DNA of 59,990 nt from a virus. Taxonomy: Duplodnaviria; Caudoviricetes. Below the pieces are notes generated by a model. That model did not search any database. It had not been told where the DNA came from and saw nothing but the letters and a program-made list of their open reading frames with translations. Position 1 is the stretch's first letter. Each line of letters starts with the position of its first letter. A program made the translations under genes and the position numbers. This document shows positions 1 to 59,990 of the stretch, piece after piece. The stretch lies in IMG/VR virus record IMGVR_UViG_3300022689_000080, positions 1-59,990 of that record; one strand, 5' to 3'.

Positions 1-70
1 GGCTGGCGGCGCCGGGGCTGGCGGCGCCGGGGCTGGTGGCGCCGGGGCTGGTGGCGCTGGCGCTGGTGGC
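1..70 (+). repeat. 15-bp tandem repeat GGCGCCGGGGCTGGY coding (GAGAG)n
   Basis: Seen directly; same unit at 59921-59990. Confidence 0.95.
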
Positions 71-1423
71 AGCTCGGGCGGGGGCGCAGGAAACATAAAT
101 GATGTCGTTCGGCCGACGACCGATCCGCCTCCGCAGAATACGGACCCCAATCAGTTCGTGGGCAGTCTTGGAGACGGGAACACCGACTTCAATCCCGGCG
201 GCACCAACCCGGACGGCGACAACAGCACTGTTCCACGTGGAAACGCCACGGACGGAACGTCGCCCTCCGTCTACCCGCTTCTCGAGCGACGGCCAGATCT
301 GGCGGCGACCATTGACCAGCAGGCTGCGGATGCGCTGAACGCAGTCATCGGAAAAACGCGCCGCTTCCTCGATATGAACGCCACGGAGCAGGAGAAGGCG
401 CTGAACGCGGCTCAGATCCTGTTTGCCGAGGGCGAGATGGACTGGAACGAGTTCGCGCAGAATCCGGGCTTCCGCGAGGCCTACGTCGCGCGCTACGGCG
501 ATCCGCTCCAGTCAACCTACGGCAACACGCAGAACACGCGCAACGCGGATGGATCCGCGCAGGGCCAGTACGAGCCCGAATCAGGCGGCACGTTTCAGGC
601 CATCGCGGACAACGCCGCGGAGAATGACCGCGACATCACTCTGGAGGAGCTGTCCAGCGAGCGCCTGAACGACATCCTGAGCCAGGATAGCCCGCTGATG
701 ACTCTCGCGCGGCAGGATGGGGTTCGTGTTGCAAACCGCCTGGGGCTTCGGAACAGCTCCCTCGCGGCCGGCGCGCAGATGGCGGAAATGGCCCGACAGG
801 CCTCGCCGCTGGCGATGCAGGAGGCCGAGGCGACCAACCGATCGGAGCTTCAGAATCAGGCGCTCGAATCTGAAAGGCGGGCAAACAATGCCGCGCTTGA
901 GACTGAGGTTTCCGTGTCGAACGCCGGCATGGCGAACGACATGCTGAACTCAGATCGCCAGCGAAAGTACGGCATGGAGCTTCAGCAACTGGCCGGCGAT
1001 CAGGACTTTGCCAAGCAGGAGCTTGCCGCCTCGACGGCGATCGACGTGGCCAATATCGAAGGCCAGTACAAGCAGATCATTTCCGAGAACGACACCGCGG
1101 CGCGGATGTTCCAGAGCTACTACGACGTGGTTCAGAGCGTGCTGGGCAACTCCGAGTACACCGAGGGCGAGGCCAGCGGACGATTGCGTAAGGCGAAGGA
1201 TGAGTTCGAGGCCGGGATGGAAATGATCCTGGGCTTCGAGGTATTCGATCTCGACAACACGAATTCAGGCAACGGCGCGAACGCTGCCGAATGGGACTCG
1301 CTCCCCCCTGAGATCCAGTCGATGTGGGAGGCGGCAGGCTACGACCGCGGCAATTTCCCCGGGCTCGGCGGATCAACGATCGGCGGCGGCGGGTTTACGG
1401 GGGGTAGCCTGATTCAATGGTGA
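2..1423 (+). CDS. C-terminal part of a putative internal virion/ejection protein (continues ORF starting at 59228)
   Basis: Frame of ORF 158..1423 is open back to position 2 (AGGAGAGG...NINDVVRP); helical A/Q/N-rich body with GLRNSSLAAGA motif typical of podovirus injected proteins. Confidence 0.7.
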   Translation, partial: AGGAGAGGAGAGGAGAGGAGAGGSSGGGAGNINDVVRPTTDPPPQNTDPNQFVGSLGDGNTDFNPGGTNPDGDNSTVPRGNATDGTSPSVYPLLERRPDLAATIDQQAADALNAVIGKTRRFLDMNATEQEKALNAAQILFAEGEMDWNEFAQNPGFREAYVARYGDPLQSTYGNTQNTRNADGSAQGQYEPESGGTFQAIADNAAENDRDITLEELSSERLNDILSQDSPLMTLARQDGVRVANRLGLRNSSLAAGAQMAEMARQASPLAMQEAEATNRSELQNQALESERRANNAALETEVSVSNAGMANDMLNSDRQRKYGMELQQLAGDQDFAKQELAASTAIDVANIEGQYKQIISENDTAARMFQSYYDVVQSVLGNSEYTEGEASGRLRKAKDEFEAGMEMILGFEVFDLDNTNSGNGANAAEWDSLPPEIQSMWEAAGYDRGNFPGLGGSTIGGGGFTGGSLIQW

Positions 1424-1462
1424 ATTGGGCTCCCCGCCTGAACATAGCGAGGGCAATCATAG

Positions 1463-2428
1463 GTGGGATTATTCGACAAGATTGGTGACGTCCTTGGCGA
1501 CATTCTGGACGGCGTGGTGGACTTCGTTGACGACGTGTTCAACATCGACCTGAAAAAGGTTCTGAATAACGACATCGTGCGCTACGGCCTCATGGCCGTG
1601 TCGATCTTCACGGGAGGCGTGGCAATCGCCAACGGGGTTATGCAGGGCTTCACCCAGGCATCCGCTGCCAAGGGCTTTATGGCCAAGTTTGTCGAGGGCG
1701 CGTCGGGATTCGTCAAGGGTGCGCTGACCGGCTTTGCGAGTCCCATCGAAACCGCGCAGAACCTCGGTGAGCAGTTCGGGGTGCTTCAGGGCGCCGGACC
1801 GGCAAGCCTTGCTGGCACCGATCCATCGGTGGCCAGCGACATCGTTTCCTCCCTGGATGGCACCGGGGACGTGGTGGAAATGGGCGTCGGCGGGAAGGGC
1901 TTCACGGCTGATGACCTCCTGTCGGGCGGCATGGAGCAGCCTGAATTCACCCTGTCGGGAATTGCGGACGAGGCCGGGGGTTCCGAGCTATCAGGCGCTC
2001 GCGCTGCGCTGAACCAGGATCCTTCGCAGGACGCGCTTGCATCCCTGACCGGCCAAAGCTCACAGACGTTCTCGATGCCTTCGTTCTCGGAAATGGCGGG
2101 GTCCGGCGGCGTTCCGACCAACTTGGACAACGTGGTGGATCCGACGCAGAACATTTGGGGAAAGGTCGCTTCCGGCGCGAAGGACTTCGCCTCGTCGCCG
2201 GCCGGGATGCAGACGCTGGCCGGCATGGCCCAGGGCTGGGCCGAGGGCTCGATGGTTCAGGAGCGCTGGAACCAGCTCGAGCGCGAGGATAACCGGCGTC
2301 GCGCATCATGGGAGAACTACCAGACGCAGCCGCGCAGTCGCCGCACGATCCCCGGCCTTGACCGCAACCGCGAGATCATCGACCAGCGCGCCACGCAGGC
2401 GCAGCAACGATACGGGTACGCAGGATGA
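1463..2428 (+). CDS. Putative DNA ejection/pilot protein
   Basis: 321 aa; MGLFDKIG start, Gly/Ala-rich hydrophobic segments, basic C-terminus; position in internal-protein cluster. Confidence 0.6.
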   Translation: MGLFDKIGDVLGDILDGVVDFVDDVFNIDLKKVLNNDIVRYGLMAVSIFTGGVAIANGVMQGFTQASAAKGFMAKFVEGASGFVKGALTGFASPIETAQNLGEQFGVLQGAGPASLAGTDPSVASDIVSSLDGTGDVVEMGVGGKGFTADDLLSGGMEQPEFTLSGIADEAGGSELSGARAALNQDPSQDALASLTGQSSQTFSMPSFSEMAGSGGVPTNLDNVVDPTQNIWGKVASGAKDFASSPAGMQTLAGMAQGWAEGSMVQERWNQLEREDNRRRASWENYQTQPRSRRTIPGLDRNREIIDQRATQAQQRYGYAG

Positions 2429-3015
2429 TGCAGCCTCCCTTCGAGCAGGCCATGCAGATGCCGGGGGCGGGCGCGCCTTCGCAGCCTATGGCGTCGCCGC
2501 AGGCCATGAACGCATCCGGGCAGGCCACGCGAAAAGTTACTCGAGAGGTTCCCCGGGAAGAGCTGAACAACGCCCTGCGCACTGGCGCCGAAGCGGTGGC
2601 CCAGGCGCTCTACAAGAGCCCGAAGGTGTCGAAGGGCGCGATCAGGATGATCTCCCCGGACGAGGACAAGATCGGCTCCACGGCGAAGTCCGTGACGATG
2701 CTCCTGAGTGAGGTCAACAAGCGCGCGCAGATCCCCGAGCGCGTCATGGTTCCGCTGACGATCCTCACGGCCGACGAGATGATGGATATGGCCGAGGAGG
2801 CCGGAAGGGCAACCTTCAACGAACAGGAAGCCCAGCAGGTGATGTTCACCGCGGCCGAAATGATCCTTCAGGCCCACGGCGTCCCTCCGGAGCGCGCGGC
2901 ACAGCTTGCCCAGCAGGCCAGCCAGCAGGAGCTGAAGCAGGCCGAAAGCGTGTTCAACAAGGCGCTGGGGGAGCAGCAGTCCGGGCAGCAGCAGGGGGAT
3001 CAGCAACGTGCCTAG
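2425..3015 (+). CDS. Hypothetical virion-associated protein
   Basis: 196 aa, ATGA overlap with upstream gene, phage-like codon usage. Confidence 0.7.
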   Translation: MMQPPFEQAMQMPGAGAPSQPMASPQAMNASGQATRKVTREVPREELNNALRTGAEAVAQALYKSPKVSKGAIRMISPDEDKIGSTAKSVTMLLSEVNKRAQIPERVMVPLTILTADEMMDMAEEAGRATFNEQEAQQVMFTAAEMILQAHGVPPERAAQLAQQASQQELKQAESVFNKALGEQQSGQQQGDQQRA

Positions 3016-3757
3016 CATGGGTCTACTGGGCGCCGTCGCAGGTGGCGCAAAGGGCTTCGGCGGTTTCATCAGCGCGGAGCTTCAGGCCGAGCGCGAGCGC
3101 GCGATGGAGGCGCTGCGCCAGGACAACCGGCTCGCTATGGAAGAAGTTCGGACCACGAACAGACGCGAGACGAACCGCCTGAACAACGAGCAGCAGAACG
3201 ATTTCCGACTTGGGCAGTTGGCTCAGTCCGACGAGTATGCGCGCGACCGAATCGAAATGGAGCGCCCGTCGATGCAGGACGAGACGCTGACCTTTGAGGA
3301 GGATGGCCAGCCGTCGCTCACAATGTACGGTCAGCGCAACACCAAGACGAACGAGTTCACGCCGTACCGCCGCCCGGACGAGTCCAAGGAATCGGCTTAC
3401 GGCGGCGGTCCCGCCGAAGCGCAGCTCGTCGAGTATTACCGGCAGGAGCATGGGATGTCGCCGGAGGATGCCCGCGAGTTCGTCAAGACGAGCGCGAAGG
3501 ACGGCGCGTCCGAGACGTACAACCGGATGCTTGCCGATATGCTCAAGGACACGGCGGATCCCGTTCGGGCCACCCAGCTCGTGAACGACGCCTTCCGCAG
3601 TACGGAGTGGGGCGCCTACTGGGGCGACTTCAACTACAGCGACGTGCTGCGCTTCAAGGCGGCGAACCCCGGCGTTCCGGATGAACAGATTCGCGCCTTC
3701 ATGGAAGATCAGGTCGCCAAGGGGAGGCGCGTAACTGGTGCAGCGCCGCAGCCGTAG
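3008..3757 (+). CDS. Putative ejection protein
   Basis: 249 aa; N-terminal GLLGAVAGGAKGFGG followed by charged coiled coil. Confidence 0.6.
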   Translation: MPSMGLLGAVAGGAKGFGGFISAELQAERERAMEALRQDNRLAMEEVRTTNRRETNRLNNEQQNDFRLGQLAQSDEYARDRIEMERPSMQDETLTFEEDGQPSLTMYGQRNTKTNEFTPYRRPDESKESAYGGGPAEAQLVEYYRQEHGMSPEDAREFVKTSAKDGASETYNRMLADMLKDTADPVRATQLVNDAFRSTEWGAYWGDFNYSDVLRFKAANPGVPDEQIRAFMEDQVAKGRRVTGAAPQP

Positions 3758-3759
3758 GC

Positions 3760-6700
3760 ATGGGATCCGCAAACCCCTTTGAGGGCCTGAAGAACCCGTT
3801 CGATAACGATGGCCCGCAGGCCTCTTCGGCTTCAGCGTTTGCTGATGGCCCGAATGACCTTGGCGACGGCATCATCAGCCAGGGCATTGAGGGCAGCGTC
3901 CCCGGCCCCGGTAATCAGGTAAAGCTGGACCCGCCGAGCGCTGGGCCGGATCCGTTCCTCGATTTCGTAAACCCCTTCGACAGCCCTTCCGCCGTTCAGG
4001 CCCGGGAGGGGCCCGCCCCCGAGCCCGAGATCGACGATCGGTCCCAGTTCCGCAAGGGCTTCGCCTCCGGCATCGACAAGATGCAGGGCATGGGCGGCGC
4101 CACGGCGATGCTCCTGGGCGATGCGCTGGGCCTCGACGGTATGCGCGACTGGGGTATGGAAACCTACCAGTCGAACATGGCCGAGGCGCAGGCCAATGCC
4201 GGTCGGGTGCAGCGGATCGAGGACATTTCCTCGTGGGGCGACTTCGGTGACTGGCTGGCCTTCACGTCGGGCGAGACGATCCCTGATCTTGCACTGGGCA
4301 TCGCCGGCGGCGGGGTCGGCGCCTTTGCCGGCAAGCGCCTCGCGCAGAAGAAGATCCGCGATCACTTCGAGAAGCGACTGAGGGACAAGATCCCGGTCGA
4401 GCAGATCATCAAGGAAACCGACGACATCGCGCGTCGGGCCATGATCCGCGGGGGCGCGGTAGGCGGCGCTGCTACCACTCTTCCGATGACCGTGGGCGAG
4501 ATCGGCGGCGAGATCTTCGACGAGACGGGCGAGATCCGGCCCGGGGTCGCTGCGAGCTTCGGCGCCGTCAACGCCGCCCTGGAACAGCTCCCGATCTTCT
4601 CCGCGCTCCGCAAGTTCCTGCCGCCCGGAGCTGAAGATGCTGTGCGCAAAAGCATCTTCCGCAGAGCCGTTGAGGGCGGATTGGAGACTGCCGCCGGCGA
4701 AGCGGTGACTGAGGGCCTTCAGACGATCGTCGAGAAGGCGGCGGTCAAGTGGGTCGACGAGAACAAGGACATTTTCACGCCGGAAAACTGGTCCGAGATC
4801 CGCAACGCCGCAGCGGCGGGCGCGGTGGGCGGTGGGCAGGTCGGCGTCATCACAGGCGCGATCTCCTCGCCCACGGAGTCGATGGCGCGCGACGACGTGC
4901 AGCGCCGCGCCGACGCCTACCAGACCGCCCTTGAGCAGGAGGCCGAAGCGGCCCGCCAGCGCGTCCTGGACGAGGGAGGCGATGCGCTCACCGCGGAGAT
5001 CGCGGTCCAGCAGGTCTACATCGAGGGCGAGAAGTTCCGGCCGCAGCCGCAGAATCTGCCGACCGACGCGGAGTACCTGAACCCCGATGCGCCCGAAGGG
5101 CAGGTGCTGTACAACCCCTTCCAGCAGGGCCAGGTGGACCCAACGTCCTACTCCATCGAAGGGACGCCGGTCACGCCGGCGCCGGAAACCTTCGATTCCG
5201 TCGAATACACGCCCGAAGAATACCTTCCGATCGAGCTGGAAGATGCGCCGGTCGAGCCCGTGCCCACGCAGGACTTCTCCCTGATCGACCTGAAGTCCCG
5301 GGCCATCGAGGATCTGATCGAGGAGCAGAGCTACCGCGATATTGGCCTTGATGCAGCGGACCCCGAGCCGATCCCCTACGCTTCTGATGACCCCAATCCT
5401 CGGCCGGCGCGCGAGATCTTCGATAACGCCGAGCGCGATGCCATCCAGGCCGACATCGACCGCCTCTCAGCGGAGACGCCAAAGGTCAAGCTGGGCAACG
5501 ACGCCACCCCGTCCGTTGACCACGATCTTCTCCAGAACATCGCCCTCCTGGGTGGCCTTTCCCGGGAAGAGGCGGAGGCGCAGGGCATCGACCCCGCCGA
5601 GTTCGGGCGCCTCGGCGCCGGCATCCGCCGCGTGTTCACCAAGAACGGCCGGTCCTTCGACGATATGGCCGAGTCGCTGGGCGAGCTGGGCTTTTTCGAC
5701 ACGCGGGAGCGCACCCCGAACGAGCTTCTGGCGATGCTCGACAACGCGCTGGTCGGAGGGCGCGAGGTATCGCCGCGGTCGAGCGTGCAGGCCGAGTACG
5801 ACTCCACGGTGGCGCAAATCGAGCAGCTTGAAGGCGAGCTGGCTCGCCTCGAGCGCTATCGCGGCGAGGACACCGAAGAGCCCATTCCGCCCCAGGACCT
5901 CTACGACCCCGATGACGCCGAGCTGCGGGATCTGAGCTATGCTTACCTGAAGGGTGAGCTGGCCGGACTTTCCGATGATGTTCTCGCGGACATTATCAAC
6001 ACGGCCGTCGACATCCGGTCGGCCATTCAGCTCATTGAAGAGGAAATCCAGCTTGAGCGAGAAGTCCTCGATAACCTTGCTCGACAAGGTTCGCCACAAC
6101 GCGGCGGCGATCAAGCGCCATCACAACCGCAGACGGATGCGGGAGTCGATGGAGGCGAAGAAGCGGGCCCGCGACAACCAGAATCGCAGCCGGACCTCCT
6201 CGGCGGACGAGAGCGGACAACCGAAGAGTTAGAGCGCGAGCGCCGCGCGCGCGAGGAAGCCCAGCGGCCGCCGGTCGACGCCGGCTTCGGGCCGCTTTTC
6301 GACGGATCACTCAACCAACTCGACATCGCGGACGTTGCGACGCAGGAAGCTCCTGCCGAAACGGCCGTCGACACCGAACAGCCCCCTCCGGCTCCAGGTT
6401 TAACGCCTTCCCCCGGTCTGGAGTCGGATGGGGGCTTCACCCTCGAGCAGCAGGACGCGACCGAAAATCCTGGCGATCAGCCCCTGGATCTCCTGCAAGG
6501 CTACGAGCCCCCGGAAGATCGCGCCGCGGAGCGCGAGCGCATCCGCGCGAAGCTCGACGGTATGTCGCAGATCCAGCTCGCTGCGCTTCTCGAAAACTCG
6601 AACGCTTACCGCGACGGACTGGCCGCTGACCAGATGAAGGACCGAATCCTGGCCCTCGCGGATGTCGCCGCGGAAATGGGCCAGTACGAGTCGGTCAACC

Positions 6701-9700
6701 AGTGGTCCGAGGCAACGCCTATTCTTGGACGGGCCACGCGCAACCATCAGGCGCTGGCGCGTATATGGGATCCGCGCAGGTCGCGCAGCTTCTCCCCGCT
6801 GTCGGCGCGCGAGAAGATTGCCGCCAATGTCCAGACGGTAAACGGCTACCTGCCTCTCGAAACGGAGCAGGAAAAGACCGAGCGCGAGACGAAGAACGCC
6901 GAGGCTGTTGCGCAGGGCGATCTTGAGCGGCGCGAGCTGGAGGCGCTGAAGCAGATCGTCGAGGACTACATGACGCCGGAGCGCGGCCGGGAGATCCGCG
7001 ACTGGTGGGACGGCGCGGAGCCCGATGACCGCGTGAAGCTCCTCCGTCTGGTTGGCGCCACCGACGACGAAGCCCGGAAAATGTGGAAGCGCCCGTGGGT
7101 CGGCGGCGACGGCAAGCTGGGCGTGTCCGAGAAGTTCAAGCGCGCCGTCCACGATCAGGCGGTGACGTTTTGGGATCGCTTCAAGGCGGACCCTGCCGGC
7201 TTCTATGAGGGCCGGACGCTCCCCACCGACCTGATGATGGCGACCACGCTTCAGGACTACCGCGCGATCAGTGACGCGGTGGAGCGCGGCGTCATGGTGC
7301 CCGAGCTGGGCATGGACGAGTCCTTCGTGGGAGAGCATCCCGCGAAGAAGCTCCCCGGCTACAAGGCGGCGCAGGAGCTGTACCACGATGACCGCGGGCG
7401 CTTCCGCGGCCTCGCGCCGGTTGCGCTGTCGCTGCGCCTGGGTGTCCCCGAGTCCGACGCAAAGGTACTGCGCGACTACTTCCTGAACTTCTACGAGCGC
7501 GCCGGCATGAGGGCGCGCCCGGGCGGCGAGGAGGGTCCGAACGGCGTCTGGTACGAGGGCGGGCAGCTCATGGCTCTCACGGAGGAGGGCGGCGGATCCG
7601 ATGGCACCTTCGTGGACCCGAAGAATCCGGATGCGGCGGCGCAGACTGGCGGAGGCCTCGAGAATCGCCCCCAGGCGAACCGCGAGGACGCGATCATCAC
7701 GTTCGGCAAGTACCGCGACCGGAACGTGTTCGACGTGGCCGACGAGGATCCCGACTACGTTCGCTGGATGATCTCGAGCGGCGCGATCGACAAGCCCGGG
7801 CTTGCGCCGTTCAAGGACGAGCTGGACCAGAAGCTCAACGCCGAGGCGCGGGCCAAGGCCGAGGAGCGCAAAAAGAAGCAGGCCGAGCGGATCAAGGAGA
7901 TCGACGTAGATGCGATCCTGCGCGCCGCGGGCCTGAAGGTGAAGCAGGACGGCGATACGTGGCTCGTGTCCGGCAACACATACCCTGTCCGCAAGCTGAT
8001 GAACGAGCTGGGCGGGCGCTTCGACTACGACGAGAAGGCCTACCGCTTCACCGATGACCCGCGCGGTCCCATCGCGGCCGAGCTGGGCGACGAGGACGGC
8101 ACGGGCGTCGACCTTGGCCAGATCGACCCCGAAGCCGACGAGATGGTGAAGGAGGCGCGGGAAAAGCTGCGCCCGAAGCTGAACGCCACGCCGAACGAGG
8201 CCCTGACGCCGAAAGAATACCGCGCCCTCGTGGGCTCCGAAACGAAGGATCTGATCGAGCGCGGCCGGCGCTTTGGTATCCCTGATTCTGTCGTGCAGGA
8301 GCAGATCGAGGACATCGGCATGATTACCAGGGCCTCCCTCGACGGGAAGCCGGTGTTCGTGCTGGCGAATCAGGCCGGCTCCGGCAAGACCTTCGTCCTG
8401 GGTGGCGCCATGCGCGAGATCGGGGAGCAGCAGGATCGCCGCTTCGTCTACGTCACCATGAACAAGAACCTAATCGCGCAGATCGAGAAGGATCTGGCCG
8501 ACTACGGGATCGGTGACAGGGTGGAGTTCTTCACCTACTCGGCGCTATCCAATAAGAAGTCTGCGAAACCTGTCCTCGACGAGAACACGGTCCTGATCTT
8601 CGACGAGGCGCACAACATCAAGAACATCGGCGGGCCCTCGGAGTCCACGCGGGCTGTGATCGCCAGCCAGATGATGCGCGACGCCTCGATGACCATCGTC
8701 TCCAGCGCCACGCCTTACGAGAACCCCGTCGAAATGGCGTACCTCGAGCCCACGGGGATATTTGAAGAGGCCGGCGGTCACATGAAGTTCGCGCTGGCCT
8801 ACGGCGCGTCGCTCCAGAAGGTGCAGACGGGCCGCAGGGCCGATCAGGTGGATCTGGTGGCGTACTGGCCGGGAGGCCGGTCGCGTGTGGCCCTGGCCGC
8901 GGAAGCCCGCGACTGGCTGGATCGCAAGGGCCTGTTCACCCAGCGCATCAAGAAGCTGCCCGATGGCATGGTCGAATCCAACTTCCGGTCTGTCGAGATT
9001 TCAAAGGAGTGGGTGGAGCGCTTCGACACCATCACGGGAGCCTACGACGAGGCCTTCAACCGAACCGGCTCCATGATTCTCGGCGCCCTGAAGATGAACA
9101 CGCAGAAGCGCATCCTCGAGGCCGCAAAGCTGGACGACGGCATCCGCATGGCGCGCAAGGCGGTGGAGGACGGCAAGCAGGCCGTAATCTTCACCGAAAC
9201 GAAGTCGGAGCGCGGCTTCACCTTCGGGATCTCCCCGATGGAAATGGAGCAGGCCAACCGCATCGCCTTCGCCCAGGACGAACCCGCGCCTTACCCGTCA
9301 TGGAAGGTGGAGCTTCAGCGCGAGTTCGAGGACCGTGGCCTGACTGATTACACGCTGCCATCCACGGTGGACGAGATCGTGAAGGCCTTCGGCCGCGACA
9401 GCACCGCGGTCTACGTCGGCGCCGCCCAGTTCGAGACTGTGAACGTCACGGACAAGACGGCGAAGGATGATCTCGCGGCTTTCAAGGCCGGCAAGCTGGA
9501 TGTGATGGTCGCTACGATGGCGAAGGGAGGCACCGGCCTATCGATCCACCCGACGAAGAAGAACAACCCGCGCGCGCAGATCGGCATCAACCTCCCCTGG
9601 AAGGCGACCGGCGTCGACCAGGTATCGGGGCGCCTCGCCCGCTACGGGATGCAGAGCCCCGTGGACATCGACTGGGTGTTCGCCTCGAACATCGAGCTGG

Positions 9701-10026
9701 AACGCAAGATCGCGGGCAGGGTGGGCGATCGCATGGCGGCGATGGGCGCCACGGTGTCCGGCCTCGAGCTGAACGCCGCCAACCAGCTACAGGAGTGGGA
9801 CTTCGAGAGCGACACGGATGCCGGCGGCACCGAGGACGTGAATCGACCGACCCGCCGGCAGGCAGAGCAGGAGGAGGCGCCCGCGCCCCCGGAGCCCGTG
9901 ACCGAGGAATACGAGGACGAAGATGGCGTCCTGTACGAGGTCACGGTCGATATGATGAAGCAGGCCGAAAGGCTGGAAGCGCGACTGGGCGTCCTCGACG
10001 AGCTGATTAGGTGCCTGACGCGATGA
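3760..10026 (+). CDS. Large polyvalent internal protein with C-terminal SF2 (Strawberry-notch/DarB-like) helicase
   Basis: 2088 aa; Walker A AGSGKT (~8374), DEAH (8602-8613), SSATP, GGTGLS, QVSGRLAR; N-terminal NPF motifs and Gly/Ala hydrophobic helices. Confidence 0.85.
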   Translation: MGSANPFEGLKNPFDNDGPQASSASAFADGPNDLGDGIISQGIEGSVPGPGNQVKLDPPSAGPDPFLDFVNPFDSPSAVQAREGPAPEPEIDDRSQFRKGFASGIDKMQGMGGATAMLLGDALGLDGMRDWGMETYQSNMAEAQANAGRVQRIEDISSWGDFGDWLAFTSGETIPDLALGIAGGGVGAFAGKRLAQKKIRDHFEKRLRDKIPVEQIIKETDDIARRAMIRGGAVGGAATTLPMTVGEIGGEIFDETGEIRPGVAASFGAVNAALEQLPIFSALRKFLPPGAEDAVRKSIFRRAVEGGLETAAGEAVTEGLQTIVEKAAVKWVDENKDIFTPENWSEIRNAAAAGAVGGGQVGVITGAISSPTESMARDDVQRRADAYQTALEQEAEAARQRVLDEGGDALTAEIAVQQVYIEGEKFRPQPQNLPTDAEYLNPDAPEGQVLYNPFQQGQVDPTSYSIEGTPVTPAPETFDSVEYTPEEYLPIELEDAPVEPVPTQDFSLIDLKSRAIEDLIEEQSYRDIGLDAADPEPIPYASDDPNPRPAREIFDNAERDAIQADIDRLSAETPKVKLGNDATPSVDHDLLQNIALLGGLSREEAEAQGIDPAEFGRLGAGIRRVFTKNGRSFDDMAESLGELGFFDTRERTPNELLAMLDNALVGGREVSPRSSVQAEYDSTVAQIEQLEGELARLERYRGEDTEEPIPPQDLYDPDDAELRDLSYAYLKGELAGLSDDVLADIINTAVDIRSAIQLIEEEIQLEREVLDNLARQGSPQRGGDQAPSQPQTDAGVDGGEEAGPRQPESQPDLLGGRERTTEELERERRAREEAQRPPVDAGFGPLFDGSLNQLDIADVATQEAPAETAVDTEQPPPAPGLTPSPGLESDGGFTLEQQDATENPGDQPLDLLQGYEPPEDRAAERERIRAKLDGMSQIQLAALLENSNAYRDGLAADQMKDRILALADVAAEMGQYESVNQWSEATPILGRATRNHQALARIWDPRRSRSFSPLSAREKIAANVQTVNGYLPLETEQEKTERETKNAEAVAQGDLERRELEALKQIVEDYMTPERGREIRDWWDGAEPDDRVKLLRLVGATDDEARKMWKRPWVGGDGKLGVSEKFKRAVHDQAVTFWDRFKADPAGFYEGRTLPTDLMMATTLQDYRAISDAVERGVMVPELGMDESFVGEHPAKKLPGYKAAQELYHDDRGRFRGLAPVALSLRLGVPESDAKVLRDYFLNFYERAGMRARPGGEEGPNGVWYEGGQLMALTEEGGGSDGTFVDPKNPDAAAQTGGGLENRPQANREDAIITFGKYRDRNVFDVADEDPDYVRWMISSGAIDKPGLAPFKDELDQKLNAEARAKAEERKKKQAERIKEIDVDAILRAAGLKVKQDGDTWLVSGNTYPVRKLMNELGGRFDYDEKAYRFTDDPRGPIAAELGDEDGTGVDLGQIDPEADEMVKEAREKLRPKLNATPNEALTPKEYRALVGSETKDLIERGRRFGIPDSVVQEQIEDIGMITRASLDGKPVFVLANQAGSGKTFVLGGAMREIGEQQDRRFVYVTMNKNLIAQIEKDLADYGIGDRVEFFTYSALSNKKSAKPVLDENTVLIFDEAHNIKNIGGPSESTRAVIASQMMRDASMTIVSSATPYENPVEMAYLEPTGIFEEAGGHMKFALAYGASLQKVQTGRRADQVDLVAYWPGGRSRVALAAEARDWLDRKGLFTQRIKKLPDGMVESNFRSVEISKEWVERFDTITGAYDEAFNRTGSMILGALKMNTQKRILEAAKLDDGIRMARKAVEDGKQAVIFTETKSERGFTFGISPMEMEQANRIAFAQDEPAPYPSWKVELQREFEDRGLTDYTLPSTVDEIVKAFGRDSTAVYVGAAQFETVNVTDKTAKDDLAAFKAGKLDVMVATMAKGGTGLSIHPTKKNNPRAQIGINLPWKATGVDQVSGRLARYGMQSPVDIDWVFASNIELERKIAGRVGDRMAAMGATVSGLELNAANQLQEWDFESDTDAGGTEDVNRPTRRQAEQEEAPAPPEPVTEEYEDEDGVLYEVTVDMMKQAERLEARLGVLDELIRCLTR

Positions 10027-10421
10027 AGAAGATCACGAAAGAGGAGCTGCGCAGGCTCCGATCGACCGGCGCCGTCGTTCGCAAGAAGTCGGTGCCGACG
10101 AAGGAAGCCTCGCCAGCCTCGCCGCCGGCGAAGAAGGAAACCTCGCCAGCCTCGCCAGCGAGGTTTGAAGCCCCGCCCGCCCCCTCGGCCGAGCTGGAGG
10201 CGCTTGCCCGGGCTACGGTGATGAATTCCGAGCGCAGTTCCGCGGCGATGATGGAGATCGCAAAGGATCTCCAGTCCGGACAGCGCCAGTTCGCGGAGCA
10301 GCTTGCCGCGGCCATCGAGCGCAACGCCGCGCGACCTAAACCCATTCCCTACCGCTTTACCATTCAGCGCAACAAGCGCGGGCTCATTGAGTCAGTGGAC
10401 GCCATTCCGATCGACGAATGA
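10023..10421 (+). CDS. Hypothetical protein
   Basis: ATGA overlap with upstream gene; short KE(A/T)SPASP duplication; C-terminal YRFTIQRNKRGLIESV. Confidence 0.7.
   Translation: MKKITKEELRRLRSTGAVVRKKSVPTKEASPASPPAKKETSPASPARFEAPPAPSAELEALARATVMNSERSSAAMMEIAKDLQSGQRQFAEQLAAAIERNAARPKPIPYRFTIQRNKRGLIESVDAIPIDE
10336..10363 (+). promoter_or_regulatory. Putative phage-class promoter upstream of lysis genes (CTAAAC-16-TACCAT)
   Basis: One mismatch to the TTAAAC-N16-TANNNT motif found at five other sites. Confidence 0.5.
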
Positions 10422-10469
10422 GGTAGTCGAGATCGAGGCCCTGGCTCGCTAACGCTATGAGAGGCAGGA

Positions 10470-10655
10470 ATGAACGGAGATCTTTTCAGGCTGGCTCGGC
10501 ACGCTATCGCTCCATTGGTGGCCTATGCGGTTGCCCGCGGATGGATCCCTGCTGCGGCCGAAAGCGAAGTGGTGCGGTTCCTCGCGCTGTCGGCGGCAAT
10601 CGGTCTTGCATGGGGCGTCAGCAAGTACCGCGACGTGATTCAGGGGCGCCGCTGA
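10470..10655 (+). CDS. Putative holin
   Basis: 61 aa, two hydrophobic helices, basic C-terminus, two genes upstream of endolysin. Confidence 0.65.
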   Translation: MNGDLFRLARHAIAPLVAYAVARGWIPAAAESEVVRFLALSAAIGLAWGVSKYRDVIQGRR

Positions 10656-10656
10656 T

Positions 10657-10953
10657 ATGGATCGGCTTGTTGAGACTGACCGCAGGGGCGAGGTTCGCCG
10701 CGCCGCAGATCGATCGATCTTGGACAGGTGGCTTTCGCCTGCTGCGCTGATGATCCTGCTTGGCGGAATCACCTGGGGCGTGCAGCTCAATTTTCAGGTC
10801 ATGCAGATGGTGAAGGAGCTTAGTGAGATTAAGGTCCGAGAAGGGATCTTCGAGGAGCGCCTGGACGAAATGTCGGAGACCATCCTGCGCGCCACGGTGG
10901 TCCTCGATCACATCGAGAAGCGAATCACCGACCTTGAGGAAACGCAGCCGTGA
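10657..10953 (+). CDS. Lysis-cassette membrane protein (single TM plus coiled coil)
   Basis: WLSPAALMILLGGITWGV TM segment followed by heptad-rich tail. Confidence 0.65.
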   Translation: MDRLVETDRRGEVRRAADRSILDRWLSPAALMILLGGITWGVQLNFQVMQMVKELSEIKVREGIFEERLDEMSETILRATVVLDHIEKRITDLEETQP

Positions 10954-11330
10954 AGCTGTCGGCTGACTTCGAGCGCCACGAGTTTGCCTGCCCCTGCGGG
11001 TGCGGATTCGATACGGCCGACACCGCCCTGGTTGGCTTCCTTCAGCGCGCTCGTGACCATATCGACGAGCCGCTTCACGTCACCAATGGATGCCGGTGCC
11101 CGACCTACAACGCCGAGGTCGACGGCGCCCCCAACTCACTCCATATTTTCGCGCGCGCTGCGGACGTGTGGGCCAAGAGAACTCCGGCCCGAGTCCTTCA
11201 GCAGCTATTCGTGCAGTGGGGCGCCCCCGGTGTCGGAGGCGACCGCCGCTACACCCACATCGACACGCGCACAGGGCCGATCTGGCGGAGTGCGCATGTG
11301 CTGGCCGTATTGGCCGAGGAGGCAAGGTGA
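10950..11330 (+). CDS. Endolysin, peptidase M15A family
   Basis: F-A-CPCGCG, RCPTYN, SLHIFARAAD and YTHIDTR zinc-peptidase motifs. Confidence 0.88.
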   Translation: MKLSADFERHEFACPCGCGFDTADTALVGFLQRARDHIDEPLHVTNGCRCPTYNAEVDGAPNSLHIFARAADVWAKRTPARVLQQLFVQWGAPGVGGDRRYTHIDTRTGPIWRSAHVLAVLAEEAR

Positions 11331-11474
11331 AGGATCGAGTCATCGAGGCCGTTGGCGACAACGGCGAAAAGCGCTGGCAGGCACGGAAGCCTGACGGAAC
11401 CCCGAGCAATATCCTGCACACGACGCGCCATGACGCACTCGTGGAACACGACGAATGGAAACGGGAGAGTGAAA

Positions 11475-11482
<8 letters not shown>
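11327..11482 (+). CDS. Small hypothetical protein
   Basis: GTGA overlap with endolysin, GGAGG RBS, 51 aa. Confidence 0.5.
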
Positions 11483-13112
<1,630 letters not shown>

Positions 13113-13116
13113 TTAA

Positions 13117-13860
13117 GTGCCTTCTCGGGTCCAGAGCGCTATTCAGGTTTCAGACTACTACCACAACGGTACGGTGAATGAAGTGGTGCTGGCCAGCCCT
13201 GCAACTGCGGGCAACCTGATTTTGCTTAGTGTGGCGAACTCTGATGCGGATAACCTCGACCCGCCTTCAGGGTTCTCACAGGTTCACAGGTTCAATGCAG
13301 GCGGCGCTCCGGCGCAAGCAAACATTGGCGTGTTCGCCAAGATCGCGGATGGCGGTGAGCAGTCTTTGATGTGGGCGGGCACAGGGGGTTCCCGTCCGGT
13401 GACGATCGCCGTGGAGCTTACGGACGTGAATTGGGCCGCTAGAAGGTTTTCCCGCGTCGATGGGTGGGCTGCTACGGAGTCTCCGTGGATTGAAACATCC
13501 GTAGCGGCACCGCAGGACGACACGATGGCGGTGAGCTTCATCGCTTCCGCCATCGACGCGGGATCAGGCAGCGGGATAAGCGCCGGCACAGGGTTCACAA
13601 AAGTCCGAGGGGAAAAGGCAACCAACTCGCCGCAGCAAAACTGGCCCTACGGCGGGTACATGGAAAGCACCGCTTTGTACGCGGACAAAGCCACGATCAC
13701 GGCGCGGTGGAATGACAACGAAAACCAGCGCAAGTCGATGGTTTTGTTGGCCCTGCCCCCGGCATCCCCGTCGTCTGCGCCGACGTTGAGCGCAGCCGCT
13801 GCGACGGATTTATACGCGGACGGCACTTCGATAACCCCGACTGTGGTGCTGGATTTTTAA
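13117..13860 (+). CDS. Putative virion structural/decoration protein
   Basis: 247 aa beta-rich, Ala/Ser/Thr-rich; ATAGNLILL-type start common in phage fibre-associated proteins. Confidence 0.6.
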   Translation: MPSRVQSAIQVSDYYHNGTVNEVVLASPATAGNLILLSVANSDADNLDPPSGFSQVHRFNAGGAPAQANIGVFAKIADGGEQSLMWAGTGGSRPVTIAVELTDVNWAARRFSRVDGWAATESPWIETSVAAPQDDTMAVSFIASAIDAGSGSGISAGTGFTKVRGEKATNSPQQNWPYGGYMESTALYADKATITARWNDNENQRKSMVLLALPPASPSSAPTLSAAAATDLYADGTSITPTVVLDF

Positions 13861-14825
13861 TGAGTACCGGAAGCGTATATTGGGCGGTATACCTCGCCAC
13901 CGACGCTGACCCGACTACAGCAGCGGAGGTGGAGGTCGGTACGTGGACTGGCGTCTCGGCCGTAACAACTGGCAGCGATCCTACAGGCGGGCTTGACGGT
14001 CTGTTTACAGGCTCTTCGCTGTCGGGCCTGACTGAAGGTGTGCAGTACAAGCTAGCCGCCGCGTGGCGCAACGGGACGCTGGACAGCGCCGTTGAAATCT
14101 CCGCGCCGTTTACGCCCCAAACCCCGGACTGGACTCCTTTCGACGTTTACCCAGCGCAGGACGCTGCGTTTGCTTACGGGGACACGACATCGGTTATTAA
14201 CGTAGCCTCTGTGCCGAGCGACGAGAACAGCGTCACGCTTGCTGTGCTGGGCATGGCCATCGGCGCGTCGGGGCCGACAGGAATACTGTTCGAGGCTGGC
14301 GCGACAGGCGACGGCATTGGATGGGCGTTTAACCCATCAGGAACTCTGCTCCAAGCTATCGCGGGGGAAGGCGCAAGCTCGGCGGCAGCGTCCGACACGA
14401 CACAAGCCTACGCGCAGATCAGCACTACGAACCTGCTCAACAGGACCGTGGACCTGTATTTGTGCATCCGCCCAACGGCACCGGGGCGGATCAAGATTTA
14501 TGCGTTCGAGTCCGTTACCAACAAATTCCTTGCGATGGGCTACGGCGACATCACGGATGGCTCGCAGATGGGCACGCAGGACGCTCTCGGTGACTGGACG
14601 GGTGGCAACGCAGTTACGGTCGGTGTTGCGGGCGGGACCGTTCGTGGCTGGCCCAACACAGGGCTGGCCGATGCGTTCAGCTTGGGCAGCGCAGGGATGC
14701 CGGGTGGCGTTCGAGCCTGGGATAACAGGCTTCCCTCGGACTTCGACGACAACTCATTCACGCTGCCGACACCGGCAATCAACCCGATTGCGTTCCTACA
14801 GCGGCGCAGGAGTGATTCCCTATGA
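13860..14825 (+). CDS. Putative virion structural protein (FN3/lectin-like beta domains)
   Basis: 321 aa; LSGLTEGVQYKL FN3-like strand; overlaps neighbours. Confidence 0.6.
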   Translation: MSTGSVYWAVYLATDADPTTAAEVEVGTWTGVSAVTTGSDPTGGLDGLFTGSSLSGLTEGVQYKLAAAWRNGTLDSAVEISAPFTPQTPDWTPFDVYPAQDAAFAYGDTTSVINVASVPSDENSVTLAVLGMAIGASGPTGILFEAGATGDGIGWAFNPSGTLLQAIAGEGASSAAASDTTQAYAQISTTNLLNRTVDLYLCIRPTAPGRIKIYAFESVTNKFLAMGYGDITDGSQMGTQDALGDWTGGNAVTVGVAGGTVRGWPNTGLADAFSLGSAGMPGGVRAWDNRLPSDFDDNSFTLPTPAINPIAFLQRRRSDSL

Positions 14826-17554
14826 GAATGAAGAACGTCGCCTGCGAGATCACCTACGATATGATCGACGATCAGGGCAAGCCGGTGACAGGCGGCACGG
14901 CTACTGCACAGATCAAGCCCTCGGGATTGTCGCAAGTAGCGGCCACCAACACGCCTACCCATTCTGGAGGGGGGCAGTGGAGCCTCGCGCTCACCCAGTC
15001 GGAGTGCAACCACGACAGCATCGGCATCCTGTGTGAGAACACCCTGGGCGTCATCAAGAACATAGACGTTTCGTTTGCGGACCCGGCGGACATCGCATCC
15101 TCAGTCTTGGGTGCCCTAGTTGCCAGCTACAATTCGGTTGCGGGCTCTGTTGCTGCGGTCATTACCGAGACTCTCAACACGGCAAGTAACGCGGACACAA
15201 ACATCGACACGATAGTGCCGCAAATTACTGACATTGAATTGGCTGTCGGCAACCCGACTTATGGGACTTTCGCCATTAAGTCTGTGGTGGATTCAACGGC
15301 CTCTGAAGTGACGGGCATCGCTTCCACTTTGAGTACCGCGCCAGCCGACATCGCTGATGCTGTATGGGACGAGCCCCTGGCTGACCACCTTACCGCCGGA
15401 TCCACCGGCGCAGGACTCAACGCCGCAGGATCTGCCGGCGACCCGTGGGCGACTACGCTTCCCGGCTCGTACACCGGATCCCAGGCCGGCAAGATTCTAG
15501 CGGACGTACTGGATGACACGGCTGACCTGCAAGCCAACCAGGGCAACTGGCTGACCGCCACCGGCTTTGCGACCTCCGGCGCCCTCACTGCCGTCGCGGC
15601 CGATGTGACGGCGATCCTCGAGGACACCGGGACGACGATTCCGGGCCTGATCTCGGGGCTGAACGATCTCGATGCCGCCGGCATCCGTTCAGCGCTTGGC
15701 ATGGCCACCGGGAACATGGACACCCAGCTCTCGACCATCGACACTGTGGTAGACGGAATCCAGTCTGATCTAAGCAACGGCACGGACGGTCTTGGCGCCA
15801 TCAAGGCGGCGGTGGACGGGATCTCGATCCCGAGCGCGGCCGATGTGGCCGATGCGGTGTGGACGGAGGCGCTTGCGACTCATGCCGCCTTGGCTGGCTC
15901 CGCCGCCGAAGCGCTCGACGCGGTACTGACCGATACCGAAACGACCATCCCGGGCCTGATTGGTGGGCTCAACGACATCAGCGCGGCCGACGTGAACGCA
16001 CAGGTTGATATTGCGCTGGCGGACTATGACGCGCCCACGAAAGCGGAGCTGGATGCGGGCTTTGCGGCCCTCAATGACCTCGATGCGGCAGGAGTTCGCG
16101 GCGCCCTGGGAATGACCGCGGCGAACCTCGACACGCAGCTCGCCGCGATCCCGACCAGCAACCCATCAGCCGCTGCGATCGCGGATGCCGTCTGGACGGA
16201 AACTCTGGCGGACCACTCTGGCGGCGCAGGATCCACGGCCGAAGCTCTAGGCTCGGCTACGTCCGGTGGCGGGCCTAGCGCTGCGGATATTGCGGATGCG
16301 GTGTGGGACGAGCCCCTGGCTGGCCATCTCGCGGCAGGCTCGACGGGCTCCTCACTCAATGCGGCGGGCTCCGCTGGCGACCCGTGGACCACGGTCCTTC
16401 CTGGGGCGTACACCGGATCCCAGGCCGGTAAGGTGGTTGCCGACATCCTCGCGGATACGGCGGATCTTCAGGCCAACCAAGGCAACTGGGTCACGGCTGC
16501 TGGCTTCGCAACGGCTGCGGAGCTGGCCGGCGTAGCGGTCAACGTCGATGCCATCCTTGTCGACACGTCGACCACCATTCCTGCGCAGATCTCCGGCCTG
16601 AACGACATCAGCGCCGCGGAAGTGAACGCGCAGGTGGACCTCGCGCTGACCGACTACGATGCGCCGACAAAGGCCGAAATGGATGCGGGCTTCGCCGGCC
16701 TAAACGATGTCACGGCGGCAGACGTGGCCGATGCCGTGTGGACCGAGCTGGTGGCCGATCACGTCGCCGTGGCCGGCAGCACTGCGGAAGCGCTGGACGC
16801 TGCGGCGGCTGGAGGCGGGCTCGACGCCGCGGCCGTGCGCGCCGCCCTGGGCATGGCCAGCGCGAACCTCGATTCCCAGCTTGCCACTATCGAATCGGTG
16901 GCCAGCGGGATCCAGAACGATCTGGACAACGGCACCGATGGGCTTGGTTCCATCAAGGCCGCTGTGGACGCCGTTCCCACGAGCAACCCGAGCGCCGCCA
17001 GCATCGCGGACGCGGTATGGACCGAGGATCTGTCGACGCACAGCTCTGTGGCTGGCAGCACGGCCGAGGCCCTGGATGTCGCTACTGCCGGAGGCCTCGA
17101 TGCCGCCGGGGTGCGCGCGGCAATCGGTATGTCGAACGCGGATCTCGATGCGCAGCTCGCCACCATCGACACGAACGTGGATGCGCTGCTGGTCGATACC
17201 AGCTCGACGCTGCCCGGGCTGATCTCGGGCCTTAACGACTTCGATCCCGCCGTGGACACGGTGAACGTGGGCGCAATCAATGGCAGCACGGAAGCTGCCG
17301 CAGATCTCGCGGCGTCTGCCGGCACGATCGTGCGCGCCGAGGCTGTGGCAGGGTCGCTGACCACGACCACGATGACGACGGATCTCGCGGAGGCGACCAA
17401 CGACCACTACAACGGCCGGATCATCATCTGGACATCGGGGCCCCTGAAGGATCAGGCCACGAACATCACGGACTACGACGGCACGAGCAAGACGCTGACG
17501 TTTACGGCGGTCACGGAACCGCCGCAGGCCGGCAACACGTTCGTGATCGTGTGA
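14822..17554 (+). CDS. Repeat-built fibre-like structural protein
   Basis: 910 aa, acidic and Ala-rich; six (I/V)ADAVW(D/T)E repeats; internal duplication with 939-bp period. Confidence 0.8.
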   Translation: MRMKNVACEITYDMIDDQGKPVTGGTATAQIKPSGLSQVAATNTPTHSGGGQWSLALTQSECNHDSIGILCENTLGVIKNIDVSFADPADIASSVLGALVASYNSVAGSVAAVITETLNTASNADTNIDTIVPQITDIELAVGNPTYGTFAIKSVVDSTASEVTGIASTLSTAPADIADAVWDEPLADHLTAGSTGAGLNAAGSAGDPWATTLPGSYTGSQAGKILADVLDDTADLQANQGNWLTATGFATSGALTAVAADVTAILEDTGTTIPGLISGLNDLDAAGIRSALGMATGNMDTQLSTIDTVVDGIQSDLSNGTDGLGAIKAAVDGISIPSAADVADAVWTEALATHAALAGSAAEALDAVLTDTETTIPGLIGGLNDISAADVNAQVDIALADYDAPTKAELDAGFAALNDLDAAGVRGALGMTAANLDTQLAAIPTSNPSAAAIADAVWTETLADHSGGAGSTAEALGSATSGGGPSAADIADAVWDEPLAGHLAAGSTGSSLNAAGSAGDPWTTVLPGAYTGSQAGKVVADILADTADLQANQGNWVTAAGFATAAELAGVAVNVDAILVDTSTTIPAQISGLNDISAAEVNAQVDLALTDYDAPTKAEMDAGFAGLNDVTAADVADAVWTELVADHVAVAGSTAEALDAAAAGGGLDAAAVRAALGMASANLDSQLATIESVASGIQNDLDNGTDGLGSIKAAVDAVPTSNPSAASIADAVWTEDLSTHSSVAGSTAEALDVATAGGLDAAGVRAAIGMSNADLDAQLATIDTNVDALLVDTSSTLPGLISGLNDFDPAVDTVNVGAINGSTEAAADLAASAGTIVRAEAVAGSLTTTTMTTDLAEATNDHYNGRIIIWTSGPLKDQATNITDYDGTSKTLTFTAVTEPPQAGNTFVIV

Positions 17555-17557
17555 TGA

Positions 17558-17953
17558 ATGGTCACTTCGCTACAGGCCACGGGAACCCCTGGAGGGATCC
17601 GCAGCTTTGCGCCGAAGTCCGAGTCGGCAACGGGGCGCGACGGAACCCAGTTCACCGAGCTGACCTCGTGGGCGATCCCCGGCCCTGCTCGCCTGTTCGA
17701 GGCGAAGTCCGGATCGACAACAGAGCGCGACGGAACCCAGTTCACCGAGCTGGCCTCCTGGGCAACTCCCGGCCTCATTCGTGTATTCGAGGCAAAGACG
17801 CCGGCCGAAATCCTGCCGCCAGTAGTCGACGTTCCCCTGGGCGGCGGTGGCAGCAAGAAGAAGGCCGAGTATGACCGCCATCTGGAAAGGCTCATGCGTG
17901 AGGACGAGGAGATCGTCGCAATCATCATGGCCGCTGTGAGGGTGCTTCAATGA
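17558..17953 (+). CDS. Hypothetical protein with 30-aa repeats
   Basis: 28-bp exact direct repeat at 17635-17662 and 17725-17752; ends EDEEIVAIIMAA. Confidence 0.7.
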   Translation: MVTSLQATGTPGGIRSFAPKSESATGRDGTQFTELTSWAIPGPARLFEAKSGSTTERDGTQFTELASWATPGLIRVFEAKTPAEILPPVVDVPLGGGGSKKKAEYDRHLERLMREDEEIVAIIMAAVRVLQ

Positions 17954-20900
17954 GCAAGCTGTCCAACTGCATGAGCAAGGCCGGGAAGGCTCTCGACGCC
18001 GAGGACAAGAAGCGGATCCTCGAGCGGCGATCCGAGCTGGTTGGCGACGGCGCGAAGCAGGACGACGCTGCGCTTCAGGCCGTGGCCGATCGCATCTTTG
18101 AGCTGAAGCAGGAATTCCGCGAGCTTCGGGACCAGGGCATCGTCAACGCCATGCCGATCCTGCCGAACTACAACGCCGCGCGCGGCAACCGGATGGTGTC
18201 CACGCCCATCACCGCCACGGAGCCAGAGCCGAAGTTCGAGGGCGCTGACCGCGAGAAGGACGACACGCCCCTGCTGTCGGTTCAGGACTTCAACGAGATC
18301 ACGAACATGGTCGAGGACTGGCTGTTTCCCGAGCCGAAGAAGGGGGAGACGCGATCCCTCGAGACGAAGGCGGAGCTGGGCGCCCCGGAAATGAAGGACT
18401 CCGACTACGTGGGCCCGGGCACCGCGAAGTTCACGACGCCATCGCAGTCGCGCCGCATCCGCGATTCGTGGGAGAAGGCCGTGGAAGCCATGCCGAAAGA
18501 GCATCCGGCGCGCGGGAGTGTGGGCACGAAAACGGTCCTGAGCCTCTTCGATGCGACTGGCGAGTGGTCGGATCCGTGGGCGCAGGCCGGTTACAACGTG
18601 ATCTCCGTCGACCTGAAGAACGGCGACGACATCATGGATTTCGGCGTCCAGTACCTCAACGATATGTACGGCGAGTGGCTGAACGACGTGTACGCCGTGA
18701 TCGCGGCCTGCCCCTGCACGGACTTCTCCAACGCCGGAAACAAGCACAAGGCCGGCAAGCGGGAGAGCGGCGCCATCCAGCAAAGCCGCGAGCTGGTCTA
18801 CCAGACCTTGGCGACCATCGAGTACCTGCGCCCCGTGATATGGGCCATCGAGAACCCTGTGGGCCAGATCAAGAGCGAGACGGGCCTGCCGTCGCCGCGC
18901 CTGACTTTCCACCCCTATCACTTCGGTGATGCCTACACGAAAAAGACCCAGCTCTACGGCAACTTCAACCCGTTCTCCATGCCCACGGCGAGCGTCGAGC
19001 CCAAGCTGGGGTCGCTGATGCACAAGCTGGGCGGCAAGGACGAGTCTGACGCCGGCCTGCGCTCCATCACGCCGCGCGGCTTTGCGCTGTCCTTCTTCCT
19101 GGGCAACAACATGATGACCATGCCCGCGGAGGAGTACCTGAAGCGCCGGTACTTCAACGTGTGGCCGGACATCCAGCGCCTGATGAAGATCGGTGCGAGC
19201 GAGCGCGAGATCATCGCTTTCGTGGATGGCCAGTGGGACTACGAGGGCTCCGAGGCGAAGGAAGCGATTCAGGACATCCTGAACGACACGGACTCGCTGG
19301 GCGCGCTGCGGTCGGCGGTGGACTTCCTGGGCAGGGACAAGACCGCCCAGTTCAGCGTTCCGTCATGGGCCGATCAAAAGGTCGATGACATCCGGCGCAG
19401 AACGCCCGAGGAGCTGTCCGCACTGCCGACGCGGGAGCTGAACGCGGAAAACCGTGTCGCCGGCATGGACGCCTATCAGAGCTACCTCCTGTATAGATTC
19501 CCGACCCGAACCTTCCTCGACCGCCTCGACAAGGTGGAAAAGAGGGTAGGCGATAAGCAGGCGCAGGCCATACGTGCGGCGGACGTGGAGCGCGACAAGC
19601 GAGCCCTCTATTCGCTGTTCCAGCAGGCCGGCGTGTTCCCCACCAAGACGCGGTTGGTGCCCTTCCTGAAAGGCTTGGATCAACTGGACAAGGACCGGCC
19701 GTTCCAGTCTTACCTCTACACCCCCGAGGCCTACATCGACGCAATCGAAAACCCGATTGATTACAGCCATGACCGCGACGGCATCAGCCCGTACTTCAAG
19801 CCGGAAACGATCAAGAGGTACTTCCTCGATCTGGCGAAAAGCCTCTCGAGTACGCAGCAGGCGAAGCATCTGACCCTGGATGGCTACAAGAAGAACATCG
19901 GGATCGTCTACGACACGTTCATGGCCCTCCACGACGAGGAGGCGATCCGCTACTACTGGAACACCCAGGGGATCCTGAATGAGCGTCCCTTCGAGGAGCG
20001 CATGGCCGTCGACAGGGAGGAGCCGCCTGCCCCGCCATCCACGGACGACGGCGATCAGGAAGGCCTGTTCCGTCGCAGCGGCGCGACGCGCACCGGAAGG
20101 ACCGACGCGCAACTGATCCGGGGTCTGAAGAAGGCGCCCACGGTCAAGGTCATCGACACGATCAAGGGCCTGCCGAAGCGGATTCAGGACCAGCTCGCGG
20201 CCGAGGGCACGACGGAGATCAAGGGCTACTACGACCGCGGCGAGGGCGCGGTGTACCTCGTGCGCTCCGGCAACCGCGACGCCGACGATATGGACGCGAC
20301 GCTGCTTCACGAGGCGGTCGGCCACTACGGCATCGAGCTTCTGTTCGGAGAGGACATCGGCAAGTTCCTGGCGATGGTCTACGGCGCCCGGATGCGGGAT
20401 CCGGCCGTGAAGCGCGCGTTCGAGTACGTCGAGCGCTACTACCGCGGGGCCCCGAAGGCGGTGCAGGTGGCCGAGGCGGTGGCCTACCTTGCGGAGACGG
20501 ATCCGAAGAACGGGCTCCTGACGCGCATCGTGCAGTTCGTGAAGGGGATCCTGCGCAAGCTGGGCTTCCAGACGGAGTTCACGGCCGCGGACATCTACGA
20601 GGCCTTTGCCCTGGCGAAGCGCGCGATGGATGGCGAGATCCAGCCGATGCCGTGGTACATCCGCTCGTTTCAGGAGCGCCAGAATCTGGCCGCTGCCGAG
20701 GGCGCCGCGAGCATCGACTACATACTGGATCGCAACGAGGTCGGCCTGTACTCGCAGCTCGAGAAGGCGTTGAACGAGATGCCGGACTTCAAGCCCACGA
20801 AGAAGAACCCCGAGGGCAAGATCAAGGCGAGCCTGATCCTGAGCCGCCTGCAAAAGGCCGGCGTGAAGAAGGAGGAGCTGGAGTGGTCTACCTTCGCCGC

Positions 20901-23900
20901 GCGCCTACAGTCGAACCCCGACGAGCTGTGGACCCAGGAGGCCGCACTGGAGGCCGCGGAAGAGGGCAGGCTGGAGCTGATCCGCGACGAGCTGGAATCG
21001 GGTACAGGCGATTCTCCGGAGGGCGAGATCTGGCAGACGCCGCAGATCTACGACGAGCGCGACGCTTACGAATATCGCATAGATGACCTCATGGATGGCT
21101 GGGACAACGACAGCATTGAATACGAGCTGATCGAGTTCCTTGAAACGCTTCAGCCCGATGTTCTCGAGGAGGCGATGAAAGACTACCTCGAGGCCAACCG
21201 TGACTCGCTTTCGGAGTCAGAGATTTCGGAAATCGAAGAGAGCATGGATGGCGGAGAAGAGCAGTGGATCTCCGAAAACTTCGGCAAGATGAAAAACTTC
21301 CAGAAGCAGATGCGCAGCGAGTTCGAGGAATGGGCCGAGGGCTACGTGCGCGAGGAGTATTTTGCTGGGGATCCTTACACCTACACCCACATGAATTCCG
21401 AGTACGGGGATTACATCATCTTCGGAAGCGACGACCTGGGATATGACCTTCGCAAGGGCGGGCTTGAATGGAGCAGGCGCGTTGAGATCCCGGAGAACTA
21501 CCTTTCCGAGAACCGAATCTATTCAATCTCAGAAGCCAAAATCGCGTTCGAGAACTACCTTCGAGAGCAGGGCGACCTGAATGATGGCGATGCCGCAGGC
21601 GGCACGATCTTTATGGATTACCTCAATCAGGGTCTGCCGGCTTACGAGGACTACTGGGAAACCCTGATCCGTGTCGGCCCTCACGAGAAGATCGTGGGCG
21701 AGTATATGAAGGGCGGTCATTTTGATCGGGACGGCCAGGAGAATGTCGTGGTGTTCTCGCGCAACACGAAGCGCGAGATCGACGGCGTTTCAACGTACTA
21801 CATCGACGAACTGCAATCCGACTGGCACAGCGACGCCCGAAAAAGGGGTGGCTACAGCACCAGGGAGTTTATCGAGCGCAGGAAAAAAAGGCAGGACGAG
21901 ATTCGAGATCGCAGCCAGGAGGTATTTAGTCAGATCTACCGCCCCATAAAGGAGGTAGCGGAATACCTTATTGAGGGCAACCCTGAATACGTGGAGCGCG
22001 GTAAGCAGTCGTTGACTCAGGATCTTATTGGCACGGTAACGGGCACTCGACCTTCTGCGAACTCTGAAGCAAGAGCTGCACTAGGGACTCGCGCCGAGAG
22101 CAAATGGGAATATGCGACCGACGCCGAAAAAGAAGAGGCGGAGTTTTTTCAAGAGCTTCTGGAATCCAGGATCCCGGGCATAGCAGAACTTCAGGTCGAA
22201 AATCATGCGCTTGAAGCCGAGAAGGACAGTCTGTACGTCAACAATTTCCCTCCCGACGCTCCATTTAAGGACAGCGCCTACATCAACCTCGCGGTGAAAG
22301 ACGCGCTGGTGACGGCCGTGAATCGCGGCTACCGGCGCATCGCGTGGAACGATTCGCAGGCCGTTGCTGGCGTGTGGGGCGACAGGTACTTGGCCGGTTA
22401 CAAGGTGGTCTACGACAAAAAGATGGTCGGGGCCATAAAGAAGCTCACGGGGCTCACGCCGTATCGGCTCGATCTCGACGGCGACACCATCACCGCCGAG
22501 GATGTCGAGACTGCCGGCGGCGAGCTGAATATGCCGGGGATGTGGGTCATCGACATTCCTGAGTCCGTCGCGGAGCAGATCAAGGTCGAGGCCTTCCCGA
22601 TGTTCCGCATCGACGATCAGGCCCAGCCGGATATGTTTTCGGACCCGATTGGCGAGGAGCTGCAAGGCGCCGCGGCGAAGCTGTCACCGACCGAGATCGA
22701 CGAGTGGCGCATGGCCAACCGCGTGTCCCAGCGGGCCGGCCGAAACCGCGACGTGGAGGCCGCTGCGCGCCGCCTCGAGTCCGGCGATCTGACCCTGGAT
22801 GGCTACAACCAGATCGTGCAGAAGCACATGCCGATCTTCGAGCTGCGGCAGGTGCCGCCGTCGCCCACGGTGGGGGATATGTCCGCGGCGCTGTCCCAGG
22901 ACAAGGCGGAGCGGATCATCGGCGTCGACGTGAAGATTGCGGACGGGGAGCGCGTGGCCTCGCGCCTCGACATCCCGGCCTTCGACTTCTACAACACGTG
23001 GATCGTGTCGGTGCACCGCGGTGGCAGCAACACGGGTAGCTCCATCGGCTACGGCACCCATTCGGTCCTGACCAATGTGGAGTTCAAGACCAACCCGAAA
23101 GCGGCCCTGAAGGTCGCCACGGGGCGCAGCTCGAAGGCGCCGTTCGCCCGGGTGCACGGCGACTGGCAGAACATGGATCTCGAGAGCGCCCGCCGGCTGG
23201 CGGCGTCGGCCCTGAAGGATCCCGCCTGGGTGCAGGTGGGGCAGAACCCATTCCGGCACAGCTACTTCTACGAGAAGCGGACGGGCCAGCCAGTGGTCGC
23301 GGCCGAGAAGATCGTCCAGATCGGGCCCTTCGTCATGGCGCGCGGCGTCACCTACGCGAGCCCCCTCGAGGAGCAGTTCCGGGTCCGCGACACGGACGTG
23401 TTCTTCCGCCGCGTCGACGAGACGGACGACGAGCGCCGCAACGCCCGCCTGAAGGGCGAGGATCGGTCCTACCTCGATCGCGGCAAAGCGCTGTGGCATC
23501 GGGCCCTGTCCCCCGGCGGCAACCTGCCGGAAAAGGTGTTCGATGCGAAGATCCGGCGCGATGGCCAGATCGAGGCCGGCGAGCTGGATACGCGGCATCA
23601 GGTCTACGATCTCGAGCACGCTTTCAAAAAGGCGTTCGGCAAGAGCTTCGAGAAGCGCACCATAGAGCAGGAGCGCCAGATGCGTCGCGCCCTGGCTGGC
23701 GAGGCGAACGTGGATCTACCACGGGAAGTGCTGGATGTCCTCGGCGCCATGCGGGCGCACATCGACTCGCTCTCGGAGCAGTACATCGAGGCCCTGAAGT
23801 CTGACGGCCAGTACCTGCTGCAACAGCTCCCGCCGGAGCGCCGTGACGCTCTCATGCAGACGCTCATGGAGATGGGCGACGAGATCGACTTCGACGAGTT

Positions 23901-26307
23901 CAGCGGCCCGGAGGCCCGGATCGTGGCGAAGCTGCTGCTGATCCGCACGATCTCGGGCAACGTCGGCCGGTACGTGCATCGGTCCTATCAGGCCTACGAC
24001 GATCCAAAATGGTTCGACAGAATCCCGGCCCCGGTGATGAACAACGCGCGCCGCTACCTGAAGGAGAACTACATCGAGCAGGAAACCGCGCGCCGTGAGA
24101 AGCGCCGGAAGCGGGAAGTGAACAAGCTGGCCAAGCAGCTCCGGGCCGAGGACGAGAGCCTGACCCTGAAGGGCGCGAAAGCGATTGCGGACTCGCTGGT
24201 GGATCCCATCGAGGAGGTCACGGAAGCGGAAGCGCTCGAGCGCGCCGATATTGCGATCGAGGACATCGCCAAGAGCGGCACGGCCTACGATTCGATGGAG
24301 AGCTACTTCAAGGAGTCGAAGCTGGGCGCGAAGGATCTGTCGATCCTCAAGCGCCGCAAGGTCATCGGTGATCCGATTCTGGCCCTGCTGGGCGAATACT
24401 ATGACCCGCGCCTCAACTACGCGAAGTCCGTGGCGAAGATGAACCGCCTGATCCACAACGACCTGCTGCTGAAGGACATCCGCGAGGTCGGCATGGGCGT
24501 GTTCCTCTTCGAGGAGAAGGACCGGCCGGTGGGCGCCTGGAAGCAGCTTTCCTCGAAGGGGAACGAGCGCTACTCGCCCCTGGATGGCCTCTACACGACC
24601 CCGGAGGTCGCGCAGGCGTTTCAGGACGCCCTGGGCCACCCCGAGGACTGGGGCCGGATCGTGGAGGGCGTCATCCGCCTCAACGGCCTCGTGAAGTTCG
24701 GCAAGACGGTCCTCTCGCCAACCACGACGGTGCGCAACTGGGTGTCGGCCGCGTTCTTCACCCTGTCCAACGCGCACTTCAACTGGAAGCACATCGGCCG
24801 CTCCGTGAAGTCGATGAAAACCTACTTCGAGAAGGATGACAGCCAGCGGGAGTACCTGCGCAAGCTGAAGGAGCTGGGCGTGGTCTATGACACGCCGTAT
24901 GCCGGTGAAATGATGCGCCTTCTCGATGATGCGCAGATCGAGAATTTCCTGAACGGCGGGAAGATGACGGCGCGGCACTGGCTCCAATTCGCGCAGCGCT
25001 TGTACCAGTTCGGGGACGACTTCTGGAAGATCGTCGGCTGGGAGAACGAGATCCAGCTTCAGATGAAGTATTACGGGCTCGACCGGGAGGCCGCGGAGAA
25101 GGAGGCGGCGAAGCGGGTCCGCAACACCTATCCCACGTACTCGATGGTCGGCCAGTTCATGCAGCGCCTGCGGAAGTTCCCGCTGGCCGGTACGTTCGTG
25201 TCATTCCCTTCGGAGATCATCCGCACGAGCTATCACATCGTCCGCTACGCCTACCGCGATATGAAGCAGTCGAAGGCCCTGGGCGCCCAGCGACTGGCGG
25301 GGCTGGCGATCGCGTCCGGCGCGGCCTACATCATTCAGGAGCTGTCGAAGCAGGCCCTGGGCGTCGATGACGAAGAGGAGGAGGCAATCCGCCAGCAACT
25401 GCCGCCGTGGAGCCGGAACAGCAATCTTTGGTTCTGGTCGCGCGAGGACGGCCTGCTGCGCTACATGGATCTGAGCTACCACGATCCCTACAACTACTGG
25501 AAGCGGCCGATCACGGCGATGATGCGTGACGAGCCCCCGGGCAACCGCCTGCTGTCCGCGGCGACGGATATGGTCAAGCCGTTCTTCGGCACCGACATCG
25601 TGGCTGGCGCGGTCATGGAAGTCCTCACGAACCGGAAGAGTAGCGGCGGGCCCGTCTACAACGAGTCGGAGCATCCCGTTCAGATTGCGAAGGACTCCGC
25701 CGATCACATCCTGAAAGCGGTGTCGCCCGGGTTCGTGAACAACATCAACCGGACGGCGAAGGCGCTCCAGGGCGAGTACAGGGCTTCCGGGCAGCAATAC
25801 TCGGTGGCCGACGAGGGGCTGGCGTGGCTGGGCGTCCGGGTAAGCACCCTGGACCCTGCGGCCTCACTGAAGTTCCGGGCCTTCGATCAGACGCGCGACC
25901 TGCGCAGCACGTCCGCCATCGTGTCGAGCAAGATCCGCGACCCGAACCCAGTCTCGGACGAGGCGCTGCGCACGGCGTTCGACCGGATGATGTACCAGCG
26001 GGAGCAGATCTTCGATGACGCCCTGAAGATGGTGAAGGCGGCGAGGAAGAGCGGCATCACCAGCACCGCGGACATCCAGCGGATCCTGGCCAGCGGCGGC
26101 TACTCGAAGGATGACGCGCGGCTGCTGGCCAACGGGCGGATTCCGGGGATGCGAAGGACGCCGCGGTGGATGGACGCCGCGATCAAGTCGAACGAGAGGG
26201 TGTTCGGGCGCGATGCCGGCCGGGAGACGCGGCGGCGCCGGGATCTCGTGCGGCGCTGGATGGCCGAATACTCTAGCCAGCGTTCTAACCAGCCTGCCGC
26301 CGCTTGA
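17950..26307 (+). CDS. Large polyvalent internal protein: C5-cytosine methyltransferase, zincin-like domain, unknown domains, LPD38-like C-terminus
   Basis: 2785 aa; LSLFDATG, AACPCTDFS, IENP, YTKKTQLYG (18530-19110); LLHEAVGHYG (~20308); IDELQSDWH (~21802); C-terminal LPPWSRNSNLWF. Confidence 0.85.
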   Translation: MSKLSNCMSKAGKALDAEDKKRILERRSELVGDGAKQDDAALQAVADRIFELKQEFRELRDQGIVNAMPILPNYNAARGNRMVSTPITATEPEPKFEGADREKDDTPLLSVQDFNEITNMVEDWLFPEPKKGETRSLETKAELGAPEMKDSDYVGPGTAKFTTPSQSRRIRDSWEKAVEAMPKEHPARGSVGTKTVLSLFDATGEWSDPWAQAGYNVISVDLKNGDDIMDFGVQYLNDMYGEWLNDVYAVIAACPCTDFSNAGNKHKAGKRESGAIQQSRELVYQTLATIEYLRPVIWAIENPVGQIKSETGLPSPRLTFHPYHFGDAYTKKTQLYGNFNPFSMPTASVEPKLGSLMHKLGGKDESDAGLRSITPRGFALSFFLGNNMMTMPAEEYLKRRYFNVWPDIQRLMKIGASEREIIAFVDGQWDYEGSEAKEAIQDILNDTDSLGALRSAVDFLGRDKTAQFSVPSWADQKVDDIRRRTPEELSALPTRELNAENRVAGMDAYQSYLLYRFPTRTFLDRLDKVEKRVGDKQAQAIRAADVERDKRALYSLFQQAGVFPTKTRLVPFLKGLDQLDKDRPFQSYLYTPEAYIDAIENPIDYSHDRDGISPYFKPETIKRYFLDLAKSLSSTQQAKHLTLDGYKKNIGIVYDTFMALHDEEAIRYYWNTQGILNERPFEERMAVDREEPPAPPSTDDGDQEGLFRRSGATRTGRTDAQLIRGLKKAPTVKVIDTIKGLPKRIQDQLAAEGTTEIKGYYDRGEGAVYLVRSGNRDADDMDATLLHEAVGHYGIELLFGEDIGKFLAMVYGARMRDPAVKRAFEYVERYYRGAPKAVQVAEAVAYLAETDPKNGLLTRIVQFVKGILRKLGFQTEFTAADIYEAFALAKRAMDGEIQPMPWYIRSFQERQNLAAAEGAASIDYILDRNEVGLYSQLEKALNEMPDFKPTKKNPEGKIKASLILSRLQKAGVKKEELEWSTFAARLQSNPDELWTQEAALEAAEEGRLELIRDELESGTGDSPEGEIWQTPQIYDERDAYEYRIDDLMDGWDNDSIEYELIEFLETLQPDVLEEAMKDYLEANRDSLSESEISEIEESMDGGEEQWISENFGKMKNFQKQMRSEFEEWAEGYVREEYFAGDPYTYTHMNSEYGDYIIFGSDDLGYDLRKGGLEWSRRVEIPENYLSENRIYSISEAKIAFENYLREQGDLNDGDAAGGTIFMDYLNQGLPAYEDYWETLIRVGPHEKIVGEYMKGGHFDRDGQENVVVFSRNTKREIDGVSTYYIDELQSDWHSDARKRGGYSTREFIERRKKRQDEIRDRSQEVFSQIYRPIKEVAEYLIEGNPEYVERGKQSLTQDLIGTVTGTRPSANSEARAALGTRAESKWEYATDAEKEEAEFFQELLESRIPGIAELQVENHALEAEKDSLYVNNFPPDAPFKDSAYINLAVKDALVTAVNRGYRRIAWNDSQAVAGVWGDRYLAGYKVVYDKKMVGAIKKLTGLTPYRLDLDGDTITAEDVETAGGELNMPGMWVIDIPESVAEQIKVEAFPMFRIDDQAQPDMFSDPIGEELQGAAAKLSPTEIDEWRMANRVSQRAGRNRDVEAAARRLESGDLTLDGYNQIVQKHMPIFELRQVPPSPTVGDMSAALSQDKAERIIGVDVKIADGERVASRLDIPAFDFYNTWIVSVHRGGSNTGSSIGYGTHSVLTNVEFKTNPKAALKVATGRSSKAPFARVHGDWQNMDLESARRLAASALKDPAWVQVGQNPFRHSYFYEKRTGQPVVAAEKIVQIGPFVMARGVTYASPLEEQFRVRDTDVFFRRVDETDDERRNARLKGEDRSYLDRGKALWHRALSPGGNLPEKVFDAKIRRDGQIEAGELDTRHQVYDLEHAFKKAFGKSFEKRTIEQERQMRRALAGEANVDLPREVLDVLGAMRAHIDSLSEQYIEALKSDGQYLLQQLPPERRDALMQTLMEMGDEIDFDEFSGPEARIVAKLLLIRTISGNVGRYVHRSYQAYDDPKWFDRIPAPVMNNARRYLKENYIEQETARREKRRKREVNKLAKQLRAEDESLTLKGAKAIADSLVDPIEEVTEAEALERADIAIEDIAKSGTAYDSMESYFKESKLGAKDLSILKRRKVIGDPILALLGEYYDPRLNYAKSVAKMNRLIHNDLLLKDIREVGMGVFLFEEKDRPVGAWKQLSSKGNERYSPLDGLYTTPEVAQAFQDALGHPEDWGRIVEGVIRLNGLVKFGKTVLSPTTTVRNWVSAAFFTLSNAHFNWKHIGRSVKSMKTYFEKDDSQREYLRKLKELGVVYDTPYAGEMMRLLDDAQIENFLNGGKMTARHWLQFAQRLYQFGDDFWKIVGWENEIQLQMKYYGLDREAAEKEAAKRVRNTYPTYSMVGQFMQRLRKFPLAGTFVSFPSEIIRTSYHIVRYAYRDMKQSKALGAQRLAGLAIASGAAYIIQELSKQALGVDDEEEEAIRQQLPPWSRNSNLWFWSREDGLLRYMDLSYHDPYNYWKRPITAMMRDEPPGNRLLSAATDMVKPFFGTDIVAGAVMEVLTNRKSSGGPVYNESEHPVQIAKDSADHILKAVSPGFVNNINRTAKALQGEYRASGQQYSVADEGLAWLGVRVSTLDPAASLKFRAFDQTRDLRSTSAIVSSKIRDPNPVSDEALRTAFDRMMYQREQIFDDALKMVKAARKSGITSTADIQRILASGGYSKDDARLLANGRIPGMRRTPRWMDAAIKSNERVFGRDAGRETRRRRDLVRRWMAEYSSQRSNQPAAA

Positions 26308-26334
26308 GGTATCCCAGCGAACCCCAGTGCGCCG

Positions 26335-26436
26335 CAAGTCATTGATTTGCGGCGACACTGGGCGACATCGAAAGACGGGCGGCGGGTTCGAGTCCCGTCC
26401 GCTCCGCCATATTTGTTGTGCAAAATCAATGACTTA
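26335..26436. other. attP: tRNA-Asp 3' fragment flanked by two inverted IHF sites
   Basis: WATCAANNNNTTR matches at 26335-26347 (minus) and 26424-26436 (plus); lies downstream of integrase. Confidence 0.88.
26382..26409 (+). pseudogene. 3' 28 nt of tRNA-Asp (T-arm, acceptor strand, CCA); att core
   Basis: GCGGGTTCGAGTCCCGTCCGCTCCGCCA matches the 3' end of gammaproteobacterial tRNA-Asp(GTC) as I recall it; no D or anticodon arm upstream. Confidence 0.85.
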
Positions 26437-26465
26437 GATCTGGGGCGCGAAAATTTGCCAACGAT

Positions 26466-26999
26466 CTACCCACCCTTTGCTCGGTTGAGCAGGTATTGTT
26501 CCGCCACCAGCCTGAACACTTCCTCGCCCCACTCATTCATAGCGATATTGACCGCGACACAGACCAGGCGCACGTTCTCGGGATCATAGCCAACTTTGCT
26601 GTCGATCCTGTCGATGCTCGGCGCGAATGGGCGCCTAAGCCACCCATCAGGGCGATGTAACCCGAAGGAGATGCCCGTGACTGCGCAGCGCCCGCCAGAA
26701 GCCTCGACGAGAGCCTGTTCGTCCTGCTTGGAAAGCCCATACCGCTTTCGCTTCCGCGCAGTGCGAAACATTTCAGCGTAGTACCGATCAATATCCTGAT
26801 CGTCTGTCGCTGTCGACCCGGGGTGAACAGCGCCGGAGTCAATCGCCTTTGAGAGGATCTGGCGAGCGCTGGCGGCATCGCTGATGTGGCCCTCCGAAAG
26901 ATCTCCTGGGATAGTGTGGTAGTAGGTTCTTCCTTTCCTTTGGATGCGAATCTGTATTCCTCGGCCGCTGACCCGCAGTCCTGATGGCAAGCTGTTCAT
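26466..26999 (-). CDS. Integrase-type arm DNA-binding domain fused to HNH-like endonuclease domain
   Basis: N-terminus 23/34 identical to N-terminus of adjacent integrase; C-terminal RCAVTG...PSIDRIDSKVGYDPENVRLVCVAVN; GGGAGG RBS. Confidence 0.85.
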   Translation of the reverse strand: MNSLPSGLRVSGRGIQIRIQRKGRTYYHTIPGDLSEGHISDAASARQILSKAIDSGAVHPGSTATDDQDIDRYYAEMFRTARKRKRYGLSKQDEQALVEASGGRCAVTGISFGLHRPDGWLRRPFAPSIDRIDSKVGYDPENVRLVCVAVNIAMNEWGEEVFRLVAEQYLLNRAKGG

Positions 27000-27010
27000 T
27001 TTTTCCTCCC

Positions 27011-28045
27011 TCAGATGGCCAGCTCGAAGCGCTTCCGGTCCTGGCTGGCCGAATACTCCTCAATGAACTCCGAGTAGGTGCGCAGGAACATTTCCGTGCT
27101 GTGGCCGAGGTACTTGGCCGCGTCGGCCGGCTGGATGCCGGCGGAGAGGAGCTGCGCCGCCTTCGTGTGGCGGAGCGTGTAGGGGATCCGGTACGGGATC
27201 CGCGCGCGGCGGTGAGCCTTCCGCCATGCCTCGTTGAACACGTCCGTGTCCAGGTGGGGCCCGCCCTTCGTGTTCTGGAATATGTGCCCGCCCTCGAAGC
27301 GGGTGACGTGTCCGTTCAGGGCCGATCGCGCCTGCTGGGGCACGTAGACCGTCCGGCGCTCGTAGGTCTTGGTCGTGGGCTCGAGGCGCCGCCGGACGAT
27401 CTGCTTCGTGATCGATAGCTCCGCGCCGCTGTAGTCGGTCCAGAGTAGCCCCAGGGCCTCGCCCGGGCGCAGGCCGGTGTGGATCAGGAGCGTGAAGTAG
27501 ACCAGCGACTGGCCGCTCAGGTGGCGCTGGATGGCCTTCCATTCATCCGGCGTGTACCGCTGCACAGGGGCCCTCTGGCGGCGCTGGAAGCGTAGCCCCA
27601 CCGCAGGGTTGGGGGTGACGCCGTAGAGCGTGAAGATGCCAGCCAGGGGCCCGAGGGCGTTCCGCTTCGTCTTGGGTGACACGTCCCACTGGGCGACCGT
27701 CTCGCGGACGGTTCGGGCGTCGATGGATAGCAGTGGCATGCGGCCGAAGGCCGGGATCCAGCGCGTGTTCAGGATGTTCTCGTAGGACAGGTGGGTGGAG
27801 CGCTTGGCCTCCAGCATATCGAGGTAGTGCTGGGCGGCTTCGATGAAGGGCGGATTCTCCGCCGCTGCGGTGAGATCGCCACCCAGCTCGAGGATGGCGA
27901 TCATCTGCTTCCTGCGCTTTACCGCCTGGGCGAAGTGACTCGCTGAGAGGTTGCCCGGGATCGTCTCGTAATAGGTTCGACCGCCGTGCTGGACTCGGAT
28001 CTGGAGCCCTCGGCCGCTGGGCCTGATTCCTTTCGGGTTATCCAT
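27011..28045 (-). CDS. int: Tyrosine integrase with N-terminal arm-binding (DUF3596-like) domain
   Basis: TGLRPGE, YTLRHT, LGHS...Y catalytic motifs; next to attP. Confidence 0.96.
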   Translation of the reverse strand: MDNPKGIRPSGRGLQIRVQHGGRTYYETIPGNLSASHFAQAVKRRKQMIAILELGGDLTAAAENPPFIEAAQHYLDMLEAKRSTHLSYENILNTRWIPAFGRMPLLSIDARTVRETVAQWDVSPKTKRNALGPLAGIFTLYGVTPNPAVGLRFQRRQRAPVQRYTPDEWKAIQRHLSGQSLVYFTLLIHTGLRPGEALGLLWTDYSGAELSITKQIVRRRLEPTTKTYERRTVYVPQQARSALNGHVTRFEGGHIFQNTKGGPHLDTDVFNEAWRKAHRRARIPYRIPYTLRHTKAAQLLSAGIQPADAAKYLGHSTEMFLRTYSEFIEEYSASQDRKRFELAI

Positions 28046-28245
28046 GCGCTGACCGCCTCCCGATCAATCAACGTCGTGCGGCCGATTACATAGTAGTGGA
28101 GGCCCCGGGTCCAGTGCCGCCGCATCCAGCCGTCGATGGTGGTTTCGGGCAGGCCTAGCTCCTGGGCGTACTTGGCTTTGCTCACGAGGCGAGGCCAGGA
28201 TCCGGTCATGCTCGCGGACTCATCAACAATGGTCATGCTGCTCAC
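27919..28245 (-). CDS. xis: Excisionase-like winged-helix protein
   Basis: LVSKAKYAQELGLPETTIDGWMRRHWTRGLHYYVIGRTTLIDREAVSAW; overlaps int start; GGAG RBS before GTG 28245. Confidence 0.75.
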   Translation of the reverse strand: MSSMTIVDESASMTGSWPRLVSKAKYAQELGLPETTIDGWMRRHWTRGLHYYVIGRTTLIDREAVSAWITRKESGPAAEGSRSESSTAVEPITRRSRATSQRVTSPRR

Positions 28246-28263
28246 GGTTACTGCTCCATCAAG

Positions 28264-28500
28264 GCGCCGGTCTTTCCCGGCTGTCCGCGCACTCAGGGAA
28301 GCGATCAGGGGAATATCCGCTCTCGCGCCGCGGAGGCGTTTCACCCGGACCCACCCGGGCTTAATTGCGAGAGCCTTCCCGCCTGACCGGGAGTCGGAAG
28401 CTAACCGTCCCCGTGCGCTGCCGGCGTTATTTGCGCCACCACCGGCTGGGCTGATTCTCTGGATGGATTGGGAGCGCCATTCCCGCCTCCGCTGGATGCG
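28264..28500 (-). ncRNA. Candidate structured RNA upstream of xis/int
   Basis: ~240 bp gap with several hairpins and a 9-bp long-range inverted repeat (28330-28338/28484-28492). Confidence 0.4.
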
Positions 28501-28506
28501 TTCGCA

Positions 28507-28683
28507 TCACTTATCCCTCGCCTGCGTCATAGCGCACTTGGGGCAGACGACTTGTTGACGGCCATCAACCCACTCACGGTCATCATTGTTCCATTCGTGA
28601 CCGCCCCACATACGACCGCAGCGCGGGCATGGAAGCCAAAAGTAGCCAAGGAAGTAGGCGTATATCCTATGCAGTAGCCTCAC
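28507..28683 (-). CDS. Small zinc-finger-like protein (not in ORF track)
   Basis: Hand-translated 58 aa MRLLHRIYAYFLGYFWLPCPRCGRMWGGHE...CPKC; GTGA overlap with upstream gene. Confidence 0.7.
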   Translation of the reverse strand: MRLLHRIYAYFLGYFWLPCPRCGRMWGGHEWNNDDREWVDGRQQVVCPKCAMTQARDK

Positions 28684-28934
28684 CCCTCACCCTTCCTCGC
28701 CGCGTCAATGGCCTCGCGCCAGTCGTGTGTTTCGGCAAGTTCTTCAAAAAACAGGATATTGAATTTTCGTGGCGCTATTTGGGCCAACCACTCCAACTGC
28801 TCCCGGTCCTTGAGCAGCGCATCGCGCTCGGCTTCTAGCTTCTCGACGCGAGTCCTTAGCTGGTCGCACACAACTCGGCAGCCAATCAGTTTGTTTTCCA
28901 AGCGGCTGCCGTCAACCATCATGCGATCACTCAC
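28680..28934 (-). CDS. Hypothetical protein
   Basis: 84 aa coiled coil ending WREAIDAARK, typical phage early-operon gene. Confidence 0.65.
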   Translation of the reverse strand: MSDRMMVDGSRLENKLIGCRVVCDQLRTRVEKLEAERDALLKDREQLEWLAQIAPRKFNILFFEELAETHDWREAIDAARKGEG

Positions 28935-28944
28935 CCCTCACTCC

Positions 28945-29130
28945 TTACTCTCCCTCGCAGCGAGCATGGCGACGACGCTGTTGTTCACTGGAATACCACG
29001 GCGATTTAGCGTGGCTGGGCGTTGCGGTCTTGTTAAAAAGCGGGACACTGGACCAGCCGCAGTCCCGACAACCTTCCTCAAGATTATCGTCCCACATATT
29101 TGTTGATCCGCAGTGAGGGCACCTACTCAT
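28945..29130 (-). CDS. Small zinc-ribbon protein
   Basis: MSRCPHCGS...CRDCG; overlaps upstream stop. Confidence 0.55.
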   Translation of the reverse strand: MSRCPHCGSTNMWDDNLEEGCRDCGWSSVPLFNKTATPSHAKSPWYSSEQQRRRHARCEGE

Positions 29131-29365
29131 TCCCAGCCTCCCTCGCCGCGAGCATGGCGTCGGCAATCGCGTAAGCTGCCTCGGGCGCTTTGTGCGGGCA
29201 TTCTCCTGACGCATGAGCAATCAAGCCCGGCAGCGCCGCCATCGCAAACTGGTCGCGGAGGTTGGGCGTTCCAGAGCGTGCGTCCTCTAATGCTTCTGCG
29301 TAGCCTTCTTGGTGGCCTTTGTTGTAGCCATCCATGTGACCCCTGTCGTAGTCGTATTCACTCAT
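29123..29365 (-). CDS. Conserved phage hypothetical protein
   Basis: LRDQFAMAALPGL...AYAIADAMLAARE motif. Confidence 0.8.
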   Translation of the reverse strand: MSEYDYDRGHMDGYNKGHQEGYAEALEDARSGTPNLRDQFAMAALPGLIAHASGECPHKAPEAAYAIADAMLAAREAGNE

Positions 29366-29486
29366 CCCCAAACTCCCCGCATCACATAAATTAGGGCGGT
29401 CTTTACTTCCAGGGGCACCGCCACTCCCCCGCCGCTAACTCAACCGGGAATCGCCCAGCCAAGCGGGACGCGGCCATTGGGGCGTG

Positions 29487-30329
29487 TTACTCGAGGCCGG
29501 AACCGAAAGATCCGATCTCGACGCGGATTCCGCTGTCCTTCAGCTCGCTTTCGAGAAGCGACCGGAAGGATCGCGCCAGCTCCTCCTCGATCCAGTCGGG
29601 CCGAACGAGGCGCAGCGAGAACCTGACGCCCTTCTCGTGCGGGTGCGCGGACAGCCGAAGGCGGGCAGGCAACGGCGGCAGGCCGCTATACAGCTCGCAG
29701 TTCGTGACGAACATACTGGGAAGCGGAACCTCGCGGCCTTTGGCCTCGATGCGCTCGAGATCCGATCGCGCTGACGAGAAGTCAGTCTCGACGGACTGCA
29801 CCTTCTGGATGGCCTCCACGTCCGTGTTTCGGATTGCGCTGATTGCCACCTGCATAGACGGCGTGAAGCCCTCGGTCGAAGGCCACTCCGGCGAGAGGAT
29901 GTCGCGCCAGTCCTCCAGCCACTCCGCCATATCGCGCTGGGACTTCAGGGCGCCGCTGACGCCCTGTAACGCGATGCACTCGGCCGTCTTTTTCAGGGTA
30001 AGGGTGTTGAAGTGGTCGCCATGCCCAGGCTCTCCGATGGTCCCCAGGTTGTAGTAGGTGGCCGCTGACATTCGATCTGCATCGACGAGGCAGGCGGAGC
30101 CCGGAACCCCGGACAGATCCTGCTTTGAGAGCCGCACGAAGGTCGGGATGTCGCTCGTGCGAACCCGCCGGCTATACCGGCGAGGCCCTGGGTTGAAGCG
30201 CTCGAGATCGTGGACCGTGAAGCTCGGCGGCACGAGTACGGTGTCCGCCGGGAGCCTGCTCGCGGCCGGCATGGCCGCGCCGAGTTCTACAAGGTACTTT
30301 GCGCTGTCAGTTTTCACGGGTTCGCTCAC
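29487..30329 (-). CDS. DUF2303 (YfdQ-like) protein
   Basis: DLERFNPGPRR, NLGTIGEPGHGD, QRDMAEWLEDW; paired with YfdP-like gene. Confidence 0.85.
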   Translation of the reverse strand: MSEPVKTDSAKYLVELGAAMPAASRLPADTVLVPPSFTVHDLERFNPGPRRYSRRVRTSDIPTFVRLSKQDLSGVPGSACLVDADRMSAATYYNLGTIGEPGHGDHFNTLTLKKTAECIALQGVSGALKSQRDMAEWLEDWRDILSPEWPSTEGFTPSMQVAISAIRNTDVEAIQKVQSVETDFSSARSDLERIEAKGREVPLPSMFVTNCELYSGLPPLPARLRLSAHPHEKGVRFSLRLVRPDWIEEELARSFRSLLESELKDSGIRVEIGSFGSGLE

Positions 30330-30663
30330 TCCGCATATCCTCCTTGGTCATTGTCGGGAGCTGCATCTGGTTCTCGGGGAAGAAGCTCATGGCGCCCCCG
30401 GTGCCGACGTGCATCGGGGTCTGCGTCTCGTCCTCCTCCGTGACCTTTCCCCGCTTGGTTGGCCGCGTGGAGCGCAGCTTGTGCGTCACCGCGACCTGAT
30501 GGCCGGAGCCGATCTGTTTCACGTCGAGCGTGATCTGGATCTGCCCCGCGCGCTGGTGGTTGACCACCGACGCCGCGACCTGACTCAGCTCATGGCCGAT
30601 CTTTTGCGCGAACACGCCGGCATCCAGCTCCTCGAAGAACTCCCCTACGTCTGTCGCCTTCAT
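30307..30663 (-). CDS. YfdP-like phage protein
   Basis: TDVGEFFEELDAGVF...TPMHVGTGG.MS.FPENQ. Confidence 0.8.
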   Translation of the reverse strand: MKATDVGEFFEELDAGVFAQKIGHELSQVAASVVNHQRAGQIQITLDVKQIGSGHQVAVTHKLRSTRPTKRGKVTEEDETQTPMHVGTGGAMSFFPENQMQLPTMTKEDMRSERTREN

Positions 30664-30672
30664 CTTGCCCTC

Positions 30673-30876
30673 CTAGTGGACTTCCTTTCCCCCCTTGGGC
30701 GGGATTCTGTGAATCATGTTGCGCGTGAGCATCCCGACGAACGTCGATACATCGTTCGCCAGCGCAAGCGCTGGAGTCGGGTTCTCCTGAAGCTCGCGGG
30801 TCAGCTCCTGGTCGGTCTGGAGGCTGATCGTCACAAAGCCGTCCGATGCATCTTCGATAGTCAGCAAGAGTTTCAT
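30673..30876 (-). CDS. Hypothetical protein
   Basis: 67 aa filling the operon gap. Confidence 0.5.
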   Translation of the reverse strand: MKLLLTIEDASDGFVTISLQTDQELTRELQENPTPALALANDVSTFVGMLTRNMIHRIPPKGGKEVH

Positions 30877-30957
30877 GGGTCGATTTCGCCCTCTTCGTTA
30901 TCCAGTAGGCGGTAAGCAGGCCTGACGCGATCCAGGCCGCAATCAGGCCAGCCACGG

Positions 30958-31410
30958 TCAGAGCGGAATTTCGTCGTCGTAGGGATCCCCGTCGCCCTGT
31001 GCCGGCGGCTCAGGGTAGGGTCCGGAGCTTTGCTGCTGTGAGCGCTGCCCGCCGCCCTGCTGCCCGCCTCCACGGGAGTCGAGCATTTGCATTTCGCTGG
31101 CGACGATCTCCGTTGTCCAGCGATCCTGGCCGTCCTGGGCCTGCCACTTCCGGGTGCGAAGCGAGCCCTCGATGTAGACCTTCGAGCCCTTGTGCAGGTA
31201 TTGGCCGCAGATCTCGCCCAGCCGGCCGAAGGCCGCGACCCTGTGCCACTCCGTCCGTTCCTGCTGTTCGCCCGTGTTTTTGTCCTTCCACATTTCGCTT
31301 GTGGCTACGGAGAAGTTGGCCACGGCCATGCCGGAAGGCATGGATCGAGTCTCGGGGTCGTTCCCGAGATTGCCGACGATGATGACTTTGTTGACGCCAC
31401 GACTAGCCAT
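30958..31410 (-). CDS. ssb: Single-stranded DNA-binding protein
   Basis: [26 protein letters not shown], acidic DDEIPL tail. Confidence 0.98.
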
Positions 31411-32047
31411 AGATCTTGTCCCCCTGTTTGATGGCCTCGATGGCCTGCTCCTTCAGCTCCAACAGCTTCTTGAACGCGGCCTCGAGTTTGGCGATATAGG
31501 CTTCGTCGCGGTCCACACGAACGATCAGCTTGGGCAGGCTCGGGTGGAAGGACACGAAGTCCCAGCGCTCGAGGCCGGTGACGAACATGGAGCCCTGCAC
31601 CTGGGGCACGTACTTGTCCGGCACACGGCCGGCGGCGAGGTAGGACACGTGCATCCCCGGGCTCGGGCACTTGATCTCCAGGCCGAAGGCATCGCCAGTT
31701 CGCGTGCCGCTGCCCTTGACGATCCCATCCGGGCTGCATCCGATGCGGCCGCAGTCGGTCGTAACGAAACCGATGCTGGAAACCTCGTGGCCCGTCTCCA
31801 GCTCGTAATAGGCGCGGGCCCGGGGCTCCATATCAATGCCGCGCTTCATCCAGTAGGTCGTCGGCGTCTCCTCCAGCTCTCCGGAGATCTCCTCCGCGGC
31901 GAGCTGGCCTGCGAACGCCTCGATCTGACTGGATGGCCTCCCGGTAGGCGTGAGGAGCCGGTCGAAGTTCGAGGCGGTGGCCACGCCCAGCCGGATCCGC
32001 AGCCACTCCTCGGTGCCCTGTTCGATGTGGTCATGCAGCACTGGCAT
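31403..32047 (-). CDS. Lambda-exonuclease/YqaJ family protein
   Basis: [35 protein letters not shown]. Confidence 0.93.
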
Positions 32048-33002
32048 CGGTGGCCTCCTCGGCTTCTGCCTCCTCTTCCGGGGCTTCAGCGGGCGCCTGC
32101 TGCGCCGCCGCCTTGGCCTCCTGCTTCGTCACGATCCCGATGGCCTCTTCGAGCTGGCCAGTCTGGATCTCGTTCGCGTCCTCGACGCCCAGGTATCGAA
32201 GCAGCGGGCCGATGTCGCGTCCGATCGCAGCCATGCGCTCGGTGATCTCCTTTGCCTGCTCCGCGCTGATGAACACGTTCTCGGCATCGAGGTCATCGAG
32301 GTTGATCTGGTCGGACTGCTGGTCGATGTGGATGGCTTCATCCAGGCGCTTGCGGTCGCCCTTCTGCGGCCACATTTTCGAGGCGCGACGAACCGCCGCC
32401 TTCTTCACCATTTCCAGCGGAAACTGGACCCAGGGGGAGGCGCTGCGGTTCTTTCCCTTCAGGGAGTCGGCCTTGTTCCGAATGGCCATGATCTCCTTCA
32501 GGGTCAGCACTTCGACCATCCACGTGCCGTCCGTGAGGCGCGCGGCGCAGTAGGCGCCAGCCACGGACTCCAGCTCGTCACCAATGCGATCCTCGGCCAG
32601 CACGTCGGCGTTATGGGTCGGCAGGTCGAAGGGCCCGTTCCAGACGAAGGTATCGCCCTTGTGAACCACTTCGGCCTTGGCGAAGTCGATGCTGCCGGAC
32701 TCCGTGGCCAGCGCGACGAGGCCGCGATAGGACAGGGACAGAAGCACCTTGTTGTTCCTCGGCACGAGGTAGGCGTGTTGCAAGGCCGGATTCAGGGACA
32801 CGCCGATGGCTGCGACATTCAGGACGGAGTTGCGAAGCCCATCGGTGTCCTTGGTGGCGACGCCCATCAGGTAGGAGTTGTTCTCGAGCTGCTGGCGCGC
32901 GAACAGCGCCTCCTGCTCCCACGTGAGCTGGTAGCGATTGGTCGCCAGGAACCGCTCCTGATAGGTCTTGAGTCGTGCGATGGGGCTAGGCTGCTGCGTC
33001 AT
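32031..33002 (-). CDS. recT: RecT-family recombinase
   Basis: GVSLNPAL.HAYLVPR, SYRGLV, SPW...EMVKKAAVRRASK.WP. Confidence 0.92.
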   Translation of the reverse strand: MTQQPSPIARLKTYQERFLATNRYQLTWEQEALFARQQLENNSYLMGVATKDTDGLRNSVLNVAAIGVSLNPALQHAYLVPRNNKVLLSLSYRGLVALATESGSIDFAKAEVVHKGDTFVWNGPFDLPTHNADVLAEDRIGDELESVAGAYCAARLTDGTWMVEVLTLKEIMAIRNKADSLKGKNRSASPWVQFPLEMVKKAAVRRASKMWPQKGDRKRLDEAIHIDQQSDQINLDDLDAENVFISAEQAKEITERMAAIGRDIGPLLRYLGVEDANEIQTGQLEEAIGIVTKQEAKAAAQQAPAEAPEEEAEAEEATDASAA

Positions 33003-33420
33003 GGTCGGCCTCCTTGATTGCTGCGCGCGAGCGAATCAGTTCCGCGTTCTTGCGGATCACGCTTTCGGTGCGCTCGACCACTGCCGCGAAGATTCCGCCT
33101 GCTACATCGAGGGTGCGGCGGGACACGGCCGCGACCTCAGATGCGAAAAGGTCGGATCTCCGCGCAGACTGGTACATGAGGAACAGGTCGGAGCCCACGC
33201 GCTTCGCGTGATCGCCCTGATCGACTATTGCCGGCCATTGATCGTAGATCGCGCAGTCCCTGTCCCCCAAGACCATCGCGGTCATGTGCGGCACGAAGCC
33301 GATAGACGAGTCGTCGTCGTAAAGCCACCACTGGTCGTCGCTTTCGGCACGAAGAACCCGGATGGACTCGGTGATGATTACGGCGTCGATGTGCGCCGGC
33401 TGAAGCTGCTTTTCGGTCAT
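32986..33420 (-). CDS. Hypothetical protein, first gene of left early operon
   Basis: 144 aa, GGGAG RBS, downstream of PL-like promoter. Confidence 0.7.
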   Translation of the reverse strand: MTEKQLQPAHIDAVIITESIRVLRAESDDQWWLYDDDSSIGFVPHMTAMVLGDRDCAIYDQWPAIVDQGDHAKRVGSDLFLMYQSARRSDLFASEVAAVSRRTLDVAGGIFAAVVERTESVIRKNAELIRSRAAIKEADHDAAA

Positions 33421-33454
33421 AACTATTCTCCCGTAGGCTGGGTGCCCACGGCGG

Positions 33455-33483
33455 AGAATAGTTTAGGTTAGATTAACGTGCAA
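33455..33483 (-). promoter_or_regulatory. PL-like sigma70 promoter
   Basis: TTGCAC-17 bp-TATTCT on minus strand in AT-rich gap. Confidence 0.6.
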
Positions 33484-33506
33484 CTCTGACGATCAGGGAT
33501 GCTTAA

Positions 33507-33884
33507 CTACCTGTCGCCCGATGCGTCATTCTGGCTGGCCATGACGCGCATCAGGTCGATGACGGTCTGGAGCTGTTCGCTGGTCAGCTTTTGTGCGAGG
33601 CCGATGATCCCGGCGGGGTACTGGTTGCCGTATAGCCTTTCCATGATTTCGTCGGTGTAGTAGCCGGCGAGGGAAGGCCGGACCATGATCGGGTCGATGT
33701 CGAACAGCTCCACGAGCTGAAGAAGCACCATATCAGGGATCCGGACGGATCCATTGAGCCATCCAGTGACGAGAGGGGCCGACACGCCGAAGCGCTTGGC
33801 GATGTCGCGCTGAGTGATCCGTGCCTTTCGCTGCGCCCTGGAGAGCGCTGCGGACACGGCTTCTGCTTCATTGGTCTTATTCAT
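33507..33884 (-). CDS. CI-like repressor (Cro/C1 HTH) lacking S24 autopeptidase domain
   Basis: ITQRDIAKRFGVSAPLVTGWLNG HTH; ~125 aa; divergent from cro; start uncertain. Confidence 0.85.
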   Translation of the reverse strand: MNKTNEAEAVSAALSRAQRKARITQRDIAKRFGVSAPLVTGWLNGSVRIPDMVLLQLVELFDIDPIMVRPSLAGYYTDEIMERLYGNQYPAGIIGLAQKLTSEQLQTVIDLMRVMASQNDASGDR

Positions 33885-33940
33885 GGGCCTTTGTACCGCT
33901 TGGCCATGAACAAACATAGCACTTGAAACGGATTGCACCA

Positions 33941-33956
33941 CTGTGAAAAACCACAG
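33941..33956. promoter_or_regulatory. LexA (SOS) box
   Basis: CTGT-GAAAAACC-ACAG inside palindrome CACTGTG...CACAGTG, 5 bp upstream of TTGACC. Confidence 0.7.
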
Positions 33957-34020
33957 TGAAGTTGACCAAACCTGAATTCCTAGATTAAATACGCTGAACG
34001 TCCAGTCAGCGGGAATTCAG

Positions 34021-34260
34021 ATGCCACGGAAACCTACCTTCGAGCTGCCGCTCCGAGAGTTCTGCGAGCGCTACACGTCCGCAAAGGCCTCCGCCCTTCT
34101 TGGGTGCTGCAAGTCTGCGATCAGCCTGTCGCTGTCGTCGGGCCGCGAGATCTATGTCGTCTATGACGAGGATCTGGCTCATGCGACCGCCTACGAGATC
34201 TGCTCCTTCCCTCGACGCGGCGCCGTTGCCGAATCGAGGCGGTCACAAAAGGCCGCGTAA
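34021..34260 (+). CDS. cro: Lambda Cro-family protein
   Basis: LREFCERYTSAKASALLGCCKSAISLSLSSGREIYV...AYEICSFP aligns by eye with lambda Cro. Confidence 0.8.
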   Translation: MPRKPTFELPLREFCERYTSAKASALLGCCKSAISLSLSSGREIYVVYDEDLAHATAYEICSFPRRGAVAESRRSQKAA

Positions 34261-34649
34261 TGCGGCGCCCGGAAACCTTCTTCTACGCCATGTATCCGGC
34301 CGAGTTCCGGTCGGACGCCCTGGGCCTTTCCCGTGAGGACAAGGCCACATACCTGCTACTCCTGAATCGCCTGTGCGAAGTCGGCGGATCGCTCGATTGC
34401 GAGGACGATGAAGCGCTGTCAGCGGCCGTCGAGCTGACCCTGCCTGAATGGAAAAAGGCAAAGCCGCGGATCCTAAAGCACTTCGAGATCACGAGGTCGG
34501 GCCAGATCCGGCACTGGATGATCGACGAGAGTCTGGAGCGCAAAGAAGCCCGCAAAAAGGCCTCAAAAAAGGCCAATTCAGAGAAGGCGCGAAAGGCGAA
34601 AGAGCGCCAGCGGAAGGGCGAAATTGTGCCCCTGAAGGGCTCCCAATGA
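34260..34649 (+). CDS. DUF1376 (YdaU-like) replication initiator-type protein
   Basis: FYAMYPAEFRSDALGLSREDKATYLLLL; followed by iteron-like repeats. Confidence 0.78.
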   Translation: MRRPETFFYAMYPAEFRSDALGLSREDKATYLLLLNRLCEVGGSLDCEDDEALSAAVELTLPEWKKAKPRILKHFEITRSGQIRHWMIDESLERKEARKKASKKANSEKARKAKERQRKGEIVPLKGSQ

Positions 34650-34680
34650 GCAGCTTCTGGAGGGGCGTTTTCAGGGCTCA

Positions 34681-34850
34681 CCGAACGGTGTCCGAACGGC
34701 ATCCGAACGGTGTACCGAACGGTGTACCGAACGGTGTACCGAACGGTGTACCGAACGGTGTACCGAACGGTGTACCGAACGGTGTCCGGTCGGCCTCCGA
34801 TCGGCCTCCCATCCATATCCATATCCATATCCATACCCATACCCACATCC
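34681..34850. repeat. Iteron-like array (putative origin): nine CCGAACGG cores, two degenerate copies, then (ATCCAT)n
   Basis: Six perfect CCGAACGGTGTA 12-mers at 34703-34774 plus 11-mer variants. Confidence 0.85.
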
Positions 34851-34956
34851 AGAAGGTAGTTCGGAGCAAGGTTCTAGTTGGTCACTCCGTAGCTTTTGGC
34901 CATCCAAGGGAAAGAGGTAGTTTCAGAGTACGGTGGTATTGGGCGGGGGTTTGGGC

Positions 34957-36429
34957 ATGAAAACCCTGTTCCCCGATCAGCAATCCGGGCTCGAGTTGAT
35001 CCGCAGTGCGTACCGGCGCCATCGCAGGGTTGTCGCAAAGGCACCGACCGGCTGGGGCAAGACCGCCGTCGCGGCGAAGATCATCCGGGCTGCGCGCGAC
35101 AAGGGGAACCGCGTCGCCTTCGTGGTCGACTCGATCTCGCTGATCGACCAGACGGTGGTGCGGTTGGGCGAGGAGGGGATCCACGAGGTCGGTGTGATCC
35201 AGGCGAACCACCCGCTCACGGACTACGCGCAGCCCGTGCAGGTGATCTCCGTCCAGACGCTCCGATCGCGCGGCTGGAAGTTCCTCGATTTCCAGCTCGT
35301 CATCATCGACGAGGTTCACTGCTGGCACCGGATCTACGGCAAGTGGATGGCCGCATGGGGCGCGGTGCCGTTCCTGGGCCTGAGCGCGACGCCGTGGAAG
35401 CCCGGGCTCGGGGACCACTGGGAGGAGCTGGTCGACTGCGGATCCATCGGCCAGATGATCGAGCTGGGGCGCCTGAGCCCGTACCGGATCTTCGCAGTGG
35501 CGCACCCGGACCTGAAGGGCGTGAAGATCCGGAGCGGCGACTACGTGACGGGCGAGCTGTCGGAGCGCATGAGCAACGGCGGGCTCGTTTCCGATCTGGT
35601 TGGCAAATACCGCCAGCACCACAACGCAGGCAAGACGCTGGTTTTCGCGGTGGACCGCGCCCACGCGGCGAAGATTCAGGCCGAGTACAACGGCGCCGGG
35701 ATCCCTGCGGGTTACATCGACGCGAACGTGCCGCCCGAGGATCGCAAGGTGATCGCGGACCAGTTCCATCGCCACGAGCTGGAAGTTGTCGTGTCGGTGG
35801 GCTGCTTGGTCAAGGGCGTCGACTGGGACGTGCGCTGCATCCAGCTCGCGCGCCCGACGCGCAGCGAATCCCTGTTCGTGCAGATCATCGGCCGAGGCCT
35901 GCGCACGGCCAAGGGCAAGGATCACTGCCTGATCCTCGATCACTCCGACACGACGATCCGCCTGGGCCTGCCCGAGGAGATCGAGGAGCGGTTCACGGAC
36001 TTCGTGCCCGGGAAGATTTCGGACACGGCGAAGCGCGAGATCGAGGAACCGATGTCCTCGATGTGCGCCTCCTGCTCGTTCATCAAGCCTCCGCGCACTC
36101 CGGTATGCCCCCAGTGTGAATTCAAGGCGCAGCGCCAGACCACGGTCCAGCACAACGTCGAGGCCGATCTGATCGAGATCACGAAGCACCAGCGGAAGCT
36201 GAACCGGACCACGACGCCGGACGAGAAGGCCGAGTTCTACGGGGGCCTGAAGCACTACGCGGCGAGCAAGGGCTACCGCCCCGGGTGGGCCGCAAACCAG
36301 TACCGCGAGAAGTTCGGCGTGTGGCCGAACGCTTTCAAGGACACGCCGCCCTGCGCTCCCAACGCGGACGTTCGTGGGTGGATCAAGCATCAGGCAATCA
36401 AGTTTCGGAGCCGCAGGAACGCGGCGTAA
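34957..36429 (+). CDS. SF2 DEAD/DEAH-box helicase with zinc finger
   Basis: APTGWGKT, DEVH, GLSATP, QIIGRGLR, CxxC...CxxC. Confidence 0.93.
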   Translation: MKTLFPDQQSGLELIRSAYRRHRRVVAKAPTGWGKTAVAAKIIRAARDKGNRVAFVVDSISLIDQTVVRLGEEGIHEVGVIQANHPLTDYAQPVQVISVQTLRSRGWKFLDFQLVIIDEVHCWHRIYGKWMAAWGAVPFLGLSATPWKPGLGDHWEELVDCGSIGQMIELGRLSPYRIFAVAHPDLKGVKIRSGDYVTGELSERMSNGGLVSDLVGKYRQHHNAGKTLVFAVDRAHAAKIQAEYNGAGIPAGYIDANVPPEDRKVIADQFHRHELEVVVSVGCLVKGVDWDVRCIQLARPTRSESLFVQIIGRGLRTAKGKDHCLILDHSDTTIRLGLPEEIEERFTDFVPGKISDTAKREIEEPMSSMCASCSFIKPPRTPVCPQCEFKAQRQTTVQHNVEADLIEITKHQRKLNRTTTPDEKAEFYGGLKHYAASKGYRPGWAANQYREKFGVWPNAFKDTPPCAPNADVRGWIKHQAIKFRSRRNAA

Positions 36430-36444
36430 TCGGGAGGCGAAGCT

Positions 36445-36846
36445 ATGCCAACAGCACAGGCAGTAACCAACGAATTCGGCGGGGTCAACTACGACTTCCC
36501 GGTGCCAACCAGTGAGGGGGCGCTGGAGGCCTCGAGGATTGCGAGGCCCGACCGGCGCACGAAGATTGAGATCCCGGCCGGCTTCATGCGTCGGCGGCAC
36601 AGGGCGATCTCGCTGGAAAGACTTATCCGGAAGCATCCGGTGGGCTCGATGGGCGATCTCGCGGATTACATGGTCACGGTCCTCGAATTCCGGGCCTCGA
36701 CTCTGGTCGACGCCTTCGACGTGATGCACAGCGAGCGGGTCCGGCGCGACCTGAACGAAGTCGTGGAGATCTGGCTTTGGGGCCAGCGCTACCAGTGGCG
36801 CTTGGGCCGCTGCTACCGCTACGAGCTGGAGGAGAGTGATGCCTAG
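36445..36846 (+). CDS. Hypothetical protein
   Basis: 133 aa, GGAGG RBS. Confidence 0.7.
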   Translation: MPTAQAVTNEFGGVNYDFPVPTSEGALEASRIARPDRRTKIEIPAGFMRRRHRAISLERLIRKHPVGSMGDLADYMVTVLEFRASTLVDAFDVMHSERVRRDLNEVVEIWLWGQRYQWRLGRCYRYELEESDA

Positions 36847-37768
36847 CTCGGCGGAAGCAGCTCGCGGGCGCTGGCGGGAGATCCTGCCGGCGTTCGGCGT
36901 CGACGCGAAGTACCTGCGCAACAGTCACGGGCCATGCCCGATCTGCGAAGGCGGCAAGGACCGCTTCCGTTTCGACGACAAGGACGGCAACGGTACGTGG
37001 TGGTGCAACGCCTGCGGCAACGGTGACGGCCTGGAGCTGCTGCGCCGCGTGAAGGGCCTGAGCTTTGCGGAGGCGGCGAAGCAGGTCGACGAGATCACGG
37101 GGCGGACATCGGATCCGCGCCAGGGTCGGGAGCGGCGCCGAGAGGCCTCGAGCGCGCGCCATCGCATCGAGCGTCTGGCCAGTAGTTCCCAGCCGGCACT
37201 GGCCGGGATCAATCCCGTGACGCGCTACCTGAAAAGCCGCGGGCTGTTCGCAACTCCGGCGACGCGCTACTGCCCTCGGGTCCGGTACTACGAGGACGGC
37301 AAGCCCTGCGGTGTGTATCCGGCGATGGTGCATAGCGTTCGATCTCCTGGTGGGGCTGTGTTGAGCCTGCACGTCACCTACCTGACCCAGGACGGACGCA
37401 AGGCAGACGTGCGATGCCCGAAGAAGCTGCTCCCGGCGTCGGGCCCGCTGGCTGGCGCGGCGATCCGTCTCATGGAGCCAGGGCCGGTTATGGGAATTGC
37501 GGAGGGCGTTGAGACGGCGATGGCTGCTCACGCGCTATTCCGGTTCCCGGTGTGGGCGGCGGTCAATTCGACGCTCATGGAAAAGGTTCAGTGGCCGGAC
37601 GTGGTGAAAACTTTGTTCGTGTACGCCGACAACGATCTCAATTACGCGGGCCAAAAAGCGGCGTTCACCCTGGCGCATCGAGCGGCCTGCAAGGGCGTCG
37701 ACGTGATCGTGGCGATGCCTCCGGGCATTGGCGACTGGGCCGACGAGCTGGAGCGGAGCGCCGGATGA
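36839..37768 (+). CDS. Primase (P4-alpha zinc ribbon plus TOPRIM)
   Basis: HGPCPICEGGKDRFRFDD, WWCNACG, IAEGVETA, YADND. Confidence 0.92.
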   Translation: MPSSAEAARGRWREILPAFGVDAKYLRNSHGPCPICEGGKDRFRFDDKDGNGTWWCNACGNGDGLELLRRVKGLSFAEAAKQVDEITGRTSDPRQGRERRREASSARHRIERLASSSQPALAGINPVTRYLKSRGLFATPATRYCPRVRYYEDGKPCGVYPAMVHSVRSPGGAVLSLHVTYLTQDGRKADVRCPKKLLPASGPLAGAAIRLMEPGPVMGIAEGVETAMAAHALFRFPVWAAVNSTLMEKVQWPDVVKTLFVYADNDLNYAGQKAAFTLAHRAACKGVDVIVAMPPGIGDWADELERSAG

Positions 37769-38226
37769 TCGAGCTGATTCAGGTGGTGGCCGACGAGCGC
37801 GATCGCTGCGAGAACCTGCGCCCGTGGAAGTGGGCGCCTTTCCGGACACGGGATGACACCAATTTCGTCGGGGCGTGTGGCGAGGCCGCTTTCGCGCAGG
37901 AGTTCGGCCTGCCCTTCGATGTGCGCAATACCGGCAAGGAGAACGGCGACAACGGCGTGGACTTCGTGCTGCCGTCCGGGCTCACGGTGGACGTGAAAAC
38001 CGCGCGCAAGCCGAAGTGGCTCCTGGTGAGGCCGCGCCGCCGTCACGCCGACGTGTACGTGCTGGCGCGCTTCACTGACCCGAGTCACGTCGATCTCCTT
38101 GGATGGCATTGGGGGTCCGAGGTTATGAGTCGTGCCCTGCTGGATCGCGGTGGGTACGGGATCAAGTCGCACTCGATGGCCGTGGCCGAGCTGCTGTCGA
38201 TGGAGGCACTGCGCCGGTTCCTGTGA
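37765..38226 (+). CDS. PD-(D/E)XK-like nuclease-fold protein
   Basis: GACGEAAFA...GDNGVDF...VDVKT. Confidence 0.65.
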   Translation: MIELIQVVADERDRCENLRPWKWAPFRTRDDTNFVGACGEAAFAQEFGLPFDVRNTGKENGDNGVDFVLPSGLTVDVKTARKPKWLLVRPRRRHADVYVLARFTDPSHVDLLGWHWGSEVMSRALLDRGGYGIKSHSMAVAELLSMEALRRFL

Positions 38227-38373
38227 AGCGGCCGAGGCAGTACGCGCAGGAGATTGCCAGCGAACCCAGTCGCGCGAAGCGCAGGGCGATGCTGGAGGAG
38301 GTTCCGCCGGAGTTTCGGGAGTGGGTCCGGGCTCTGGTGGTTATGAGTTTCGAGCGCCGAGGGAGGGCGACGA

Positions 38374-38841
38374 ATGACGAACATGGCGGCAGCTCCAGCC
38401 AGGGAGCAGCGATTCATCCTGAAGGGGGAGCATCACTTGACGGCGATGCTGAAGTACATCGAGCGGGTTGGGGGGAGTACGCCGCTGGAGGTCTTGGTGA
38501 GGCCGTGGAGCCCAAAGCGGAGCATCGACCAGAACGCGCTTTTCCACGTCCTGTACAAGCAGGTGACAGACCAACTCGAGGACCGCAACGGCGATGACGC
38601 GCAGTGCGAGAGCAAGCTGAATTGCGGGGTGCCGATCCTGCTGCGCGACGACGAATCGTTCCGCGATATGTGGATCGCCAATGTTCGGGACGGCTGGAGC
38701 TACGAGGCGAAGCTGGTGCTGATGAAGTGGCTCCCGGTCACGCGCACGTTCTCGAAGAAGCAGGGCACCGAGTACATCGACCGGCTGTGCCACTACTGGG
38801 CGCAGGCCGGTGTCGCGCTGGAGCTTCCTGGTGAGTATTGA
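38374..38841 (+). CDS. NinB-like protein
   Basis: KRSIDQNALFH motif and EYID.L..YWA..GV.L ending. Confidence 0.75.
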   Translation: MTNMAAAPAREQRFILKGEHHLTAMLKYIERVGGSTPLEVLVRPWSPKRSIDQNALFHVLYKQVTDQLEDRNGDDAQCESKLNCGVPILLRDDESFRDMWIANVRDGWSYEAKLVLMKWLPVTRTFSKKQGTEYIDRLCHYWAQAGVALELPGEY

Positions 38842-39124
38842 TCTGCGCAAAGCCGCCCGGGGACAGCCATGCCAGATCCGGATTCCGGGTGTGTGCAATC
38901 GCAATCCTGACACGACGGTGCTGGCGCACCTGAACGGAGGGGGTATGGGTCGCAAACATCACAACCTGCTGGGGGCCTGGGCCTGTAGCGCATGCCATGA
39001 CTACGTGGACGGCCGTGGTGGGCACAAGGACGACCCGCGCATGGTGAGGCTCGCGCACCTGGAGGGCGTCATGCGAACCATTGACCAGCTTTACCGGCAG
39101 GGGCTGATCGTTGGAATCGGCTGA
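38831..39124 (+). CDS. DUF1364 (YbcO-like) putative nuclease
   Basis: LRKAARGQPCQIRIPGVCN.NPDTTVLAH, AWACSACHD. Confidence 0.9.
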   Translation: MSIDLRKAARGQPCQIRIPGVCNRNPDTTVLAHLNGGGMGRKHHNLLGAWACSACHDYVDGRGGHKDDPRMVRLAHLEGVMRTIDQLYRQGLIVGIG

Positions 39125-39629
39125 ACAACGCGCGTTCGTGGAGTGGTTCCGCATGGCCTATCCGAAGTACGCGAAGGCGCTGCGCGTGTCCATGAACGGG
39201 GTGAGCTTTGGAGGGGGCCGGCGCCGCGCGGCGATGGCGTGGAACAAGGCGAAGGGGCAGGGCGCGGTTCCGGGCGAGGCCGATATTGTGATCCTCGTGC
39301 CGCGTGGTGGGTATGGGGCGCTTGTCGTCGAACACAAGGGCCAGGGCATGAACCGGAAGCTGTCGGAAGAGCAGATTGAATACCTCGGATTTCACAACCT
39401 GATCGGAAACCGTGCGGAGAGTACGAGAGGACTGGATGAACTGATTGCTGTCGTGGATGACTACCTGAAGGGGCCGGTACATGAAGCGAAAGGAACGAGC
39501 GGAGCAGGTCCGCGAGATCGTGGCAAAGCATCCGGGGATTCGCGCGAGCGAGATCGCGGAGATGATGGGGGTAAGCAAGGCGACGCTGAGTCTGACCATT
39601 CAGCTCCTCGAAGCGGAGGACGCCATTGA
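39111..39629 (+). CDS. VRR-NUC-type nuclease
   Basis: ESAEQRAFVEWF, G.VPGEADI, LVVEHK, LSEEQ; 3' end overlaps next gene. Confidence 0.8.
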   Translation: MESAEQRAFVEWFRMAYPKYAKALRVSMNGVSFGGGRRRAAMAWNKAKGQGAVPGEADIVILVPRGGYGALVVEHKGQGMNRKLSEEQIEYLGFHNLIGNRAESTRGLDELIAVVDDYLKGPVHEAKGTSGAGPRDRGKASGDSRERDRGDDGGKQGDAESDHSAPRSGGRH

Positions 39630-39783
39630 GCGGCGCAGGGACGGCCGTCGAGGGTACGGCCTGCATGCACCCTATAGCGAGATCATGCGGCGGCTGGCGC
39701 GCGAGCGCTGGCGGTCGGGATCCTGGCTTAAACCGAGTCGGCGTCGCATTAGAGTGAGCGGCGATAGGAGGCGCGAAACATGA
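39481..39783 (+). CDS. Winged-HTH DNA-binding protein
   Basis: HPGIRASEIAEMMGVSKATLS. Confidence 0.75.
   Translation: MKRKERAEQVREIVAKHPGIRASEIAEMMGVSKATLSLTIQLLEAEDAIERRRDGRRGYGLHAPYSEIMRRLARERWRSGSWLKPSRRRIRVSGDRRRET
39728..39755 (+). promoter_or_regulatory. Putative phage-class promoter (TTAAAC-16-TAGAGT)
   Basis: Recurrent motif, 25 bp before ORF 39780. Confidence 0.55.
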
Positions 39784-39983
39784 GCAAGCTGATTGACCTG
39801 ACCGAGCAGCGGCCGGCGCCGACGCAGCCGCAGCCGCAGCCGCAGCGTTACCGTAAGCAGGAATGGACGTCGCTAGTGGCAGCGGCCGAGGGAAAGCGGT
39901 CGATTCTCGTTCCGGATTACGACTTCTCCGGCCGCACGTTCATGCGCCGCGACCAGCTCCTGAATCCTCGAAAGACCACATAA
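39780..39983 (+). CDS. Hypothetical protein
   Basis: 67 aa, AGGAGG RBS. Confidence 0.65.
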   Translation: MSKLIDLTEQRPAPTQPQPQPQRYRKQEWTSLVAAAEGKRSILVPDYDFSGRTFMRRDQLLNPRKTT

Positions 39984-40036
39984 AAAACGTGGGTTAAGTA
40001 AAACTGAAAAAAAATCGTCAAAACCGGAAAAAGTAG

Positions 40037-40064
40037 TTGACGAAGCGTTAAGCATAGCTAAACT
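40037..40064 (+). promoter_or_regulatory. Strong sigma70-type early promoter with upstream A-tracts
   Basis: TTGACG-16 bp-TAAACT, A-rich region 39982-40032. Confidence 0.75.
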
Positions 40065-40105
40065 TCGATCTGCGGCGTGGGGCCGCACACAACGGGAGTA
40101 AAGCT

Positions 40106-40579
40106 GTGACTACACTGAAAACGCTGAAGCCGATCAGCTCACACGTCGGCATCCTTCGCTGCTCTGTTAGCTGGAGCGTATCCAAAGGCCGCGACACCTA
40201 CGGCTACAACATTTGCCGCCTCGATGGCCCGAACGGCAAGCGCTACCGCACCTGCGGCGGTGGTTACGACATGGTTGGCACGGTGCTGGCCGACTTCATG
40301 TGTGACCAGTTCCAGATCCAGCTCCGCGAGCTGGTGCTGCTGAACGCTGAACGCACTGAGGAGTGCGGCTATTCGGTTTCCGGGTATCGCAAGCTGCCCG
40401 AGCTGTACGGCCTGACGGTCACGCCGAAGGGAAGGGTCGAGGTTGACGGCGCGTGTGGCGTCTCCAGCGTGATTAAGATTTTTCGCGCTATCGGGATCGA
40501 CGTGCAGTCGACGTGTGGCCGTCGTCAACTGGATGGCTTCCTGCTGTTCCCTCGCGTGGATCAGGAGGCCGCAGCATGA
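40106..40579 (+). CDS. Conserved phage hypothetical protein
   Basis: GGGAG RBS; GRDTYGYN, CGGGYDM.GT, DGACG motifs. Confidence 0.8.
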   Translation: MTTLKTLKPISSHVGILRCSVSWSVSKGRDTYGYNICRLDGPNGKRYRTCGGGYDMVGTVLADFMCDQFQIQLRELVLLNAERTEECGYSVSGYRKLPELYGLTVTPKGRVEVDGACGVSSVIKIFRAIGIDVQSTCGRRQLDGFLLFPRVDQEAAA

Positions 40580-41034
40580 ACTACTCCAAAGCAGAACGGG
40601 CCGCGATCACTCGGGCCCTGAATATCATCCGCGAGAACGGCCTGAGCGAGGATCGCGAGCAGGTTTGTTCGCCTCTTTCCTCTCGTCGCCTTATGCGCCT
40701 GCATTTCGCAACGCTGGACGCGCGCCGCGAGCATTTCGTTGCCGCCTTCCTCGATACCCAGCATGGCGTGATCGACGTGCGGACGATGTTCTCGGGGACC
40801 ATCGACGGCGCGGCCGTCTATCCGCGCGAGATCGCGCGCGTGGCGCTGGAGCTGGACGCTGCCGCCGTGATCCTCGCGCACAACCATCCGAGCGGCACCG
40901 AGACGCCGAGCGCAGCGGATCGAAAGGTCACGGCGCGCATACGCGACGGGCTGGCGCTATTCGACATTCGCACCCTCGATCATCTGATCCTGGGTGCCGT
41001 CATCTATTCGTTCGCTGAAAACGGCGACCTGTGA
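40576..41034 (+). CDS. radC: RadC-like JAB domain protein
   Basis: REHFVAAFLD, GTIDGAAVYPREI, AHNHPSG...PSAAD, LDHLI. Confidence 0.93.
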   Translation: MNYSKAERAAITRALNIIRENGLSEDREQVCSPLSSRRLMRLHFATLDARREHFVAAFLDTQHGVIDVRTMFSGTIDGAAVYPREIARVALELDAAAVILAHNHPSGTETPSAADRKVTARIRDGLALFDIRTLDHLILGAVIYSFAENGDL

Positions 41035-41046
41035 GGGAGGGGCAGC

Positions 41047-41376
41047 ATGACGTTTACACGAGATGAGGCGATGCAGTGTGCCGGTGTTCGCGCTTCGGCG
41101 CTGGAGTACATCGAGGAGCTGGCCGAAGCGGGCCACCAGCGGGCCGTGTACCTGCTGGCCGAGATCGACTCAGCGGCCGAGGAGCAGGAAGCGCTTCGCT
41201 GGTATGCAGTCAACTGGGAAACCTGCGACGGCGATTTTGAGGTCGATCCGGGCGCCGTCGTCAGCAAGGGCGACGATCCGGGCGCCTACGTGCAGGCGTG
41301 GGTGTGGGTCGATGGCAAGTACGCGCCGGATGACGTGAGGAACCTGGGTCGCGAGCCCGAGGAGTGCGCAGCATGA
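41047..41376 (+). CDS. Hypothetical protein
   Basis: 109 aa; EVD..AVVSKGDDPGAYVQAWVWV. Confidence 0.75.
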   Translation: MTFTRDEAMQCAGVRASALEYIEELAEAGHQRAVYLLAEIDSAAEEQEALRWYAVNWETCDGDFEVDPGAVVSKGDDPGAYVQAWVWVDGKYAPDDVRNLGREPEECAA

Positions 41377-41600
41377 GCGCATATACGTCTGTCCCGATCT
41401 TCCTTCCCGACGCGATAACCGTCCGGGTGCATACCGCGACCGTGGCCGGGAACGTCGGCCGGGACGTGAATCTTCAGGACTTTGCCGGCGGGCGCGCGAT
41501 GCGCCTGCTGCGCGAAAACCAGTCCGGCGAGCTGCTGGCCGAGGCTGTCGACCTGCGGACGAAGCAGGCAATCGAATTCATTCAGGGAGCAGAGCTGTGA
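41373..41600 (+). CDS. Hypothetical protein
   Basis: ATGA/GTGA coupled on both sides. Confidence 0.6.
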   Translation: MSAYTSVPIFLPDAITVRVHTATVAGNVGRDVNLQDFAGGRAMRLLRENQSGELLAEAVDLRTKQAIEFIQGAEL

Positions 41601-41887
41601 GCGAGAACGCGATAAGGCGAGTTTATGAAATGGACCCGGGGCACGGCTGGCTCCTGGTTCCCGTCGAGGATCTGCGGGTGCTGGGGATAGCAGATCGCAT
41701 CACGAGCTTCAGCTACGTCAGTCCGTGCGGCGGCGTGGCGGCGCTGGAGGAGGACGTTGATATGGCCACGTACATAAACGCCGAGCTGCGTCGAGGCCGG
41801 TCGGTCACGGTAGTGGACAGCTACAGCGACATCAGCTCAAGGATTCGCACGTGGCCGAGCTACAACACAGGGAGGGCGGCAGCATGA
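41597..41887 (+). CDS. Conserved hypothetical protein (DPGHGWL motif)
   Basis: DPGHGWLLVP...FSY...LEEDVD. Confidence 0.78.
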   Translation: MSENAIRRVYEMDPGHGWLLVPVEDLRVLGIADRITSFSYVSPCGGVAALEEDVDMATYINAELRRGRSVTVVDSYSDISSRIRTWPSYNTGRAAA

Positions 41888-42285
41888 GAATCGAGGTTGT
41901 TACCGATGACGGGCGGCGGAGCACGTACATCGAGCGGGGCGCGGCCGAGGCCGCGTTGATCGTCCACGAGTCCCTGCGGAATCGCATGACCGGCGAGTTT
42001 ATCGACGCGCACGATGGCGCTTACGAGCTGCGGGACGCGCTCATTGAGGTCGGTGAAGCCATCGAGCAAGTGTATTCCGAAGAGTTCGGAGAGGACCCCG
42101 AGAGCCTGACAGAGGTCGGCATGGATGCATGGGATTTTGATTATGTCGTCTGGTGCGCGGATCAGCTCTACGACGAGTGGGCAGTGGATCCGAACAGGCG
42201 CCGGCGCCGGCTGCTGACCGGCGAGGCTGCGCGGCAGGTCCTGGCTCGCGGCCTGCGCGAGCTGCGCGAGGAGTGCGGCGCATGA
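41884..42285 (+). CDS. Hypothetical protein
   Basis: Acidic, ATGA-coupled. Confidence 0.7.
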   Translation: MRIEVVTDDGRRSTYIERGAAEAALIVHESLRNRMTGEFIDAHDGAYELRDALIEVGEAIEQVYSEEFGEDPESLTEVGMDAWDFDYVVWCADQLYDEWAVDPNRRRRRLLTGEAARQVLARGLRELREECGA

Positions 42286-42413
42286 GCATCGGGAGCAGGA
42301 AGGTCACAAAGCGCCAGTGGTATGCGGCCGGCGGCTTTGCGAATCCCTTGTGCTGGCGCCGGGATCGAGGGCGCGGCTGGGAGTATTTCATTAGGGTGGA
42401 GGGTGCAGCATGA
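42282..42413 (+). CDS. Small hypothetical protein
   Basis: 43 aa, KRQWYAAGGFANP; ATGA-coupled. Confidence 0.6.
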   Translation: MSIGSRKVTKRQWYAAGGFANPLCWRRDRGRGWEYFIRVEGAA

Positions 42414-42775
42414 AATGCCCGGATTGTGGATCAACTGAAGGCTTTGCGGCCGATGCCCGTGTGTACCTGGATGGCGATCGGGACTACTGGCAGATGGAAT
42501 CGCCCTATGTGCCGCGCGATGTGACGTGCTTGGAGTGCGATCACGTGGCGCCGGCCGAGGCCTTCGAGGGCCTGCCAGTTCCAGAGCGCGCGCCGCCCTG
42601 CGTCTGCGACGATTGCGGATCGCCTCACGTGCAGGTGTCCGCGTGGCTGGAGTGGGACGCCAGGACCGGCGAGTACGTCGACACGGGCGACGAGGGCCCG
42701 AGCAGCTACGCATGGTGCCCGGACTGCGATAGCGAGACGGGGCTGCGGTATCCGGTGCGGGAGGCGGCAGCATGA
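42410..42775 (+). CDS. Double zinc-ribbon protein
   Basis: Four CxxC pairs. Confidence 0.75.
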   Translation: MKCPDCGSTEGFAADARVYLDGDRDYWQMESPYVPRDVTCLECDHVAPAEAFEGLPVPERAPPCVCDDCGSPHVQVSAWLEWDARTGEYVDTGDEGPSSYAWCPDCDSETGLRYPVREAAA

Positions 42776-42996
42776 CCAAGCTACATCGAAACCACTACCG
42801 GCGCGGGCGCTTCGAGGTTCGGGGCGTCCGGGTTGAGTGCGATGGCACCGAGGCCTGCATAACGCCATGCCTGCCTGACGAGGATCCGGAATTCTGGTCC
42901 GTGTACGAGGACGGGCCCGATGGCCTGCCGATGTGCATCAGGGACTACCGGACGCAAGCGGAGGCCGTCGCCTTCGTGGCGGGGGCGACGCGATGA
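42772..42996 (+). CDS. Hypothetical protein
   Basis: PEFWSVY...CIRDY.TQAEA; ATGA-coupled. Confidence 0.7.
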   Translation: MTKLHRNHYRRGRFEVRGVRVECDGTEACITPCLPDEDPEFWSVYEDGPDGLPMCIRDYRTQAEAVAFVAGATR

Positions 42997-43088
42997 CCGT
43001 TAACGAGATCTTGGGCACGGGGATCCTCGGCACCGTGCTGGCTTACTTGGCTATGGGGCTGGCCGTCTGGCTGGCCGGGAGGCGATGA
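42993..43088 (+). CDS. 31-aa single-TM peptide (not in ORF track)
   Basis: MTVNEILGTGILGTVLAYLAMGLAVWLAGRR, ATGA overlaps at both ends. Confidence 0.6.
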   Translation: MTVNEILGTGILGTVLAYLAMGLAVWLAGRR

Positions 43089-43519
43089 CAATGGCAACGA
43101 CGAAGAAGTGCGCCGGCTGCGGCGGTGATGACCTGGAGCTGCGGGCCGTGAGCCGCTGGAACGGCGATGCATGGGTGACGGCTGCGGAGCCTGTCGTGTG
43201 GTGTAACGACTGCGACGGCGAGCCGCAGGATGTGATCGAGTACAACCGGCGGGTGTGCCGCGTGTACGAGCATCGGATCCTGAAGTGGCCGTATATGAAT
43301 CGGCTGCTGCGCGACGACCCTGGTTACGACTTCCGCTTGACTGACGTCGAGCAGGAAGCGCTGTACAACCTGCAACGCAGGCGCGCCGGCCGATGGTTCT
43401 TGCTGGAGCAGGACGGCGGTTACGGGAAGTGCGAAGCGACCGGCCGGGAGGGCGATCTGATCCGGGCGATCTTCGTTACGGAGCCGATGATGACCGACGA
43501 TATTGGGGTGGCGGCATGA
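43085..43519 (+). CDS. Zinc-ribbon hypothetical protein
   Basis: CAGC...WCNDC. Confidence 0.7.
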   Translation: MTMATTKKCAGCGGDDLELRAVSRWNGDAWVTAAEPVVWCNDCDGEPQDVIEYNRRVCRVYEHRILKWPYMNRLLRDDPGYDFRLTDVEQEALYNLQRRRAGRWFLLEQDGGYGKCEATGREGDLIRAIFVTEPMMTDDIGVAA

Positions 43520-43872
43520 GCGATATTACCGTGCGCATTGACCCGTGCGAGGGCTTCGAGGGCGCGGAGCGCGGACGGCTGGTAGAGGCCTGCGGGCTCC
43601 TGCTGCCGTGGGCGGTCCTGGCTCTAAGCGTGGGCGTGGAGGCTGGCGAGGAGCTGCGCGACAAGATGGCCGAGCTGTACCAGTTCGGGATCCATGAAAG
43701 CGTAGGCGGGAGCGTGGACCGTGATGGGGTATACAGTTATCCGGAGGATCCGCCGATGCGGCCGCTTGCCTCGGTGATAGACTCTGAAGGCCATGAAGCG
43801 CTGATCTATCAGCATGCGGTGATCGCATTTCGTGATCGCGCCGGCTGGTGCTACGTGACGCGCATGGACTGA
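43516..43872 (+). CDS. Hypothetical protein
   Basis: YSYPEDPPMRPL...VTRMD; ATGA-coupled. Confidence 0.72.
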   Translation: MSDITVRIDPCEGFEGAERGRLVEACGLLLPWAVLALSVGVEAGEELRDKMAELYQFGIHESVGGSVDRDGVYSYPEDPPMRPLASVIDSEGHEALIYQHAVIAFRDRAGWCYVTRMD

Positions 43873-43881
43873 CCCGGGAAG

Positions 43882-43909
43882 TTAAACCCAGCGCCTGCGG
43901 TGCTAGGCT
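43882..43909 (+). promoter_or_regulatory. Putative phage-class promoter (TTAAAC-16-TAGGCT)
   Basis: Recurrent motif, intergenic. Confidence 0.6.
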
Positions 43910-43979
43910 GGAAGTCTGATCCGGCGGGCCCTCGAAGTGGTTGAGGCCTGCCGGATCCGCTCCTGATCTGGCTGGCGCC

Positions 43980-44183
43980 ATGACTGGAGATCTACCGAAA
44001 GACGCCGAGAACCAATCCGAAACCATGCCCGCCCAGTGTCCACAATGCCGCGAGGAGCTAACCGCCCTGTGCCGCTGCTTGTGGGATCCGACGCAAGGTG
44101 AATGGGTGGTAACAGGTGAGCCGGTATCCGTGAGCTGCAATAGCTGCGGGTACGAGGCGGGCCGAGAGGCCGATACACCATAG
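43980..44183 (+). CDS. Small zinc-ribbon protein
   Basis: CPQC...CNSC; start uncertain. Confidence 0.5.
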   Translation: MTGDLPKDAENQSETMPAQCPQCREELTALCRCLWDPTQGEWVVTGEPVSVSCNSCGYEAGREADTP

Positions 44184-44203
44184 GGGCCCGCGCGGCCCCT
44201 TTT
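44182..44203 (+). terminator. Rho-independent terminator
   Basis: AGGGGCC-CGCGC-GGCCCCT-TTT. Confidence 0.7.
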
Positions 44204-44316
44204 GCGTTTCAGGGCGCAGGAGCTGGCCCAGGATCGCCGCCTCGCCCTCTGGCTGGCCATCCCCCCTCCCATAGGCACATAGAGCCCACAAGGGCCCGCA
44301 GACCCCTCCCACGGGA

Positions 44317-44344
44317 TTAAACCGAATCCCTGCCCGCCTAGAAT
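44317..44344 (+). promoter_or_regulatory. Putative late promoter of terminase operon (TTAAAC-16-TAGAAT)
   Basis: Recurrent motif 37 bp before terS. Confidence 0.65.
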
Positions 44345-44380
44345 CCTAGCCCTGTCATTACAGGAGCCCGGGATACTCAC

Positions 44381-44992
44381 ATGGGGCGCCCAAAGAAGCC
44401 ACCAACGCTGACCGCCCGACAACGCCGCTTTGCTGCGGAGTTCGTCATAGACCACAACATGACGCAGGCCGCTATCCGTGCAGGGTACTCGAAGGCCTCA
44501 GCTCGTAATATGGGATCGGAGCTGATGAAAAGGCCGGGGGTGCGGGCCCTGGTGAGCGAGCTGGAATCCAAGACCACGGAGCGGCTGGGGATCACGGCTG
44601 AGTATGTCCTGAACGAGGCCAAAGGCCTGTACGAGGATCTGCGCGGCGAGATCCGCCGACTACTGACCGAGGCGGCGCGGCTGGAGCTGGAGCAGGGCGA
44701 CCCGGACGCCATCGCAGACCCCGAGGAGCGTATCAAGGCGCTTGAGGCCAGGATCTCGAAGCGGATCCCTGCTGATCTGGCTGGCCGTGCCATCGCGGCG
44801 CTGGACCTGCTGGGCAAGCACCGGACCATCGCGGCGTGGAAGGAGATCGAGCAGCACGGCGGCGCGTCGGTGGAGGGGCTGGTTGAGTCGCTGGAGCGGG
44901 CTATGGACCGCGTTGCCTCCTCTCGCCTCAAACCCGAGGACGTGGGGCTGCGTGAGATCTCCCCGGGCCGCTTCGAGGCCGTGAAGCATTAA
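44381..44992 (+). CDS. terS: Terminase small subunit
   Basis: LTARQRRFAAEF..D.NMTQAAIRAGYS; ALDLLGKH. Confidence 0.93.
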   Translation: MGRPKKPPTLTARQRRFAAEFVIDHNMTQAAIRAGYSKASARNMGSELMKRPGVRALVSELESKTTERLGITAEYVLNEAKGLYEDLRGEIRRLLTEAARLELEQGDPDAIADPEERIKALEARISKRIPADLAGRAIAALDLLGKHRTIAAWKEIEQHGGASVEGLVESLERAMDRVASSRLKPEDVGLREISPGRFEAVKH

Positions 44993-45041
44993 GGCCTCGC
45001 CGGTCAAGGTATCGGATGCGGAGCTGCTGCTACAGGAGCAG

Positions 45042-46436
45042 GTGCAGCGCTTCGTCTATGACCCCTACGGCTTCGTGCTGTGGGCCTTCCCCTGGGGCTC
45101 GGGCGAGCTGGAGGGCGAAGAGGGCCCCGACGTGTGGCAGGCGCGCCAACTTATGGAGGTCGGATCCACGTGGCTCGATGACCCGGAGGCGACGATACAG
45201 GAGGCCATCGCATCGGGGCACGGCATCGGCAAGTCGGCGCAGGTGTCGTGGCTGATCCTGTGGATGATGGCGACCCGTCCCTTCCTGGCTGGCTGGGTGA
45301 CGGCGAACACAAAGACTCAGCTCACATCCAAGACGTGGCGCGAGTTGGCCGTGTGGCACAACCGGCTGATCTGCCGGCACTGGTTCAAATGGAGCCCGAC
45401 GCGCTTCTTCCACGTGGACCACCCCAAGACCTGGGGCGTCGACGCGATCCCGTGGAGCGCCCATAACTCCGAGGCCTTCGCAGGCCTGCACGCGAAGCAC
45501 GTCCTGATGATGATGGACGAAGCGTCCGGTATCGACGATGTGATCTGGGAGGTGGCATCCGGGGCCATGACGACGCCGCGCGCGGCGTGGTTCGTGTTCG
45601 GCAACCCGACGAAGAACACAGGCATGTTCCGTGAGTGCTTCGGCCGGAACCGTCACCGCTGGCGCTGCCGGCAGATTGACAGTCGGTCCTGCAAAAAGAC
45701 CAACAAGGCCAAGCTGCAAGAGTGGATCGACGACAACGGCCTGGACTCCGACTATGTGCGCGTCCGGGTTCGTGGCGAGTTCCCGCGCGTCGGCACCAAC
45801 CAGCTAATCAGCTCCGAGGATGTCCAGCTCGCGCGCGATTTTGAGATTCCGAGCGAGGATCATCTGCATTTCCCGATCACGATAGGCGTGGACGTGGCGC
45901 GCTTCGGGCAGGACGAAACCGTGGTGCTGGTGCGCCAGGGCCGCAAGGTGCTGGAGATCAAGGCCTACCGGGGCCTGAACAACATACAGGCCGGGGCCCG
46001 CGTGGCGGAGATCTACCGCGAGTATGGCGAAGGGACCATCCAGGTGGATGAAGTGGGGCTCGGCGGCGGCGTGGTCGACTACCTGAACACGGCCGGCTAT
46101 CCGGTGATCGGCGTCAATGCCGGATCCCGGGCCGACGATGACCGGCGCTACTACAACAAGCGGGCGGAAATGTGGCATCGCATGTCGAAGTGGCTGGAAA
46201 CGTCCGTCGATATTCCCGATGACCCTGTGTTGTGCGATCAGCTCGTGGCGCTGGAGTACGAGTACGACCTGAAGGAGCGGATCAAGCTGGAGCGTAAGGA
46301 GGATCTGAAAGAGCGCTTGCCGGGGCTGGGCTCGCCTGACCGGGCCGAGGCCCTGGCGCTGACCTTTGCCAACGTGATCGCGCCGAACCGCACCACGAGA
46401 TCCTTTGAGCCGGAACCGGAGATCGAGGCGATATGA
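45042..46436 (+). CDS. terL: Terminase large subunit (true start may be upstream)
   Basis: ASGHGIGKS, DEASGI, GNPT, GVDVARFGQD, SPDRAEALALTFA. Confidence 0.95.
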   Translation: MQRFVYDPYGFVLWAFPWGSGELEGEEGPDVWQARQLMEVGSTWLDDPEATIQEAIASGHGIGKSAQVSWLILWMMATRPFLAGWVTANTKTQLTSKTWRELAVWHNRLICRHWFKWSPTRFFHVDHPKTWGVDAIPWSAHNSEAFAGLHAKHVLMMMDEASGIDDVIWEVASGAMTTPRAAWFVFGNPTKNTGMFRECFGRNRHRWRCRQIDSRSCKKTNKAKLQEWIDDNGLDSDYVRVRVRGEFPRVGTNQLISSEDVQLARDFEIPSEDHLHFPITIGVDVARFGQDETVVLVRQGRKVLEIKAYRGLNNIQAGARVAEIYREYGEGTIQVDEVGLGGGVVDYLNTAGYPVIGVNAGSRADDDRRYYNKRAEMWHRMSKWLETSVDIPDDPVLCDQLVALEYEYDLKERIKLERKEDLKERLPGLGSPDRAEALALTFANVIAPNRTTRSFEPEPEIEAI

Positions 46437-46642
46437 CGCAGCGCAATTACATCCCATCGCTGAAGCAGGTGATCGAGTACCTGGAGCTGAATGGGCAGAA
46501 GGAAATGGTCGAGACGCTGAAAGAGCGCTGCGTGCCGCGCTCGGAGCTGAACTGGTACAAGAATCGGTATCAGGCGCTCTATCGCAAGGTGCACGGCAAG
46601 CGGCTGAACTACCACAAGACGCGGGAGGGGCGCGCGGCATGA
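46433..46642 (+). CDS. Hypothetical protein
   Basis: ATGA-coupled 69 aa. Confidence 0.65.
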   Translation: MTQRNYIPSLKQVIEYLELNGQKEMVETLKERCVPRSELNWYKNRYQALYRKVHGKRLNYHKTREGRAA

Positions 46643-46878
46643 CGATGATGATGCGGTTTGTGTACGAGGAGCCCGTGCGGCCTGTGACCTGGGGCCCGGA
46701 GATCTGCCACGGGTGCGGGATCGAGCGGGTGTCGGTCGACGTCCTGTCCGGAGATCTGCGCGACTGCCGGGAGCGGATGGGCGTGGCGCGGGAGCTGATC
46801 GAGGACGCGCTGGACCATGAAGGATTCGAGGATCGGGAGCGCTTCCTGGTCGAGGCGTCGATGGTGCTGCAACAATGA
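46639..46878 (+). CDS. Hypothetical protein
   Basis: ATGA-coupled, GGGAGG RBS. Confidence 0.6.
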   Translation: MTMMMRFVYEEPVRPVTWGPEICHGCGIERVSVDVLSGDLRDCRERMGVARELIEDALDHEGFEDRERFLVEASMVLQQ

Positions 46879-46939
46879 GGGAGGCGCTGGGTGTGATTGG
46901 GGTTTTCCTTCTGGCGGTCCTGTACTGGATGGCCGTCGC

Positions 46940-47266
46940 ATGAGCGTGGACCTTGAGCAGGATCTTCAGGTGCGCCGCGCCCGGGTGCAGCGCTCGGTGG
47001 GCATGGCCGTGTCGAAGGCGTACCCGCAGCATCTGTGGAAGGTGATGGTGTCGGATGATGGGACGGTGGCTCAGGTGATCTGCCCGGGCCTGTCGACGAA
47101 GTACGGCGTGGTGATCCATGCCAACCAGAGCCAGGAAGCGATGGACCGCAAGGCGATAAAGCTGTGCGGCGAGCTGCTGGAGCGCTACCACATGCGGCGC
47201 GACGTGATGCGCTTCGAGGGCGACCGCAACATACCGCTGGGCGGGCTGGCGGCGCGCTGCCGTTAA
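46940..47266 (+). CDS. Conserved hypothetical protein
   Basis: KAYPQHLWKV...GELLERY.M.R; preceded by a coupled 22-aa hydrophobic ORF 46875-46943. Confidence 0.72.
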   Translation: MSVDLEQDLQVRRARVQRSVGMAVSKAYPQHLWKVMVSDDGTVAQVICPGLSTKYGVVIHANQSQEAMDRKAIKLCGELLERYHMRRDVMRFEGDRNIPLGGLAARCR

Positions 47267-47290
47267 ACCCAACTGCGCGCGGCCTATGAT
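47263..47290 (+). promoter_or_regulatory. Putative late promoter of portal/capsid operon (TTAAAC-16-TATGAT)
   Basis: Recurrent motif. Confidence 0.65.
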
Positions 47291-47418
47291 CGCGGTATGA
47301 TGACATTCCCCCCGTCCCACGGTCCCCACGGCCGGCAGCGCCCAACTCCCGTAGGCAACGCACGGGGCGGGGGGTTCTTTTCGCGTCCGGCGTCCTGCCG
47401 GAGCATGGAAAGCCCACA

Positions 47419-49551
47419 ATGAGCCAGCGCGGAACCGACGAGCGTCACCCGTCCGAGGTCGACGAGTATTCGAGTGGGATACAGGACGACGACCGGCGTT
47501 GGCTGGACCGGATTCGCGTCGGCTTCCAGATCTCGAACTCCTACCTCGATGACGGGGTGCGCAAGGAATGGGAGAACGCCCTGGCGCGCTTCCAGAACGA
47601 GCATCCGCAGGGCAGCAAGTACCATTCGCCGCTGTACCGGGGCCGCTCGAAGCACTTCCGGCCCAAGACCCGCAGCTATGCGCGCAGGGTGGAGGCGACG
47701 GCCGCGAAAGCGCTGTTCTCGAACTCCGACCTGATTAACGTCCAGGGCCAGAACAAGGGCAGCGCGGTGCAGGCCGCGTCGGCGCTCCTCAACAAGCAGC
47801 TCCTCCAGTATCGCCTCGAACACTCGATCCCGTGGTTCTCGACTTCGATGGGCGCGCGGCAGGACGCTTTCAACTACGGCGTGTGCATTTCGATAGAAGG
47901 CTGGCTCTACGAGGAGGAGGAGACGGAAGAGCTGGTGCCGGTGCTGGACGAGCTGGGCCAGCCACTGGTGGATCCGGAGACGGGCGAGGAGCTGGGCGAG
48001 CCGGTGCGCTCGACGCGCATCGTGAAGGACAGGCCTTACATCGACCTGATCCCGCCGGAGAATTTCCGCTTCGACCCCAACGCCGACTGGCGCAACCCTG
48101 TGGCCGATTCTCCGTTCCTGACGGTGATGATGCCCATGTACGCCTACGAGGTCATCGAGCGGGGGCAGAAGAGGAATCCCGTGACCGGCGAGCCGGAATG
48201 GCGCGAGTACACGCTGGCGCAGATCCTGGCAGCGGACGGCGGCAAGACGATCAACGAAGTGATCCGGCAGGCGCGGCAGGGCCGCAGTCGGCAGGATCCG
48301 CTGGACTCGATCAGCGGCGACGAGTTTTCGCCCGTGTGGGTCCACTTGAACATCGTCCGCGACGGTGGCCGGGACTGGGCGTTCTACTCGCTGGGCACGA
48401 CGCTGCTTCTGACGGATCCGGTGCCGGCGGAAGAGCTGCTGCCCCTGGGCCGCGAAGCGATCACGGTGGGCTTCTCCATCATCGAGGCGCACCGTACCTA
48501 TCCCATCGGCGGCAACCGGCTGGCGGCGCCCATGCAGTCGGAGATCAACGATCTCACGAACCAGCGCATGGACAACGTGAAGCTGGCCCTGAACAAGCGC
48601 TACATCCTGCGCCGCAACGCGAACGTGGACACGTCGGCGCTGATGCGGTCGGTCCCCGGTGGCGGCGTGATGGCGGAAGATCCGGACCGCGACGTGCGGG
48701 TGCTGGACTTCCCCGACGTGACGGGTTCCAGCTATCAGGAGCATGACCGCCTCGCCCAGGAGCTGGACGAGCTGGCTGGCATGTTCTCGGGATCGTCGGT
48801 GCAGGCGAACCGCTCGCTGAACGAGACGGTGGGCGGCATGAACCTGTTGCAGGGCGATGCCAACGACGTGTCCGAGTACGAGCTGCGCGTGTGGATCGAG
48901 ACGTGGGTGGAGCCGGTGCTGCGCAAGTTGCAGAAGCTCGAGGCCATGTTCGAGACGGACGAGACGGTGCTGGCGCTTGCGGCCGAGAACGCGGAGATCT
49001 TCCAGCGCTACGGGCAGGGTGTCGAGCTGGACCGGCTGATAGATCACGAGCTGATCGTGTCGGTGAACGTGGGCATGGGCAACACGAACCCGCAGCAGCG
49101 CCTCCAGCGCTTCGGCGCGGTGCTTCAGACGGCCGGATCCATACCGGAGATCTCGGCGCGCCTGAACGGCGAAGAGGTTGGCCGGGAGGTATTCGCCCTG
49201 GGTGGCTTCGACGACGGCGAGCGGTTCTTCGTGTCGGAGGAGGAGCTGGCGCAGCGGCAGCAGGCGCAGCAGGCCCCGGATTCGAGCGTGGAAGTGGCGA
49301 AGATCCGGGCGCAGGCCGAGATGCAGAAGCATCAGGAGACGCTGGCCTTCGAGGCCCAGCAGCGCGAGCTGGATCGCCAGCAGCGCATGGGTGAGAAGGC
49401 CGCGGAGCTGAATCTTAAACTGAAAGACCTCTATGAAAAGATTGGCGTCGAGCGCGACAGGAACCAGACCGCGCGCGATGTAGCGGCGGTGCGGGAAAAC
49501 TCGAAAACCCGTGAAATGAACCTGAAGGCGCGCATGGGGTCGGGCATCTGA
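47419..49551 (+). CDS. Portal protein
   Basis: 710 aa after terL; FRPKTR, ENFRFDP, NQRMDNVKLALN, ETVGGMNL; C-terminal helical barrel. Confidence 0.88.
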   Translation: MSQRGTDERHPSEVDEYSSGIQDDDRRWLDRIRVGFQISNSYLDDGVRKEWENALARFQNEHPQGSKYHSPLYRGRSKHFRPKTRSYARRVEATAAKALFSNSDLINVQGQNKGSAVQAASALLNKQLLQYRLEHSIPWFSTSMGARQDAFNYGVCISIEGWLYEEEETEELVPVLDELGQPLVDPETGEELGEPVRSTRIVKDRPYIDLIPPENFRFDPNADWRNPVADSPFLTVMMPMYAYEVIERGQKRNPVTGEPEWREYTLAQILAADGGKTINEVIRQARQGRSRQDPLDSISGDEFSPVWVHLNIVRDGGRDWAFYSLGTTLLLTDPVPAEELLPLGREAITVGFSIIEAHRTYPIGGNRLAAPMQSEINDLTNQRMDNVKLALNKRYILRRNANVDTSALMRSVPGGGVMAEDPDRDVRVLDFPDVTGSSYQEHDRLAQELDELAGMFSGSSVQANRSLNETVGGMNLLQGDANDVSEYELRVWIETWVEPVLRKLQKLEAMFETDETVLALAAENAEIFQRYGQGVELDRLIDHELIVSVNVGMGNTNPQQRLQRFGAVLQTAGSIPEISARLNGEEVGREVFALGGFDDGERFFVSEEELAQRQQAQQAPDSSVEVAKIRAQAEMQKHQETLAFEAQQRELDRQQRMGEKAAELNLKLKDLYEKIGVERDRNQTARDVAAVRENSKTREMNLKARMGSGI

Positions 49552-49892
49552 TGGGCCAGAGCATTGAAGAGCAGCTTGCCAGTGCGGAAATGTCCATCGA
49601 GTTCGAGGATGCGCGCGAAGAGTCGCTGATCCGCGAAGCGGTGAAGGGCCAGGAGGCCCGCGAATGGCTCCTTTCCCCGGTGGGGCGGTCGGTCATCGAA
49701 AAGGCGCGGGAGGATCAGGAATACCTGCGCGCAAAGATTGCGCAGATCCGGCCGAACACGCCCTGGCGGCGTCGGAAGATCGAAGAGCTGCAACAGGAAT
49801 ACAGGTCGATCCAGCGCGCAATTAGCTGGCTGGCCGACACGGTGCGGATCGGCGTTGAAGCCGAGCGCGAATTGATGGAGGTCGACAAGTGA
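49551..49892 (+). CDS. Hypothetical head-associated protein
   Basis: 113 aa between portal and scaffold. Confidence 0.7.
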   Translation: MGQSIEEQLASAEMSIEFEDAREESLIREAVKGQEAREWLLSPVGRSVIEKAREDQEYLRAKIAQIRPNTPWRRRKIEELQQEYRSIQRAISWLADTVRIGVEAERELMEVDK

Positions 49893-51022
49893 CAGACGAA
49901 GCCACCCAGGAACAGTTGGGCGTTTCGCAGGATTCCGAGCTGCGAGGCGATAACACCGAATCAGCAAGCCCCGAGGAATCCCGCACCGAAGGCCGCGACG
50001 AGCAGGCGGATGTCCGCAAGTCGCCCATGCAGCTCCGCGAGGAGAAGCTGGCCGCGCTGGCGGAGAAGCGCCGCGAACAGGTCGAGGCGGAGCGCAAGGC
50101 CGCGAAGGAAATCAACGATCCCGATTCCGCCGTCCTTGAAGGCGAGGATGACGACGACGAGCCGGACGCGCAAAAGGCGCCGGTTCGCCCTGGCTGGCAG
50201 GCCCGCGAGGACGGGGTGCTGGTCAAGCGCGTGAAGGTGAACGGCGTCGAGCGCGAGATCACCGAAGAGGAATACGACGCGCTGGCTCAGAAGGAGCTGG
50301 CGGGAGATCAGAAGCTCCAGCAGGCGGCAGAGCGCGAGCGGCGCGCCGTACAGCGGGAGCAGGAGCTGCGCCAGATGGAGCAGCAGCTACGAGAACGTGA
50401 AACAGCCTTGAAGTCGAGCCCACCCGACGAGGGCGGCTTGAGTGACGAGGAGTTTGCGAAAGTCCTGAAGGAGTACCACACCGCGATCTACGACGGTGAC
50501 GAGGACGTTGCAGCGGAGAAGTTCAAGATCCTGAATCAGGCGCGAAGCAGTTCTACGCCGAATCTGGACCAACTCACCCGCGAAGCAGCCATCCGCGCCC
50601 GGGAAGAGGTCCGTGCGGAGCTGAATCAGGAGAAGTTCAGGGAGAGCGTCAACACGGGCTGGAAGAGGTTCCGTGAGGAATACGCCGAGATCGCTGGCAA
50701 CACGGCCCGTCTCGCGTATGCCGATGTTCACCTGAAAGCAGTACGCCAAGAGAACCCCGAGCTGACGCCGGAGGCCGCCATTATGGAGGCCGGCCGGCGT
50801 ACCGCCGAGGAGCTTGGGCTGGCAGTGACCCGGAAAGATGATTCCGCCGAGCCGGCACCGGAGAGTCGTGCGAACGATAGGGCTTCCCGCGAAGAGCGGA
50901 AGGCCAATCTGAAACCGATACCGCGTTCCTCAACAAAAGCGCACAAGCCGCCGGAAAAGCCTCGAGCGCCGAGTACCCAGGCCGAAAAGATTGCGCAGAT
51001 GAAGAGGGCGAGGGCTCTTTGA
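49889..51022 (+). CDS. Capsid scaffolding protein
   Basis: Charged helical protein with VKVNGVEREIT motif just before capsid gene. Confidence 0.8.
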   Translation: MTDEATQEQLGVSQDSELRGDNTESASPEESRTEGRDEQADVRKSPMQLREEKLAALAEKRREQVEAERKAAKEINDPDSAVLEGEDDDDEPDAQKAPVRPGWQAREDGVLVKRVKVNGVEREITEEEYDALAQKELAGDQKLQQAAERERRAVQREQELRQMEQQLRERETALKSSPPDEGGLSDEEFAKVLKEYHTAIYDGDEDVAAEKFKILNQARSSSTPNLDQLTREAAIRAREEVRAELNQEKFRESVNTGWKRFREEYAEIAGNTARLAYADVHLKAVRQENPELTPEAAIMEAGRRTAEELGLAVTRKDDSAEPAPESRANDRASREERKANLKPIPRSSTKAHKPPEKPRAPSTQAEKIAQMKRARAL

Positions 51023-51033
51023 GGATCTGATCA

Positions 51034-51978
51034 ATGCCCCAGCTTTGGACTAACACCGGACAGGGCTTCATGGCGTCCGACATCCTGTCGGATCAGTGGA
51101 GAACGTCACTTCAGCCGATGGCTCGCTTCCGTCAGTTCTGCGACGTGGAAGAGGCGATTGGCACCAACAACGGCGAAAAATTCACGTGGACCGTGTACGG
51201 CGACACGCAGGACGACGGCACCCGTGAGCTTCAGGAAAGCCAGCCGATGCCGACCACGAGCTTCCCCGTATTCCAGGGTGAAGTGGTCGTCACGGAATAC
51301 GGCATCGCGGTTCCGCACTCCCTGAAGTACGAAACGATGTCCGAGCATAACGTGCCGAAGGTCATCACCAAGACGCTGCGCAACGACGCGAATCGCAAGT
51401 TCGACGAGCTGGCTCACGCCGAGTTCAATGCGACGCTTCTGCGCGCTGTTGGCGGCGCCAACGGTTTGATCACGCTCACGGACAACGGCACGCCGTCCGG
51501 CATCAACAACATCGCCATGTCGAAGGAACACGTCAAGACGATCCGCGACACGATGGAAGAGCGCAACATTCCCGTCTTTGACGACGAGGACTACATGGCG
51601 ATCGCGCGTCCGTCGACGCTCCGCCCCGTGTTCGATGACCTGGAATCGGTACTCCAGTACACCGACGAGGGCTACAAGCGGATCGTGAACGGCGAGCGCG
51701 GCCGGTACGAAGGCATCCGTTTCCTGACGCAGACGAACATCGTCTCCGAAAACTGGACGAACGGCCTTTCGGACGCGGCGTACTTTTTCGGCGCCGACAC
51801 GGTGACGGAAGCGGTCTCGGTCGCGGAAGAGCTGCGCGGCAAGATCCCCGATGACTACGGTCGTTCACGCGGTATCGCGTGGTACTACCTGGGCGCCTTC
51901 AAGATCACCCACGCGAATCCGACCAGCGCCGAGTCGCGCGCTCAGGGCCGGATCATCAAGTGGGACAGCGCGGCATAA
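51034..51978 (+). CDS. Major capsid protein
   Basis: 314 aa; RFRQFCD, V.EYG, GERGRYEGIRF, DYGRSRGIAWYYLG. Confidence 0.88.
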   Translation: MPQLWTNTGQGFMASDILSDQWRTSLQPMARFRQFCDVEEAIGTNNGEKFTWTVYGDTQDDGTRELQESQPMPTTSFPVFQGEVVVTEYGIAVPHSLKYETMSEHNVPKVITKTLRNDANRKFDELAHAEFNATLLRAVGGANGLITLTDNGTPSGINNIAMSKEHVKTIRDTMEERNIPVFDDEDYMAIARPSTLRPVFDDLESVLQYTDEGYKRIVNGERGRYEGIRFLTQTNIVSENWTNGLSDAAYFFGADTVTEAVSVAEELRGKIPDDYGRSRGIAWYYLGAFKITHANPTSAESRAQGRIIKWDSAA

Positions 51979-51990
51979 GGAGGCCATGCG

Positions 51991-52356
51991 ATGAACACCT
52001 ACGATCAACCCACGGTAATCAGCTACGAGCTGAACGCCGCCTCCCTCGCGTCTGCGGCGGAGCTTCGCACCCTGGTTGGCCCTGCCGGCAAGACCGGCCG
52101 CGTAACGTCGATCTCGGCGCTCGTGACCACTGGCGTGACCGGGGCTCCGGCCACGGTGTCAGTGAACACGCTCAACGACGCCATCCAGGCCGGATCCCTC
52201 GAGGTTCCGGTGGGCGCGGCGGACACGTTTGCGAACGCATCCGTCAACGGCACCGACGACACGCTGATCCCGGCCGACACGGCCTTCACCATTGATTGCG
52301 ACGGCGGCGCGACGGCGGGAGCCGCGAACCTCGTTGTCGCCATCGCCTGGTTCTGA
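51991..52356 (+). CDS. Putative head decoration protein
   Basis: 121 aa beta-rich, AGGAGG RBS, after capsid gene. Confidence 0.6.
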   Translation: MNTYDQPTVISYELNAASLASAAELRTLVGPAGKTGRVTSISALVTTGVTGAPATVSVNTLNDAIQAGSLEVPVGAADTFANASVNGTDDTLIPADTAFTIDCDGGATAGAANLVVAIAWF

Positions 52357-52367
52357 GGAGACCCACG

Positions 52368-52535
52368 ATGAAAGACTACGACGGTAAGGACTCCGGCAAG
52401 GGCGGAAGCCTGAAGCACGGCCTGTCGAAGAAGATGAAGTTCACGCCTGAAGAGGCGGGTCCGAAGTCGACGAGCGTCGGTCGTCCGAAGCACGAAGGCA
52501 TGGTCAAGCGCCATGTGGCAAAGCCGCGCGGGTAA
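52368..52535 (+). CDS. Small basic protein
   Basis: 55 aa K/G-rich, GAGGAG RBS. Confidence 0.65.
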   Translation: MKDYDGKDSGKGGSLKHGLSKKMKFTPEEAGPKSTSVGRPKHEGMVKRHVAKPRG

Positions 52536-52550
52536 CTGAGGGGTCCGCGC

Positions 52551-52594
52551 GGCCCTGTCCCGCCGGCTAGGTGAGCGGCCGGCGGGGCCTTTTT
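52551..52594 (+). terminator. Rho-independent terminator after capsid genes
   Basis: CCGCCGGC...GCCGGCGG stem then TTTTT. Confidence 0.75.
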
Positions 52595-52605
52595 CGGAGG
52601 CCAGC

Positions 52606-52812
52606 ATGAAAGAACCGAGAACAGACGCTCCTCGAGAGCGGAACGCAGACGAGAGGATGTCGCAAGGCGCGAGCCTGTCCGATGGACTGGCGGGGCGCAT
52701 GACGGCAACCCCGGTGATGAAAGTGGGCTGTACCTACCGCAAGGACGGCAAGGACTGTAGCGGCGAAGTTCACATGAGGAGATTCGAGAATGAGTACGGA
52801 TACGACGACTGA
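52606..52812 (+). CDS. Hypothetical protein
   Basis: GGAGG RBS, 68 aa. Confidence 0.6.
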   Translation: MKEPRTDAPRERNADERMSQGASLSDGLAGRMTATPVMKVGCTYRKDGKDCSGEVHMRRFENEYGYDD

Positions 52813-53035
52813 AGCAGTCGAGCCCGTTGACGCGCCCGAGGCCGAAGCAGCGTCGCCCCAGGAGGAGGCCTCCTCGCGCAAGGGCAAGCCGCGCAAAGCC
52901 AAGCATGATCCCAATTTGCTGGACGAGAGCCGAGCCTACGGCACGGTTCATGGTCGAGGCAAAATACGGTATTGGCAGGACGGCAAATACTTCGGCATTG
53001 ACAAGCGGGTGCTGAAAGAACAGCCGGAAGAGTAA
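52790..53035 (+). CDS. Hypothetical protein
   Basis: LDESRAYGTVHG...YWQDGKYF. Confidence 0.7.
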   Translation: MSTDTTTEAVEPVDAPEAEAASPQEEASSRKGKPRKAKHDPNLLDESRAYGTVHGRGKIRYWQDGKYFGIDKRVLKEQPEE

Positions 53036-53041
53036 CGCCGC

Positions 53042-53707
53042 ATGGATCTCCTCGGTCTTGTTCGAGCCGTATGGCAGGAAAGCGGCAGCGACGGGCCCGA
53101 GCCGGTTACGGTCGTCGGAGTCCGCGGCGAGCTTCAGCGAATCCTGGGCTGGGTGATCCGCGCGGATCTCGAGATCCAGTCGCTCTACACTGACTGGGGC
53201 TTCCTGTGGCGGCAACAGGGCTTCGCAACGGTCGCCGGCCAGCGGGTCTACGATGCTGTCCCCGGCGCCTCGGCCTACGATCAGGGCACGTTCTTCATCG
53301 ACGGCGATCAGGGCATCATCGCGGTCGACTACATCGACGTGAAGGGCGAGGCGCCGTACACCAGCCCTGGACGGCCATTCCGCGCCGTCATCATGCCGGA
53401 CCTGCGGATCCGCTTCGATCCGGCCCCGGATGACGTGCACCAGATCACTTTCGACGCTTTCATGGCGCCGATAGCGATGGACCCTCTGGACCTTTCCCAG
53501 TCGGTGATACCTGAGCCGTTCCGCTACGCCATCGTCGGCAAGGCGCTGATGCACTACGGCAAGTACGAGAACGCCCCGGAGATCCTGCAACAGGGCACGG
53601 AAATGTACGCCGACTGGCTCTTCTCGATGTCCTCCCTGCGCCTTCCCGGCAAGCGCTCCGCCCACAAGACGGCGGAGGGCAACGATCTGGTGATAACGGT
53701 TGAGTGA
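53042..53707 (+). CDS. Head-tail adaptor protein
   Basis: W.FL, F.TVAGQRVY, PAPDD, IPEPFRYAIV.KAL pattern of podovirus adaptors. Confidence 0.75.
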   Translation: MDLLGLVRAVWQESGSDGPEPVTVVGVRGELQRILGWVIRADLEIQSLYTDWGFLWRQQGFATVAGQRVYDAVPGASAYDQGTFFIDGDQGIIAVDYIDVKGEAPYTSPGRPFRAVIMPDLRIRFDPAPDDVHQITFDAFMAPIAMDPLDLSQSVIPEPFRYAIVGKALMHYGKYENAPEILQQGTEMYADWLFSMSSLRLPGKRSAHKTAEGNDLVITVE

Positions 53708-55737
53708 GCAGGCAGACCCCATACTTCCCCCTCGGCGGCGGTCTTGATGTCGTCACGCCCCCGGCGCAGATGCCGCCCGGGCGCCTCATTGCCGGCGTCA
53801 ACTTCGAGCCCTGGATCAATGGTGGCTACCGCCGATGCCTGGGCTTCGAGCGCTTCGACGGCCGGCCGGCGCCGTCTGACGCATCGTGGGTATGGCTCGA
53901 GGTAGACGATGCCAGCGGCCTGTCGCTGGGCGACACGATTACCGGCGACACCTCGTCGGCCACGGGCACGGTCATCGCCATCAGCGGCAACGACGTGGCC
54001 GTAACGAAGGTGACTGGCGCCTTCGGGGTCGAGGACGCCAACACCGCAGCCTTCGCCATCACCGCAGCGACGTCGGAGGACGCGCCTACCACGGACCTCC
54101 TCGCAGAGTGGAAGCTGGCGGCGGAAAACGAATACCGCGCTGACATCCTCGAGGTTCCCGGCAGCGGGCCGGTGCGCGGCGTGTGGCAGCTCCGCGACAA
54201 GGTGTACGCGATCCGCGACAACCTGGGAGCCACGGCCGCGGTGATCTATCAGGCCACGGCGTCCGGCTGGGACACGACTCCGGTTACGATGGGCGTCCGC
54301 CTTCGCTTCGACACGGGTGTGTCCGAGATCAATCCGGGCGACGTGCTGACCGGCGGCACGTCCGGCGCGACCGGGACCGTACACCGGATAGTCGTGCACG
54401 TCGGCAACTGGGGGACCGGCGATGCGGCCGGCTTTGTCGTGATGACCAGCGTCACCGGCACTTTCACGAACGGCGAAGCGCTGAACGTCGGCGCAACACT
54501 GTCCGCCAGCGCATCCGGAAACAGCTCCGTCACAACTATCCCGCCCGGGGGCCGTTACGATTTCGTGACCACGAACCTCCTGGCTGGCTCGAATACCTAC
54601 CGAGCCTATTGCTGCGCAGGTGTCGGGCCTGCCCTCGAGATCGACGAGAACGGCATCGTGAGTCCGATCCTGATGGACCTGACGCTGGGCGATTCCCCGA
54701 CCGAGAACAAGCCGTACCTGTGCGAGGTTTTCGATGGATCCCTGTGGCTGATGTTTCCCGGCGGGTCGCTCCAGAAGTCGATCGTGGGCGACGCCATGAC
54801 CTTCAACGGGTTCCTGGGCGCCGCGGAGTTCGGGCTGGGTGACGAGGGCACCGGCCTCGTGGCAACAGAAGGCCGCGTACTGGTGGCCTATACGCGCAGT
54901 CAGGCTCACGGCTTCTTTCCGGCCAACCTGAGCTACCAGAAGCGGCTTCTGGCCGATCGCTCCGGCGGCGTGCTGTATAGCGCCGACAGCCTGGGTGGCC
55001 TGTATGCCCTCGACGATCAGGGCGTGGTCGACCTGAGCAGGGCCGAGCTGTTCGGTGACTTCGCCGCGGCCACGATCTCGGATCTCATTCAACCGCTGGC
55101 AGTCTCGAGCGTGAACAGCGTGGCGGGGACGATGTGCGTCCGCGATTCCAACCAGTACCGCCTCGTGCTTCGCAGCGGCGACGTGATCGTATTCCGGATC
55201 AGCCCTAACGCACCGCCGGAGGCTGGGCTTCTGAGCTACGGGACCGGCATCGAGTTCAGCGCTGCCTGCGAGGACGAGAATTCGGCGCCGACCTACTGGT
55301 TCTGCGGCAACTCGGGGTACGTCTATCAGGCCGAACGAGGGATCAACTTCGACGGCGAGGAGATCTCCGCGTTTATGACGCTGCCCTTCGCGGATCAGGA
55401 TTCGCCGGCCGCGCGCAAGCGCTACCGGCTTGCGGAGTTCGAGATCGTTGCGACTGGAAGCCTGTTCCTCAACTGCCATCACGAACTGAATTTCGGGGAT
55501 CCGGATCAGCGCATCGACGACTGGACGGACGGCTTCGTGGGCGGCGGCGGTCGCTACGAAGTCGAAAACTGGGACGAATTCTTCTGGGATGCGCAGCTCT
55601 ACAACATGGGCCGCTTCGAGCTGCGCGGCACCGGCCGGAACATCAGCCTGACCATTGAAAAGACCTCCGCGACCACGCCGCCGTTCATCGTCCAGGGGGT
55701 CATCCTTCACTACGATCCGCGGAGAGTTCAGCGATGA
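53704..55737 (+). CDS. Tail nozzle/DNA stabilization protein
   Basis: 677 aa beta-rich, LGGGLDVVTP start, follows adaptor. Confidence 0.72.
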   Translation: MSRQTPYFPLGGGLDVVTPPAQMPPGRLIAGVNFEPWINGGYRRCLGFERFDGRPAPSDASWVWLEVDDASGLSLGDTITGDTSSATGTVIAISGNDVAVTKVTGAFGVEDANTAAFAITAATSEDAPTTDLLAEWKLAAENEYRADILEVPGSGPVRGVWQLRDKVYAIRDNLGATAAVIYQATASGWDTTPVTMGVRLRFDTGVSEINPGDVLTGGTSGATGTVHRIVVHVGNWGTGDAAGFVVMTSVTGTFTNGEALNVGATLSASASGNSSVTTIPPGGRYDFVTTNLLAGSNTYRAYCCAGVGPALEIDENGIVSPILMDLTLGDSPTENKPYLCEVFDGSLWLMFPGGSLQKSIVGDAMTFNGFLGAAEFGLGDEGTGLVATEGRVLVAYTRSQAHGFFPANLSYQKRLLADRSGGVLYSADSLGGLYALDDQGVVDLSRAELFGDFAAATISDLIQPLAVSSVNSVAGTMCVRDSNQYRLVLRSGDVIVFRISPNAPPEAGLLSYGTGIEFSAACEDENSAPTYWFCGNSGYVYQAERGINFDGEEISAFMTLPFADQDSPAARKRYRLAEFEIVATGSLFLNCHHELNFGDPDQRIDDWTDGFVGGGGRYEVENWDEFFWDAQLYNMGRFELRGTGRNISLTIEKTSATTPPFIVQGVILHYDPRRVQR

Positions 55738-56459
55738 GCAACCCCTACTACAACTACCTGCGAGATCTGCTGCCCTTCACCCGGGTTCGCTCAAACTCGC
55801 TGGACGAAGAGTTCACCCTGATCGAGCAGGGCTTCGACAAGATCAACCCGTTCAACTTCTCCTTCGGCGGCACGGACACCGGGACAGTGAACGCCTACGT
55901 TGTAGGCACCGGAAACACGGGGACGCTGGTCGATCTTCAGATCGTGGCCTTTGCGCCCCTGAGCGGGAACACGGGGGCATCGACCCTGAATCTCGACTCG
56001 AATGGCGCGGACCCAATTGTGACGAACAGCGGGCAACCGCTTCAGGCCGGCGACCTGATTGCCGGCGTCCCGGTGCTGGTGGTCTATGACCTGCCCAACA
56101 CGCGCTGGGTGCTGATCGGGTCCACCCACCGGCAGACGATCGCAGCCTTGCGCCCTGGCGTCATCACGGACTCCTCCACGGCGCGCACCCTGTCGGTCGG
56201 TGACGAGAACAACATCATCCGCTTCACAAACGGCGGCGCGATCACGGTCACGGTGCCAACCGAGGCCTCCGAGCCCTTTGAGGCCGGCAGCATCATTCAC
56301 CTGCATCAAGAAGGCGCCGGCCAGATTACCGTCGCCTCCGCGGTCGGCGTGAGCCTGCGCGCTGCCATCGGCCTGAGAACGCGGGTCCAGTACAGCTCGC
56401 TCTCGCTCGTGAAGGTTGAATCGAATACGTGGAACGTGATCGGGGATCAGGCCGCATGA
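55734..56459 (+). CDS. Proximal tail fibre protein
   Basis: NTGASTLN, LQAGDL.AG, Q.GAGQITV, LRTRVQYS, W.VIGD motifs. Confidence 0.78.
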   Translation: MSNPYYNYLRDLLPFTRVRSNSLDEEFTLIEQGFDKINPFNFSFGGTDTGTVNAYVVGTGNTGTLVDLQIVAFAPLSGNTGASTLNLDSNGADPIVTNSGQPLQAGDLIAGVPVLVVYDLPNTRWVLIGSTHRQTIAALRPGVITDSSTARTLSVGDENNIIRFTNGGAITVTVPTEASEPFEAGSIIHLHQEGAGQITVASAVGVSLRAAIGLRTRVQYSSLSLVKVESNTWNVIGDQAA

Positions 56460-56701
56460 GCTGGGGCCTCTACGTCCACAACTGGAAAGGCGCCGGTTCG
56501 GCCAACCAGTCGCCATTCAACAACTTTGCCCTCCAGTTCCAGCCGGACATCTACTCGCGCTTCGATGACCCTATTGGGTCAACGATCGTCGAGGACCTGG
56601 GCGCAAGGCGCTACACGAACTCCGTGGTCGGTACGCCGACCTTCGAGGAAACCGGCCTGCTGTCGGACGGCGGCACGTCGGTGCGCTGGGAGACGCCGTA
56701 G
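56456..56701 (+). CDS. Short ORF resembling a truncated LamG/concanavalin-type fibre gene
   Basis: PDIYSRFDDPIGST..ED...GTPTF...GL ends abruptly. Confidence 0.5.
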   Translation: MSWGLYVHNWKGAGSANQSPFNNFALQFQPDIYSRFDDPIGSTIVEDLGARRYTNSVVGTPTFEETGLLSDGGTSVRWETP

Positions 56702-57225
56702 TGCTGGACTGCCACGTGCTGATGCTTCCGGATCGTGACAACCGGCTGTGCCTCGAGTCCGTCGCGTCCGAGCGCGCGCGGGTTCACCTTCTGGATGGCA
56801 TCCCCGGGCACATCGGAAAGGGCCGGATAAAGGGCTATTCCCTGGGCGACCAGCCTTTCGTCACCTACGTCGATGACGACGATATGGTGACTCCGGGGCT
56901 CCTCGATGCGCTCCACGACTACCTCGAGGAGCATCCTTACACGCCGATGCTCTACGTGAAAAATCGCGCAGTGAGTACGTCCGATCCCATGCCGGAGCCT
57001 CTTTCCTCGCTTAACGTCCAAGAGCGGCCGAGGAATACGGTCATCGTTACGGACCACCTGTGCGTGTTTCGCCGGGACCGGCTGATGCCGCTCATGGGTC
57101 GTTACAGGCATGCAGCCAGGGGCGGGGACGGCATGGTGCTGCGTGCCTACCTCCGGTCCATGAGCGAGAACAAAACGATCTCCTTCGTACATGAGCCGCA
57201 CTACTTCGTGAGGCGCGCACCGTGA
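56701..57225 (+). CDS. Glycosyltransferase family 2-like protein
   Basis: IGKGR..GY..GDQPFVTYVDDDD, GT-A DxD motif; CLESV early motif. Confidence 0.68.
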   Translation: MLDCHVLMLPDRDNRLCLESVASERARVHLLDGIPGHIGKGRIKGYSLGDQPFVTYVDDDDMVTPGLLDALHDYLEEHPYTPMLYVKNRAVSTSDPMPEPLSSLNVQERPRNTVIVTDHLCVFRRDRLMPLMGRYRHAARGGDGMVLRAYLRSMSENKTISFVHEPHYFVRRAP

Positions 57226-59162
57226 GCTGGAGCCCAATCAGCACGTCGGAGCAGCGCTTCGACACGATCAACCAGTACGACTCGAATTGCTTTGTCGACA
57301 TCAGCTATTTCGACTGGCAGTTCGATGGGCTCGTCGACGGTATCACGGCCTACGAGCGGGTCCGCATCACCCTTTCCATCGAATCCTCTGAGATCTTCAA
57401 TTGGAACGGGACGTGTGTATGGGATACGGTTGATATTCAGATCGAGGGCGGGGGCACCCCGCCAAACTGGGGGAAGCAGTTCGCCACGACGGTCACTCAG
57501 ATTGCCCCGGGACAGTGGGAGTTTGAAGCCGACATTGTGGCCGAGTTCGGCAGCGCGATACCCCTGACGTACCTGCGCGCTTTTGCCACAACGCAGACTT
57601 CCCCGGCCACGGTCATTGTTACCGGCTTTGAGGGCTTTACGCCGCCGCCGCCAGCGCCGTCATTCAACCCCATTGGCGAACCCCGGGTCGACTATCGGAA
57701 CGTCGCCTGCCAGGACCACACGCATGTGATGATCTACAGCGCGGGCGGGCTCACGAACACGACGCTGCTTCAGGCGCCCAACTACGCGATCATGGTCGGC
57801 GTCGGGGGCGGCATCGTGGTCACTGATATGTCCGGCGGGTACTGGGACACCGGACTCAATACCGCGACGGATAACGTGTTCTTCGTGCAGGTGGTTTCCG
57901 ACAACGCGAAGGCATCCATCCCTCTTCCGCCGGCCCAGGTTCAGATTGGCCGACTGCGCTTCGTGTGCTGGGGGATGTCGAGCCTGACACCTGCGGCCGA
58001 CTTCTACAGCACGATTCCGAACACGCCGAGCTTGATTGGTACGCTTTCGGTCGGCGGGCAGCTTGCGATCTCGGACTCGTATTCGCTGTGGGCGAATGAC
58101 AAGCTCGACCTGAACGGCCTGTCCAACGCGCTCGCCGCTACGCTGAACGTGACGGTAACGCCGAACGTGCCGCCGGCCTTCGGAGCCTTCGCGGCAGACC
58201 CTGGTGTGCGCGTGCTTCTTCGCGTCAGCCCCGGCCCGCAACGATCCGGGTTTGTGAACGGCTCTCGTGTCATCCTGACCGATGACTCTACGCCGATAAT
58301 TGCAAAGGAGCGCCTGCCGCTTCAGTACGACATCCGCGGAGTTCCGATTCAAGCGGACTACCCGCGAGATCAGCTCGTTACTCCGCCAGGAGTTCTCACT
58401 GGTGGCCGCGGCTCGCTGATCGTTCCCGGCGAGGACTCGGTGGACACGTGGAGGCGAAACAGCGCCGTCCCGAGCCCGGGCGGCACCGTGTTCGACACCC
58501 TCACAGCGATGATTGACCGCATCCCGAATACGCCGCGGCTTGTCGGTTCGTCGCTGGGCACGTCGGATTTCACCATCGGCCTCTGGCAGGCCCCGGATCC
58601 CATCGGAAGCGCGCTGCGCCCCATCGGCTACGTGCCGCTGATGACGTGCTTCCGGTTTGCCCCGGAAACCACTGACATCAGGGTGTATGCAAAGCTCGTC
58701 GGCGGCTTCGAGATCTACGCGCTTCGAGGGACGGCGCCGAATAGGTTTTCGTACATCGTATTCAACGTCTGCGACTCCGAGACGCAGGGCACGGCCATGA
58801 TGAGGTTCGCGTTCACGCTACCTCCCGACCCGGGCCAGGGTGGTCGCAACCACGTGGCCATAACGCGCAAGAATGGCAGGTTTTACGCCTTCCTGAACGG
58901 GAAGAAGGGCAGGATGACCGACTTCGTTCTGTCGCCCAGCCAGGAGGGCAACTTCATCCCCTCCGAGGAGGAGATCGTGCTGGGCAATCTCGGGCGCCTC
59001 TACATTGGCACACGCATCACCGAGGTTCGCGGTCGGCCAAAGCTGTCGGACGTGGGTTTCAGGACCGGCGCCGGCGCTGTGTTCAATGACATCGAGATCG
59101 TGGCTGGCATCGCCGTCTACGACGCCACCTTTGACACGTTCACACTGCTTACCACGCTGTAG
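57222..59162 (+). CDS. Tail fibre/receptor-binding protein with C-terminal LamG-like domain
   Basis: 646 aa beta-rich; DFTI..W, NHVAITRKNG.FYAFLNG, G.AVYDATF. Confidence 0.72.
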   Translation: MSWSPISTSEQRFDTINQYDSNCFVDISYFDWQFDGLVDGITAYERVRITLSIESSEIFNWNGTCVWDTVDIQIEGGGTPPNWGKQFATTVTQIAPGQWEFEADIVAEFGSAIPLTYLRAFATTQTSPATVIVTGFEGFTPPPPAPSFNPIGEPRVDYRNVACQDHTHVMIYSAGGLTNTTLLQAPNYAIMVGVGGGIVVTDMSGGYWDTGLNTATDNVFFVQVVSDNAKASIPLPPAQVQIGRLRFVCWGMSSLTPAADFYSTIPNTPSLIGTLSVGGQLAISDSYSLWANDKLDLNGLSNALAATLNVTVTPNVPPAFGAFAADPGVRVLLRVSPGPQRSGFVNGSRVILTDDSTPIIAKERLPLQYDIRGVPIQADYPRDQLVTPPGVLTGGRGSLIVPGEDSVDTWRRNSAVPSPGGTVFDTLTAMIDRIPNTPRLVGSSLGTSDFTIGLWQAPDPIGSALRPIGYVPLMTCFRFAPETTDIRVYAKLVGGFEIYALRGTAPNRFSYIVFNVCDSETQGTAMMRFAFTLPPDPGQGGRNHVAITRKNGRFYAFLNGKKGRMTDFVLSPSQEGNFIPSEEEIVLGNLGRLYIGTRITEVRGRPKLSDVGFRTGAGAVFNDIEIVAGIAVYDATFDTFTLLTTL

Positions 59163-59173
59163 CCGGACGCAAC

Positions 59174-59201
59174 TTAAACCCACTGGGACGCACCCTAAAA
59201 T
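59174..59201 (+). promoter_or_regulatory. Putative late promoter of internal-protein operon (TTAAAC-16-TAAAAT)
   Basis: Recurrent motif, intergenic, 27 bp before ATG 59228. Confidence 0.65.
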
Positions 59202-59227
59202 CGGGCCATCATGTGAAGGGCCCGACC

Positions 59228-59990
59228 ATGAGCTACGGAATCTCCGTCACCAACAATTCGACGGGAAAACCCGCGAAAAGCTGGAAAGACGGCAAGCGTA
59301 ATAGGAATGTCGTAAGGGATGCCGACGACCTTCGATTCCAGTTGACGGGCGTCGAGACTCCCAGCGCACTCAAGGGCAGCAGCAACAACGAAGGATTCTC
59401 CCTGGGTGGCCTTGCGTCCACCGGGGGTAGCCCGCCTCCGGCAGCTCGAAGCGCTCCGGGATCCGATCAGTCTTTCGACCTCAGCTCCCTCGGAGCCAGC
59501 AGCGGCGCGCCGGCCACGGACATCAACAACGGATTCTCGTTGGGTGGACCGCCAGTAGGTGCGCAGCCGCGCGTCACTCCCGGCGTTCAACCCGGAGTGA
59601 CCGCGCTCAGTAACCCGCCGGACATCAACAACGGATTTTCGCTGGGTGGCCCGCCGGCAGGCGGCGCGCAGAATGGTACACCCGCGCAAACAGCTCCGAA
59701 GCCGCGCGCGGGACAGTTCAACGCCCAGTCGTGGCCCTATGGAAGCCTCGGCCTTCAATCCTATGGAACCGTGCTTCGCAACGGCATGGCGGACGATGGC
59801 GGACAGCTTCGCGTCGGCGGTTATTCGCAAGGCAAGCTCATACTGGGGATGGCAGCAGATGGCAATCTCGTTCTCATGGGCCCGAACGGCCCGATGCTCG
59901 AAGGCGGCGGCGCATGGGGTGGCGCCGGGGCTGGTGGCGCCGGGGCTGGGGGCGCCGGGGCTGGTGGCGCCGGGGCTGGGGGCGCTGGTG
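59228..59990 (+). CDS. N-terminal part of internal virion protein (runs off end, continues at window start)
   Basis: Hand-translated, no stop: MSYGISVTNN...three GFSLGG repeats...GGAGAGGAGAG. Confidence 0.85.
   Translation, partial: MSYGISVTNNSTGKPAKSWKDGKRNRNVVRDADDLRFQLTGVETPSALKGSSNNEGFSLGGLASTGGSPPPAARSAPGSDQSFDLSSLGASSGAPATDINNGFSLGGPPVGAQPRVTPGVQPGVTALSNPPDINNGFSLGGPPAGGAQNGTPAQTAPKPRAGQFNAQSWPYGSLGLQSYGTVLRNGMADDGGQLRVGGYSQGKLILGMAADGNLVLMGPNGPMLEGGGAWGGAGAGGAGAGGAGAGGAGAGGAG
59921..59990 (+). repeat. 15-bp tandem repeat coding (GAGAG)n
   Basis: Same unit as 1-70. Confidence 0.95.

What the first reader, a model, noticed from the sequence alone, without database searches (positions are those of the whole stretch)
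26466..28045. Integrase arm-binding domain duplicated and fused to an HNH-like nuclease, between int and attP
Seen: the 177-aa gene 11 bp after int begins PSGLRVSGRGIQIRIQRKGRTYYHTIPGDLSEGH, 23/34 identical by hand to the integrase's own N-terminus PKGIRPSGRGLQIRVQHGGRTYYETIPGNLSASH. It then continues into RCAVTG...PSIDRIDSKVGYDPENVRLVCVAVN, a beta-beta-alpha-Me (HNH-like) pattern, and ends ~30 bp from attP. Known: the N-terminal domain of lambda-type tyrosine integrases reads att arm sites. Inference: an att-targeted nuclease or binder that could (a) cut attP or prophage junctions of rival phages using the same tRNA-Asp site, (b) home the int-attP cassette into relatives, or (c) act as a directionality factor competing with Int for arm sites. 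I know of no described system with this architecture. Caveat: the DRID variant lacks the canonical catalytic His.
Basis: partly seen in the sequence, partly recalled or inferred. Interest (0 to 1): 0.88.

Follow-up and report, generated by a model that had tools for sequence, protein, structure and literature searches.

The report
Integrase-arm-guided nuclease gene beside attP
A phage gene wedged between the integrase gene and the attachment site joins a copy of the integrase's own DNA-reading domain to a PacI-type DNA-cutting domain, and the same undescribed design recurs in many other phages, pointing to a mobile nuclease aimed at integration sites.

Summary
ORF 26466-26999(-) (177 aa) starts 11 nt after int (27011-28045). 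Its first ~56 residues are 50% identical to Int's N-terminus (E 4e-15). Its stop lies 52 bp from a tRNA-Asp 3'-end-like attP core.

The C-terminal half is a His-Me finger most like the restriction enzyme PacI, the subgroup in which a tyrosine replaces the catalytic histidine. The PacI-equivalent Asp, Tyr and Asn are conserved across the family. T4 Srd carries the same domain.

The design is recurrent:
- 32 of 82 dereplicated relatives lie directly downstream of a tyrosine integrase, often 27-62 bp from a tRNA gene.
- 21 of those 32 carry an integrase-arm-like domain.
- In 13 of the 20 whose arm region matches their own integrase, that integrase is the best match among 47.
- There are nine unrelated arm types, one of them C-terminal.

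The gene is optional. Near-identical integrases (92-98%) have or lack it, and nuclease and integrase identities are uncorrelated.

Best reading (0.4): an arm-site-directed dimeric nuclease cassette behaving like a free-standing homing endonuclease. Rivals are a recombination accessory, a nuclease that excludes rival phages, or an inert arm-site competitor. No biochemistry exists, and I found no prior description.

The parts
26466..26999 (-). 177-aa gene: integrase-arm-like domain fused to a PacI/Srd-like His-Me finger domain
   Evidence: ORF. Two-domain AF2 model, mean pLDDT 81.9. Homologs.
26832..26987 (-). Arm-like domain (residues 5-56), three strands plus a helix
   Evidence: 26/52 identical to Int residues 4-55, E 4e-15. 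The domain model has pLDDT 83 with strands 8-11, 14-21, 24-31 and helix 36-55. Only weak, non-significant AP2 and HPI-integrase-arm fold matches.
26481..26792 (-). PacI/Srd-like His-Me finger domain (residues 70-173) with D130, R131, Y138, N142, N151
   Evidence: PHROG endonuclease families 3e-17 to 3e-12. Profile against PDB: PacI E 4.1e-5. Foldseek top hit PacI, prob 0.94, E 0.047. Residue conservation. T4 Srd hhalign 90.6%. Homodimer model ipSAE 0.74 against best control 0.01.
27000..27010 (-). 11-nt spacer with GGGAGG Shine-Dalgarno between the int stop and the start of the gene
   Evidence: Sequence. In relatives, 26 of 32 int-to-gene gaps are 50 nt or less.
27011..28045 (-). Tyrosine integrase
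   Evidence: Pfam Phage_integrase 3.7e-13. SAM-like and Arm-DNA-bind_3 match below cut-off. PHROG integrase 1.8e-41.
27881..28036 (-). Integrase N-terminal arm-type domain (residues 4-55), source or paralog of the fused domain
   Evidence: Alignment A3 shows the 177-aa protein is closer to its own Int (46%) than to six related Ints (27-40%).
27919..28344 (-). Xis-like helix-turn-helix ORF upstream of int. As called, it overlaps the int start by 127 nt.
   Evidence: PHROG excisionase families 2.1e-6 and 2.1e-3. Pfam HTH_17 is below cut-off.
26377..26413 (+). tRNA-Asp 3'-end-like fragment, the presumed attP core
   Evidence: 92% over 37 nt to annotated E. coli tRNA-Asp genes. T-arm/acceptor-like alignment. 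The same fragment lies next to int in 8 related loci.
26336..26348 (.). Left copy of a perfect 13-nt inverted repeat flanking the core, embedded in a 25-nt palindrome. IHF-site-like by a consensus I recall.
   Evidence: zero-mismatch copies only at these two places in the window. Like sites at matching positions in relatives.
26423..26435 (.). Right copy of the 13-nt inverted repeat, 30 bp from the gene's stop
26251..26273 (+). Direct repeat D1, left copy: candidate arm-type site (unproven)
   Evidence: 23 nt, 87% identical to the right copy. The 18-nt core occurs only twice in the 60 kb window, with 0.16 expected.
27036..27058 (+). Direct repeat D1, right copy, inside the 3' end of int: candidate arm-type site (unproven)
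   Evidence: In the cassette-less relatives L102/L103, arm-like repeats lie in the int 3' end.

Best explanation
The gene is an optional, horizontally exchanged cassette that sits between int and the att core.

Shown:
- It encodes two domains. One is a copy of the cognate integrase's N-terminal arm-type domain. The other is a PacI-type His-Me finger, in which Tyr replaces the catalytic His and the metal ligands are Asp and Asn.
- It is translationally coupled to int.
- The same layout recurs with many unrelated arm types.

Inferred:
- The protein dimerises through the nuclease domain.
- The borrowed arm domain delivers it to the arm-type sites of its own kind of attP, and it cuts DNA next to them.

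Most likely it behaves like a free-standing homing endonuclease. In mixed infections it would cut the int-att junction of sibling phages that carry the same arm sites but lack the cassette, and be copied in during repair. Its own genome would be spared because the cassette occupies or displaces the cut site. Arm sites cannot mutate away without loss of integration, which makes them a good target.
For: Nuclease domain:
- Profile match to PacI, E 4.1e-5, and Foldseek top hit PacI, followed by Cas9-HNH, Cap5, Gme HNH and ColE7.
- PacI uses Tyr as general base, and Asp and Asn hold the metal (passages read in PMC5714182, and PMC4081073).
- The equivalents D130, Y138 and N151 are invariant in 82 dereplicated relatives (N151 in 81 of 82).
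- They are nearly invariant in an index-free search: Asp 230, Tyr 238 and Asn 243 of 248 domain copies.

Dimer:
- ipSAE 0.74 against best control 0.01. The mark was reached by 20 of 30 solved homo-pairs and 1 of 23 single chains. The runs agree in at least 97% of contacts, and pLDDT is at least 88.
- 88 of the best 150 relatives have 2 or more tandem domain copies.

Targeting:
- N-terminus 50% identical to own Int.
- Of 38 int-linked relatives, 23 have an Int-arm-like region and 20 match their own neighbour. In 13 of those the neighbour ranks first of 47 integrases, against 0.8 expected by chance.
- The 26 arm-bearing proteins fall into 9 sequence-unrelated arm groups. In L017 the arm copy is C-terminal.

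Position:
- 32 of 82 have int immediately upstream on the same strand, and 26 of those 32 gaps are 50 nt or less.
- tRNA genes lie 27-62 bp past the stop in L006, L032/36, L054/55, L088 and L093.

Optional and mobile:
- 8 of the 9 closest relatives of the window's Int lack the gene and have the core within about 20-130 bp of the int stop.
- In the L047 clade, 2 of 24 informative loci with Int at least 90% identical carry it. L112 (98% Int) has a 70-bp empty site.
- L183 carries it and L184 (92% Int) does not. Arm-like TGTAGA repeats flank the gene in L183 and are contiguous in L184.
- Nuclease identity and Int identity are uncorrelated: Spearman 0.07, with 92 of 500 permutations as high. L014 and L027 have Int 87% identical but nuclease 38%.
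Against: - No cleavage, binding or homing has been observed, and the arm sites of the window are not identified.
- Two of the four cysteines of the PacI zinc site aligned to this region are absent (positions 108 and 150 are T/S and V/A), so the fold may behave differently.
- T4 Srd, a member of the same domain family, is known for activating RNase E, not for cutting DNA (passages in PMC13232886).
- One relative, P0012, has the domain where antitoxins of its type usually carry a DNA-binding domain (the usual layout is my recollection). That fits a mere binder.
- The same int-att slot holds unrelated cargo in sibling prophages, so presence/absence may only reflect a cargo hotspot.
- A crude k-mer test did not find shared repeats on both sides of the gene in general: mean longest shared word 8.4 against 7.8 and 8.2 in controls.
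- 11 of the 32 int-linked genes show no Int-like domain. Three arm-bearing ones (L013, L025, L052) match other integrases but not their neighbour at E<1e-3. L109 has the gene on the far side of the core, with an arm type unlike its Int.
- Foldseek E-values are not significant on their own.
- Conservation is partly by construction, because the loci were fished with patterns covering residues 124-131 and 142-151. Y138 is independent of those patterns.
Confidence: 0.4

Rival explanations
1. Accessory factor of the integrase reaction. The arm domain would tether the protein in the intasome. There the dimeric nuclease would resolve or process stalled recombination intermediates (for example Holliday junctions blocked by overlap heterology), or otherwise tune integration and excision, to the phage's own benefit.
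For: - Tight translational coupling to int (26 of 32 gaps are 50 nt or less), so it is made whenever Int is made.
- The arm domain tracks the cognate Int.
- PHROG families named 'endonuclease VII' match at 5e-13, and the nearest named Atlas cluster is Endonuclease_7, though at a score of 0.82, which is only a lead.
- The dimer prediction fits a junction resolvase.
Against: - It is dispensable. Integrases 92-98% identical work without it, judging from integrated prophages that lack it.
- 8 of the 9 closest relatives of the window's Int lack it.
- The nuclease does not co-diverge with Int.
- The closest solved relative, PacI, is a sequence-specific duplex cutter, not a structure-specific one.
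- No Pfam Endonuclease_7 match at E<=1.
Confidence: 0.25
2. Exclusion weapon. The nuclease would cut the attP region of incoming or co-infecting phages that use the same integrase arms, and hence the same attB. It might require both arm clusters in cis, so that the resident attL and attR are spared.
For: - Same architecture and catalytic conservation as above.
- A dimer with two arm domains could read two arm clusters.
- The int-att slot carries other variable cargo in sibling prophages, as defence islands do (the comparison with defence hotspots is my recollection, not a call).
Against: - It is always co-oriented and coupled with int, rather than under its own promoter like the reverse-oriented alternative cargo. 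Int is usually silent in lysogens (general knowledge).
- No PADLOC family matches.
- The phage's own attP carries the same sites during infection.
Confidence: 0.2
3. Catalytically inert DNA binder. It would be an arm-site competitor or bridging factor, acting as a directionality or copy-control regulator. The His-Me finger would serve only for dimerisation or for binding another partner, as Srd binds RNase E.
For: - Loss of two zinc-site cysteines.
- The Srd precedent.
- P0012 has the domain in the place of a DNA-binding domain.
- A strong predicted dimer interface.
Against: - Strict conservation of exactly the PacI catalytic Asp, Tyr and Asn across hundreds of diverged copies is hard to explain without catalysis.
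- An Xis-like gene already lies upstream of int.
- The gene is optional.
Confidence: 0.1

Closest known systems
Restriction endonuclease PacI (PDB 3LDY/3M7K; His-Me finger group 20 of Jablonska et al. 2017)
   Same: - Best sequence-profile hit (E 4.1e-5) and best fold hit.
- Shared motif block ..DR.DS..GY...N.RL.C...N, with the PacI residues I count as D92, R93, Y100, N104, R106, C109 and N113 aligned to D130, R131, Y138, N142, R144, C147 and N151.
- Tyr takes the place of the catalytic His.
- A homodimer is predicted here.
   Different: - Only about 20% identity.
- Two of the four cysteines of the aligned zinc site are missing.
- The DNA-targeting part here is a copy of an integrase arm domain.
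- The gene is part of a phage integration module, not a restriction system.
- No activity has been shown.
Phage T4 Srd (NP_049634)
   Same: Srd residues 17-97 align to the nuclease-like domain (hhalign probability 90.6%, E 1.3e-6). PHROG 4592, 'decoy of host sigma70', matches at 6e-4.
   Different: - Srd has Glu for the Asp, lacks the arm domain, and has a long C-terminal part that is absent here.
- Its known role is stimulation of RNase E (PMC13232886, passages read).
- It is not linked to int or att.
AP2-domain HNH homing endonucleases and other free-standing phage homing endonucleases (I-HmuI group, HNH_3 + AP2/NUMOD)
   Same: - The same design: a His-Me finger nuclease plus a modular DNA-binding domain of the AP2/integrase-arm kind (PMC5714182 group 2 passage).
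- Sporadic presence among close relatives.
   Different: - A different His-Me subgroup (Tyr variant).
- The DNA-binding domain is copied from the adjacent integrase and changes with it.
- The location is fixed between int and the att core.
- Homing has not been shown.
N-terminal arm-type DNA-binding domain of lambda-family tyrosine integrases (Pfam Arm-DNA-bind families)
   Same: Direct paralogy with the N-terminus of the neighbouring integrase and a strand-strand-strand-helix topology. In relatives, the lambda-type, P4-type and other arm types are all found fused.
   Different: It is detached from the recombinase and joined to a nuclease-like domain. Pfam arm models do not reach threshold: 17.3 bits against a cut-off of 27 for the Int, and nothing for the 177-aa protein.
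Excisionases / recombination directionality factors
   Same: A small protein of the integration module, presumably acting on the att arms.
   Different: It has no winged-helix or HTH Xis fold. A separate Xis-like gene exists upstream of int. It is optional among near-identical integrases.

Membership tests
His-Me finger (HNH, beta-beta-alpha-metal) superfamily, PacI-like Tyr-variant subgroup | beta-beta-alpha-metal core fold | tested here: met
   The AF2 model has strands 127-131 and 143-147 followed by helix 148-157, with pLDDT above 88. The Foldseek top hit is PacI (prob 0.94, E 0.047), followed by other HNH domains. The E-value alone is not significant.
His-Me finger (HNH, beta-beta-alpha-metal) superfamily, PacI-like Tyr-variant subgroup | Significant sequence relation to PacI | tested here: met
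   Family profile against all PDB sequences: PacI E 0.0065 with A1 and 4.1e-5 with the domain-only A2.
His-Me finger (HNH, beta-beta-alpha-metal) superfamily, PacI-like Tyr-variant subgroup | Metal-ligand Asp and Asn, and a Tyr in the loop replacing the general-base His | tested here: met
   D130, Y138 and N151 align to the PacI residues I count as D92, Y100 and N113. They are invariant in 82 relatives (N151 in 81 of 82), and present in 230, 238 and 243 of 248 copies in the index-free search. Their roles in PacI come from passages in PMC5714182 and PMC4081073. The residue numbers are my own count on the printed alignment.
His-Me finger (HNH, beta-beta-alpha-metal) superfamily, PacI-like Tyr-variant subgroup | Cys4 zinc motifs flanking the active site | tested here: not met
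   Only C105 and C147 are kept. The partner positions 108 and 150 are T/S and V/A/I throughout the family.
His-Me finger (HNH, beta-beta-alpha-metal) superfamily, PacI-like Tyr-variant subgroup | Homodimer | tested here: met
   Prediction only: ipSAE 0.74 against best control 0.01. The mark was reached by 20 of 30 solved homo-pairs and 1 of 23 single chains. PacI is a solved dimer, so the pass may partly reflect likeness.
His-Me finger (HNH, beta-beta-alpha-metal) superfamily, PacI-like Tyr-variant subgroup | Metal-dependent DNA cleavage | not testable with these tools
   Needs enzyme assays.
Tyrosine-integrase arm-type DNA-binding domain | Homology to the N-terminal domain of a bona fide tyrosine integrase | tested here: met
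   26/52 identical, E 4e-15, to the neighbouring Int. The same holds for 20 of 38 int-linked relatives against their own Int.
Tyrosine-integrase arm-type DNA-binding domain | Match to a curated arm-domain model above threshold | tested here: not met
   Int scores 17.3 bits against Arm-DNA-bind_3, below the cut-off of 27. The 177-aa protein has no Pfam hit. 1 of 51 homologs hits Arm-DNA-bind_1, at 0.0011.
Tyrosine-integrase arm-type DNA-binding domain | Three-stranded sheet packed on a helix, like solved arm/AP2 domains | tested here: inconclusive
   The topology is as expected, at pLDDT 83. The fold matches are weak: HPI integrase arm domain 3jtz has TM 0.49 and E 1.0, AP2 3igm has E 0.45, and nothing reaches E<=0.001. 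The VIA-align libraries were not available.
Tyrosine-integrase arm-type DNA-binding domain | Binds arm-type repeats of attP | not testable with these tools
   The arm sites of the window are not identified. The candidates are D1 and the sequences next to the core.
Free-standing homing endonuclease | Presence/absence among near-identical flanking genes with sharp boundaries | tested here: met
   L111 against L112: int is 95% identical at the DNA level, with a 600-bp insert against a 70-bp empty site. L183 against L184. 2 of 24 informative loci with Int at least 90% identical carry it.
Free-standing homing endonuclease | History decoupled from that of the flanking genes | tested here: met
   Spearman 0.07 between nuclease-domain and Int identities over 496 pairs, with 92 of 500 permutations as high. 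L014 and L027 have Int 87% but nuclease 38%. The window and L042 have nuclease 52% but Int 16%. The nuclease tree itself is poorly resolved.
Free-standing homing endonuclease | Cuts the cassette-less allele near the insertion point and is copied in by repair | not testable with these tools
   Needs cleavage mapping and phage crosses.
T4 Srd family | Homology over the whole Srd protein, and binding of RNase E | tested here: not met
   Only Srd residues 17-97 align. The remaining roughly 150 residues of Srd have no counterpart in the 177-aa protein. RNase E binding cannot be tested here.
T4 endonuclease VII (Pfam Endonuclease_7) | Match to PF02945 and a CxxC...CxxCN zinc site | tested here: not met
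   No Pfam hit at E<=1. The second Cys of each pair is absent. Only PHROG families bearing that name match.
Excisionase / RDF | Xis-type winged-helix or HTH fold | tested here: not met
   No such domain in the model or in Pfam/PHROG. The Xis-like ORF is a different gene, 27919-28344.

The most novel reading that the evidence does not exclude
A previously unrecognised class of selfish or competitive element specific to integration modules. A PacI-type nuclease repeatedly captures the arm-binding domain of whichever integrase it lands beside. It would then use that integrase's own, mutation-constrained arm sites as its address, to cut and convert (or destroy) the attP of sibling phages. A dimer that needs both arm clusters in cis would tell an intact attP from the split attL and attR of the resident prophage.
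Probability: 0.25. Interest if true: 0.9.

Novelty: new variant of a known kind. Interest (0 to 1): 0.78.

Why it matters
Integrase-att modules are textbook systems, and their known accessory proteins are Xis-type factors and host bending proteins. A nuclease that borrows the integrase's own arm-reading domain, and does so again and again with unrelated arm types, would add a new player.

- If it homes or excludes, it would explain part of the mosaicism and turnover of integration modules, and give a new form of competition between temperate phages for the same attB.
- If it helps recombination, it would be a new kind of intasome component.
- It also gives a function-guiding context to a very large unnamed domain family (about 52,000 cluster representatives) that includes T4 Srd.
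- It offers natural pairs of matched DNA-binding domains (Int and nuclease) for studying arm-site specificity.

Cultured carriers exist, so the tests are feasible: Rhodoblastus acidophilus DSM 137 (L088), and Pseudoxanthomonas suwonensis 11-1 (Psesu_1123).

Tried and rejected
- Chance or spurious ORF: rejected. There are 198 confirmed relatives in viral contigs and a confident two-domain model.
- Obligatory directionality factor: unlikely, because near-identical integrases lack the gene.
- DNA-level search of INPHARED phages with window 26300-28400: no match.
- tblastn of the protein against the same phages: 33 records. All cover only residues 60 onward, and 0 cover at least 80% of the query.
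- Pfam, NCBIfam and PADLOC: no family for the protein.
- Profile of the arm domains against PDB sequences: nothing meaningful.
- Fold search of the arm-domain model: no significant match.
- VIA-align libraries: not on the machine.
- A k-mer test for arm repeats on both sides of the gene across 25 loci: no general signal.
- Tree of the nuclease domain: 33 of 74 inner branches unsupported, so the number of arm gains cannot be counted on it.
- The 13-nt inverted repeat as arm sites: set aside. It fits the recalled IHF consensus, and like sites sit at the same positions in relatives.
- Literature searches found no description of an integrase-arm/nuclease fusion. One search failed on a too-short term and was not repeated.
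- The PacI structure paper (PMC2886031) is not held, so I relied on two reviews. No supplements were consulted.
- RNA or read evidence was not sought.
Full report
**The observation.**
The window is a 59,990-bp IMG/VR virus record, linear, with CheckV completeness 84%. On the minus strand lie, in order:
- an Xis-like HTH ORF (27919-28344);
- a tyrosine integrase (27011-28045; Pfam Phage_integrase 3.7e-13, PHROG integrase 1.8e-41);
- eleven bases later, behind a GGGAGG ribosome-binding site, a 177-aa ORF (26466-26999).

BLASTP of the two proteins gives 26 of 52 identical residues, E 4e-15, residues 5-56 against 4-55. ARAGORN finds no tRNA gene in the window. However, 26377-26413 is 92% identical over 37 nt to the 3' end of E. 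coli tRNA-Asp genes. It is flanked by a perfect 13-nt inverted repeat (26336-26348 and 26423-26435). The ORF's stop is 52 bp from the tRNA-like fragment.

**The C-terminal half.**
Pfam, NCBIfam and PADLOC have no family for it. PHROG families named endonuclease, endonuclease VII and HNH endonuclease match residues ~47-169 at 3e-17 to 3e-12, and the 'decoy of host sigma70' (Srd) family matches at 6e-4.

A profile of 51 homologs finds one solved relative, the restriction enzyme PacI, at E 0.0065. A profile of 75 domain-only sequences gives 4.1e-5. The AlphaFold2 model has mean pLDDT 81.9, above 88 over this domain, with two strands followed by a helix. Foldseek ranks PacI first (prob 0.94, E 0.047), followed by Cas9-HNH, Cap5, Gme HNH and ColE7. 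These E-values are not significant alone.

According to passages I read in two reviews, PacI lacks the catalytic His. A Tyr in the loop takes its role, and the single metal is held by an Asp and an Asn (PMC5714182; PMC4081073). The primary paper is not held. In the printed alignments, the PacI residues I count as D92, R93, Y100, N104, R106, C109 and N113 fall on D130, R131, Y138, N142, R144, C147 and N151.

Conservation of these residues:
- They are invariant in 82 dereplicated relatives (N151 in 81 of 82; R144 in 73 of 82, with Q in the other 9, and C147 in 61 of 82). That set was fished with peptide patterns covering 124-131 and 142-151, so only Y138 is free of that bias.
- An index-free HMMER search of 1.84 billion representatives found 52,406 proteins at E<=0.001, 20,882 at <=1e-10 and 715 at <=1e-30.
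- In the 248 domain copies of the best 150 of these, Asp is kept in 230, Arg in 229, Tyr in 238, and the two Asn in 246 and 243.

Two of the four cysteines of the aligned PacI zinc site are missing: positions 108 and 150 are T/S and V/A. T4 Srd residues 17-97 belong to the same domain family (hhalign 90.6%, E 1.3e-6).

The domain is predicted to homodimerise. The ipSAE is 0.74 against a best control of 0.01. The mark was reached by 20 of 30 solved homo-pairs and 1 of 23 single chains. The runs agree in at least 97% of contacts, and pLDDT is at least 88. PacI is a solved dimer, so the pass may partly reflect likeness. In addition, 88 of the best 150 relatives carry two or more tandem copies.

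**The N-terminal part.**
A domain-only model has pLDDT 83 and three strands plus a helix, the topology of AP2/integrase-arm domains. The fold matches are weak: HPI integrase arm domain 3jtz has TM 0.49 and E 1.0, AP2 3igm has E 0.45, and nothing reaches E<=0.001. Pfam arm models do not reach threshold. The assignment therefore rests on paralogy with the integrase N-terminus and on that domain's position ahead of the SAM-like and catalytic domains. In an alignment with six related integrases, the fused copy is closest to its own Int: 46% against 27-40%.

**The design is recurrent.**
Pattern scans found 198 confirmed relatives in viral contigs (of 214 candidate stretches; the best 80 were kept) and 19 of 25 in genome contigs. 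With the window, these gave 102 ORFs in 82 clusters at 80% identity.

Position relative to an integrase, of 82:

| Arrangement | Count |
|---|---|
| Tyrosine integrase immediately upstream, same strand | 32 |
| Integrase within 400 bp, other arrangement | 6 |
| Integrase farther away | 5 |
| No integrase within about 5 kb | 39 |

For the 32, 26 of the int-to-gene gaps are 50 nt or less. In integrated copies a tRNA gene lies 27-62 bp past the stop, on the opposite strand: L006 Ser, L032/36 Asn, L054/55 Leu, L088 Arg, L093 His. This is the same geometry as in the window.

An integrase-arm-like region is present in 21 of the 32 int-upstream genes (20 N-terminal, 1 C-terminal, in L017). It is present in only 2 of the 39 without an integrase. 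Of the 38 int-linked genes:
- 23 match some integrase N-terminus at E<1e-3;
- 20 match their own neighbour;
- in 13 of those the neighbour is the best of 47 integrases, against 0.8 expected by chance.

The 26 arm-bearing proteins fall into nine groups with no detectable similarity to each other. These include lambda-like, P4-like and others, and the window's type is a singleton. The other relatives carry HTH domains, tandem nuclease domains, or nothing.

**The gene is optional and mobile.**
Of the nine closest relatives of the window's Int (48-60% identical), eight lack the gene. In those eight the tRNA-Asp-like core lies within about 20-130 bp of the int stop, between IHF-like sites and obvious arm repeats.

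The ninth, L109, is an exception. It has the gene on the far side of the core, with an arm type unrelated to its Int.

In the clade of the L047 integrase (73 loci, prophages next to mutS):
- 24 of the 35 loci with Int at least 90% identical have enough downstream DNA to judge, and 2 of these carry the gene. A third carrier has only 540 bp downstream.
- 2 of 31 informative loci below 90% carry it.
- L112 (Int 98% at the protein level, 95% in DNA) has a 70-bp empty site where L111 has the 600-bp cassette.
- Other siblings carry 1-2.2 kb of unrelated, reverse-oriented cargo in the same slot.
- An 11-nt word next to the core is kept in both alleles.

In a second clade, L183 has the gene and L184 (Int 92%) does not. 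TGTAGA-type repeats flank the gene in L183 and are contiguous in L184.

Across the 32 linked pairs, nuclease-domain identity does not follow integrase identity: Spearman 0.07, with 92 of 500 permutations as high. L014 and L027 share 87% in the Int catalytic part but 38% in the nuclease. The window's nuclease is closest (52%) to that of L042, whose Int is 16% identical. The nuclease module therefore moves or turns over independently, while the arm domain matches the local integrase.

**Mechanism.**
Shown:
- the two-domain architecture;
- the coupling to int;
- the position at the att edge;
- the tracking of the cognate arm type;
- the optional distribution;
- the conserved PacI-type catalytic residues.

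Inferred: a dimeric nuclease brought to arm-type sites.

I favour, at 0.4, a free-standing homing-endonuclease life style. The cassette would cut the int-att junction of siblings that lack it and be copied in by repair. Capturing the neighbour's arm domain would give it a target that lies next door and cannot drift.

Rivals:
- an intasome accessory or junction-resolving factor (0.25);
- an exclusion nuclease against phages with the same arms (0.2);
- an inert arm-site competitor (0.1).

Against my reading:
- There is no biochemistry.
- The arm sites of the window are unidentified.
- Two zinc ligands are lost.
- Srd's known role is RNase E activation.
- The slot is a general cargo hotspot.
- A crude k-mer test found no general pattern of repeats on both sides of the gene.
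- 11 of the 32 linked genes have no Int-like domain.
- L013, L025 and L052 match other integrases but not their neighbour.
- The nuclease tree is too poorly resolved to count events.

**Window-specific anatomy left open.**
A 23-nt direct repeat (87% identical) has one copy about 110 bp left of the core (26251-26273) and one inside the int 3' end (27036-27058). Its 18-nt core occurs only at these two places in 60 kb, against 0.16 expected, although the pattern was derived from the data.

In the cassette-less relatives L102/L103, arm repeats lie at the equivalent left position and in the int 3' end. The repeat may therefore mark the P and P' arms, now separated by the cassette. This is unproven.

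**Novelty.**
Six literature searches found no description of an integrase-arm/nuclease fusion or of a nuclease gene fixed between int and att. All database names for the relatives are 'hypothetical protein', 'endonuclease' or Srd-type labels.

The parts are known kinds: the His-Me finger, the AP2/arm domain, and homing-type modularity. The combination, its address and its repeated re-creation appear to be new.

No supplements were seen.

Noticed in passing
window 26336-26348 and 26423-26435: A perfect 13-nt inverted repeat brackets the tRNA-like core. Read on the appropriate strand, each copy fits the IHF consensus as I recall it. Similar sites sit at the same positions in related attP regions (L102-L110). 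The left copy is also part of a 25-nt palindrome just after the stop of the 2785-aa gene.
   Followed up: partly
window 26251-26273 and 27036-27058: A 23-nt direct repeat (87% identical), one copy left of the core and one inside the int 3' end, 785 bp apart, enclosing the core and the 177-aa gene. Its 18-nt core is found nowhere else in the window. It could be arm-type sites or a relic of how the cassette arrived.
   Followed up: partly
window 27919-28344 (-): The Xis-like HTH ORF, as called, runs 127 nt into the integrase gene in another frame. Either its tail is a true overlap or there is a frame error.
   Followed up: no
window 17950-26307 (+) and 3760-10026 (+): Two giant genes. The 2785-aa protein ending just left of attP has only a weak, below-threshold Pfam hit (Phage_L5_gp82). 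The 2088-aa protein has ResIII/AAA_34 and Helicase_C_4 helicase parts and an ExoX-like C-terminal motif.
   Followed up: partly
L109:2400-3100: In one relative of the window's integrase, the nuclease gene lies on the far side of the tRNA-like core, reads away from it, and has a lambda-like arm domain unrelated to the adjacent Int. It may be a tandem or composite element.
   Followed up: partly
L115, L118, L141 (about 3480-5700): The same int-to-att slot next to mutS holds other cargo on the reverse strand in sibling prophages. This includes a 276-aa protein with a P-loop-like motif and, in L141, a three-gene block. The slot looks like a hotspot for variable genes.
   Followed up: no
proteins P0002, P0003 and 88 of the best 150 relatives: Many relatives carry two to four tandem copies of the nuclease-like domain in one chain. 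They look like single-chain versions of a dimer.
   Followed up: partly
protein P0012: One relative joins the nuclease-like domain to an Xre/MbcA/ParS C-terminal toxin-binding (antitoxin) domain, in the place where such antitoxins usually have their DNA-binding domain (the usual layout is my recollection).
   Followed up: no
L090, L091, L093: These genes have a long N-terminal region similar to integrase N-termini, but no integrase within about 5 kb in my scan. L093 ends 62 bp from a tRNA-His gene. They may be remnants of decayed integration modules.
   Followed up: no
phage T4 srd (L101:3040-3786): T4 Srd, annotated as an anti-sigma or decoy factor and known as an RNase E activator, has an N-terminal region homologous to this PacI-like domain, with the Tyr and Asn kept and Glu in place of the Asp. 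I did not find this link stated in the passages I read.
   Followed up: partly
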